Origin: Hydrurus foetidus
Taxonomy: Eukaryota
DNA: 37,478 nucleotides
Direction of reading: 5' to 3'
Assembly (NCBI GenBank): GCA_900617105.1
Contig: UYFQ01000230.1
Coordinates: forward strand, 1 to 37,478
Positions 1 through 37,478 of this stretch are shown one piece after another. Positions within the stretch are counted from its first letter, which is position 1; each line of letters starts with the position of its first letter. The position numbers and the translations under genes were made by a program. The notes below the pieces were generated by a model, which saw nothing but the letters and a program-made list of their open reading frames with translations, ran no database searches and was not told the origin of the DNA.

Positions 1-66
1 CTCGGAGCCACAGCGACAACTTTATTTTCGGACAATTTGGAGGCTCAGGATGCAGAGACAAGATTT
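1..66 (+). CDS. gag: 5' fragment of Copia-1 gag, upstream of the Gypsy insertion (partial)
   Basis: Frame LGATATTLFSDNLEAQDAETRF is open and joins in frame to SFADVARLIDIM at 7565 when 67-7564 is removed. Confidence 0.75.
63..66. repeat. Target site duplication ATTT (left copy)
   Basis: ATTT at 63-66 and at 7561-7564 flank the two LTRs. Confidence 0.8.
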
Positions 67-375
67 TGTTATAGTTTCCACTATGTATATATAACACGTA
101 CGTACGCACGTTGCTCACAACCACAAGTTTTTCATTCCAGTTTTCTGTTTCTGATTCTTAGATTGCTTCAACTCGTGATGCACTCGTTGCCTGTCAATCT
201 CACTCACTTTTCATCGCTTTAAAACTTTAACTGAAACACCTATACCGATACGGCTTCTCTTAGCCATCTCCGCTATTCTGGACTGACTTTCTTGTCAGCT
301 AGAAGATCTTCGTCTCCTGCTTTCTTGCAGAACGAATCACCGCTTTTAGTCACTTCACGACGTGCAACCGGCATA
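67..375 (+). repeat. 5' LTR of Gypsy element (309 bp, TG...TA)
   Basis: Identical by inspection to 7252-7560; starts TGTTATAG, ends GGCATA. Confidence 0.95.
86..94 (+). promoter_or_regulatory. Possible TATA box in LTR (TATATATAA)
   Basis: Motif match only; unusually close to the LTR start. Confidence 0.3.
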
Positions 376-632
376 AAAGTACTTTTCTCGTTCACGCACT
401 TCGCGCAATCGAAAGACGTTTTCCTCGGAAAGTTATTCAGTATCTTATCTCGTAGAGGCCTCGATCAGTTTGCACAATTACTCTACTCTGAGAAGATTCG
501 GACATAAAGCTACGCAAGCTCTGAAAAAGCAAGAGTCAAGAAGTTTTTGTGTAAGTCTTTGTTTCCAATCTGAAACTTCCGTCTACAGCCGATCTACAAA
601 TTCTCTTCTCCTATACTCTGGCTAGAAATTCC

Positions 633-2288
633 ATGTCGCTAGAGGATTCTACCAACTCTAAGGAGAACAACCCAGCAGTGGATAGTCAACTAGACATGAT
701 GCTCATGTTCAAACAGTTCATGAAGTCAAGCCAAGAAGACAGAATCCGCAACTCAAATGAGTTTACAGAGCTCCGATCAGCGATAGCCTTGATATCCAGA
801 GGATCCCCGCAGATTTCACTCGATTCACCGATTCCAGATCGAGCCAATGCCAATAGAAGATCTTCAATGTTCTTCGGCAGTCCGTTACCAAAGGAACGCG
901 AATCGACGACGAAAACGCAAATACAAGTACTGCAAGCTGACATCATCTACGATAAAGAATTGAAAGTCAGCTCACTGGAAGGACTGCAGTATCTTGCAAA
1001 GCAGCTACAACTCTTTACCTCCAAGTATCCTGGTCGCGAAGTCAGGACTGCACATATGGTTGCCTTCTCGCTGCGCCCTCACGTTATTGCTTCATGGAAC
1101 TCTTACTGCTTCAAGGAATCTCAAATCGCGGGATTGGAAGTAAAAGAAATTATGGTTGAGGACTGGTTATCCCTATCCAATGGTCAAGTTCAAGAAATCC
1201 TCGTTGAGTCAGCTCGACCTCGGACGCGAGAACTCTATTCTCGCGAGCTCGTACTCTTCCTTGGCAAAGGCATTCCCCAGACTCCGACAATCAACCCTGA
1301 AAACTTTTCGTCCACGTTCTATGCGCCTCTGATGAAATCCCTCAATGACCTCCTCCATCTCCACGATTTGCTATCTGAAGAGACAAGCAATCACAGCAAC
1401 AACAAATCCAAAATGCCTGTCCCTGGATATGGAACTCGTGATAGCCCTGGCCAGACTCAACTCTGGATCATATCACTCGGCAATCAGAAGGAAGCTGTTC
1501 TTCAATGGCTCGGCAAAGATGAGCTATCCAAGCACAAGGCCCTAGCTCCCGCAGTCAAGTTTATTCACTCTAAACTCATGGAAGGTCGTCTAAACAGCGA
1601 GGCTCGGCAAGACTTTGATTCCAAGCTCACACCCATTCGCTATGAAGACATCAGACATATGCAAGGAGAATCAAACACAAGGCAACAGACGAACTTCAGT
1701 TCGAAGCCACAGAGCAAGCAACAGAACAAGATACCTTTCTCAAGAAACCATCGTCCACTTGATCATTTCTCTGCCATTCATTCCGCTGCACCAGATTCTT
1801 CATATCGTACCAGCTGTGAAGACGACAACTACTTTGATTACAATGAAGATGGTGACAACACGATCTACGATGAAGACAACAACGACTTCACCGATGACCT
1901 CGAGTATTCAACCATCTACAAAACGCCGACAAACTTTCAACACGACAATGAGCTATCCGCACTAGAGAATCTATCTTCCCGCAGCGCAATTGCGAGTACA
2001 TTTCGCGGTTACTGTAGCGAGCTGTTCGTCTTTGGTTCTTGCCACCGTCGGGACTCAGGATGTACATTAGATCACACTTCATCTGGACAAGAGAAATGCA
2101 TACACTCCTTCAATCTACTCGCGAAGAGAGACCTGACTCAGCATGGACAACTTCCGGCATTCAGCAACGCTACCACACCAGAACGATCAGGATCATTTAA
2201 ACCATCGTTTCCTACCTCTCGCCAGGATAGCCGAATTCCGAAACCTTACGTATCCAATCAAGGCATGCGCTCACTCAAGAACAAGTAG
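633..2288 (+). CDS. gag: Gypsy Gag-like protein with CCCH-type zinc finger
   Basis: 551-aa ORF directly after the 5' LTR and leader; C-x8-C-x6-C-x3-H at 2013-2075; ends in TAG in frame with the protease. Confidence 0.85.
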   Translation: MSLEDSTNSKENNPAVDSQLDMMLMFKQFMKSSQEDRIRNSNEFTELRSAIALISRGSPQISLDSPIPDRANANRRSSMFFGSPLPKERESTTKTQIQVLQADIIYDKELKVSSLEGLQYLAKQLQLFTSKYPGREVRTAHMVAFSLRPHVIASWNSYCFKESQIAGLEVKEIMVEDWLSLSNGQVQEILVESARPRTRELYSRELVLFLGKGIPQTPTINPENFSSTFYAPLMKSLNDLLHLHDLLSEETSNHSNNKSKMPVPGYGTRDSPGQTQLWIISLGNQKEAVLQWLGKDELSKHKALAPAVKFIHSKLMEGRLNSEARQDFDSKLTPIRYEDIRHMQGESNTRQQTNFSSKPQSKQQNKIPFSRNHRPLDHFSAIHSAAPDSSYRTSCEDDNYFDYNEDGDNTIYDEDNNDFTDDLEYSTIYKTPTNFQHDNELSALENLSSRSAIASTFRGYCSELFVFGSCHRRDSGCTLDHTSSGQEKCIHSFNLLAKRDLTQHGQLPAFSNATTPERSGSFKPSFPTSRQDSRIPKPYVSNQGMRSLKNK

Positions 2289-2855
2289 GAGTTTGCAGGA
2301 CCTTCTCTCACTGCAATGCAAGGAGAAGATCATCCTGCCGACAACCCCAAAATATTTGACCCAGACAATACCATATCGACGGCTCTCATTGCTCAACTAG
2401 CGTCTGCAATCTCAGTTGATCCAAAAGACCTGTGCCACCCGTTTATTCGGCCAGGAACAATACGAAGTCCCGACGGATCCTCTACAATTATTTTCGATAA
2501 AGGTCTACTCGACACTGGCGCCCAAGGCAGCAACTTCATTTCAGAAGACCTGTACTCGCGTCTGCCGGCCATCATTACCAATTTATCGAGACCCATCGAT
2601 CGTGTTGTTCGACTAGGAGACGCACGACACCTCTTCATACAACTTGAGGTACCACTAAATGTCTCTATTACGGACTTCAATGGACAAGACCATGAACACA
2701 CTCTATGGTACAGCGTCCTTAAAGAACTTAGCCATGACATCATCATAGGACTTGTTGATCTCATCGGCCCTTTCTACACTCTGTTCGAAAACTCAGTTGC
2801 CACATCACGCCATACGCCAAGTCTCGTGATCTCGGTAGTCACCTATCCGCCTTGA
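2289..2855 (+). CDS. Retropepsin-type aspartic protease, in frame with gag after the UAG
   Basis: LLDTGAQGSNFIS active-site motif and downstream DIIIG motif; 2289-2315 is open in frame up to ATG 2316. Confidence 0.88.
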   Translation, partial: EFAGPSLTAMQGEDHPADNPKIFDPDNTISTALIAQLASAISVDPKDLCHPFIRPGTIRSPDGSSTIIFDKGLLDTGAQGSNFISEDLYSRLPAIITNLSRPIDRVVRLGDARHLFIQLEVPLNVSITDFNGQDHEHTLWYSVLKELSHDIIIGLVDLIGPFYTLFENSVATSRHTPSLVISVVTYPP

Positions 2856-5800
2856 CAACGACAATTATGACCTTAGCAACCAACGATCCAACTGACCATA
2901 TGATGCAGCAAACTTCTGAGGCAATCAAGTTGGAACACACTGTCTACAAGGATCGGAAACGTTCAATCCAATCCAGCGTGAATACAACTATTTCTCTCCT
3001 TGCTCTACAAGATGGCTCAACAGTTGAAACACTCCATCATCCTTTGCACGGCAACGTCTATGCTGACGAACGCATGGAAACAAGATACGACATCTTGACC
3101 TCACAATTATGCACCCCAACCCCAGGTCTTGTCATGACACCGTGGTCCAATCTGATTGATGCACTCGCTCCCGAGGAACTCGATACGCCTGACCCTACCA
3201 GTTTCCCGGATGACATACTCGGATATCTCGCTATGACTCCTGAAAGCACACGCGCAATTTACCGCGTCGATCTCGAGACCCATATCACAACTGAAATGCG
3301 AGAGGCTTGCCCGCATATAGTAGACCTACTGACATCAGAACTAGCATACGATGTGTTCGTACCGAGCACCTGGACTGGCATACGCATGGATCCATATCAT
3401 CTCGATACCAAACCCGGCCTTCCAGATCATATCAAAGCACATGCTCGACCAGTACGTGAAGCACTCTTTGAAGATGCTAGGACAGAATTCAATAGAATGC
3501 GGACATATTTCTACGAGAAGTCAACGTCACCAATTGCTTCGCCGCTAGTAATTGCTCCCAAAGCCACAGCCCCTTTCATTCGTATCTGTGGCGACTACCG
3601 TCCAATTAATCCTTACGTGAGCATCCCACAAGAACCGATCCCTCATGTGCAGCAATCACTCGCCAAAGCTGCTGGATGGAATGTATTCGTTGATCTAGAC
3701 ATGACCAACTCGTTCCATCAAATTCCAATCGACATTGCCAGCTCTAATCTCCTATCAGTATCTACACCGTGGGGCTTATTCAGACCAAAATTTTTGCCAG
3801 AGGGTGTCGGACCTGCGTCAGGCATACTGCAGTCAGTAGTACGCCGAGTATTTTCTGACTTCGAACAGTGGATCATCGTAATCTTCGACAACTTTCTGAT
3901 TCTGGCGTCCGACTATGCAGACGCTGCAGACAAGCTGGAGAAAGTGCTCATACGTTGTCAATTGCATCGGCTCGTACTCAAGATGAAAAAATCATGGATC
4001 GGCACCACTGTAGTCACATTCTTTGGCTACGAAGTGAGACCCGGATCTTGGAGTCTCTCCAACAGCCGTAAAGAGGCAATATCCAATATGATCTTCCCAG
4101 CAAACCAGAAGCAAATGCAAAGCTTCCTAGGTGCCGCCAACTTCTTTCACACTCATATCCCCAATTACGCACAGTGGGCATCGTGCTTGTATGAATGCAC
4201 TACAGCATCGTTTGATTGGAACCCCTCGACATGGACCAATGACTACAAAGATCTCTTCGCTATCTTCAAAACCGCGATAACAAATTCTGCAACACTCTAC
4301 TTCCCGGACTACTCTCTTCCATGGATCATTCGCTCAGATTCTTCGGATAACGCAGTCGGTGCAGTCCTGTTCCAGGAGTTCACGGACACGTCAAACAATA
4401 TTATTCATCAGCCAATAGCATTTGCATCACACAAGTACTCAGGCGCCGCCATCAATTGGGACACGTTCAAACAAGAGGCTTACGCTCTCTACTTTGCAGT
4501 GACACAGTTCTCATACTACTTACGTGGCAAACCGTTCGTCATCGAGACCGATCACCGCAACCTAGTTTGGATAGAATCGAGTTTAGTTCCTATTGTTATT
4601 CGCTGGCGAGTACTGTTGCAGAGCTACGTATTCGATATCAAACACATACCTGGCAAGCAGAAGATGGTCGCCGACTGGCTGTCGCGAATGCACCCTATAC
4701 CCGTTCCACTTCTCACAGCTATCACAGACTACCCACCTTTAAGCGAGATGTTCGCTGCTGTCCACGGCAATCGCTCCCTGCATCACGGTGCAAAGCGTAC
4801 GTATACTAAGTTGTGTTCCCGCTACCCTGGTCATGGCATTCCGATACGTGTTATACAAGACCTTGTATTTGAATGTCCAATATGTCAGAAGGATCGCATA
4901 CCTTTACAGCCCATCCCTCACGCTGAAGCACGGCAAACACTGATGCATCATGCTCGCACTATCGGAATGGATCACGTCACAGTGACACCCGCCGATGAGG
5001 ATGGCTATATCGGACTCCTGCTTGTAGTAGAATTTGACACGAAGTTCCCCCAAGCATATCCTGTCAGAGACTACGGTGCACTCACTGTCGCCACCGTGCT
5101 ATTCAAGCACTATTGTACGTTCGGTACATACAACGCTATCATATCTGATCCTAGCAGTGCCTTCACTGCAACAGTCGTGCAACATCTCAACACATGGTTC
5201 GGCATACCGCATCATATCTCTGTAGTTGGACGACATGAGTCAAACGGAACCGAACATGTCAATGCTCTATTCATCGGCCACCTCCGTCGACTCGTCCACG
5301 ATCAACGGATGACTAACCGCTGGGCCTCGGACACAATACTCCCCCTTATCAATCATGCCATGTCGACGATGCCAAATTCCGATGCCTATTCACCGCATGA
5401 TCTCAAATTTGGAACAGTCGATAAGCAGCACTTTCGGTTACCGACAGCTCTGCCTCCTGGAAATTCATACGCGGAATTCATCAATACATTGAATGAGAAT
5501 TTGTCAACAATACGTGCCATTACAAGCCAATATCAACTCGAACTACGTACCAGGCGACAACTTGAGAATCCCGCTGCCAGTCAAAACCTGTATCAAGCCG
5601 GTGATCTCATACTATGGAATCCGAGAGAACATTCGAAGTCCTTCAGGTCGTCAAAACTAGCTCCAAAATTACTGGGACCCTTCGTTGTGTTGACTCAGAA
5701 GAAGAACGATGTTACGTGTGAGCATATACAATCAAAAGAAATTCGTGTGTTTCACGCATCTCGCATCTCTCCCTACATTGGTTCACACACATCAGCAGCA

Positions 5801-6028
5801 GATGCTAGTCTACTGGATTCAGTGGAATATATTGTCGAGTCAATAACAGCACATCGAGGATCATGGACATCACTTACCTCACTCGAGTTCCTTGTACACT
5901 GGCTTGGATATCCAACCGAAGACGACACTTGGGAACCATACCGCAATCTTCGTCATCTTGATGCCCTCCACGAGTACCTGCGAAAAAATAATAAAGAGAG
6001 TCTAATACCAAATATCCACCGGAACTAG
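2852..6028 (+). CDS. pol: Pol: reverse transcriptase, RNase H, integrase, GPF motif and chromodomain (frameshifted relative to PR)
   Basis: RT: RICGDYRPIN, DLDMTNSFHQI, LPEG, IFDN, FFGY. RH: SDSS, EAYA, TDHRNL, ADWLSR. IN: H..H..CPIC, MDH, SDP, TEH. LLGPF. Chromodomain YIVESI...FLVHWLGY...TWEP. Confidence 0.95.
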   Translation: MTTTIMTLATNDPTDHMMQQTSEAIKLEHTVYKDRKRSIQSSVNTTISLLALQDGSTVETLHHPLHGNVYADERMETRYDILTSQLCTPTPGLVMTPWSNLIDALAPEELDTPDPTSFPDDILGYLAMTPESTRAIYRVDLETHITTEMREACPHIVDLLTSELAYDVFVPSTWTGIRMDPYHLDTKPGLPDHIKAHARPVREALFEDARTEFNRMRTYFYEKSTSPIASPLVIAPKATAPFIRICGDYRPINPYVSIPQEPIPHVQQSLAKAAGWNVFVDLDMTNSFHQIPIDIASSNLLSVSTPWGLFRPKFLPEGVGPASGILQSVVRRVFSDFEQWIIVIFDNFLILASDYADAADKLEKVLIRCQLHRLVLKMKKSWIGTTVVTFFGYEVRPGSWSLSNSRKEAISNMIFPANQKQMQSFLGAANFFHTHIPNYAQWASCLYECTTASFDWNPSTWTNDYKDLFAIFKTAITNSATLYFPDYSLPWIIRSDSSDNAVGAVLFQEFTDTSNNIIHQPIAFASHKYSGAAINWDTFKQEAYALYFAVTQFSYYLRGKPFVIETDHRNLVWIESSLVPIVIRWRVLLQSYVFDIKHIPGKQKMVADWLSRMHPIPVPLLTAITDYPPLSEMFAAVHGNRSLHHGAKRTYTKLCSRYPGHGIPIRVIQDLVFECPICQKDRIPLQPIPHAEARQTLMHHARTIGMDHVTVTPADEDGYIGLLLVVEFDTKFPQAYPVRDYGALTVATVLFKHYCTFGTYNAIISDPSSAFTATVVQHLNTWFGIPHHISVVGRHESNGTEHVNALFIGHLRRLVHDQRMTNRWASDTILPLINHAMSTMPNSDAYSPHDLKFGTVDKQHFRLPTALPPGNSYAEFINTLNENLSTIRAITSQYQLELRTRRQLENPAASQNLYQAGDLILWNPREHSKSFRSSKLAPKLLGPFVVLTQKKNDVTCEHIQSKEIRVFHASRISPYIGSHTSAADASLLDSVEYIVESITAHRGSWTSLTSLEFLVHWLGYPTEDDTWEPYRNLRHLDALHEYLRKNNKESLIPNIHRN

Positions 6029-6161
6029 TTTCTCCACGATGTATACTGATCGTGGCCAGGTATCACAAACTGCTGACCGCTCAATGTAACATGGTACGAG
6101 ACCACTATGTGAGGACGTCCTTAGAAAGTGGGTAACCCCTGCAAAAACAACTATTTAAAAA

Positions 6162-6842
6162 TTATTTCCCCAAAGGGATCGAACCCGAGGGGGGAGTCGA
6201 ACCCGGAGGTTGAGATGCCTTCTTCCACCCCTTCTTGTACAAATCAAAGAAGAAACAATACGTCAAATCAGCCATTTTATCTGCCAAGTTCTCCACAGTA
6301 AATTCAACACTACCAGCAGTACATGCATTGTCAAATAATCTCACTCCGTTTTCATCACTCCGTATACTGACTGCGTGATCATGCCTGCTGTACCCTGTCG
6401 CTTTCTTGCTATAAGTCTCCACTTTGTCCTCCACGCCTTCCGCTTTCCCTATCCTCTTTAACAAAGCTTTGTGTTCTGCGTTCTTCAATTTTGATTTGCC
6501 GAACAAAATGTATATACCCTTGTTCGCCAGCACTGTCTTGATCAATGATTTCACGCACCAGCACCTGTCTTTGTCCACTCTGCCAATCACCCTACGGAAC
6601 TCGAACTTCAACTTTCTGCCCATCTTCCTATTCTGTACACACACATGCTTCAAAAAATTCAACGCGTCATGCGATGATGCTCCGTAATGTAGTTTACTTG
6701 TGACATCGACAGCAATTGAATTCTTGTACACATCACCAGCATCACCACCCAATCGAATCCAATCCTGCTTTTCGCTCGACAATGGCAATACCATTGCTGC
6801 TGCCAGGCATAAGTTCTTTGATGGCCTGAAGTCGTCTGTCAT
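6162..6842 (-). CDS. Antisense accessory ORF (226 aa), putative papain-like (C39-like) cysteine peptidase fold
   Basis: Open ORF between pol and the 3' LTR; NLC(12)LAAA, GASSHD, GIYILFG, H(156)AVSI, LFD(171)N pattern. Function inferred from motifs only. Confidence 0.6.
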   Translation of the reverse strand: MTDDFRPSKNLCLAAAMVLPLSSEKQDWIRLGGDAGDVYKNSIAVDVTSKLHYGASSHDALNFLKHVCVQNRKMGRKLKFEFRRVIGRVDKDRCWCVKSLIKTVLANKGIYILFGKSKLKNAEHKALLKRIGKAEGVEDKVETYSKKATGYSRHDHAVSIRSDENGVRLFDNACTAGSVEFTVENLADKMADLTYCFFFDLYKKGWKKASQPPGSTPPSGSIPLGK

Positions 6843-7239
6843 GTTCTATACTTGTGTTGTGCTTGTCATGTAGTATATATCCTGCACCATCACACAGCCA
6901 TCAATTTATCAATGGTTATCACGGCGGCACCATCAATTTTAAAAAAATCTTTTAGAGCCACACATGCCGCCCCACACGACATGCGGAGACTCCGGTTTCG
7001 CTTTTCCAAGGACTCACCATGTGTACACAGTTTTGTGGTAGAGCGCCTATCCTTCCCACCACATTTTGGCGCGCCAAGAGGTCTGCGGTTCAAACCCAGC
7101 TTTTTCATCCACCTATCGTTTTCGCAATTACTGCACTATGTAGCTTCTTTAGCGGTACATTTCTTCATGCGAAGTCTCAGAGATGTAGCAGAGGACTTTG
7201 TATTCATTTATTTGACATCCACAATTTGACATTTCACAT

Positions 7240-7251
7240 GGAGAGGGGTGG
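7240..7251 (+). other. Polypurine tract (GGAGAGGGGTGG)
   Basis: Purine-rich tract immediately 5' of the 3' LTR. Confidence 0.88.
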
Positions 7252-7560
7252 TGTTATAGTTTCCACTATGTATATATAACACGTACGTACGCACGTTGCT
7301 CACAACCACAAGTTTTTCATTCCAGTTTTCTGTTTCTGATTCTTAGATTGCTTCAACTCGTGATGCACTCGTTGCCTGTCAATCTCACTCACTTTTCATC
7401 GCTTTAAAACTTTAACTGAAACACCTATACCGATACGGCTTCTCTTAGCCATCTCCGCTATTCTGGACTGACTTTCTTGTCAGCTAGAAGATCTTCGTCT
7501 CCTGCTTTCTTGCAGAACGAATCACCGCTTTTAGTCACTTCACGACGTGCAACCGGCATA
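7252..7560 (+). repeat. 3' LTR of Gypsy element
   Basis: Identical to 67-375; preceded by the PPT and followed by the ATTT TSD. Confidence 0.95.
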
Positions 7561-7564
7561 ATTT
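7561..7564. repeat. Target site duplication ATTT (right copy)
   Basis: Matches 63-66. Confidence 0.8.
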
Positions 7565-9487
7565 TCCTTCGCCGATGTGGCAAGGCTCATCGACATCATG
7601 TCTGCTAAGATCCAACAGCCTCCACCGTTGGTCTCCCAACCGAAATCAACAGTTGGATCTGCCTCTATTCCAAGTGCTTCAACGCCCAAGGCTTCTTCTA
7701 TCTTATCGGTGCCCATATCAGAATACTTGGATACCACCTCTGCGCAATCGAAATTCTTCTTTTCGATGCCCAAGTTTTCCAACTCTGGGAAGGACAACCG
7801 CGACAACATGGAAATGTTCATGGTCGCTCTAGGTGAATGTAAACTTCTTACATTAGCCAAATGCGATCGTGAGTTACCAGTCATTACTGCTCGGAACCCT
7901 GGAGGGTATTCACCTAGGTCACTGGTATTAGCAGAAGAAGGATTGTATGATGTCATCCCAGCTGATGACATCTACAAAAGATTACACGATTTGGATCGAT
8001 TATTAGTTATCCTCAATATGGTTACTGGGAAAGATCTACATTATTTGATCAAGCGTGTGATTGCCGACAACGATGCGGTCTTATGGTTCAAGACTATCTA
8101 CGATCACATCAACGGCACAAAGAACAGCGACATCAGGAAGGCAACGGATCAGCTCCACTCCCTGAAGCTTAAGTCCACACAAACCATTCAGGAGAATGTG
8201 GCAACCATCGAAGAGGCCTTCAGAGTCCTCAAAGTCGCAAGTGGCGTGCTCGTCACTGATGATCAAAAGCTTTATCATCTACAGGAAAAGCTGGAGCATG
8301 ATGCAAGATTCAGCGTCTTATCAATCATGGCCTCATCAAAGACATCAAAGGCATCCTATGACGACACCATCAAATACCTTGTGCTTCTTGATCCTGCCCC
8401 AGCGGTAGTTCACAAGATGGCTTCCCTTACTCCAACCTTGGAGCTGTGCAGACGTCACATCGCTGGCCCATGTACCAACGGTTCCTCATGCAAGTATTCA
8501 CATGCAGCAGCGCCGCCAAACAAGGGAGCACCATCTGACAAGAAGCCCAACAAGAACCCGCCTCCTCTCAAGAAAGATCAGAAGACTCCACAGAAGTTTC
8601 CTTTCAAGAAACCAATCATCGTGTCAGATTCCCATCGATCACTTGTTGGTTATCCCAAAGGAGTTGCAACGGCAAAGAACCCAGCTGGATACTCATTGAA
8701 CCAACTTACAACCATCAGGACTTTGCAATCTGCTGATGTTGACGGCTGGACTACAGGAGATCCTCAGTATTTCAATGGCGATGGGTCGAGCAACCATATC
8801 GATCGGTTCAATGTTCTTCGCTTCAAGGAACAATCAACGACATCCATTGCTGAGTTCCCAGAGTTCTACCACCTTGAGCCCTTTCCAAGACTTCGTGAGA
8901 TCAGACGTCACCTGTTCACAATGCTCAACTCGGTCGAGAAGTATAACAGATTCGCCGGTTCATCTCCCAGCGACTACGATGGATCTCCTACTGATCCTCT
9001 CTCCGGAATTGTTGTCAGCTTCCAAGACCTGACAGCAGCTGAACCAAGGATGGTACACATCTTGGTGGCATTCACATGGCTTTCAGAGAGCCCAACCATC
9101 TCGAGATCCGTGAAAATCCGAGAAGATGTTCGTACAGCAGACAAACGGCTTATGAGGATGCTATACAAAATCGGAAACAGATTCTTGAACGCCGACGTGT
9201 TGATTCCAGACAGGGAGGGTTCCGAAAATTTCAGTTATATGAACTTCAACCCTCTCTCCGACAAATTCTATCATTCCGACGACTATGAGTTCTACCAATC
9301 AAACATGAGAAACGTGGAAAAGTACTTTGTTGCTATCAGATACATCATGGAGCATCCTGACATTCCATGGCGACTTCTACGTATTCTCTCTTTGGCTATT
9401 ATCTACGACTTTATGTCATTCTGCGCTCACTACTTCATGATGCAGTGCAATTGCAAGCTGACGAATCCCAGACAAGAGCAAATGTGA
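7565..9487 (+). CDS. gag: Copia-1 Gag continuation with CCCH finger, followed by an unknown domain; frameshifted in the first repeat unit
   Basis: 636-aa ORF from 7577; helical capsid-like region (DQLHSLK...EEAFRVL...DDQKLYHL); C-x7-C-x5-C-x3-H at 8447-8503; homologous to Copia-2 Gag. Confidence 0.8.
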   Translation, partial: SFADVARLIDIMSAKIQQPPPLVSQPKSTVGSASIPSASTPKASSILSVPISEYLDTTSAQSKFFFSMPKFSNSGKDNRDNMEMFMVALGECKLLTLAKCDRELPVITARNPGGYSPRSLVLAEEGLYDVIPADDIYKRLHDLDRLLVILNMVTGKDLHYLIKRVIADNDAVLWFKTIYDHINGTKNSDIRKATDQLHSLKLKSTQTIQENVATIEEAFRVLKVASGVLVTDDQKLYHLQEKLEHDARFSVLSIMASSKTSKASYDDTIKYLVLLDPAPAVVHKMASLTPTLELCRRHIAGPCTNGSSCKYSHAAAPPNKGAPSDKKPNKNPPPLKKDQKTPQKFPFKKPIIVSDSHRSLVGYPKGVATAKNPAGYSLNQLTTIRTLQSADVDGWTTGDPQYFNGDGSSNHIDRFNVLRFKEQSTTSIAEFPEFYHLEPFPRLREIRRHLFTMLNSVEKYNRFAGSSPSDYDGSPTDPLSGIVVSFQDLTAAEPRMVHILVAFTWLSESPTISRSVKIREDVRTADKRLMRMLYKIGNRFLNADVLIPDREGSENFSYMNFNPLSDKFYHSDDYEFYQSNMRNVEKYFVAIRYIMEHPDIPWRLLRILSLAIIYDFMSFCAHYFMMQCNCKLTNPRQEQM

Positions 9488-12400
9488 TATTCACATTGAA
9501 TACATATCGATCCAACGCACAGTTCTTGGATCAGATAGTCTTCCACGATGCTTTTTCTGCAGTCATCAACAACATCAAACCAATGCCTCCAGCACCACAG
9601 TCTTATGCATTGCAGACAAGCCCAATCACGACATCATATTCACGTATGAGTGCCATCAACAGAGAGGACCTGCTTAGTGAGACGACTGACCACACTGAAG
9701 AAAATGACATTCCATGGCGACTTCTACGTATTCTCTCTTTGGCTATTATCTACGACTTTATGTCATTCTGCGCTCAACTACTTCATGATGCAGTGCAAAT
9801 GCAAGCTGACGAATCCCAGACAAGAGCAAATGTGATATTCACATTGAATACATATCGATCCAACGCACAGTTCTTGGATCAGATAGTCTTCCACGATGCT
9901 TTTTCTGCAGTCATCAACAACATCAAACCAATGCCTCCAGCACCACAGTCTTATGCATTGCAGACAAGCCCAATCACGACATCATATTCACGTATGAGTG
10001 CCATCAACAGAGAGGACCTGCTTAGTGAGACGACTGACCACACTGAAGAAAATGACATTCCATGGCGACTTCTACGTATTCTCTCTTTGGCTATTATCTA
10101 CGACTTTATGTCATTCTGCGCTCACTACTTCATGATGCAGTGCAAATGCAAGCTGACGAATCCCAGACAAGAGCAAATGTGATATTCACATTGAATACAT
10201 ATCGATCCAACGCACAGTTCTTGGATCAGATAGTCTTCCACGATGCTTTTTCTGCAGTCATCAACAACATCAAACCAATGCCTCCAGCACCACAGTCTTA
10301 TGCATTGCAGACAAGCCCAATCACGACATCATATTCACGTATGAGTGCCATCAACAGAGAGGACCTGCTTAGTGAGACGACTGACCACACTGAAGAAAAT
10401 GACATTCCATGGCGACTTCTACGTATTCTCTCTTTGGCTATTATCTACGACTTTATGTCATTCTGCGCTCAACTACTTCATGATGCAGTGCAATTGCAAG
10501 CTGACGAATCCCAGACAAGAGCAAATGTGATATTCACATTGAATACATATCGATCCAACGCACAGTTCTTGGATCAGATAGTCTTCCACGATGCTTTTTC
10601 TGCAGTCATCAACAACATCAAACCAATGCCTCCAGCACCACAGTCTTATGCATTGCAGACAAGCCCAATCACGACATCATATTCACGTATGAGTGCCATC
10701 AACAGAGAGGACCTGCTTAGTGAGACGACTGACCACACTGAAGAAAATGACATTCCATGGCGACTTCTACGTATTCTCTCTTTGGCTATTATCTACGACT
10801 TTATGTCATTCTGCGCTCAACTACTTCATGATGCAGTGCAAATGCAAGCTGACGAATCCCAGACAAGAGCAAATGTGATATTCACATTGAATACATATCG
10901 ATCCAACGCACAGTTCTTGGATCAGATAGTCTTCCACGATGCTTTTTCTGCAGTCATCAACAACATCAAACCAATGCCTCCAGCACCACAGTCTTATGCA
11001 TTGCAGACAAGCCCAATCACGACATCATATTCACGTATGAGTGCCATCAACAGAGAGGACCTGCTTAGTGAGACGACTGACCACACTGAAGAAAATGACA
11101 TTCCATGGCGACTTCTACGTATTCTCTCTTTGGCTATTATCTACGACTTTATGTCATTCTGCGCTCAACTACTTCATGATGCAGTGCAAATGCAAGCTGA
11201 CGAATCCCAGACAAGAGCAAATGTGATATTCACATTGAATACATATCGATCCAACGCACAGTTCTTGGATCAGATAGTCTTCCACGATGCTTTTTCTGCA
11301 ATCATCAACAACATCAAACCAATGCCTCCAGCACCACAGTCTTATGCATTGCAGACAAGCCCAATCACGACATCATATTCACGTATGAGTGCCATCAACA
11401 GAGAGGACCTGCTTAGTGAGACGACTGACCACACTGAAGAAAATGACATTCCATGGCGACTTCTACGTATTCTCTCTTTGGCTATTATCTACGACTTTAT
11501 GTCATTCTGCGCTCAACTACTTCATGATGCAGTGCAAATGCAAGCTGACGAATCCCAGACAAGAGCAAATGTGATATTCACATTGAATACATATCGATCC
11601 AACGCACAGTTCTTGGATCAGATAGTCTTCCACGATGCTTTTTCTGCAGTCATCAACAACATCAAACCAATGCCTCCAGCACCACAGTCTTATGCATTGC
11701 AGACAAGCCCAATCACGACATCATATTCACGTATGAGTGCCATCAACAGAGAGGACCTGCTTAGTGAGACGACTGACCACACTGAAGAAAATGACATTCC
11801 ATGGCGACTTCTACGTATTCTCTCTTTGGCTATTATCTACGACTTTATGTCATTCTGCGCTCAACTACTTCATGATGCAGTGCAAATGCAAGCTGACGAA
11901 TCCCAGACAAGAGCAAATGTGATATTCACATTGAATACATATCGATCCAACGCACAGTTCTTGGATCAGATAGTCTTCCACGATGCTTTTTCTGCAGTCA
12001 TCAACAACATCAAACCAATGCCTCCAGCACCACAGTCTTATGCATTGCAGACAAGCCCAATCACGACATCATATTCACGTATGAGTGCCATCAACAGAGA
12101 GGACCTGCTTAGTGAGACGACTGACCACACTGAAGAAAATGACATTCCATGGCGACTTCTACGTATTCTCTCTTTGGCTATTATCTACGACTTTATGTCA
12201 TTCTGCGCTCAACTACTTCATGATGCAGTGCAAATGCAAGCTGACGAATCCCAGACAAGAGCAAATGTGATATTCACATTGAATACATATCGATCCAACG
12301 CACAGTTCTTGGATCAGATAGTCTTCCACGATGCTTTTTCTGCAGTCATCAACAACATCAAACCAATGCCTCCAGCACCACAGTCTTATGCATTGCAGAC

Positions 12401-15400
12401 AAGCCCAATCACGACATCATATTCACGTATGAGTGCCATCAACAGAGAGGACCTGCTTAGTGAGACGACTGACCACACTGAAGAAAATGACATTCCATGG
12501 CGACTTCTACGTATTCTCTCTTTGGCTATTATCTACGACTTTATGTCATTCTGCGCTCAACTACTTCATGATGCAGTGCAAATGCAAGCTGACGAATCCC
12601 AGACAAGAGCAAATGTGATATTCACATTGAATACATATCGATCCAACGCACAGTTCTTGGATCAGATAGTCTTCCACGATGCTTTTTCTGCAGTCATCAA
12701 CAACATCAAACCAATGCCTCCAGCACCACAGTCTTATGCATTGCAGACAAGCCCAATCACGACATCATATTCACGTATGAGTGCCATCAACAGAGAGGAC
12801 CTGCTTAGTGAGACGACTGACCACACTGAAGAAAATGACATTCCATGGCGACTTCTACGTATTCTCTCTTTGGCTATTATCTACGACTTTATGTCATTCT
12901 GCGCTCACTACTTCATGATGCAGTGCAAATGCAAGCTGACGAATCCCAGACAAGAGCAAATGTGATATTCACATTGAATACATATCGATCCAACGCACAG
13001 TTCTTGGATCAGATAGTCTTCCACGATGCTTTTTCTGCAGTCATCAACAACATCAAACCAATGCCTCCAGCACCACAGTCTTATGCATTGCAGACAAGCC
13101 CAATCACGACATCATATTCACGTATGAGTGCCATCAACAGAGAGGACCTGCTTAGTGAGACGACTGACCACACTGAAGAAAATGACATTCCATGGCGACT
13201 TCTACGTATTCTCTCTTTGGCTATTATCTACGACTTTATGTCATTCTGCGCTCAACTACTTCATGATGCAGTGCAAATGCAAGCTGACGAATCCCAGACA
13301 AGAGCAAATGTGATATTCACATTGAATACATATCGATCCAACGCACAGTTCTTGGATCAGATAGTCTTCCACGATGCTTTTTCTGCAGTCATCAACAACA
13401 TCAAACCAATGCCTCCAGCACCACAGTCTTATGCATTGCAGACAAGCCCAATCACGACATCATATTCACGTATGAGTGCCATCAACAGAGAGGACCTGCT
13501 TAGTGAGACGACTGACCACACTGAAGAAAATGACATTCCATGGCGACTTCTACGTATTCTCTCTTTGGCTATTATCTACGACTTTATGTCATTCTGCGCT
13601 CAACTACTTCATGATGCAGTGCAAATGCAAGCTGACGAATCCCAGACAAGAGCAAATGTGATATTCACATTGAATACATATCGATCCAACGCACAGTTCT
13701 TGGATCAGATAGTCTTCCACGATGCTTTTTCTGCAGTCATCAACAACATCAAACCAATGCCTCCAGCACCACAGTCTTATGCATTGCAGACAAGCCCAAT
13801 CACGACATCATATTCACGTATGAGTGCCATCAACAGAGAGGACCTGCTTAGTGAGACGACTGACCACACTGAAGAAAATGACATTCCATGGCGACTTCTA
13901 CGTATTCTCTCTTTGGCTATTATCTACGACTTTATGTCATTCTGAGCTCAACTACTTCATGATGCAGTGCAAATGCAAGCTGACGAATCCCAGACAAGAG
14001 CAAATGTGATATTCACATTGAATACATATCGATCCAACGCACAGTTCTTGGATCAGATAGTCTTCCACGATGCTTTTCTGCAGTCATCAACAACATCAAA
14101 CCAATGCCTCCAGCACCACAGTCTTATGCATTGCAGACAAGCCCAATCACGACATCATATTCACGTATGAGTGCCATCAACAGAGAGGACCTGCTTAGTG
14201 AGACGACTGACCACACTGAAGAAAATGACATTCCATGGCGACTTCTACGTATTCTCTCTTTGGCTATTATCTACGACTTTATGTCATTCTGAGCTCAACT
14301 ACTTCATGATGCAGTGCAAATGCAAGCTGACGAATCCCAGACAAGAGCAAATGTGATATTCACATTGAATACATATCGATCCAACGCACAGTTCTTGGAT
14401 CAGATAGTCTTCCACGATGCTTTTTCTGCAGTCATCAACAACATCAAACCAATGCCTCCAGCACCACAGTCTTATGCATTGCAGACAAGCCCAATCACGA
14501 CATCATATTCACGTATGAGTGCCATCAACAGAGAGGACCTGCTTAGTGAGACGACTGACCACACTGAAGAAAATGACATTCCATGGCGACTTCTACGTAT
14601 TCTCTCTTTGGCTATTATCTACGACTTTATGTCATTCTGCGCTCAACTACTTCATGATGCAGTGCAAATGCAAGCTGACGAATCCCAGACAAGAGCAAAT
14701 GTGATATTCACATTGAATACATATCGATCCAACGCACAGTTCTTGGATCAGATAGTCTTCCACGATGCTTTTTCTGCAGTCATCAACAACATCAAACCAA
14801 TGCCTCCAGCACCACAGTCTTATGCATTGCAGACAAGCCCAATCACGACATCATATTCACGTATGAGTGCCATCAACAGAGAGGACCTGCTTAGTGAGAC
14901 GACTGACCACACTGAAGAAAATGACATTCCATGGCGACTTCTACGTATTCTCTCTTTGGCTATTATCTACGACTTTATGTCATTCTGCGCTCAACTACTT
15001 CATGATGCAGTGCAAATGCAAGCTGACGAATCCCAGACAAGAGCAAATGTGATATTCACATTGAATACATATCGATCCAACGCACAGTTCTTGGATCAGA
15101 TAGTCTTCCACGATGCTTTTTCTGCAGTCATCAACAACATCAAACCAATGCCTCCAGCACCACAGTCTTATGCATTGCAGACAAGCCCAATCACGACATC
15201 ATATTCACGTATGAGTGCCATCAACAGAGAGGACCTGCTTAGTGAGACGACTGACCACACTGAAGAAAATGACATTCCATGGCGACTTCTACGTATTCTC
15301 TCTTTGGCTATTATCTACGACTTTATGTCATTCTGCGCTCAACTACTTCATGATGCAGTGCAAATGCAAGCTGACGAATCCCAGACAAGAGCAAATGTGA

Positions 15401-18400
15401 TATTCACATTGAATACATATCGATCCAACGCACAGTTCTTGGATCAGATAGTCTTCCACGATGCTTTTTCTGCAGTCATCAACAACATCAAACCAATGCC
15501 TCCAGCACCACAGTCTTATGCATTGCAGACAAGCCCAATCACGACATCATATTCACGTATGAGTGCCATCAACAGAGAGGACCTGCTTAGTGAGACGACT
15601 GACCACACTGAAGAAAATGACATTCCATGGCGACTTCTACGTATTCTCTCTTTGGCTATTATCTACGACTTTATGTCATTCTGCGCTCAACTACTTCATG
15701 ATGCAGTGCAAATGCAAGCTGACGAATCCCAGACAAGAGCAAATGTGATATTCACATTGAATACATATCGATCCAACGCACAGTTCTTGGATCAGATAGT
15801 CTTCCACGATGCTTTTTCTGCAGTCATCAACAACATCAAACCAATGCCTCCAGCACCACAGTCTTATGCATTGCAGACAAGCCCAATCACGACATCATAT
15901 TCACGTATGAGTGCCATCAACAGAGAGGACCTGCTTAGTGAGACGACTGACCACACTGAAGAAAATGACATTCCATGGCGACTTCTACGTATTCTCTCTT
16001 TGGCTATTATCTACGACTTTATGTCATTCTGCGCTCAACTACTTCATGATGCAGTGCAAATGCAAGCTGACGAATCCCAGACAAGAGCAAATGTGATATT
16101 CACATTGAATACATATCGATCCAACGCACAGTTCTTGGATCAGATAGTCTTCCACGATGCTTTTTCTGCAGTCATCAACAACATCAAACCAATGCCTCCA
16201 GCACCACAGTCTTATGCATTGCAGACAAGCCCAATCACGACATCATATTCACGTATGAGTGCCATCAACAGAGAGGACCTGCTTAGTGAGACGACTGACC
16301 ACACTGAAGAAAATGACATTCCATGGCGACTTCTACGTATTCTCTCTTTGGCTATTATCTACGACTTTATGTCATTCTGCGCTCAACTACTTCATGATGC
16401 AGTGCAAATGCAAGCTGACGAATCCCAGACAAGAGCAAATGTGATATTCACATTGAATACATATCGATCCAACGCACAGTTCTTGGATCAGATAGTCTTC
16501 CACGATGCTTTTTCTGCAGTCATCAACAACATCAAACCAATGCCTCCAGCACCACAGTCTTATGCATTGCAGACAAGCCCAATCACGACATCATATTCAC
16601 GTATGAGTGCCATCAACAGAGAGGACCTGCTTAGTGAGACGACTGACCACACTGAAGAAAATGACATTCCATGGCGACTTCTACGTATTCTCTCTTTGGC
16701 TATTATCTACGACTTTATGTCATTCTGAGCTCAACTACTTCATGATGCAGTGCAAATGCAAGCTGACGAATCCCAGACAAGAGCAAATGTGATATTCACA
16801 TTGAATACATATCGATCCAACGCACAGTTCTTGGATCAGATAGTCTTCCACGATGCTTTTTCTGCAGTCATCAACAACATCAAACCAATGCCTCCAGCAC
16901 CACAGTCTTATGCATTGCAGACAAGCCCAATCACGACATCATATTCACGTATGAGTGCCATCAACAGAGAGGACCTGCTTAGTGAGACGACTGACCACAC
17001 TGAAGAAAATGACATTCCATGGCGACTTCTACGTATTCTCTCTTTGGCTATTATCTACGACTTTATGTCATTCTGCGCTCAACTACTTCATGATGCAGTG
17101 CAAATGCAAGCTGACGAATCCCAGACAAGAGCAAATGTGATATTCACATTGAATACATATCGATCCAACGCACAGTTCTTGGATCAGATAGTCTTCCACG
17201 ATGCTTTTTCTGCAGTCATCAACAACATCAAACCAATGCCTCCAGCACCACAGTCTTATGCATTGCAGACAAGCCCAATCACGACATCATATTCACGTAT
17301 GAGTGCCATCAACAGAGAGGACCTGCTTAGTGAGACGACTGACCACACTGAAGAAAATGACATTCCATGGCGACTTCTACGTATTCTCTCTTTGGCTATT
17401 ATCTACGACTTTATGTCATTCTGCGCTCAACTACTTCATGATGCAGTGCAAATGCAAGCTGACGAATCCCAGACAAGAGCAAATGTGATATTCACATTGA
17501 ATACATATCGATCCAACGCACAGTTCTTGGATCAGATAGTCTTCCACGATGCTTTTTCTGCAGTCATCAACAACATCAAACCAATGCCTCCAGCACCACA
17601 GTCTTATGCATTGCAGACAAGCCCAATCACGACATCATATTCACGTATGAGTGCCATCAACAGAGAGGACCTGCTTAGTGAGACGACTGACCACACTGAA
17701 GAAAATGACATTCCATGGCGACTTCTACGTATTCTCTCTTTGGCTATTATCTACGACTTTATGTCATTCTGCGCTCACTACTTCATGATGCAGTGCAAAT
17801 GCAAGCTGACGAATCCCAGACAAGAGCAAATGTGATATTCACATTGAATACATATCGATCCAACGCACAGTTCTTGGATCAGATAGTCTTCCACGATGCT
17901 TTTTCTGCAGTCATCAACAACATCAAACCAATGCCTCCAGCACCACAGTCTTATGCATTGCAGACAAGCCCAATCACGACATCATATTCACGTATGAGTG
18001 CCATCAACAGAGAGGACCTGCTTAGTGAGACGACTGACCACACTGAAGAAAATGACATTCCATGGCGACTTCTACGTATTCTCTCTTTGGCTATTATCTA
18101 CGACTTTATGTCATTCTGCGCTCACTACTTCATGATGCAGTGCAAATGCAAGCTGACGAATCCCAGACAAGAGCAAATGTGATATTCACATTGAATACAT
18201 ATCGATCCAACGCACAGTTCTTGGATCAGATAGTCTTCCACGATGCTTTTTCTGCAATCATCAACAACATCAAACCAATGCCTCCAGCACCACAGTCTTA
18301 TGCATTGCAGACAAGCCCAATCACGACATCATATTCACGTATGAGTGCCATCAACAGAGAGGACCTGCTTAGTGAGACGACTGACCACACTGAAGAAAAT

Positions 18401-21400
18401 GACATTCCATGGCGACTTCTACGTATTCTCTCTTTGGCTATTATCTACGACTTTATGTCATTCTGCGCTCACTACTTCATGATGCAGTGCAAATGCAAGC
18501 TGACGAATCCCAGACAAGAGCAAATGTGATATTCACATTGAATACATATCGATCCAACGCACAGTTCTTGGATCAGATAGTCTTCCACGATGCTTTTCTG
18601 CAGTCATCAACAACATCAAACCAATGCCTCCAGCACCACAGTCTTATGCATTGCAGACAAGCCCAATCACGACATCATATTCACGTATGAGTGCCATCAA
18701 CAGAGAGGACCTGCTTAGTGAGACGACTGACCACACTGAAGAAAATGACATTCCATGGCGACTTCTACGTATTCTCTCTTTGGCTATTATCTACGACTTT
18801 ATGTCATTCTGCGCTCAACTACTTCATGATGCAGTGCAAATGCAAGCTGACGAATCCCAGACAAGAGCAAATGTGATATTCACATTGAATACATATCGAT
18901 CCAACGCACAGTTCTTGGATCAGATAGTCTTCCACGATGCTTTTTCTGCAGTCATCAACAACATCAAACCAATGCCTCCAGCACCACAGTCTTATGCATT
19001 GCAGACAAGCCCAATCACGACATCATATTCACGTATGAGTGCCATCAACAGAGAGGACCTGCTTAGTGAGACGACTGACCACACTGAAGAAAATGACATT
19101 CCATGGCGACTTCTACGTATTCTCTCTTTGGCTATTATCTACGACTTTATGTCATTCTGCGCTCAACTACTTCATGATGCAGTGCAAATGCAAGCTGACG
19201 AATCCCAGACAAGAGCAAATGTGATATTCACATTGAATACATATCGATCCAACGCACAGTTCTTGGATCAGATAGTCTTCCACGATGCTTTTTCTGCAGT
19301 CATCAACAACATCAAACCAATGCCTCCAGCACCACAGTCTTATGCATTGCAGACAAGCCCAATCACGACATCATATTCACGTATGAGTGCCATCAACAGA
19401 GAGGACCTGCTTAGTGAGACGACTGACCACACTGAAGAAAATGACATTCCATGGCGACTTCTACGTATTCTCTCTTTGGCTATTATCTACGACTTTATGT
19501 CATTCTGCGCTCAACTACTTCATGATGCAGTGCAAATGCAAGCTGACGAATCCCAGACAAGAGCAAATGTGATATTCACATTGAATACATATCGATCCAA
19601 CGCACAGTTCTTGGATCAGATAGTCTTCCACGATGCTTTTTCTGCAGTCATCAACAACATCAAACCAATGCCTCCAGCACCACAGTCTTATGCATTGCAG
19701 ACAAGCCCAATCACGACATCATATTCACGTATGAGTGCCATCAACAGAGAGGACCTGCTTAGTGAGACGACTGACCACACTGAAGAAAATGACATTCCAT
19801 GGCGACTTCTACGTATTCTCTCTTTGGCTATTATCTACGACTTTATGTCATTCTGCGCTCAACTACTTCATGATGCAGTGCAAATGCAAGCTGACGAATC
19901 CCAGACAAGAGCAAATGTGATATTCACATTGAATACATATCGATCCAACGCACAGTTCTTGGATCAGATAGTCTTCCACGATGCTTTTTCTGCAGTCATC
20001 AACAACATCAAACCAATGCCTCCAGCACCACAGTCTTATGCATTGCAGACAAGCCCAATCACGACATCATATTCACGTATGAGTGCCATCAACAGAGAGG
20101 ACCTGCTTAGTGAGACGACTGACCACACTGAAGAAAATGACATTCCATGGCGACTTCTACGTATTCTCTCTTTGGCTATTATCTACGACTTTATGTCATT
20201 CTGCGCTCAACTACTTCATGATGCAGTGCAAATGCAAGCTGACGAATCCCAGACAAGAGCAAATGTGATATTCACATTGAATACATATCGATCCAACGCA
20301 CAGTTCTTGGATCAGATAGTCTTCCACGATGCTTTTTCTGCAGTCATCAACAACATCAAACCAATGCCTCCAGCACCACAGTCTTATGCATTGCAGACAA
20401 GCCCAATCACGACATCATATTCACGTATGAGTGCCATCAACAGAGAGGACCTGCTTAGTGAGACGACTGACCACACTGAAGAAAATGACATTCCATGGCG
20501 ACTTCTACGTATTCTCTCTTTGGCTATTATCTACGACTTTATGTCATTCTGCGCTCACTACTTCATGATGCAGTGCAAATGCAAGCTGACGAATCCCAGA
20601 CAAGAGCAAATGTGATATTCACATTGAATACATATCGATCCAACGCACAGTTCTTGGATCAGATAGTCTTCCACGATGCTTTTTCTGCAGTCATCAACAA
20701 CATCAAACCAATGCCTCCAGCACCACAGTCTTATGCATTGCAGACAAGCCCAATCACGACATCATATTCACGTATGAGTGCCATCAACAGAGAGGACCTG
20801 CTTAGTGAGACGACTGACCACACTGAAGAAAATGACATTCCATGGCGACTTCTACGTATTCTCTCTTTGGCTATTATCTACGACTTTATGTCATTCTGCG
20901 CTCACTACTTCATGATGCAGTGCAAATGCAAGCTGACGAATCCCAGACAAGAGCAAATGTGATATTCACATTGAATACATATCGATCCAACGCACAGTTC
21001 TTGGATCAGATAGTCTTCCACGATGCTTTTTCTGCAGTCATCAACAACATCAAACCAATGCCTCCAGCACCACAGTCTTATGCATTGCAGACAAGCCCAA
21101 TCACGACATCATATTCACGTATGAGTGCCATCAACAGAGAGGACCTGCTTAGTGAGACGACTGACCACACTGAAGAAAATGACATTCCATGGCGACTTCT
21201 ACGTATTCTCTCTTTGGCTATTATCTACGACTTTATGTCATTCTGCGCTCAACTACTTCATGATGCAGTGCAAATGCAAGCTGACGAATCCCAGACAAGA
21301 GCAAATGTGATATTCACATTGAATACATATCGATCCAACGCACAGTTCTTGGATCAGATAGTCTTCCACGATGCTTTTTCTGCAGTCATCAACAACATCA

Positions 21401-21876
21401 AACCAATGCCTCCAGCACCACAGTCTTATGCATTGCAGACAAGCCCAATCACGACATCATATTCACGTATGAGTGCCATCAACAGAGAGGACCTGCTTAG
21501 TGAGACGACTGACCACACTGAAGAAAATGACATTCCATGGCGACTTCTACGTATTCTCTCTTTGGCTATTATCTACGACTTTATGTCATTCTGCGCTCAA
21601 CTACTTCGTGATGCAGTGCAAATGCAAGCTGACGAATCCCAGACAAGAGCAAATGTGATATTCACATTGAATACATATCGATCCAACGCACAGTTCTTGG
21701 ATCAGATAGTCTTCCACGATGCTTTTTCTGCAATCATCAACAACATCAAACCAATGCCTCCAGCACCACAGTCTTATGCATTGCAGACAAGCCCAATCAC
21801 GACATCATATTCACGTATGAGTGCCATCAACAGAGAGGACCTGCTCAGTGAGACGACTGACCACACTGAAGAAAAT
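9359..21876 (+). repeat. Tandem array of 36 near-identical 348-bp units derived from the Copia-1 coding region
   Basis: Unit GACATTCCATGG...GAAGAAAAT. 12518 bp = 36x348 minus 10 single-base deletions. Unit = 116 codons, giving repetitive ORFs up to 967 aa. Confidence 0.97.
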
Positions 21877-22233
21877 GATGATGACAATGATGATGATGAT
21901 GACGATGAATACAGTGACGATGAATCAGAGGGTGATGACATAGACATGACTCCACCGGGATCATCATCTGATCATCACAGGAGATGCCAAGAAGACCTGA
22001 CCCGATACAATCACCCATACCTTATGGGTCATAAACGCAGTCTATGGGCGTCAATCCACACTGATACCAAGCGTCCAGCACGCAGGAAGATTACCAAAAC
22101 ATCAGATGACAATGAGTTCAAGGAGACACCGGGAACATCCAGCTCAATGCATGCTCCACCAATGCTTCAAGACCATCTCTTGTTAATGATGATATTGTTC
22201 CAGCACTTAAGACTGCTGGTGTACCTCGTATGA
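21877..22233 (+). pseudogene. Copia-1 polyprotein acidic/disordered linker after the array, with a frameshift near 22100-22170
   Basis: DDDNDDDDDDEYSDDESE tract continues the array frame; the -1 frame (…STNASRPSLVNDDIVPALK…) is open into the ORF at 22230. Confidence 0.6.
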
Positions 22234-22895
22234 TTGCACCAGTCCAATATCCAGTCAATGAGGAAGAGCAGCAGACATTGCAACTGGAGCATCCTCCCAT
22301 GGCATTCGACTCTCAGCAATCTACACAAGATATTTTGCATCCTCCAATGGCAGATCTGGCAACCCCTGAGCCATATCGAATGCGCGCTCCACCAGCCATA
22401 TCGCCATCAAGGGATTCAGTGTCTGCCACACGTCGTGCAAAAGCAAGAGCACTGGCTGAGAAAAAGAGTCTCAACTTACTTACAGTTACAGACAAAGATA
22501 GCAAATTCATGTCATTCAAGAAGACAAGTCACAAGACAGTTATTGACAGTGGTGCATCTACATCTAGTACTGGATTGCGCAGCAGCCTCCGTGACCTTAG
22601 ACCTACATCATGCAGTGTCTCAGCAGCTTTCGGGGAGACTGCCCAGCCTACTGAGATGGGACTACTCCCACCATTCATGCTCAAGACTATTGTCATCGAC
22701 CAAATGAATGATACCACACTGCTCTCAGTGTCTCAAGCGTGTGCAAAGGGATTTGTGGGCATCTTCACCTCTAAGGACTGCAAGTTCTTTAATGCGATAG
22801 ATGTCATCCCACACCTTCAGACAATTTCAAAGACAGCTCACCCAGTTATGAGTGGCAAGGTAGAGGAAGGCCTCTACTTGCTTGACTCTAACTGA
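22230..22895 (+). CDS. Copia-1 aspartic protease region
   Basis: VIDSGAS active site; LLSVSQ and G..EEGLYLLD motifs typical of the Copia PR region. Confidence 0.88.
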   Translation: MIAPVQYPVNEEEQQTLQLEHPPMAFDSQQSTQDILHPPMADLATPEPYRMRAPPAISPSRDSVSATRRAKARALAEKKSLNLLTVTDKDSKFMSFKKTSHKTVIDSGASTSSTGLRSSLRDLRPTSCSVSAAFGETAQPTEMGLLPPFMLKTIVIDQMNDTTLLSVSQACAKGFVGIFTSKDCKFFNAIDVIPHLQTISKTAHPVMSGKVEEGLYLLDSN

Positions 22896-24272
22896 GTGCA
22901 ACCGGCTCAACTCTTGGTCACGAGTGTAAAGGAGCTTTCGATTTACGACCACGTGCATCGCGTACTAGGACACCCTGGCGAAGAGGGTATGGCCTGGCAC
23001 CGACAGCACACCATAGGAGCACACTACTCCAACTTGGATGCATCTACACCAAGACCAATATGCGCAGCATGCGTACAGGGTACGATGCGACAGACCTCTA
23101 CGGACCATCTTCGTATACACCGTTTGCCATCTCCTTGCTACGGCAGTCAATTCTCACTTGACGCGTATACACATACACACCGGTCACAGGCCGGTTATAA
23201 GTACTGCGATATCATCACGGACTTATCTACAAGACGAAGTTATCCATGCTTCACGAAAGACCGGGGAGCTGCAGAACTTGTTAAAAGCTTCTCCACCCTC
23301 TTCCAATCACATCCTGAGTGGAAGCCCTCGCTTCCAGGCGTAGACCGATTCATCAGAGCCGATGCAGAGAAATCTTATCGGTCAGCTGAATTCCTTCAAT
23401 GCCTACACAACTTTGGATATCGACTTGAGCCAACACCACCTCGCGACAAACATGCAAATGGAATCGCAGAACGTGCAGTAGGCGTCTTATCGATGAAGTG
23501 CAACATCACCATGCAACCTTTAGGGATGACAGTACCACAGAAGTTTTGGGATCTTGCCTTTGAGTATACATGCATCACCCATGCATTCAATTACCATTCA
23601 GCAATCAAGACATCACTGTATCATCTCATCACTGGAAAGCATGTAATCCTCAAGAACCTCAAGGCCTTTTGGAGCTTATGTTGGGTTCACATCGCGCTTG
23701 AAGATAGGAAAGGTAAAATCGGTTTTCCTCGTGCATACAAAGCCAGATTCGTTGGTTACGATTTATCAAGAACGCTCGAGCCTTGTTTTAAGGTAATCGA
23801 AATACTACCAACCGGAATCTTCGGCAAAATTAGGACAAGTAAGGACGTCATTTTCGACAAAGACAATAATTATAATTACACGGACGAGTACCCATCCGAT
23901 CTTGATTTTTCTAATTTACACCAGAATATCAATAATGATAGCTCTGCAGTCCTACCAGCTAACAAGGTAGTTGAAAAAGATTCTGAACAACAACTAGCAA
24001 CTCCAGCTATTCCAATACACCCTGTACCTGTAATACCTTGCATTATTCAGAATCGAACTCCTGAAAATCCTATTCCAGTGAATAATAATCCAAATGTCAT
24101 TAACAATAACAAAAATGTTAATAAATCTGGATCGACTAATATCAAATCAACAAAACAGAATATACCGTTTGATCCAACACCAATTAGAGATACAAATAAC
24201 AAATCCGACATCGATGATAATGACATTTGTCAGCTTATATCAGCGATAAGTGCTATTTATAGCTGTATATAG
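22896..24272 (+). CDS. Copia-1 integrase (GAG-pre-integrase HHCC plus DDE core), truncated by Copia-2 LTR at 24228
   Basis: HRVLGH...CAAC; SLDAY, RADAEKSY, NGIAERAV; FWDLA; ARFVGY; SKDVIFD. In frame with PR across TGA 22893-22895. Confidence 0.92.
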   Translation: MQPAQLLVTSVKELSIYDHVHRVLGHPGEEGMAWHRQHTIGAHYSNLDASTPRPICAACVQGTMRQTSTDHLRIHRLPSPCYGSQFSLDAYTHTHRSQAGYKYCDIITDLSTRRSYPCFTKDRGAAELVKSFSTLFQSHPEWKPSLPGVDRFIRADAEKSYRSAEFLQCLHNFGYRLEPTPPRDKHANGIAERAVGVLSMKCNITMQPLGMTVPQKFWDLAFEYTCITHAFNYHSAIKTSLYHLITGKHVILKNLKAFWSLCWVHIALEDRKGKIGFPRAYKARFVGYDLSRTLEPCFKVIEILPTGIFGKIRTSKDVIFDKDNNYNYTDEYPSDLDFSNLHQNINNDSSAVLPANKVVEKDSEQQLATPAIPIHPVPVIPCIIQNRTPENPIPVNNNPNVINNNKNVNKSGSTNIKSTKQNIPFDPTPIRDTNNKSDIDDNDICQLISAISAIYSCI

Positions 24273-24744
24273 CCGTTATAATCATCAATATGTAGCTAGG
24301 AATATCTCATACGTAAGTACATATATGCAGTCCGTAACTACATACAATGATCACTTTAAGTCGCTTCCTCAATGCTTATCGTATCATGTGTAGTGTCATT
24401 GTTGTGGGTTCATGACCGCATATTTAGTATAGATTCCAGATTTTATGGTATGAGGGTACGAGAACTTTTCCATGTGTGATGTATGGTTTGAAGTATATCT
24501 CGTCGCTCGTCAACGTAGGCTTAAATCTACGAGTTCAAATTCAAATCTGAAATGGATGACGAATGAGATCTTATTGACTTGCGGCAGGTAGAATGATGTT
24601 CATCATGCAACGTCTTTTCAATTCGCATGTGTTTAGTTTCTAATTCTTAACGAATATTCGATACTCAACTCCCAAACTTCTTCGCCTGGTCGCTTGTGCT
24701 ATTGGCCTCCTGCGACCTCATTGATCGTCCCTGATCAACTGACA
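24228..24744 (+). repeat. Copia-2 5' LTR, full length (517 bp)
   Basis: Terminal inverted repeats TGTCAG...CTGACA, directly followed by a TGG PBS and gag. Confidence 0.82.
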
Positions 24745-24753
24745 TGGTAGCGA
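24745..24753 (+). other. Primer binding site TGGTAGCGA, initiator tRNA-Met-like; repeated at 27834, 30905, 33975, 37333
   Basis: TGG immediately after the LTR-terminal CA; TGGTAGC matches the 3' end GCUACCA typical of eukaryotic tRNAiMet. Confidence 0.75.
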
Positions 24754-24801
24754 TTGAAGCCTGAAGACTTCAAAGATAAGTTACCCGATTCCCCGACCAA
24801 A

Positions 24802-27062
24802 ATGATGCGGACAAGATCTGGCGCTGGTGGAAATTCACCTGATGCCGACGACGATTTCAGCGAGGAGATTACCGATGATGGCCCTCCTCCACTGCAAAGC
24901 GATATGTCCGATATGGATCCTGCCTTGGAAGAGCAGGTGCTTGAAACCAACGTTGACGTTGTGATTGATAGCTCTGCCTTCCAGGCAGCTGTAGATAGGG
25001 AAGTTGCCCGAGTTCTTAGGCAGAGAGAGAATGATGCGAAGGTTGATGCCCCTTATGGGACAGTCGACATTGCTCTACGGGCGGATCTGCCGTTGCGCGA
25101 TCAGCCCCACTCTCGAACCCTATTACCTCGGGCGAATCCACCCATTGTGAGAATGTCCAGCGCGTATATGTCCGAGAATGTTGAACAAAGTAGCATAAGA
25201 AAAATCAATCCAATGAATAATGAGGGGGGAAACTCTGGCAAAAATTTTTCCAACCCTATGAATATTGATCGATTCAGCTATTCCAACAACAATATTTCTC
25301 AACAACGACGCGATTCTGATGCGTGGACCCAAAATTATAGTCGGCGCGAAAGTCCTAGTTGGAATAATAATAATAGTTCTCAACAACAACGCAGTCCGAA
25401 TAATAACAACACATCTAATAGATCCCAGCAAGAACGTGCGGAAAATATTAGACAATCCTCTTCTCCTTCAAATATTCATGAGTATGAATCTGAGGAAAGT
25501 TACAATAGAAGAACGCCAAAACTTCGGCATAGATTAGTCCCTCAGACTACGTACATCAAAGTTGCGCAAGTCTTCATAAGTGAATGTGAAAAGAACAAGA
25601 TAGATATGCATACCCCCGACAAATTTCGTCGATTACGGGGATTACATGCTACATTAGCCAATGCTGATTTACTTACTCTCTTGACCGGACACCGTCCGCA
25701 ACCTGTCATAGATCTTGAAGTAAATAAGTACGGTTACTCAGAAAGCCGTGTAATTAACATACCTGTTCTTTCCCAAACTGATGAGGATTCTTCATCTGTC
25801 TTCTCTACGAATAACACAACTCATTTCGAGGACGTTATGTTGAAAGAAGACGATGCCTTTAAGTTTAAGTATGATAATGAGAGATTGTATTCATTGGTAT
25901 TCGCCATGTTTCATCAAAATCTTCACCATCATGTTACAATCCAAAGCGAATCCACCCGCAATGGGATTAATGCATATCATGATATTCATCAATTTGTGTT
26001 CGGTCAGAAGCAAATCGATATTAAGTTCGCCAAACGCGCTCTTGAAAATCATAAAGTAAATATACATTCCCCAATGCGGACAGAATATTCTCGATGGGAA
26101 ACTGCGTTCTCTAACCTCGAGCATGCCCAAATGCGGCGCCTAACTGAAGTTGAAAAATATCTTGGCTATCAGATCAATTCAAAGATGATCCGAGATCCCA
26201 AATACAATCCTGCTTCGTTTCCAGTGCGTCCAGTAATGAATCTTATAGTCTGATTATAGAAAAACTTCTCCGTACATACGATCTCATATCCGAAAATACC
26301 ACATCTCGTGTTGCAAGTTTCGATACCTCCAATATGACTTCCAGTAGTACCGAGCCTCATATCCTATATCAAAATACTCTTTCAAATTCTAGTGCCCCTC
26401 CTCCAAATCTTCCCCTTCAAAACAAATATAAACCTAATAACAATTATGACCCCAATAAGTCAGCCAGTCAAAAGAATGCCAAGACTCAACCACCAAAAGT
26501 TGACAGTCGCAATAGTGACAAAAAGAGATTAGCTGCCGGAGGCTTCTGTTTTAAGTTCAATATGGATGTTTGCCCTAAGTCGGCTCAAGAATGTAAATAT
26601 AAGCATGAAATTATGCCGCAAGACTTTCGACCTCCTACACCTCCTCGTCGTGATAATTATCCGGTATCCTCGGCCAAAACCCAACCGGCTAATCCCGTAT
26701 ATCCTAACCCAAGTTTCAAGTTAACTCAAATTCAACTTGATTCTGTGGGACCTATGTCTGGCAATGCTCATGGCAGATATGCTGGCGGATATTCTCAAAA
26801 TCAAATTAAGAAATTAAAGACCTTGGAAGAGGTACTAAATCAAGCCACTACACCCACTGAGCATCGTGTTCAAGCGTTCTCCAGTTGGGGTAATCCATCT
26901 CAGCCTGCATACACAACACATGGTGAGAAAGCTAATACACTAATGAGAATCCGAATCGACCCGAATAATCAGCGTATATTAAAGACGCAACGGTTAGATA
27001 ACTCTTGTCCTCAAGAACATCAAGGCCTTTCGGAGCTTATGTTGGGTTCACATCGCGCTTGA
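24802..27062 (+). pseudogene. gag: Copia-2 gag copy 1 (frameshift in A-run near 26155; truncated at 27007)
   Basis: MMRTRSG start; ORFs 24754-26253 and 26334-27062; C-x7-C-x6-C-x3-H at 26547-26606; homologous to Copia-1 Gag. Confidence 0.82.
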
Positions 27063-27587
27063 AGATAGGAAAGGAAAAATCGGTTTTCCTCGTGCATACA
27101 AAGCCAGATTCGTTGGTTACGATTTATCGAGAACGCTCGAGCCTTGTTTTAAGGTAATCGAAATACTACCAACCGGAATCTTCGGCAAAATTAGGACAAG
27201 TAAGGACGTCATTTTCGACAAAGACAATAATTATAATTACACGGACGAGTACCCATCCGATCTTGATTTTTCTAATTTACACCAGAATATCAATAATGAT
27301 AGCTCTGCAGTCCTACCAGCTAACAAGGTAGTTGAAAAGATTCTGAACAACAACTAGCAACTCCAGCTATTCCAATACACCCTGTACCTGTAATACCTTG
27401 CATTATTCAGAATCGAACTCCTGAAAATCCTATTCCAGTGAATAATAATCCAAATGTCATTAACAATAACAAAAATGTTAATAAATCTGGATCGACTAAT
27501 ATCAAATCAACAAAACAGAATATACCGTTTGATCCAACACCAATTAGAGATACAAATAACAAATCCGACATCGATGATAATGACATT
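27008..27587 (+). pseudogene. Duplicated Copia-1 integrase C-terminal fragment
   Basis: Near-identical to 23647-24227. Confidence 0.85.
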
Positions 27588-27833
27588 TGTCAGCTTATAT
27601 CAGCGATAAGTGCTATTTATAGCTGTATATAGCCGTTATAATCATCAATATGTAGCTAGGAATATCTCATACGTAAGTACAATGATGTTCATCATGCAAC
27701 GTCTTTTCAATTCGCATGTGTTTAGTTTCTAATTCTTAACGAATATTCGATACTCAACTCCCAAACTTCTTTGCCTGGTCGCTTGTGCTATTGGCCTCCT
27801 GCGACCTCATTGATCGTCCCTGATCAACTGACA
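27588..27833 (+). repeat. Copia-2 LTR, internally deleted (246 bp)
   Basis: Same termini; lacks the 271 bp equivalent to 24321-24591. Confidence 0.82.
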
Positions 27834-27890
27834 TGGTAGCGATTGAAGCCTGAAGACTTCAAAGATAAGTTACCCGATTCCCCGACCAAA

Positions 27891-30151
27891 ATGATGCGGA
27901 CAAGATCTGGCGCTGGTGGAAATTCACCTGATGCCGACGACGATTTCAGCGAGGAGATTACCGATGATGGCCCTCCTCCACTGCAAAGCGATATGTCCGA
28001 TATGGATCCTGCCTTGGAAGAGCAGGTGCTTGAAACCAACGTTGACGTTGTGATTGATAGCTCTGCCTTCCAGGCAGCTGTAGATAGGGAAGTTGCCCGA
28101 GTTCTTAGGCAGAGAGAGAATGATGCGAAGGTTGATGCCCCTTATGGGACAGTCGACATTGCTCTACGGGCGGATCTGCCGTTGCGCGATCAGCCCCACT
28201 CTCGAACCCTATTACCTCGGGCGAATCCACCCATTGTGAGAATGTCCAGCGCGTATATGTCCGAGAATGTTGAACAAAGTAGCATAAGAAAAATCAATCC
28301 AATGAATAATGAGGGGGGAAACTCTGGCAAAAAATTTTCCAACCCTATGAATATTGATCGATTCAGCTATTCCAACAACAATATTTCTCAACAACGACGC
28401 GATTCTGATGCGTGGACCCAAAATTATAGTCGGCGCGAAAGTCCTAGTTGGAATAATAATAATAGTTCTCAACAACAACGTAGTCCGAATAATAACAACA
28501 CATCTAATAGATCCCAGCAAGAACGTGCGGAAAATATTAGACAATCCTCTTCTCCTTCAAATATTCATGAGTATGAATCTGAGGAAAGTTACAATAGAAG
28601 AACGCCAAAACTTCGGCATAGATTAGTCCCTCAGACTACGTACATCAAAGTTGCGCAAGTCTTCATAAGTGAATGTGAAAAGAACAAGATAGATATGCAT
28701 ACCCCCGACAAATTTCGTCGATTACGGGGATTACATGCTACATTAGCCAATGCTGATTTACTTACTCTCTTGACCGGACACCGTCCGCAACCTGTCATAG
28801 ATCTTGAAGTAAATAAGTACGGTTACTCAGAAAGCCGTGTAATTAACATACCTGTTCTTTCCCAAACTGATGAGGATTCTTCATCTGTCTTCTCTACGAA
28901 TAACACAACTCATTTCGAGGACGTTATGTTGAAAGAAGACGATGCCTTTAAGTTTAAGTATGATAATGAGAGATTGTATTCATTGGTATTCGCCATGTTT
29001 CATCAAAATCTTCACCATCATGTTACAATCCAAAGCGAATCCACCCGCAATGGGATTAATGCATATCATGATATTCATCAATTTGTGTTCGGTCAGAAGC
29101 AAATCGATATTAAGTTCGCCAAACGCGCTCTTGAAAATCATAAAGTAAATATACATTCCCCAATGCGGACAGAATATTCTCGATGGGAAACTGCGTTCTC
29201 TAACCTCGAGCATGCCCAAATGCGGCGCCTAACTGAAGTTGAAAAATATCTTGGCTATCAGATCAATTCAAAGATGATCCGAGATCCCAAATACAATCCT
29301 GCTTCGTTTCCAGTGCGTCCAGTAATGAATCTTATAGTCTGATTATAGAAAAACTTCTCCGTACATACGATCTCATATCCGAAAATACCACATCTCGTGT
29401 TGCAAGTTTCGATACCTCCAATATGACTTCCAGTAGTACCGAGCCTCATATCCTATATCAAAATACTCTTTCAAATTCTAGTGCCCCTCCTCCAAATCTT
29501 CCCCTTCAAAACAAATATAAACCTAATAACAATTATGACCCCAATAAGTCAGCCAGTCAAAAGAATGCCAAGACTCAACCACCAAAAGTTGACAGTCGCA
29601 ATAGTGACAAAAAGAGATTAGCTGCCGGAGGCTTCTGTTTTAAGTTCAATATGGATGTTTGCCCTAAGTCGGCTCAAGAATGTAAATATAAGCATGAAAT
29701 TATGCCGCAAGACTTTCGACCTCCTACACCTCCTCGTCGTGATAATTATCCGGTATCCTCGGCCAAAACCCAACCGGCTAATCCCGTATATCCTAACCCA
29801 AGTTTCAAGTTAACTCAAATTCAACTTGATTCTGTGGGACCTATGTCTGGCAATGCTCATGGCAGATATGCTGGCGGATATTCTCAAAATCAAATTAAGA
29901 AATTAAAGACCTTGGAAGAGGTACTAAATCAAGCCACTACACCCACTGAGCATCGTGTTCAAGCGTTCTCCAGTTGGGGTAATCCATCTCAGCCTGCATA
30001 CACAACACATGGTGAGAAAGCTAATACACTAATGAGAATCCGAATCGACCCGAATAATCAGCGTATATTAAAGACGCAACGGTTAGATAACTCTTGTCCT
30101 CAAGAACATCAAGGCCTTTCGGAGCTTATGTTGGGTTCACATCGCGCTTGA
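27891..30151 (+). pseudogene. gag: Copia-2 gag copy 2 (same A-run frameshift as copy 1)
   Basis: ORFs 27843-29342 and 29423-30151. Confidence 0.82.
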
Positions 30152-30659
30152 AGATAGGAAAGGTAAAATCGGTTTTCCTCGTGCATACAAAGCCAGATTC
30201 GTTGGTTACGAGCCTTGTTTTAAGGTCATTGAAATACTACCAACCGGAATCTTCGGCAAAATTAGGACAAGTAAGGACGTCATTTTCGACAAAGACAATA
30301 ATTATAATTACACGGACGAGTACCCATCCGATCTTGATTTTTCTAATTTACACCAGAATATCAATAATGATAGCTCTGCAGTCCTACCAGCTAACAAGGT
30401 AGTTGAAAAAGATTCTGAACAACAACTAGCAACTCCAGCTATTCCAATACACCCTGTACCTGTAATACCTTGCATTATTCAGAATCGAACTCCTGAAAAT
30501 CCTATTCCAGTGAATAATAATCCAAATGTCATTAACAATAACAAAAATGTTAATAAATCTGGATCGACTAATATCAAATCAACAAAACAGAATATACCGT
30601 TTGATCCAACACCAATTAGAGATACAAATAACAAATCCGACATCGATGATAATGACATT
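30097..30659 (+). pseudogene. Duplicated integrase C-terminal fragment with 18-bp deletion
   Basis: GGTTACGAGCC versus GGTTACGATTTATCGAGAACGCTCGAGCC in unit 2. Confidence 0.85.
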
Positions 30660-30904
30660 TGTCAGCTTATATCAGCGATAAGTGCTATTTATAGCTGTAT
30701 ATAGCCGTTATAATCATCAATATGTAGCTAGGAATATCTCATACGTAAGTACAATGATGTTCATCATGCAACGTCTTTTCAATTCGCATGTGTTTAGTTT
30801 CTAATTCTTAACGAATATTCGATACTCAACTCCCAAACTTCTTTGCCTGGTCGCTTGTGCTCTTGGCCTCCTGCGACCTCATTGATCGTCCTGATCAACT
30901 GACA
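30660..30904 (+). repeat. Copia-2 LTR, internally deleted (245 bp)
   Basis: TGTCAG...CTGACA; same 271-bp deletion. Confidence 0.82.
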
Positions 30905-30961
30905 TGGTAGCGATTGAAGCCTGAAGACTTCAAAGATAAGTTACCCGATTCCCCGACCAAA

Positions 30962-33221
30962 ATGATGCGGACAAGATCTGGCGCTGGTGGAAATTCACCT
31001 GATGCCGACGACGATTTCAGCGAGGAGATTACCGATGATGGCCCTCCTCCACTGCAAAGCGATATGTCCGATATGGATCCTGCCTTGGAAGAGCAGGTGC
31101 TTGAAACCAACGTTGACGTTGTGATTGATAGCTCTGCCTTCCAGGCAGCTGTAGATAGGGAAGTTGCCCGAGTTCTTAGGCAGAGAGAGAATGATGCGAA
31201 GGTTGATGCCCCTTATGGGACAGTCGACATTGCTCTACGGGCGGATCTGCCGTTGCGCGATCAGCCCCACTCTCGAACCCTATTACCTCGGGCGAATCCA
31301 CCCATTGTGAGAATGTCCAGCGCGTATATGTCCGAGAATGTTGAACAAAGTAGCATAAGAAAAATCAATCCAATGAATAATGAGGGGGAAACTCTGGCAA
31401 AAATTTTCCAACCCTATGAATATTGATCGATTCAGCTATTCCAACAACAATATTTCTCAACAACGACGCGATTCTGATGCGTGGAACCAAAATTATAGTC
31501 GGCGCGAAAGTCCTAGTTGGAATAATAATAATAGTTCTCAACAACAACGCAGTCCGAATAATAACAACACATCTAATAGATCCCAGCAAGAACGTGCGGA
31601 AAATATTAGACAATCCTCTTCTCCTTCAAATATTCATGAGTATGAATCTGAGGAAAGTTACAATAGAAGAACGCCAAAACTTCGGCATAGATTAGTCCCT
31701 CAGACTACGTACATCAAAGTTGCGCAAGTCTTCATAAGTGAATGTGAAAAGAACAAGATAGATATGCACACCCCCGACAAATTTCGTCGATTACGGGGAT
31801 TACATGCTACATTAGCCAATGCTGATTTACTTACTCTCTTGACCGGACACCGTCCGCAACCTGTCATAGATCTTGAAGTAAATAAGTACGGTTACTCAGA
31901 AAGCCGTGTAATTAACATACCTGTTCTTTCCCAAACTGATGAGGATTCTTCATCTGTCTTCTCTACGAATAACACAACTCATTTCGAGGACGTTATGTTG
32001 AAAGAAGACGATGCCTTTAAGTTTAAGTATGATAATGAGAGATTGTATTCATTGGTATTCGCCATGTTTCATCAAAATCTTCACCATCATGTTACAATCC
32101 AAAGCGAATCCACCCGCAATGGGATTAATGCATATCATGATATTCATCAATTTGTGTTCGGTCAGAAGCAAATCGATATTAAGTTCGCCAAACGCGCTCT
32201 TGAAAATCATAAAGTAAATATACATTCCCCAATGCGGACAGAATATTCTCGATGGGAAACTGCGTTCTCTAACCTCGAGCATGCCCAAATGCGGCGCCTA
32301 ACTGAAGTTGAAAAAATATCTTGGCTATCAGATCAATTCAAAGATGATCCGAGATCCCAAATACAATCCTGCTTCGTTTCCAGTGCGTCCAGTAATGAAT
32401 CTTATAGTCTGATTATAGAAAAACTTCTCCGTACATACGATCTCATATCCGAAAATACCACATCTCGTGTTGCAAGTTTCGATACCTCCAATATGACTTC
32501 CAGTAGTACCGAGCCTCATATCCTATATCAAAATACTCTTTCAAATTCTAGTGCCCCTCCTCCAAATCTTCCCCTTCAAAACAAATATAAACCTAATAAC
32601 AATTATGACCCCAATAAGTCAGCCAGTCAAAAGAATGCCAAGACTCAACCACCAAAAGTTGACAGTCGCAATAGTGACAAAAAGAGATTAGCTGCCGGAG
32701 GCTTCTGTTTTAAGTTCAATATGGATGTTTGCCCTAAGTCGGCTCAAGAATGTAAATATAAGCATGAAATTATGCCGCAAGACTTTCGACCTCCTACACC
32801 TCCTCGTCGTGATAATTATCCGGTATCCTCGGCCAAAACCCAACCGGCTAATCCCGTATATCCTAACCCAAGTTTCAAGTTAACTCAAATTCAACTTGAT
32901 TCTGTGGGACCTATGTCTGGCAATGCTCATGGCAGATATGCTGGCGGATATTCTCAAAATCAAATTAAGAAATTAAAGACCTTGGAAGAGGTACTAAATC
33001 AAGCCACTACACCCACTGAGCATCGTGTTCAAGCGTTCTCCAGTTGGGGTAATCCATCTCAGCCTGCATACACAACACATGGTGAGAAAGCTAATACACT
33101 AATGAGAATCCGAATCGACCCGAATAATCAGCGTATATTAAAGACGCAACGGTTAGATAACTCTTGTCCTCAAGAACATCAAGGCCTTTCGGAGCTTATG
33201 TTGGGTTCACATCGCGCTTGA
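30962..33221 (+). pseudogene. gag: Copia-2 gag copy 3 (frameshift in G-run near 31385)
   Basis: ORFs 30914-31426 and 31380-33221. Confidence 0.82.
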
Positions 33222-33729
33222 AGATAGGAAAGGTAAAATCGGTTTTCCTCGTGCATACAAAGCCAGATTCGTTGGTTACGAGCCTTGTTTTAAGGTAATC
33301 GAAATACTACCAACCGGAATCTTCGGCAAAATTAGGACAAGTAAGGACGTCATTTTCGACAAAGACAATAATTATAATTACACGGACGAGTACCCATCCG
33401 ATCTTGATTTTTCTAATTTACACCAGAATATCAATAATGATAGCTCTGCAGTCCTACCAGCTAACAAGGTAGTTGAAAAAGATTCTGAACAACAACTAGC
33501 AACTCCAGCTATTCCAATACACCCTGTACCTGTAATACCTTGCATTATTCAGAATCGAACTCCTGAAAATCCTATTCCAGTGAATAATAATCCAAATGTC
33601 ATTAACAATAACAAAAATGTTAATAAATCTGGATCGACTAATATCAAATCAACAAAACAGAATATACCGTTTGATCCAACACCAATTAGAGATACAAATA
33701 ACAAATCCGGCATCGATGATAATGACATT
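33167..33729 (+). pseudogene. Duplicated integrase C-terminal fragment with 18-bp deletion
   Basis: Same deletion as in unit 3. Confidence 0.85.
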
Positions 33730-33974
33730 TGTCAGCTTATATCAGCGATAAGTGCTTTTATAGCTGTATATAGCCGTTATAATCATCAATATGTAGCTAG
33801 GAATATCTCATACGTAAGTACAATGATGTTCATCATGCAACGTCTTTTCAATTCGCATGTGTTTAGTTTCTAATTCTTAACGAATATTCGATACTCAACT
33901 CCCAAACTTCTTTGCCTGGTCGCTTGTGCTATTGGCCTCCTGCGACCTCATTGATCGTCCCTGATCAACTGACA
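33730..33974 (+). repeat. Copia-2 LTR, internally deleted (245 bp)
   Basis: TGTCAG...CTGACA; same 271-bp deletion. Confidence 0.82.
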
Positions 33975-34031
33975 TGGTAGCGATTGAAGCCTGAAGACTT
34001 CAAAGATAAGTTACCCGATTCCCCGACCAAA

Positions 34032-36291
34032 ATGATGCGGACAAGATCTGGCGCTGGTGGAAATTCACCTGATGCCGACGACGATTTCAGCGAGGAGATT
34101 ACCGATGATGGCCCTCCTCCACTGCAAAGCGATATGTCCGATATGGATCCTGCCTTGGAAGAGCAGGTGCTTGAAACCAACGTTGACGTTGTGATTGATA
34201 GCTCTGCCTTCCAGGCAGCTGTAGATAGGGAAGTTGCCCGAGTTCTTAGGCAGAGAGAGAATGATGCGAAGGTTGATGCCCCTTATGGGACAGTCGACAT
34301 TGCTCTACGGGCGGATCTGCCGTTGCGCGATCAGCCCCACTCTCGAACCCTATTACCTCGGGCGAATCCACCCATTGTGAGAATGTCCAGCGCGTATATG
34401 TCCGAGAATGTTGAACAAAGTAGCATAAGAAAAATCAATCCAATGAATAATGAGGGGGAAACTCTGGCAAAAATTTTCCAACCCTATGAATATTGATCGA
34501 TTCAGCTATTCCAACAACAATATTTCTCAACAACGACGCGATTCTGATGCGTGGAACCAAAATTATAGTCGGCGCGAAAGTCCTAGTTGGAATAATAATA
34601 ATAGTTCTCAACAACAACGCAGTCCGAATAATAACAACACATCTAATAGATCCCAGCAAGAACGTGCGGAAAATATTAGACAATCCTCTTCTCCTTCAAA
34701 TATTCATGAGTATGAATCTGAGGAAAGTTACAATAGAAGAACGCCAAAACTTCGGCATAGATTAGTCCCTCAGACTACGTACATCAAAGTTGCGCAAGTC
34801 TTCATAAGTGAATGTGAAAAGAACAAGATAGATATGCACACCCCCGACAAATTTCGTCGATTACGGGGATTACATGCTACATTAGCCAATGCTGATTTAC
34901 TTACTCTCTTGACCGGACACCGTCCGCAACCTGTCATAGATCTTGAAGTAAATAAGTACGGTTACTCAGAAAGCCGTGTAATTAACATACCTGTTCTTTC
35001 CCAAACTGATGAGGATTCTTCATCTGTCTTCTCTACGAATAACACAACTCATTTCGAGGACGTTATGTTGAAAGAAGACGATGCCTTTAAGTTTAAATAT
35101 GATAATGAGAGATTGTATTCATTGGTATTCGCCATGTTTCATCAAAATCTTCACCATCATGTTACAATCCAAAGCGAATCCACCCGCAATGGGATTAATG
35201 CATATCATGATATTCATCAATTTGTGTTCGGTCAGAAGCAAATCGATATTAAGTTCGCCAAACGCGCTCTTGAAAATCATAAAGTAAATATACATTCCCC
35301 AATGCGGACAGAAAATTCTCGATGGGAAACTGCGTTCTCTAACCTCGAGCATGCCCAAATGCGGCGCCTAACTGAAGTTGAAAAAATATCTTGGCTATCA
35401 GATCAATTCAAAGATGATCCGAGATCCCAAATACAATCCTGCTTCGTTTCCAGTGCGTCCAGTAATGAGTCTTATAGTCTGATTATAGAGAAATTTCTCC
35501 GTACATACGATCTCATATCCGAAAATACCACATCTCGTGTTGCAAGTTTCGATACCTCCAATATGACTTCCAGTAGTACCGAGCCTCATATCCTATATCA
35601 AAATACTCTTTCAAATTCTAGTGCCCCTCCTCCAAATCTTCCCCTTCAAAACAAATATAAACCTAATAACAATTATGACCCCAATAAGTCAGCCAGTCAA
35701 AAGAATGCCAAGACTCAACCACCAAAAGTTGACAGTCGCAATAGTGACAAAAAGAGATTAGCTGCCGGAGGCTTCTGTTTTAAGTTCAATATGGATGTTT
35801 GCCCTAAGTCGGCTCAAGAATGTAAATATAAGCATGAAATTATGCCGCAAGACTTTCGACCTCCTACACCTCCTCGTCGTGATAATTATCCGGTATCCTC
35901 GGCCAAAACCCAACCGGCTAATCCCGTATATCCTAACCCAAGTTTCAAGTTAACTCAAATTCAACTTGATTCTGTGGGACCTATGTCTGGCAATGCTCAT
36001 AGCAGATATGCTGGCGGATATTCTCAAAATCAAATTAAGAAATTAAAGACCTTGGAAGAGGTACTAAATCAAGCCACTACACCCACTGAGCATCGTGTTC
36101 AAGCGTTCTCCAGTTGGGGTAATCCATCTCAGCCTGCATACACAACACATGGTGAGAAAGCTAATACACTAATGAGAATCCGAATCGACCCGAATAATCA
36201 GCGTATATTAAAGACGCAACGGTTAGATAACTCTTGTCCTCAAGAACCTCAAGGCCTTTCGGAGCTTATGTTGGGTTCACATCGCGCTTGA
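34032..36291 (+). pseudogene. gag: Copia-2 gag copy 4 (same G-run frameshift as copy 3)
   Basis: ORFs 33984-34496 and 34450-36291. Confidence 0.82.
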
Positions 36292-36815
36292 AGATAGGAA
36301 AGGAAAAATCGGTTTTCCTCGTGCATACAAAGCCAGATTCGTTGGTTACGTTTTATCGAGAACGCTGAGCCTTTTTTTAAGGTCATTGAAATACTACCAA
36401 GCGGAATCTTCAGCAAAATTAGGACAAGTAGGACGTCATTTTCGACAAAGACAATAATTATAATTACACGGACGAGTACCCATCCGATTTTGATTTTTCT
36501 AATTTACACCAGAATATCAATAATGATATCTCTGCATTCCTACCAGCTAACAAGGTAGTTGAAAAAGATTCTGAACAACAACTAGCAGCTCCAGCTATTC
36601 CAATACACCCTGTACCTGTAATACCTTGCATTATTCAGAATCGAACTCCTTGAAATCCTATTCCAGTGAATAATAATCCAAATGTGATTAACAATAACAC
36701 AAATGTTAATAAATCTGGATCGACTAATATCAAATCAACAAAACAGAATATACCGTTTGATCCAACACCAATTAGAGATACAAATAACAAATCCGGCATC
36801 GATATTAATGACATT
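36237..36815 (+). pseudogene. Duplicated integrase C-terminal fragment, more diverged copy
   Basis: Homologous to 23647-24227 with extra substitutions, small indels and a stop. Confidence 0.82.
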
Positions 36816-37332
36816 TGTCAGCTTATATCAGCGATAAGTGCTATTTATAGCTGTATATAGCCGTTATAATCATCAATATGTAGCTAGGAATATCTCATAC
36901 GTAAGTACATATATGCAGTCCGTAACTACATACAATGATCACTTTAAGTCGCTTCCTCAATGCTTATCGTATCAAGTGTAGTGTCATTGTTGTGGGTTCA
37001 TGACCGCATATTTAGTATAGATTCCAGATTTTATGGTATGAGGGTACGAGAACTTTTCCATGTGTGATGTATGGTTTAAAGTATATCTCGTCGCTCGTCA
37101 ACGTAGGCTTAAATCTACGAGTTCAAATTCAAATCTGAAATGGATGACGAATGAGATCTTATTGACTTGCGGCAGGTAGAATGATGTTCATCATGCAACG
37201 TCTTTTCAATTCGCATGTGTTTAGTTTCTAATTCTTAACGAATATTCGATACTCAACTCCCAAACTTCTTTGCCTGGTCGCTTGTGCTATTGGCCTCCTG
37301 CGACCTCATTGATCGTCCCTGATCAACTGACA
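36816..37332 (+). repeat. Copia-2 LTR, full length (517 bp)
   Basis: Retains the 271-bp segment (36909-37179); followed by the PBS. Confidence 0.82.
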
Positions 37333-37389
37333 TGGTAGCGATTGAAGCCTGAAGACTTCAAAGATAAGTTACCCGATTCCCCGACCAAA

Positions 37390-37478
37390 ATGATGCGGAC
37401 AAGATCTGGCGCTGGTGGAAATTCACCTGATGCCGACGACGATTTCAGCGAGGAAATTACCAACGACGGCCCTCCTCC
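37390..37478 (+). CDS. gag: Copia-2 gag copy 5, start only (runs off window)
   Basis: ATGATGCGGACAAGATCT 58 bp after the LTR end, as in the other units. Confidence 0.75.
   Translation, partial: MMRTRSGAGGNSPDADDDFSEEITNDGPP

What the first reader, a model, noticed from the sequence alone, without database searches (positions are those of the whole stretch)
3881..3892. Reverse transcriptase with IFDN in place of the catalytic YxDD in a freshly transposed element
Seen: motif C reads WIIV-IFDN-FLIL (ATC TTC GAC AAC) where Gypsy RTs have V-Y-x-D-D-I-L-I. Motif A Asp (DLDMTNSF), the RNase H and integrase catalytic residues and the whole 1058-aa ORF are intact, and the LTRs are identical. Tyr-to-Ile needs two nucleotide changes and Asp-to-Asn another, which is hard to explain as post-insertion decay. 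Established: YxDD is nearly invariant in RTs, and its last Asp is the more tolerant one in Ty1 RT in vitro. Inference: a lineage of active LTR retrotransposons with a re-wired polymerase active site, possibly linked to the unusual priming.
Basis: partly seen in the sequence, partly recalled or inferred. Interest (0 to 1): 0.85.

Follow-up and report, generated by a model that had tools for sequence, protein, structure and literature searches.

The report
Retrotransposon clade with IFDN polymerase motif
A very large, old family of jumping genes found in fresh-water and sediment samples carries asparagine where reverse transcriptases normally have their third catalytic aspartate, and it likely still copies itself, which would make it a natural test case for what that residue does.

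Summary
Window 3881-3892 (ATC TTC GAC AAC) encodes I344-F345-D346-N347 of a 1058-aa pol ORF, and HMMER aligns it without gaps to YLDD of Ty3 RT.

It is not copy-specific decay. Every relative above about 36% RT identity has D-N:
- 215 of 215 aligned clade proteins, window included
- 150 of 150 best hits of an index-free phmmer search of 1.84 billion representatives
- 78 of 80 metagenome loci; the other two read IFDH and IFKI

Six outgroups at 24-28% identity read Y-x-D-D. All four codons vary synonymously. RT dN/dS was at most 0.081 in all 14 unsaturated pairs. The clade signature is aliphatic-aromatic-D-N.

The element is a 7.5-kb Ty3/gypsy-type chromodomain LTR retrotransposon. Its LTRs are identical over 310 nt and it has a 4-5 bp target duplication. 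It sits nested in a high-copy repeat. This copy has a one-base frameshift between protease and RT that 6 of 6 other runs lack.

Natural YVDN is already published for nematode BEL/Pao elements. This scan has also noted D-to-N swaps in other RT families on other DNA. Ty3 D214N keeps polymerase activity but kills transposition.

Catalytic activity here is inferred. The proposed link to priming found no support.

The parts
63..66 (.). Left copy of the target-site duplication (ATTT, or ATTTT if base 67 is counted); the right copy is at 7561-7564(5)
   Evidence: An empty-site joint 62->7561 with 5 ambiguous letters appears in 4 of 4 runs laid. The letters were checked.
67..376 (+). 5' LTR (starts TGTT)
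   Evidence: 310 of 310 nt identical to 7252-7561 at offset 7185.
633..2288 (+). gag-like ORF, 551 aa, with a C-x8-C-x6-C-x3-H finger at 2013-2078. It ends in TAG, in frame with the protease ATG at 2316.
   Evidence: Relatives P0042 and P0046 (1805-1811 aa) align across it as fused Gag-Pol. No Pfam hit.
2316..2813 (+). Protease part of Pol (DTG at 2511-2519)
   Evidence: tblastn of P0002 aa 1-166 gives 98.8% identity in frame 3. DTG located. No Pfam hit.
2813..2816 (+). Copy-specific one-base frameshift that separates protease from RT
   Evidence: P0002 switches from frame 3 to frame 2 here. A one-base length difference after 2814 is seen in 6 of 6 runs whose contigs cross it: X5, X9 and X19, and X10, X15 and X18.
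2816..6028 (+). RT - RNase H - integrase - chromodomain part of Pol (listed ORF 2852-6028, 1058 aa)
   Evidence: Pfam hits: RVT_1 aa 266-395, RT_RNaseH 486-592, Integrase_H2C2 632-682 (weak), rve 706-794 (weak), SH3_Tf2-1 917-975 (weak), Chromo 993-1044. Ty3 RT is the best PDB hit, E 1e-33.
3692..3700 (+). RT motif A, D281-L-D283. D283 is the catalytic Asp. D281 is a clade-specific acidic residue.
   Evidence: D283 in 215 of 215. Position 281 is D in 209, N in 5 and E in 1, against K/K/V/C/C/S in the outgroups.
3797..3805 (+). RT motif B, P316-E317-G318 (Ty3 has PFG)
   Evidence: E317 in 215 of 215. It is also present in one YLDD outgroup, P0232.
3881..3892 (+). RT motif C, I344-F345-D346-N347, in place of YxDD
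4307..4627 (+). RNase H domain (D496, E542, D567; D608 lies just beyond it)
   Evidence: Pfam. These residues are invariant in 142 of 142.
4745..5233 (+). Integrase zinc-binding and catalytic core (D707, D766; E801 lies just beyond it)
   Evidence: Weak Pfam hits. D, D and E are present in 142, 142 and 141 of 142.
5828..5983 (+). C-terminal chromodomain
   Evidence: Pfam Chromo, E 3.5e-10.
6162..6842 (-). Conserved antisense ORF (226 aa) between pol and the 3' LTR; function unknown
   Evidence: 27 protein clusters at 50-97% identity. Invariant Cys, His and Asp columns. No Pfam hit. The fold model is unusable, pLDDT 45.5.
7240..7251 (+). Polypurine tract GGAGAGGGGTGG, abutting the 3' LTR
   Evidence: Read from the sequence.
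7252..7561 (+). 3' LTR
   Evidence: Identical to 67-376.

Best explanation
IFDN at 3881-3892 is the clade-wide form of RT motif C in a large, old branch of Ty3/gypsy-type LTR retrotransposons, and purifying selection keeps it. The enzyme is predicted to polymerise with two metal-binding carboxylates, D283 of motif A and D346 of motif C. N347 likely plays the supporting, non-chelating role assigned to the last Asp of Ty3 RT.

Shown here:
- The motif sits at the YxDD position.
- D-N is invariant in the clade, while the nearest canonical relatives found have Y-x-D-D.
- The Tyr position is always aliphatic or another non-aromatic residue. The 'x' position is aromatic (F, W, Y or H) in 215 of 215 aligned members.
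- The other polymerase, RNase H and integrase catalytic residues are invariant.
- The RT evolves under strong constraint.
- The window's copy has identical LTRs and a target duplication.

Inferred:
- The clade's RT is catalytically active and drives its own retrotransposition.
- Clade-specific changes (Asp at motif A -2, aromatic at x, P312, E317) compensate for the processivity or transposition defect that D-to-N causes in Ty3 and Ty1.
- This copy, which has a protease-RT frameshift, was either made by enzymes of sibling copies or was damaged during or after its insertion. An assembly error would give the same picture.
For: Position:
- Ungapped HMMER alignment to Ty3 YLDD and CaMV YVDD.
- Hairpin tip in a pLDDT 86.8 model.
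- RT folds are the best structural matches.

Fixation:
- 120 of 121 sequences (the window's protein plus the 120 hits listed out of 611) read IFDN and 1 reads IYDN.
- A second search from a distant member gave 84 of 84 clade hits at 36-63% identity with x-x-D-N, and 6 of 6 outgroups with D-D. E-values jump from 9e-52 to 4e-19 between the two groups.
- In the MAFFT alignment, D346 and N347 are present in 215 of 215.
- phmmer without a word index over 1.84 billion representatives gave 150 of 150 listed hits (E <= 4e-61, 40-81% identity) with D-N. 380 representatives have E <= 1e-30.
- 60 of 80 metagenome loci were caught only by a motif-A pattern. Of these, 58 read [IL]FDN, 1 reads IFDH and 1 reads IFKI.

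Selection:
- Codons in 75 sequences: Ile ATC 36, ATA 18, ATT 17 (plus 4 Leu codons); Phe TTC 35, TTT 40; Asp GAC 47, GAT 28; Asn AAC 35, AAT 39 (plus 1 CAT).
- NG86 dN/dS is 0 to 0.081, median 0.023, in all 14 pairs with dS 0.05-1.5.
- Among near-identical copies in 4 runs, the RT core shows 12 synonymous against 5 non-synonymous differences.

Intact machinery:
- K237, R244, D283 and K380 are at 100% and F288 at 98.6%.
- RNase H DEDD and integrase DDE are present in 141-142 of 142.
- 59 of 80 loci have an RT-bearing open frame of at least 1000 aa.

Recent mobility:
- LTRs identical over 310 nt.
- Empty-site joint in 4 of 4 runs.
- Near-identical copies in 20 runs of 8 studies.

Precedent in print:
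- Ty3 D214N and D214E keep polymerase activity with reduced processivity, while D151 and D213 are the proposed metal ligands (PMC5371799, section 3.1 passage).
- Ty1 D211N polymerises in vitro (PMC2148107, abstract and passages).
- Nematode BEL/Pao elements naturally carry YVDN (passages in PMC554778 and PMC9094657).
Against: - No enzyme of this clade has been assayed. Activity rests on conservation alone.
- In both yeast models the same substitution abolishes transposition. For Ty3 all mutants were lethal in vivo. For Ty1 D211N, kpol fell 223-fold, Mn2+ was preferred and transposition was lost. Function in vivo therefore needs compensation that I did not show.
- The proposed compensators are not strict. 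Position 281 is N in 5 of 215 members (the IWDN subgroup). PEG also occurs in a YLDD outgroup.
- The window's own copy carries a protease-RT frameshift.
- The 14 dN/dS pairs are not independent, and 2749 of 2775 pairs were saturated.
- Two of the three homologue searches use shared words or motif patterns, which favours look-alikes. Only the best 150 of the unbiased search could be read, so the exact D-D/D-N boundary was not seen.
Confidence: 0.82

Rival explanations
1. Copy-specific decay. IFDN arose by mutation in this copy after or during insertion, and the copy was moved by enzymes from YxDD-bearing siblings.
For: This copy does carry one private defect, the frameshift near 2814.
Against: - No YxDD sibling exists at any distance above about 36% identity: 215 of 215, 150 of 150, and 78 of 80 loci carry D-N.
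- Contigs of 4 further runs show no change in the D and N codons. The only change in the motif is one depth-3 contig with F->L.
Confidence: 0.01
2. Clade-wide dead polymerase. The RT domain is kept for a structural role such as particle assembly or a dimer partner, and DNA synthesis is done by another element's RT.
For: - D-to-N at this position is lethal for Ty3 and Ty1 transposition.
- RVT_1 Pfam scores are low for the clade, 35-41 bits against 134 bits for outgroup P0232.
Against: - The residues needed only for catalysis and dNTP binding stay invariant: D283, D346, K237, R244 and K380 at 100%, and F288 at 98.6%.
- dN/dS is about 0.02 over the whole RT.
- The clade spans at least 150 clusters at the 50% level, in samples from fresh water, sediment and ice. 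Lasting dependence on a helper across all of this is unlikely.
- No helper was seen.
Confidence: 0.06
3. Active, but with no re-wiring. The last Asp is simply dispensable in this RT background, Asn became fixed once in the ancestor, and the accompanying clade-specific residues are unrelated drift on a long stem branch.
For: - Ty3 D214N and D214E and Ty1 D211N retain polymerase activity without any second change.
- The stem branch is long, 1.26 substitutions per site, so many clade-specific residues are expected by chance.
- D281 and PEG are not strictly coupled to D-N.
Against: - Asn never reverts to Asp in 215 + 150 + 78 sequences, although this is a single G/A change. That points to selection for Asn itself.
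- The 'x' residue is aromatic in 215 of 215 aligned members, and the Tyr position is never aromatic.
- The yeast single mutants do not transpose.
Confidence: 0.25

Closest known systems
Ty3 of Saccharomyces cerevisiae (Metaviridae); RT structure PDB 4ol8
   Same: - It is the best solved relative by sequence (E 1e-33), and the predicted fold is an RT-RNase H fold.
- It is also an LTR element with PR-RT-RH-IN order.
- In Ty3 the last Asp (D214) is not a proposed metal ligand, and D214N keeps polymerase activity (PMC5371799 passage).
   Different: - Ty3 reads Y-L-D-D, the window reads I-F-D-N.
- Ty3 has T at motif A -2 and PFG in motif B (alignment).
- Ty3 D214N cannot transpose, whereas the D-N clade is large and under constraint.
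- About 25% RT identity.
Nematode BEL/Pao (Belpaoviridae) elements Cer7-Cer12, Cer13 and Atlas virus, with YVDN
   Same: - A natural, lineage-wide Asp-to-Asn change at the last position of YxDD in LTR retroelements (passages in PMC554778 and PMC9094657).
- The biochemical consequence was stated as undetermined in 2005.
   Different: - It is another retroelement family.
- The Tyr is kept and x is Val. Here the Tyr position is aliphatic and x is aromatic.
- I did not align these sequences. The comparison rests on the papers' text.
Ty1 RT D211N laboratory mutant
   Same: The same residue change. The enzyme still polymerises in vitro (PMC2148107 abstract).
   Different: - It is an engineered single change in a Ty1/copia RT.
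- kpol drops 223-fold, Mn2+ is preferred over Mg2+, and transposition is lost. Transposition is partly rescued by RNase H-domain suppressors.
GDNQ motif C of Mononegavirales L polymerases
   Same: A palm-domain polymerase family whose motif C naturally ends in D-N rather than D-D. This is recalled. Only a search listing of 42 papers holding 'GDNQ', 'Mononegavirales' and 'polymerase' was seen.
   Different: These are RNA-dependent RNA polymerases and are not homologous at the family level to LTR-element RTs. Nothing about them was tested here.
Cigr-1 clade of Ty3/gypsy with YLDN
   Same: Reported by another agent as a Ty3/gypsy lineage that carries Asn at the same position.
   Different: - That note describes toggling between Asp and Asn with the Tyr retained. 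Here Asn is invariant and the Tyr is lost.
- Not verified by me. 'YLDN' gave no retroelement paper.

Membership tests
Ty3/gypsy-type LTR retrotransposons (Metaviridae) | Direct long terminal repeats with a short target-site duplication and a polypurine tract | tested here: met
   310-nt identical LTRs. A 4-5 bp duplication defined by the empty-site joint. PPT at 7240-7251.
Ty3/gypsy-type LTR retrotransposons (Metaviridae) | Pol domain order PR - RT - RNase H - IN | tested here: met
   DTG at 2511-2519. Pfam RVT_1 at aa 266-395, then RT_RNaseH at 486-592, then Integrase_H2C2/rve at 632-794.
Ty3/gypsy-type LTR retrotransposons (Metaviridae) | RT groups with Ty3/gypsy RTs and not with copia, BEL/Pao or retroviral RTs | tested here: inconclusive
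   Ty3 is the best PDB sequence hit (E 1e-33), ahead of CaMV (2e-20), foamy virus (2e-15) and MLV (1e-14). No tree with reference copia or BEL/Pao RTs could be built, because no reference sequences were on hand.
Chromoviruses (chromodomain-bearing Ty3/gypsy) | Chromodomain at the C-terminus of integrase | tested here: met
   Pfam Chromo at aa 993-1044, E 3.5e-10. It is present in the window's subgroup only. Other clade members carry EEP, NUDIX or SET domains, or none.
Chromoviruses (chromodomain-bearing Ty3/gypsy) | RT phylogeny within the chromovirus branch | not tested
Canonical three-aspartate (F/Y-x-D-D) reverse transcriptases | Motif C with aromatic-x-Asp-Asp | tested here: not met
   I-F-D-N aligned to Y-L-D-D. 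N347 is present in 215 of 215 clade members.
Canonical three-aspartate (F/Y-x-D-D) reverse transcriptases | Motif A Asp and first motif C Asp (the two metal ligands) | tested here: met
   D283 and D346 are present in 215 of 215.
Nematode BEL/Pao YVDN elements | BEL/Pao-type RT with a Y-V-D-N motif | tested here: not met
   The motif is I-F-D-N, and the Tyr position is never aromatic in 215 members. The nearest solved relative is Ty3. It works alike at the last residue only.

The most novel reading that the evidence does not exclude
An ancient, widespread clade of autonomous LTR retrotransposons completes full retrotransposition with a two-carboxylate RT active site. The lost third Asp is offset by a fixed set of changes: an aromatic residue moved from the Tyr position to the 'x' position, an extra Asp two residues before the motif A Asp, and P312 and E317. 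This would be nature's own suppressor set for the lethal Ty3 D214N and Ty1 D211N phenotype. It would probably come with altered metal preference, speed or fidelity.
Probability: 0.35. Interest if true: 0.75.

Novelty: new variant of a known kind. Interest (0 to 1): 0.6.

Why it matters
The last Asp of YxDD is taught as part of an invariant catalytic triad. In the two best-studied LTR-retrotransposon enzymes, changing it to Asn leaves a working but impaired polymerase and kills transposition.

A clade with at least 150 clusters at the 50% identity level (380 representatives at E <= 1e-30) has kept Asn without a single reversion. It therefore offers many natural, diverged sequences in which the cost of that change has apparently been paid.

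Comparing these enzymes with N-to-D and aromatic-swap versions could show what the third carboxylate does: A-site metal binding, pyrophosphate release or processivity. It could also show which second-site residues replace it.

There is a practical point for annotation. Pipelines and people who use YxDD as a test for a 'live' RT will wrongly call this whole clade dead. Its RVT_1 Pfam scores are already marginal, 35-41 bits against a 29.6-bit cut-off.

Tried and rejected
- Own-genome search: no genome is held for this window, so copy number and sibling copies in the same assembly could not be counted.
- Priming:
  - No inverted repeat within 60-460.
  - No ungapped duplex of 8 bp or more, G:U allowed, between the LTR and the 50 nt around its 3' end.
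  - No tRNA gene in the window or in 31 loci.
  - No Rfam match at E <= 1 in 1-7700.
  - The primer therefore remains unknown, and a link between IFDN and priming was neither supported nor excluded.
- LTR and PBS comparison across loci failed. Most terminal repeats found in 20 loci are contig-end overlaps of 107-138 nt and not full LTRs.
- Expression: no RNA holder is listed.
- ESM Atlas look-alikes gave only generic RT/RNase H clusters.
- The Biopython dN/dS run timed out. It was replaced by my own Nei-Gojobori code.
- The antisense-ORF structure model was too poor to search with (pLDDT 45.5).
- The primary Ty3 mutagenesis paper (PMC546138) is not held. I relied on the review passage in PMC5371799.
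- Literature searches for the motif in an RT context found nothing:
  - 'IFDN' plus 'reverse transcriptase': 0 papers.
  - IFDNF, VIFDN, IFDNL, IYDNF, IWDN anywhere: 49 papers, and none of the 15 listed concerns retroelements.
  - YXDD plus asparagine plus retrotransposon: only the Ty1 paper.
  - The diatom GyDi paper (PMC2806351, passages only) does not mention the motif. I could not test whether GyDi elements belong to this clade.
- A-to-I editing of AAC back to an Asp codon was considered and rejected on logic. The edited RNA is also the template, so new copies would carry G.
- Model coordinates are not exposed, so the D281-N347 distance could not be measured.
Full report
**What is at the coordinates**

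Window 3881-3892 reads ATC TTC GAC AAC. This gives I344-F345-D346-N347 in the context WIIVIFDNFLILA of an ORF at 2852-6028 (+), 1058 aa.

Pfam finds these domains in order:
- RVT_1, aa 266-395
- RT_RNaseH, aa 486-592
- weak integrase zinc-finger and core hits, aa 632-794
- a weak Tf2-type SH3 hit
- a chromodomain, aa 993-1044

phmmer against all PDB sequences gives Ty3 RT (4ol8) as best hit, E 1e-33. It aligns VIFDNFLILA with VYLDDILIFS without a gap. CaMV RT VYVDDILVFS falls at the same place.

An AlphaFold2 model of aa 170-600, built on a 46-row alignment, has pLDDT 86.8. It places the four residues at the tip of a beta-hairpin. Its best Foldseek matches are CaMV, MMLV and Ty3 RTs.

**The element**

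- Identical 310-nt LTRs lie at 67-376 and 7252-7561.
- A polypurine tract at 7240-7251 abuts the 3' LTR.
- Contigs of 4 of 4 public runs contain a joint 62->7561 that skips the element, with 5 ambiguous letters. This defines a 4-5 bp target duplication (ATTT or ATTTT).
- In run X5 the flanks have 20-40 times the word depth of the element. The element is therefore nested in a high-copy repeat, and the 'empty sites' may be paralogues and not alleles.
- Upstream of pol lie a 551-aa gag-like ORF (633-2288) with a CCCH-type finger, then a TAG, and then in the same frame a protease ORF (from 2316, DTG at 2511-2519).
- Between pol and the 3' LTR lies a 226-aa ORF on the minus strand.

**A defect in this copy**

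The 98%-identical relative P0002 (1239 aa, a cluster of 41 members) aligns to 2316-2813 in one frame and to 2816-6025 in another. All 6 runs whose contigs cross the place differ from the window by one base in length after 2814. These are X5, X9 and X19 and X10, X15 and X18. That difference gives the continuous PR-RT frame.

The window's copy therefore has a private frameshift, or an assembly error, that uncouples RT from protease and Gag.

**Is IFDN private or shared?**

Four independent look-ups agree.

1. Word-indexed search with the RT region. 611 proteins had E <= 1e-5 and the best 120 (61-98% identity) were listed. With the window's own protein that makes 121 sequences: 120 read IFDN and 1 reads IYDN.

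2. The same search started from a distant member (L075, 42% identical to the window). It returned 90 new proteins.
   - 84 proteins at 36-63% identity to the window all read x-x-D-N: IFDN 53, VFDN 8, IWDN 7, LFDN 4, IYDN 4, AFDN 2, MFDN 2, and QFDN, IHDN, LHDN and AYDN 1 each.
   - E-values then jump from 9e-52 to 4e-19.
   - The 6 proteins beyond the jump (24-28% identity) all read D-D: YQDD, YLDD, PY-DD twice, SY-DD and one gapped.

3. 80 metagenome loci at 41-67% identity: IFDN 74, LFDN 4, IFDH 1 (L068) and IFKI in L069, which was counted twice. The scan used one motif-A and one motif-C peptide pattern. 60 of the 80 loci contain only the motif-A pattern, so they were not selected on motif C. 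Of these, 58 read [IL]FDN, 1 reads IFDH and 1 reads IFKI.

4. phmmer with no word index over 1.84 billion representatives. 36,292 hits had E <= 1e-3, 15,010 had E <= 1e-10 and 380 had E <= 1e-30. All 150 listed hits (E <= 4e-61, 40-81% identity) carry D-N: IFDN 107, LFDN 18, IYDN 6, IWDN 4, IHDN 3, MFDN 3, LHDN 3, VFDN 2, and IMDN, QFDN, CFDN and AHDN 1 each.

No Y-x-D-D sequence was seen inside the clade. The ranks below 150 could not be read, so the exact boundary was not seen.

**The clade signature**

I made a MAFFT alignment of 215 in-group RT domains (the window plus 214 proteins) and 6 outgroups. 15 of the 235 fetched proteins were dropped because they were shorter than 550 aa or covered fewer than 200 RT residues.

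| Position | In-group (215) | Outgroups (6) |
|---|---|---|
| 344 (Tyr position) | I 196, V 8, L 5, A 3, M 2, Q 1; never aromatic | Y in all |
| 345 ('x') | F 200, W 7, Y 6, H 2 | Q or L |
| 346 | D 215 | D in all |
| 347 | N 215 | D in all |
| 281 (motif A -2) | D 209, N 5, E 1 | K, K, V, C, C, S |
| 312 | P 215 | Y, W or F |
| 317 | E 215 | also E in one YLDD outgroup |

Residues I recall as dNTP-binding or catalytic in HIV-1 RT are kept: K237, R244, D283 and K380 at 100%, and F288 (the steric-gate position) at 98.6%. The RNase H D-E-D-D and integrase D-D-E residues are present in 141-142 of 142 full-length members.

A FastTree tree puts a stem of 1.26 substitutions per site under the clade. 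The median root-to-tip depth inside it is 1.5. The tree was rooted on the six outgroups, so monophyly is not an independent result.

**Selection**

- All four motif codons turn over synonymously in 75 sequences:
  - Ile: ATC 36, ATA 18, ATT 17
  - Phe: TTC 35, TTT 40
  - Asp: GAC 47, GAT 28
  - Asn: AAC 35, AAT 39
- Nei-Gojobori dN/dS over the 281-codon RT domain was 0 to 0.081, median 0.023, in all 14 pairs with dS between 0.05 and 1.5. 2749 of the 2775 pairs were saturated, and the 14 pairs are not independent.
- Among near-identical copies in four more runs, the RT core shows 12 synonymous and 5 non-synonymous differences. The only change inside the motif is F345L in one contig of depth 3.
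- 59 of 80 loci have an RT-bearing open frame of at least 1000 aa, and many of the rest are cut by contig ends.

**How it most likely works**

In Ty3 RT, the closest solved relative, D151 and D213 are the proposed Mg2+ ligands. D214N and D214E keep polymerase activity with reduced processivity, yet every active-site mutant is lethal for transposition (PMC5371799, section 3.1 passage).

In Ty1 RT, D211N keeps in-vitro polymerisation, but kpol falls 223-fold and Mn2+ is preferred. Transposition is lost and is partly restored by RNase H-domain suppressors (PMC2148107, abstract and passages).

I therefore infer that the clade's RT catalyses DNA synthesis with D283 and D346 as metal ligands. N347 would act as a hydrogen-bonding residue that helps the A-site metal, the primer end or pyrophosphate release. 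I also infer that some of the clade-specific residues offset the processivity or transposition cost. The main candidates are the aromatic at 345 and Asp 281, which by my recollection of RT palm geometry lies on the strand next to the hairpin.

None of this was measured. Position 281 is Asn in the IWDN subgroup, so the coupling is not strict.

**Rivals**

- Copy-specific decay is excluded by the counts above.
- A clade-wide dead RT that depends on a helper is unlikely, given the invariance of residues needed only for catalysis and the breadth of the clade. It is not formally excluded.
- Asn might be simply tolerated, with the other changes unrelated drift on a long branch. This remains a serious rival to 're-wiring' and I give it about 0.25.

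**What is known**

- Natural YVDN in nematode BEL/Pao elements (Cer7-12, Cer13-like, Atlas virus) is in print. Its biochemical meaning was described as undetermined (passages in PMC554778 and PMC9094657).
- This scan's earlier notes report Asn at the same position in Cigr-1 Ty3/gypsy elements, retron RTs, DGR RTs and group-II-like RTs on other DNA. These are unchecked AI notes. One of them suggested looking for a paired residue swap, which I did (position 281).
- Motif C ending in D-N is also the rule in Mononegavirales L polymerases. This is recalled; only a search listing was seen.
- For the present clade and its aliphatic-aromatic-D-N form, my text searches found nothing in an RT context. 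Supplements and alignment figures were not searched.

**Priming**

The 30 nt after the 5' LTR do not begin with TGG. I found no LTR-to-PBS complementarity of 8 bp or more, no tRNA gene and no Rfam match. The primer is unknown, and a link to IFDN is unsupported.

**Verdict**

This is a real, lineage-defining variant of the RT active site in a very large and old clade of Ty3/gypsy-type elements. It is most likely functional, and it is related in kind to a published nematode case. I rate it a new variant of a known kind, with interest about 0.6.

Noticed in passing
window 6162-6842 (-): A 226-aa antisense ORF between pol and the 3' LTR is a conserved protein. 27 clusters match at 50-97% identity, most of them about 200-226 aa, on contigs up to 7.3 kb. 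Invariant columns include C68, H156, D163, D171, N172 and C196. It has no Pfam family, and the AlphaFold2 model was unusable (pLDDT 45.5). It is probably an accessory gene of this element subfamily.
   Followed up: partly
window 2286-2288 and 2316: gag ends in TAG, in frame with the protease ATG 27 nt downstream. An X5 contig over 2176-2420 has no differences, so the stop is shared by other copies. More distant relatives (P0042, P0046) have one fused 1805-1811-aa Gag-Pol. This suggests stop-codon read-through or separate initiation in this subfamily.
   Followed up: partly
proteins P0148, P0084, P0190, P0219 (clade members): Members of the D-N clade carry different extra domains in Pol: an EEP endonuclease at the C-terminus (P0148) or the N-terminus (P0084), a NUDIX domain between RNase H and integrase (P0190), and a SET domain at the same place (P0219). 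The chromodomain is confined to the window's subgroup.
   Followed up: partly
window 9358-21878: A 348-bp unit is repeated 36 times in tandem at 99% identity. It is in frame (116 codons), so long ORFs run through it. It starts inside the 3' end of the CCCH-finger ORF 7577-9487 of the repeat that hosts the element. It could be a real amplification or an assembly artefact.
   Followed up: no
window 23647-37475: About five tandem copies of a 3.07-3.09 kb unit (one spacing is 3.36 kb), each with ORFs of 499 plus 242 aa or 170 plus 613 aa that have no Pfam family. The ORF at 22896-24272 just upstream has a retroviral-polymerase SH3-like domain (E 8.6e-8).
   Followed up: no
window 5381-5385: Contigs of X1, X5 and X9 carry 6 extra bases (2 codons, in frame) in the integrase C-terminal region compared with the window's copy.
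   Followed up: no
whole record: Other pieces filed under the same 'genome' in this scan were described as Brevundimonas-like bacterial DNA. The source is therefore probably a mixed or metagenomic assembly, and the eukaryotic host of the element is unidentified.
   Followed up: no

What the first reader, a model, noticed from the sequence alone, without database searches (positions are those of the whole stretch)
6162..6842. Antisense cargo ORF resembling a papain-like Cys-His-Asp peptidase inside the Gypsy element
Seen: an intact 226-aa minus-strand ORF between pol and the PPT, with Cys12 at the start of a predicted helix (KNLCLAAAM), a G-x-S-x-x-D motif, a hydrophobic strand (GIYILFG), His156 in HAVSI and Asp171 in RLFDN, 15 residues later. 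Established: this order and spacing match papain-fold enzymes such as C39-like peptidases, and some transposons carry deSUMOylase or deubiquitinase-type proteases. Inference: an element-encoded cysteine protease or isopeptidase, perhaps anti-silencing, expressed antisense from the 3' LTR side. It is not env-like.
Basis: partly seen in the sequence, partly recalled or inferred. Interest (0 to 1): 0.8.

Follow-up and report, generated by a model that had tools for sequence, protein, structure and literature searches.

The report
Retrotransposon-borne antisense papain-like cysteine peptidase
A young Gypsy-type retrotransposon in this window carries, on its opposite strand, an intact and widely conserved gene that is predicted to fold as a papain-type cysteine protease; it likely helps the element by cutting a host protein or a ubiquitin-like tag, and my literature searches found no description of such an accessory gene in this kind of element.

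Summary
ORF 6162-6842 (-), 226 aa, is intact and lies between pol and the polypurine tract of a chromodomain Gypsy element with 100% identical LTRs.

- **Real gene:** 103 cluster representatives match it in public metagenome and transcriptome data, down to about 24% identity. None carries a name. No Pfam or PDB sequence match was found.
- **Conserved residues:** His156 is invariant (60 of 60). Asp171 is D or N in 58 of 59. Cys12 is present in 23 of the 24 sequences that have that column.
- **Selection:** 9 of 12 listed variants inside the ORF are synonymous in the minus frame.
- **Fold:** with a 66-sequence alignment AlphaFold2 gives pLDDT 88.4. Cys12 opens a helix, His156 opens a strand and Asp171 follows the next strand.
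- **Structural neighbours:** a search of 48,161 PDB representatives lists almost only papain-like cysteine peptidases. The top rows are tied at Z 7.3-7.9: Helitron VTD deubiquitinase, C39 peptidase domains, staphopain, Josephin.

Enzyme activity, substrate, an anti-silencing role and antisense expression remain untested. It is not a member of Pfam C39 or of the VTD family by their defining sequence features. I rate it a new variant of a known kind, interest about 0.6.

The parts
67..376 (+). 5' LTR (TG at 67; CA at 372-373; identity with the 3' LTR runs to 376)
   Evidence: 100% identical direct repeat; sequence read
633..2288 (+). gag-like ORF, 551 aa
   Evidence: ORF list; no Pfam family above threshold; assignment by position, inferred
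2316..2855 (+). Likely aspartic protease ORF (LLDTGAQGS motif)
   Evidence: Translation; no Pfam hit; assignment from the D-T-G motif and position, inferred
2852..6028 (+). pol: reverse transcriptase, RNase H, integrase, SH3-like domain, chromodomain
   Evidence: Pfam RVT_1 9.1e-09, RT_RNaseH 6.5e-25, Chromo 3.5e-10, with weaker rve and Integrase_H2C2 hits
6162..6842 (-). Antisense accessory ORF, 226 aa: predicted papain-like cysteine peptidase
6807..6809 (-). Codon of Cys12, the likely nucleophile; first residue of predicted helix 12-18
6375..6377 (-). Codon of His156, the likely general base; first residue of predicted strand 156-163; invariant in 60 of 60
6330..6332 (-). Codon of Asp171, the likely third triad residue; follows predicted strand 166-170; D in 54 and N in 4 of 59
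6874..6879 (-). TATA-like box 37 nt upstream of the ORF's ATG; candidate internal antisense promoter, untested
6843..7239 (.). Non-coding spacer between the antisense ORF and the polypurine tract
   Evidence: Only short ORFs on either strand
7240..7251 (+). Polypurine tract ggagaggggtgg, directly before the 3' LTR
   Evidence: Sequence read
7252..7561 (+). 3' LTR

Best explanation
The 226-codon minus-strand ORF at 6162-6842 is a conserved accessory gene of a young chromodomain Gypsy retrotransposon, and it is predicted to fold as a papain-like cysteine peptidase with Cys12, His156 and Asp171 as its likely catalytic triad.

Shown:
- The ORF is intact and sits between pol and the polypurine tract of an element with identical LTRs.
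- It belongs to a family of more than 100 sequence clusters, all unnamed.
- The three residues are conserved.
- The predicted fold's structural neighbours are almost all papain-like cysteine peptidases.

Inferred:
- The protein would be made from its own antisense transcription unit. That unit would start near a TATA-like box at about 6879 and end shortly after the stop at 6162. It would therefore be independent of the gag-pol genomic RNA.
- The protein would act in trans as a thiol peptidase. Cys12, at the helix N-terminus, would attack a peptide or isopeptide bond. His156 would act as general base, oriented by Asp171.

The substrate I think most likely is a short extended C-terminal tail of the Gly-Gly type, that is ubiquitin or a ubiquitin-like modifier on host or element proteins. 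The reason is that most tied structural neighbours cut after such tails: VTD, M48, Josephin, UfSP and C39 double-glycine peptidases. Removing such marks would protect element proteins from degradation or blunt host repression. I put about 0.8 on a papain fold with a functional triad, and about 0.35 on ubiquitin or ubiquitin-like deconjugation specifically.
For: - Anatomy.
- Family size: 27 clusters at 50-97% identity; 103 representatives at E<=1e-3, 52 at <=1e-10, all 284 aa or shorter, so no fused forms were seen.
- Conservation in a 60-sequence alignment: His156 60 of 60; Asp171 54 D, 4 N and 1 C of 59; Asn172 56 of 59; Gly115 57 of 60; Cys196 55 of 58; Cys12 23 of the 24 with that column.
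- Distant clusters whose longer forms reach the N-terminus keep an N-[LMQ]-C motif: P0116, P0117, P0120, P0125, P0142 and P0166 clusters.
- Purifying selection on the minus frame: 9 synonymous against 3 non-synonymous listed variants, expected synonymous share 0.21.
- Fold: AlphaFold2 with the 66-row alignment A2 gave mean pLDDT 88.4 and pTM 0.84; H12-18, E156-163, E166-170.
- VIA-align against 48,161 PDB representatives: 49 chains at Z>=5. The top rows are the Helitron VTD deubiquitinase 8add (Z 7.9, 151 aligned), PCAT1 C39 domain (7.8), ComA C39 domain (7.7, 131 of 135 residues), staphopain (7.7), M48 (7.5), Josephin-2 (7.3) and UfSP2 (6.9). By their titles at least 45 of the 50 rows are papain-superfamily enzymes.
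- The second look at Foldseek's own candidates gave the same picture.
- Range offsets place Cys12 on ComA residue 17, PCAT1 residue 21 and staphopain residue 24. I recall these as their catalytic cysteines.
- Language-model look-alikes of two family members are C39, C39_2, C58, IpaJ and ACTMAP-like clusters (leads only).
- Part of the element in other copies: contigs of runs from two studies bridge pol into the ORF (X5 record 5970-6236, X1 record 5962-6179).
- Element-sized context for relatives: the longest contigs of several distinct clusters are 6.9-7.7 kb.
Against: - No match reaches Z 8. The tool warns that Z under 8 can reflect only a common arrangement.
- Foldseek found nothing at E<=1e-3.
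- There is no sequence-level link to any peptidase family: Pfam gave nothing for 24 and for 66 members, and PDB profile searches gave nothing meaningful.
- Triad distances were not measured, because no coordinates are available.
- 36 of the 60 aligned called proteins lack the N-terminal segment with Cys12. Within clusters this looks like different start calls of one gene, but without DNA I cannot exclude truly shorter forms or an intron.
- Rare copies have Tyr in place of the Cys (P0121, P0239).
- The oxyanion Gln that I recall at Cys-6 in C39 and papain is not conserved here; position 6 is K, R, A, Q or P.
- Nothing shows transcription of the minus strand. All runs were contigs without strand information.
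- No evidence bears on the substrate.
Confidence: 0.6

Rival explanations
1. The protein has the papain fold and a working Cys-His-Asp centre but does other chemistry than peptide or isopeptide hydrolysis. Examples are acyl transfer, glutamine deamidation, transglutamination or another amidase reaction on a host or element target.
For: The papain-like superfamily includes acyltransferases, transglutaminases and amidases (PMC10318531, passages). One weak look-alike cluster carries Gln_amidase. No structural neighbour stands out, so the subfamily is open.
Against: The tied top rows are peptidases or isopeptidases by title. No acetyltransferase or transglutaminase entry is among the 50 rows listed.
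Confidence: 0.15
2. It is a processing protease for the element's own proteins, a second maturation step for Gag or Pol, rather than an enzyme aimed at host factors.
For: Retroelements depend on proteolytic maturation. The gene is carried by the element itself.
Against: The element already has its own likely aspartic protease ORF with a D-T-G motif. The peptidase is encoded on the other strand and so cannot be part of the polyprotein. Nothing tested here bears on cleavage sites.
Confidence: 0.1
3. It is a non-catalytic regulatory or scaffold protein that merely keeps a papain-like shape, comparable to the nuclear antisense accessory proteins of plant Gypsy elements.
For: Antisense ORFs between pol and the 3' LTR of plant elements encode proteins thought to be regulatory (PMC11963269, passages). 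The C-terminal tails of the family are basic and predicted disordered (residues 211-226 have pLDDT under 50; sequences). Inactive papain-like proteins exist (PMC10318531).
Against: The most conserved positions are those expected of a catalytic centre: His156 60 of 60, Asp171 D or N in 58 of 59, and Cys12 wherever the N-terminus is present. That pattern would not be expected in a pseudo-enzyme.
Confidence: 0.08
4. It is a host gene picked up recently by this one copy (transduction) with no role for the element.
For: Transduction of cellular sequences by LTR elements is documented (PMC11963269, passages).
Against: Many clusters exist down to about 24% identity. Several clusters have 6.9-7.7 kb longest contigs. 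The pol/ORF junction is bridged in runs of two studies. The ORF bins show word depth in the same range as the pol bins in X5 and X6, although contig depth cannot rank genes. The frame is under purifying selection. No homolog from an annotated genome source (NCBI or UniRef) was listed.
Confidence: 0.05

Closest known systems
VTD (viral tegument-like) deubiquitinases carried by Helitron DNA transposons, e.g. zebrafish DrT1-VTD2, PDB 8ADD (PMC9741609)
   Same: Papain-like fold and top structural row (Z 7.9, rmsd 4.5, 151 aligned). It is a cysteine peptidase domain carried by a mobile element, thought to protect transposition proteins (passages).
   Different: [quoted passage not shown] Here the residue two before His156 is K, H or M, and a canonical Asp follows the His by 15 residues. 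VTDs sit inside the RepHel protein of DNA transposons; this is a stand-alone antisense gene of an LTR retrotransposon. There is no sequence similarity.
Peptidase C39 domains of bacteriocin-exporting ABC transporters (ComA 3k8u/5xe8, PCAT1) and C39-like proteins
   Same: Nearly the whole C39 domain superposes: 131 of 135 residues, Z 7.7, rmsd 3.8. The order is Cys near the N-terminus, His, then Asp about 15-16 residues later. Language-model look-alikes are C39 and C39-like clusters.
   Different: No Pfam PF03412 or PF13529 match. It is not fused to a transporter and is eukaryotic and retroelement-borne. About 70 extra residues, helices between Cys and His, are inserted. The Gln that I recall six residues before the Cys is not conserved.
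Antisense accessory ORFs between pol and the 3' LTR of plant Gypsy elements (Retand, Grande, RIRE2; TRP28 domain, PF04195) (PMC11963269)
   Same: Same place and orientation in the element. Conserved across many copies rather than being a one-off capture (passages).
   Different: Those proteins carry TRP28 or other non-enzymatic domains and are thought to bind DNA. This one has no TRP28 match and a peptidase-type fold. The element here is a chromodomain element with a short (1.2 kb) pol-to-LTR region, and it is not from a flowering plant as far as the run labels suggest.
Enzymatic extra ORFs of bdelloid rotifer LTR retrotransposons (GDSL esterase, DEDDy exonuclease) (PMC5408684)
   Same: LTR elements that keep an additional enzyme gene downstream of pol with intact catalytic residues (passages).
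   Different: Different enzymes. In the passages I read, those ORF3s are described as typically expressed from spliced messages; their strand was not stated there.
Staphopain (C47), Josephin (C86), UfSP (C78) and herpesvirus M48 (C76) peptidases
   Same: Tied structural neighbours at Z 6.9-7.7; canonical papain core.
   Different: No sequence similarity. None is known to me from retrotransposons. The Z scores do not separate them from C39 or VTD.

Membership tests
Papain-like cysteine peptidase superfamily (clan CA-type fold) | [quoted passage not shown] | tested here: met
   The predicted helix 12-18 starts at Cys12; pLDDT of residues 11-20 is 96. Cys is present in 23 of the 24 sequences with that column and in longer forms of the distant clusters.
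Papain-like cysteine peptidase superfamily (clan CA-type fold) | His on a beta-strand followed by a third polar residue (Asn, Asp, Gln or Glu) on the next strand | tested here: met
   His156 opens strand 156-163 and Asp171 follows strand 166-170. His is 60 of 60; D or N is 58 of 59.
Papain-like cysteine peptidase superfamily (clan CA-type fold) | Overall structural similarity to solved members | tested here: met
   An unbiased search of 48,161 chains gave 49 at Z>=5. The listed rows are almost all papain-like enzymes; best Z is 7.9. The picture is the same. Caveat: no Z reaches 8, and Foldseek E-values are 0.02 or worse.
Papain-like cysteine peptidase superfamily (clan CA-type fold) | Cys, His and Asp side chains within hydrogen-bonding distance | not testable with these tools
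Only secondary-structure positions and alignment ranges are available.
Papain-like cysteine peptidase superfamily (clan CA-type fold) | Thiol-dependent hydrolytic activity | not testable with these tools
   Needs a bench assay.
Peptidase C39 / C39_2 (PF03412, PF13529) | Match to the family's sequence model | tested here: not met
   No Pfam family for the window protein at E<=1. No C39 family appeared among the matches of the 24 members at E<=10 or among the 25 of 30 families listed for the 66 members at E<=1.
Peptidase C39 / C39_2 (PF03412, PF13529) | N-terminal domain of an ABC transporter or transporter-linked gene (PMC10318531) | tested here: not met
   All 103 relatives are 284 aa or shorter with no added domains. 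The gene lies in a eukaryotic LTR element.
Peptidase C39 / C39_2 (PF03412, PF13529) | C39-type three-dimensional core | tested here: met
   ComA 5xe8: Z 7.7, rmsd 3.8, 131 of 135 residues. PCAT1 7s5j: Z 7.8, 134 of 151. These are tied with other papain-like families.
VTD deubiquitinases (PMC9741609) | Invariable Asp-x-His motif with mirrored active site | tested here: not met
   The residue two before His156 is K (19), H (4) or M (1) of 24. Asp155 is adjacent to the His, and a canonical Asp171 follows.
VTD deubiquitinases (PMC9741609) | Structural similarity to DrT1-VTD2 or M48 | tested here: inconclusive
   8add Z 7.9 and 2j7q Z 7.5, tied within 1 Z of C39 and staphopain.
Plant antisense accessory ORFs (TRP28, PF04195) | TRP28 domain | tested here: not met
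   No Pfam match.
Plant antisense accessory ORFs (TRP28, PF04195) | Antisense ORF between pol and the 3' LTR, kept in many copies | tested here: met
Chromodomain-bearing Ty3/Gypsy LTR retrotransposon (host element) | LTRs; pol with RT, then RNase H, then integrase, then chromodomain; polypurine tract | tested here: met

The most novel reading that the evidence does not exclude
This is the founding member of an undescribed family of retrotransposon-encoded ubiquitin or ubiquitin-like proteases. It would be the LTR-retrotransposon counterpart of the Helitron VTD and OTU deubiquitinases. It would be expressed from an antisense unit that escapes the element's own RNA processing, and it would strip ubiquitin- or SUMO-type marks that the host uses to degrade or silence the element. 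That would explain why the elements carrying it reach very high copy number.
Probability: 0.25. Interest if true: 0.8.

Novelty: new variant of a known kind. Interest (0 to 1): 0.62.

Why it matters
LTR retrotransposons are usually thought to need only gag and pol. Accessory genes are rare, and most have no assigned biochemistry. Here an accessory gene has a confident predicted enzyme fold, a conserved catalytic centre and a broad but wholly unannotated family. More than 100 clusters match it, with no Pfam model and no named homolog.

If it is active, mobile elements of very different classes (Helitrons, herpesviruses, LTR elements) would each have taken up papain-type peptidases. It would also provide a concrete handle on how a retrotransposon manipulates host protein turnover or silencing: a C12A mutant, activity-based probes and substrate trapping. 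In addition it would justify a new peptidase family entry, so that these ORFs stop being called hypothetical in protist and metagenome annotation.

Tried and rejected
1. First structure job, with the shallow 24-row alignment: pLDDT 45.5, not usable. Foldseek on it gave only weak rows.
2. Sequence links to known families: Pfam on the ORF and on 24 and 66 members, and PDB profile searches with A1 and A2, gave nothing meaningful.
3. DNA context of relatives: scans of metagenome contigs and viral contigs with A1 found no relative. A2 had no stretch conserved enough to scan with. No whole genome is held for the window. So gene order in sister elements rests on contig bridging and contig lengths only.
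4. Expression:
   - All runs were Logan contigs, so no strand, start or end can be read.
   - Two freshwater metatranscriptome runs from two studies (X3, X4) hold 100-151-nt pieces inside the ORF (6434-6584, 6469-6619, 6807-6906) at depth 2-3.6.
   - This shows neither antisense transcription nor its absence. No splice joints were listed.
   - One X1 contig joins 5962-5991 to 6177-6424, but with only 30 letters on one side. That is below the tool's own bar, so I did not count it.
5. A stretch at about 7030-7115 (+) looked tRNA-like by eye and is followed by TTTTT. ARAGORN and Rfam at E<=10 found nothing, so I dropped it as a feature.
6. Short called forms lacking Cys12: I considered that the true protein starts at the conserved Met31. 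Within clusters the same gene is called with several starts, and the longer forms carry the Cys motif, so I treat the short forms as start-call or truncation effects. This is unproven without DNA.
7. Cys68, Cys174 and Asp163 as alternative catalytic residues: they are invariant in the close family but only 29 of 59, 36 of 59 and 34 of 60 in the wide alignment. Rejected.
8. BFVD viral structures: no match at E<=1e-3.
9. The earlier-findings index held nothing for this protein.
10. A complex prediction was not run, because no binding partner is claimed.
11. A target-site duplication could not be fixed. ATTT on both sides fits only if the LTR ends in TA; with a TG..CA LTR the flanks are GATTT and TAATT.

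Full report
**What is in the sequence.** The window holds a complete LTR retrotransposon.
- Two direct repeats, 67-366 and 7252-7551, are 100% identical. The identity extends to 67-376 and 7252-7561.
- Between them lie a gag-like ORF (633-2288) and a short ORF with an LLDTGAQGS motif (2316-2855).
- A 1058-aa pol (2852-6028) follows, with reverse transcriptase, RNase H, integrase, an SH3-like domain and a chromodomain.
- The run ggagaggggtgg (7240-7251) abuts the 3' LTR and serves as the polypurine tract.
- In the 1.2 kb between pol and that tract, the minus strand carries an intact 226-codon ORF, 6162-6842.
The codons of Cys12, His156 and Asp171 are 6807-6809, 6375-6377 and 6330-6332.
- It is the only copy in the window.

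**It is a real, selected gene.**
- A word-indexed search found 27 clusters at 50-97% identity. A profile search added only fragments of the same family.
- An exhaustive HMMER search of 1.84 billion representatives found 103 at E<=1e-3 and 52 at <=1e-10, down to about 24% identity. All are 284 aa or shorter, so no fused forms were seen.
- None has a name or an accession from an annotated genome. All come from ENA, JGI or Logan assemblies.
- Read laying listed 12 single-base variants inside the ORF in other runs. Nine are synonymous in the minus frame, and ten sit at third codon positions. The expected synonymous share is 0.21 (p about 9e-5). This count uses only the listed variants, and some share a contig.

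**It belongs to the element.**
- Contigs of runs from two studies bridge the end of pol into the ORF: X5 at 5970-6236 and X1 at 5962-6179. Another contig bridges the spacer into the 3' LTR: X2 at 7066-7560.
- The element is very abundant in runs X5-X7, with word depths in the thousands across pol and ORF bins alike. Contig depth cannot rank genes, however.
- The longest contigs of several distinct clusters, distant ones included, are 6.9-7.7 kb, about the size of this element.
- I could not fetch any relative's DNA. Gene order in distant relatives is therefore inferred, not seen.

**Conservation.** In a 60-sequence alignment:
- His156 is invariant (60 of 60).
- Asp171 is D in 54, N in 4 and C in 1 of 59. 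Asn172 is kept in 56 of 59.
- The strand G109-x-Y111-x-x-x-G115 is nearly invariant.
- Cys12 is present in 23 of the 24 sequences that have that column.

Thirty-six called proteins lack the N-terminal segment. Of the 70 called proteins of 190 aa or more among the first 115 fetched, 42 carry the Cys12 motif. Within clusters the same gene appears with several called starts, for example 213, 205, 194, 187 and 176 aa in the P0125 cluster, and the longer forms carry the N-[LMQ]-C motif. I therefore read the short forms as start-call or truncation effects. A real short isoform or an intron cannot be excluded without DNA. Two copies have Tyr for the Cys (P0121, P0239). Cys68, Cys174 and Asp163 are invariant among close relatives but are not kept in the wide family.

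**Fold.** With the shallow alignment AlphaFold2 failed (pLDDT 45.5). With the 66-row alignment A2 it gave mean pLDDT 88.4 and pTM 0.84; only the basic tail 211-226 is below 50. In that model:
- Cys12 is the first residue of helix 12-18.
- His156 is the first residue of strand 156-163.
- Asp171 directly follows strand 166-170.

**Structure searches.**
- Foldseek found nothing at E<=1e-3 in PDB or BFVD, but its weak rows are papain-like enzymes.
- VIA-align on Foldseek's candidates gave 106 chains at Z>=5, with the best Z 7.8 for the ComA C39 domain (131-132 of 136-137 residues, rmsd 3.7-3.8).
- The search that does not lean on Foldseek, against 48,161 representatives, gave 49 chains at Z>=5. 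Its top rows are tied:
  - 8add, a Helitron-encoded VTD deubiquitinase: Z 7.9
  - PCAT1 C39 domain: 7.8
  - ComA: 7.7
  - staphopain: 7.7
  - M48: 7.5
  - Josephin-2: 7.3
  - UfSP2: 6.9
- By their titles at least 45 of the 50 listed rows are papain-superfamily enzymes. I could not place the P210 CD lyase, YopQ and the two CDI toxin entries from their titles.
- No row reaches Z 8, which the tool flags as middling. The case rests on the uniformity of the list, the near-complete coverage of the C39 domain and the residue pattern.
- From the range starts, Cys12 falls on ComA residue 17, PCAT1 residue 21 and staphopain residue 24. I recall these as their catalytic cysteines; that mapping is inference.
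- Language-model look-alikes of the window protein and of P0022 are C39, C39_2, C58, IpaJ, ACTMAP-like, Mac-1 and Gln_amidase clusters. These are leads only.

**Which family.** None by sequence.
- Pfam and PDB profile searches are empty.
- It is not a C39 member. There is no model match and no transporter context, and the Gln I recall at Cys-6 is not conserved.
- It is not a VTD. That family's invariable Asp-x-His motif (PMC9741609, passages) is absent: position 154 is K, H or M, and a canonical Asp follows the His.
- It works like a canonical Cys-His-Asp papain-type enzyme, but its subfamily is open.

**How it likely works (inferred).**
- A TATA-like box lies 37 nt before the ATG, inside the internal region. 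An antisense unit there would be independent of the LTR promoter and of the gag-pol RNA.
- The protein would act in trans as a thiol peptidase.
- Most tied neighbours cut after Gly-Gly-type tails: ubiquitin, Ufm1 and double-glycine leaders. Helitron VTDs are thought to protect transposition proteins from degradation (PMC9741609, passages).
- I therefore favour ubiquitin or ubiquitin-like deconjugation at about 0.35. Cleavage of another host factor, other papain-fold chemistry, self-processing and a non-catalytic role are the rivals.
- Nothing here tests expression strand or substrate. RNA-library contigs cover parts of the ORF at depth 2-3.6 in two freshwater metatranscriptomes, but they carry no strand information.

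**Comparison with what is known.**
- Antisense ORFs between pol and the 3' LTR are established in plant Retand, Grande and RIRE2 elements. Those mostly encode the TRP28 domain, of unknown and perhaps DNA-binding function (PMC11963269, passages).
- Bdelloid LTR elements carry GDSL and DEDDy enzyme ORFs (PMC5408684, passages).
- An orchid Gypsy element carries an m6A demethylase domain (PMC9289625, listing and start of abstract only).
- Cysteine peptidase domains are known from Helitrons (PMC9741609).
- Five full-text searches listed no paper describing a papain-like peptidase as an accessory gene of an LTR retrotransposon. The classification paper of papain-like enzymes does not contain the word transposon.
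- I did not read supplements, and subscription journals are not covered.

**Verdict.** The fold reading is supported. The function is inferred. I rate it a new variant of a known kind, interest 0.62.

Noticed in passing
window 9358-21878: A tandem array of 36 copies of a 348-bp unit at 99% identity. The unit is in frame (116 codons) inside the gag-like ORFs of the neighbouring element, giving very long repetitive ORFs.
   Followed up: partly
window 7577-24272: The Gypsy element's 3' LTR is followed within 20 bases by another element's gag-like ORF with a weak, sub-threshold CCCH zinc-finger match. After the tandem array come an ORF with a D-S-G motif (22230-22895) and an integrase-like ORF with a retroviral SH3-like domain (22896-24272). 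That is a Copia-like gene order, so the Gypsy element seems to have inserted just upstream of, or into, that element.
   Followed up: partly
window 24754-37478: A gag-like pair of ORFs (499 aa and 242 aa, the second with a C-x-C-x-C-x-H-like stretch) recurs at least four times at a spacing of about 3.07-3.09 kb (starts 24754, 27843, 30914, 33984). In the last two units the ORFs are split or fused differently. No Pfam family was found.
   Followed up: partly
window about 7030-7115 (+): By eye this stretch resembles a degenerate tRNA, with D-loop-like gtggtagagcgc and T-loop-like ggttcaaaccc, followed by TTTTT. ARAGORN and Rfam did not report it.
   Followed up: yes
window 5962-5991 joined to 6177-6424: One contig of run X1 carries 30 letters of the end of pol directly joined to the ORF's 3' part, skipping 5992-6176. 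This may be a deletion variant of the element or an assembly artefact; the short side is below the tool's bar for a joint.
   Followed up: no
whole record set: The scan's other notes filed under the same genome describe Brevundimonas-like bacterial DNA, while this window is eukaryotic retroelement DNA. The assembly behind it is therefore mixed, and no whole genome is held.
   Followed up: no
window 62-66 and 7559-7565: The target-site duplication is ambiguous. ATTT flanks both sides only if the LTR ends in TA; with a TG..CA LTR the flanks are GATTT and TAATT.
   Followed up: partly

Follow-up and report, generated by a model that had tools for sequence, protein, structure and literature searches.

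A 36-unit tandem array of Copia Gag coding sequence between its native flanks in a Hydrurus foetidus contig

How a tandem array originates from a single-copy stretch of DNA is an open question, as mature satellites have lost their founding junction. Here we analyse a 37,478-nucleotide stretch of Hydrurus foetidus DNA (hereafter the window; all features lie on the + strand) in which 36 copies of a 348-base segment stand between flanks of the retrotransposon that supplied it. We put at about 55% the probability that the array is a genuine and neutral amplification that arose very recently among nested, dead retrotransposons.

The element hosting the array, Copia-1, has both of its ends outside the window, with LTRs, PBS, PPT and target duplication beyond view. 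Its gag enters at 1–66 (equivalent to residues 88–112 of the stored protein P0185, and running off the window), is interrupted by a chromodomain-bearing Ty3/Gypsy element (67–7560; identical LTRs at 67–375 and 7252–7560, 4-base target duplication ATTT) and resumes as the left native flank (7565–9358), which is 98.2% identical to P0185 over 622 residues and carries a candidate CCCH-type zinc finger (zf-CCCH below the Pfam cut-off, E 0.0025). Sequence comparison places an acidic linker and an aspartic protease (DSGAS) in the right native flank (21877–22895); its reading frame shifts near 22170 and meets a TGA at 22893–22895. The integrase that follows, with an SH3-like domain (22896–24227; PF25597, E 8.6e-08), is 97.9% identical to residues 1–425 of P0207 and is cut at 24227 by the 5′ LTR of a second element, Copia-2 (24228–24744; TGTCAG...CTGACA, with a PBS-like TGG after it), lying within the integrase tail. 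Copia-1 reverse transcriptase is absent from the window, where the corresponding part of P0207 has no counterpart. P0207 itself (98% identity) runs from integrase to PF07727 RVT_2 reverse transcriptase, and the Ty1/Copia domain order is thus recovered as gag, protease and integrase in the window and RVT_2 through P0207. The host copy is dead: the Gypsy element sits in gag, the reverse transcriptase is cut off by Copia-2, and private amino-acid changes occur throughout (6/560 residues in the left flank, 7/331 in the right flank and 5/381 in the integrase). Repeats make up 72% of the window. Neither the Gypsy insertion in gag nor Copia-2 nor a second tandem array, described below, figured in the original prediction.

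The array occupies 9359–21876 and comprises 36.0 units of 346–348 bases, whose source is the C-terminal part of Gag that separates the CCCH finger from the protease. Tandem Repeats Finder reports a period of 348, 36.0 copies and 99% matches over 9358–21878, with a score of 24902 that is far beyond chance, and 36 unit starts (the first at 9359, the last at 21529) confirm the count originally given. Its description as nearly identical units also holds: 22 of the 36 are identical, only 10 distinct types occur, 7 of 348 columns vary, and units 1–35 differ from one another by substitution at 0.11% on average. Nine units are short (eight by one base, one by two), and the total of 12,518 bases is 10 fewer than 36 × 348. 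As predicted, both native flanks are kept (MEHP followed by DIPW on the left, TEEN by DDDND on the right) and TGA is found at both array ends (9358–9360 and 21876–21878, the latter next to an acidic GAT-rich tract). An overlap of at least 3 bases is expected in about 6% of random 250–450-base duplications of the flanking Copia sequence, so the TGA overlap gives little support for homology beyond chance.

Of the five sites varying among units 1–35, four coincide with a short run or a CpG, and the recurring variants follow no spatial order along these units (permutation p 0.56 for the best lag). In this they resemble systematic consensus errors and are unusable as proof of evolution; shared variants were accordingly dropped as proof of real unequal exchange, since most sit in error-prone contexts. 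No higher-order repeat structure was found in the array (56% of 20,000 shuffles reach the best lag score), and an 8-unit period was rejected (lag 8, p 0.044 before correction for 29 lags). None of units 1–35 carries a private change. The unit DNA folds no better than shuffled sequence (z −0.58), and inverted repeats of at least 40 bases are absent from the window.

The unit corresponds to residues 708–823 of P0185, a 1162-residue Copia Gag-protease in which it occurs once, with IMEHP ahead and DDDNDD behind; P0002 and P0008 are further single-unit relatives. Among 253 stored proteins, 44 match the unit and each holds one copy. These relatives bear out the claim that the unit is Copia coding sequence between native flanks, and single-unit relatives, of the kind that the original prediction proposed to look for, exist as proteins. 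The monomer therefore lies wholly within the element and is single in other copies, as in a retrotransposon-derived tandem repeat. Scans of metagenome contigs for loci of the Copia-1 family found none, and the polarity of unit alleles rests on proteins and short-read allele tables. The stored relatives come from biofilm, sediment, freshwater, air and glacier metagenomes. Structure prediction for the unit domain was of low confidence (mean pLDDT 31.9, 10 sequences), the ESM Atlas gave no usable match to the unit region, and a Fibulin_C identity was rejected, the Pfam match being sub-threshold (E 0.079).

The last unit stands apart from the others. At positions 80 and 318, unit 36 (21529–21876) alone has family-type alleles; at position 205 it shares the family allele with two other units. 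Relatives show R at unit codon 27 in 32/33 cases and never H, and I at codon 69 in 28/31 and never V; unit 36 agrees with them (R and I), in contrast to the main unit type (H and V). Unit 36 thus keeps family alleles at two conserved codons where units 1–35 mostly have private ones. Its private residues (0/116, against 2/116 in the main type) are not clearly below the 1–2% of the flanks. It differs from the rest at 3/348 sites, about eight times the spread among units 1–35. The change to family-type alleles is confined to about 110 bases at the last junction, as a mis-join to another copy would also produce. The split suggests a seed dimer followed by a burst, a point that goes beyond the original prediction; unit 36 may descend either from an old self-duplication or from a second family copy. 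The phrase "caught at birth" needs qualifying in view of this split.

The reading frame, by contrast with what had been claimed, is not preserved: 11 of the 36 units are broken, leaving 25 full-length and stop-free, and three carry an in-frame TGA. Unit 1 (9359–9705, 347 bases) has a one-base deletion at unit position 71, and the parent ORF (7562–9487) terminates within it; as the array is 10 bases short of 36 × 348, the two flanks are out of frame with each other. Some of the breaks may be sequencing errors. Counted from the first Met, the predicted ORFs of 967 and 663 residues stand, whereas the third has 802 residues and not 804; the 967-residue ORF starts at an out-of-frame ATG, and a deletion brings it into the unit frame. 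The long ORFs, by-products of amplification, arise because the unit length is a multiple of three, and they would have no path from promoter to start because gag is interrupted upstream. The frame shows no sign of upkeep by selection, since the host copy was already dead and all four variable or private substitutions in units 1–35 alter or stop a codon. Divisibility of the unit length by three is a 1-in-3 event and is not shared by the units of the neighbouring array, which again argues against selection on frame.

That neighbouring array (23647–37478) starts 1.8 kb from the first and is independent of it. It consists of four units of 3361, 3089, 3070 and 3070 bases and a partial fifth, cut by the window end; in each unit, the tail of the Copia-1 integrase is joined to the Copia-2 LTR and a gag-like ORF. 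The differences between units are nested, with a 271-base deletion in copies 2–4 and an 18-base deletion in copies 3–4, and look biological rather than assembler-made. At the right end of the window, 18 private substitutions occur in 1244 columns.

Short-read contigs from four public runs agree with the polarity of the unit alleles: the window allele at 9562 accounts for 2.43, 0.83, 0.79 and 0.04%. With a diagnostic allele this rare and a single 12.5-kb array, the term "satellite" was probably an overstatement. Common family alleles at other unit positions (for example 9555, 85–94% of depth) are absent from all 36 units, a result that speaks against polishing with reads of other copies. Unit depth was 0.70–1.30 times that of the flank, a ratio that does not measure copy number and comes from runs possibly of another strain. 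A joint from unit end to unit start was seen in none of the four runs, a weak result given that only contigs were searched and that the unit end lies at the stretch edge. The depth of array-type over flank-private alleles was inconsistent between runs (roughly 11–22-fold in X1, whereas X3 and X4 had zero depth at several flank alleles) and was left out of the argument. Between 3035 and 5880 contigs per run cover 1 kb of the Copia-1 family.

We propose that the 3-base TGA overlap would have served to join a seed dimer, inside the Copia-1 copy itself or across two family copies, whose two units would have stood 3/348 sites apart by the time of the burst. One unit type would then have multiplied in a short burst, probably through a 348-base circle that left the dimer by looping out, underwent rolling-circle copying and re-entered by homology, while terminal unit 36 would have stayed tied to its flank. 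Rolling-circle copying is the most likely route, favoured over repeated unequal sister exchange by about 55:45 in view of the 22 identical units, the absence of a higher-order period and the lack of private changes in units 1–35. The predicted sequence of microhomology seed and expansion would be the likeliest course. Amplification is supported by the single-unit parent with its flanks, the whole number of units, the end overlap, the polarity of unit 36, the decay of the host copy on both sides of the array, and the nested deletions of the second array, which an assembler would not invent. It has a precedent in arrays from nested retrotransposons begun at short homologies (PMC3648361). Three nested elements and a second array make the site likely heterochromatin prone to tandem amplification. 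Counting against amplification are the repeat content, the error-prone contexts of the variants, the change of alleles close to the last junction, the chance level of the overlap and, weakly, the lack of a back-joint in the contigs of the four runs.

The main rival, possible though less than likely, is that the array is a product of assembly: a real junction, from a short dimer, from a 348-base circle or from a longer array at another place, would form a loop in the graph, and the assembler would have unrolled this loop an arbitrary number of times or passed from a longer array into another family copy. Either the count of 36 or the right flank would then be in error. Unsupported tandem repeats are reported in long-read metagenome contigs, and the window exceeds the 70% repeat content at which contigs below 50 kb are flagged as suspect (10.1101/2025.04.22.649783). 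The family is present in high copy, 35 units lack private changes, the recurring variants sit in error-prone contexts, and nanopore consensus keeps systematic errors at modified bases and in runs (PMC6591954), although this contig is not necessarily nanopore. Unit 36 is closer to the family than its neighbours are, and the private substitutions at the right end of the window may indicate thin coverage. However, private changes mark the right flank as they do the left, so it is not a family consensus; unit 1 adjoins a flank yet shows no pull towards family alleles; the nested deletions look biological; and a loop requires a junction in the reads, which would imply a real dimer or circle at the minimum.

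Other explanations accept the array and assign it a different cause. Favouring of 348 bases as a two-nucleosome fit, in an incipient satellite within centromeric chromatin, appears improbable. The nested LTR elements, the chromodomain Gypsy and the two arrays do suggest heterochromatin, Lathyrus retrotransposon-derived arrays expand mainly near centromeres (PMC7004042), and potato and maize offer similar cases (as cited in PMC3648361). The link originally drawn to two nucleosome repeats nevertheless finds no support in the sequence: the unit has no 174-base self-similarity (0.27 against a mean of 0.257, s.d. 0.025) and no excess of 10–11-base A/T periodicity (34 of 80 control windows as high). 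The 3.1–3.4-kb units next door argue against a length preference, and the unit depth, though no measure of copy number, makes no large genome-wide satellite visible. Template switching between co-packaged RNAs during retrotransposition, with the tandem inserted as such, is hypothesized for Ogre internal repeats (PMC7004042); a switch at TGA from the unit end to the unit start of another copy would yield a dimer of unlike units, and may account for the seed. As an origin for the whole array it is highly improbable: an insert of 12.5 kb would make the element more than twice as long, none of the 44 relatives has two units, and the 0.11% among units 1–35 against 1–2% private residues in the flanks places the burst after insertion. 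Scarcely credible is a functional repeat protein, with the array held in frame to encode a long repetitive Gag-derived polypeptide. The open units, the three long ORFs and the chance that some frameshifts are errors speak for it, but Gypsy interrupts gag upstream, R to H, I to V and M to L changes hit residues conserved in relatives, a nonsense change is present and silent changes are absent among units 1–35, and none of 91 candidate proteins of 204–2000 residues has multiple units. Neither the continuous frame nor the purifying selection of such a gene was found.

Under the amplification reading, a broader and rather doubtful extension is that the nest of LTR retrotransposons acts as a hot spot that repeatedly turns arbitrary segments, coding ones included, into arrays, with the two arrays, at different stages, as a time-ordered record (dimer, rolling-circle burst) of how centromere-type repeats originate outside plants and animals, here in an unstudied cold-freshwater eukaryote and with parents, junctions and an unconverted terminal unit readable. 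Should reads confirm the locus, one-step rolling circle versus stepwise unequal exchange becomes testable on single molecules, since its parent and founding junction survive together with the two flanks and an end unit that carries ancestral alleles; should they refute it, the locus illustrates cleanly how convincing a false array can look in a long-read metagenome contig.

Arrays from retrotransposons, among them ones built from gag, have already been published, and this is no new kind of element; an in-situ Copia coding-region array with both flanks was not found among the paper listings searched and the passages cited here, which is no proof of absence. Excess-repeat metagenome contigs (10.1101/2025.04.22.649783) are likewise below 50 kb, at least 70% repeat and built of near-identical tandem copies. 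Their mean identities are 88–96% and many are circular, whereas here the flanks are unique and match the register of an independent parent, and nested deletions mark the second array. A review concludes that every part of an element is a potential satellite source (PMC9659126), and rye E3900 and other ORF-derived satellites (as cited in PMC9659126 and PMC3648361) share gag-like coding sequence in the monomer; those are mature, high-copy and rearranged, in contrast to one 12.5-kb array with a readable founding junction. Potato centromeric repeats amplified from retrotransposon-related sequence (Gong et al. 2012, as cited in PMC3648361 and PMC7004042) are also young, with long monomers from dispersed repeats, but their monomers measure 979 bases to 5.4 kb and the arrays span centromere cores with CENH3 evidence. 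Lathyrus sativus Ogre satellites (PMC7004042) similarly grew inside an LTR element with flanks attached; they came from short 3′ UTR tandem repeats in many copies and were seen on single reads, whereas our parent has one non-repeated unit and the array is known from an assembly. Closest are maize CRM1TR and CRM4TR (PMC3648361), local arrays wholly from an LTR retrotransposon amid nested insertions, for which a short-homology start was proposed and whose model figure uses TGA and GAT trinucleotides; the LTR-containing second array is the part of our locus nearest to them. Their sources are the LTR and UTR of centromeric Gypsy elements, and their origin dates to 1–4 million years ago, whereas the unit described here is internal Copia coding sequence only, about 0.1% diverged, with both parental flanks present.

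The 348-base array forms a single tandem block at 9358–21878 (Tandem Repeats Finder; period 348, 36.0 copies). Cut at the unit start, it yields 36 units of 348 (n = 27), 347 (n = 8) or 346 bases (n = 1). These fall into 10 distinct types with 7 variable columns, and 22/36 are identical, in agreement with the original prediction of 36 near-identical copies. TGA is present at each unit junction and, as predicted, at both array ends. The expected preservation of the reading frame does not hold: the array is 10 bases shorter than 36 × 348, the upstream ORF already stops at 9487 owing to a one-base deletion in unit 1, three units carry an in-frame stop, and 25/36 units are intact. Counted from the first Met, the long ORFs reach 967, 802 and 663 aa, the second having been put at 804 aa.

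Units 1–35, numbered from left to right, show a substitution difference of 0.11%, and unit 36 differs from them at approximately three sites. Relatives side with unit 36 at two of these (R in 32/33, I in 28/31; H and V never), and the array-type allele at 9562 accounts for 0.04–2.43% of depth in four public sequencing runs. The derived changes thus belong to the amplified type and are absent from the last unit. No private change occurs in units 1–35, but five sites recur, of which four sit in a short run or at a CpG. Nanopore consensus can retain systematic errors at modified bases and in runs (PMC6591954), and the recurrent variants may be of this kind. No higher-order period was found among units 1–35 (p 0.56). 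The changes comprise R–H, I–V, M–L and one stop, with the sole silent change in unit 36, which suggests that the frame is under no selection.

The unit query matched 13 of 91 candidate proteins (204–2000 aa) and, with cluster members and further searches included, 44/253 stored proteins, once in each; single-unit relatives, of the sort that the note had called for, thus exist. The stored Gag-protease P0185 (1162 aa) aligns with the left flank at 98.2% across 622 aa, and its residues 708–823, bounded by IMEHP and DDDNDD, correspond to the unit. The relative P0207 matches the integrase of the window at 97.9% and runs on into an RVT_2 reverse transcriptase; the host is therefore a Copia. Its family is high-copy and diverse in public runs of an organism coded A and of a biofilm metagenome (3035–5880 contigs per run on 1 kb). 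Pfam, Atlas and folding gave nothing usable for the amplified segment. The unit covers the end of a conserved, non-low-complexity region of about 270 residues (8700–9705; P0185 residues ~520–790) that separates CCCH finger and protease in this Copia family; neither Pfam nor the Atlas gave a credible match for it, and no confident fold was predicted. At 9155–9181, 5 changes in 27 bases, with the window letter rare in the four runs, are possibly a short patch derived from a divergent family member.

The Copia-1 host copy is dead. A frameshift lies near 22170 in its right flank, and its gag contains a very young 7.5-kb chromodomain Gypsy (67–7560) with identical LTRs (67–375 and 7252–7560) and an ATTT target duplication. 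These LTRs are 309 bases long and end in TA instead of CA, and the target duplication is 4-base. The Gypsy also has an in-frame TAG (2286–2288) between gag and protease, a frame change near 2770–2850, and a 227-codon minus-strand ORF (6162–6845; no Pfam match at E 0.1) between integrase and 3′ LTR. At the Copia-1 protease/integrase boundary, an in-frame TGA (22893–22895) coincides with termination in 15/18 aligned stored relatives, down to 39% local identity (3/18 continue), and is likely a programmed read-through site. In Candida Tca2 such a stop occupies a different position, between gag and pol.

A second Copia-like LTR starts at 24228, the exact end of the P0207 match. Another tandem array runs from 23647 to the window end at 37478; its units measure 3361, 3089, 3070 and 3070 bases, none divisible by three, and a fifth is cut. 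Each unit is a chimera of the Copia-1 integrase tail, the LTR of a second element (Copia-2) and a gag-like ORF. Copies 2–4 share a 271-base deletion and copies 3–4 an 18-base deletion; the Copia-2 LTR is full in copies 1 and 5 and lacks the 271 bases in copies 2–4. Copies 1–4 differ by 7–12 substitutions in ~3070 bases, versus 18 private substitutions in 1244 columns of the last copy (36237–37478), which may reflect either thin contig-end coverage or an older copy.

We estimate the probability of a real in-situ array at about 0.55. That the assembly unrolled or mis-joined the sequence into an apparent array is less likely, but is the main alternative: repeats make up 72% of the window, which reaches the suspect-contig flag described in 10.1101/2025.04.22.649783. 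None of the four contig sets lists a joint from unit end back to unit start, a weak point in favour of such an artefact, the unit end lying at the edge of the stretch compared; no family loci were found in the metagenome contigs. However, the two flanks show private changes and do not resemble a family consensus (private residues: left flank 6/560, right flank 7/331, integrase 5/381; counted over columns covered by four or more relatives with ≥80% identity), alleles common in the family do not turn up in the array units, and the nested deletions of the second array look biological.

In the assembled sequence, the parent, flanks, junction, dead host and polarity are established, which upholds the Copia coding origin and in-situ flanks originally proposed. 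A seed dimer would have been joined at TGA, within one copy or between two; such an overlap arises by chance with a probability of ~6%, so the proposed microhomology-seeded duplication gains mild support. A recent burst would then have multiplied one unit type, with rolling-circle amplification slightly preferred over repeated unequal exchange. The suggested length of two nucleosomes finds no support in the sequence.

As assembled, the array appears to be a retrotransposon-derived tandem repeat and does not yet qualify as satellite DNA or a centromeric repeat. Pending reads, it may serve as an early-stage example in which the junction can still be read and another array lies alongside. No identical case was found among the articles searched. 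Arrays derived from retrotransposons are already known, and this one works like those cases; rye E3900 is among the gag- or ORF-containing satellites (cited in PMC9659126). As described in the respective sources, maize CRM1TR and CRM4TR derive from LTR–UTR sequence (PMC3648361) and the Lathyrus Ogre arrays from the 3′ UTR (PMC7004042), whereas the 348-base array derives from a Copia gag coding segment.
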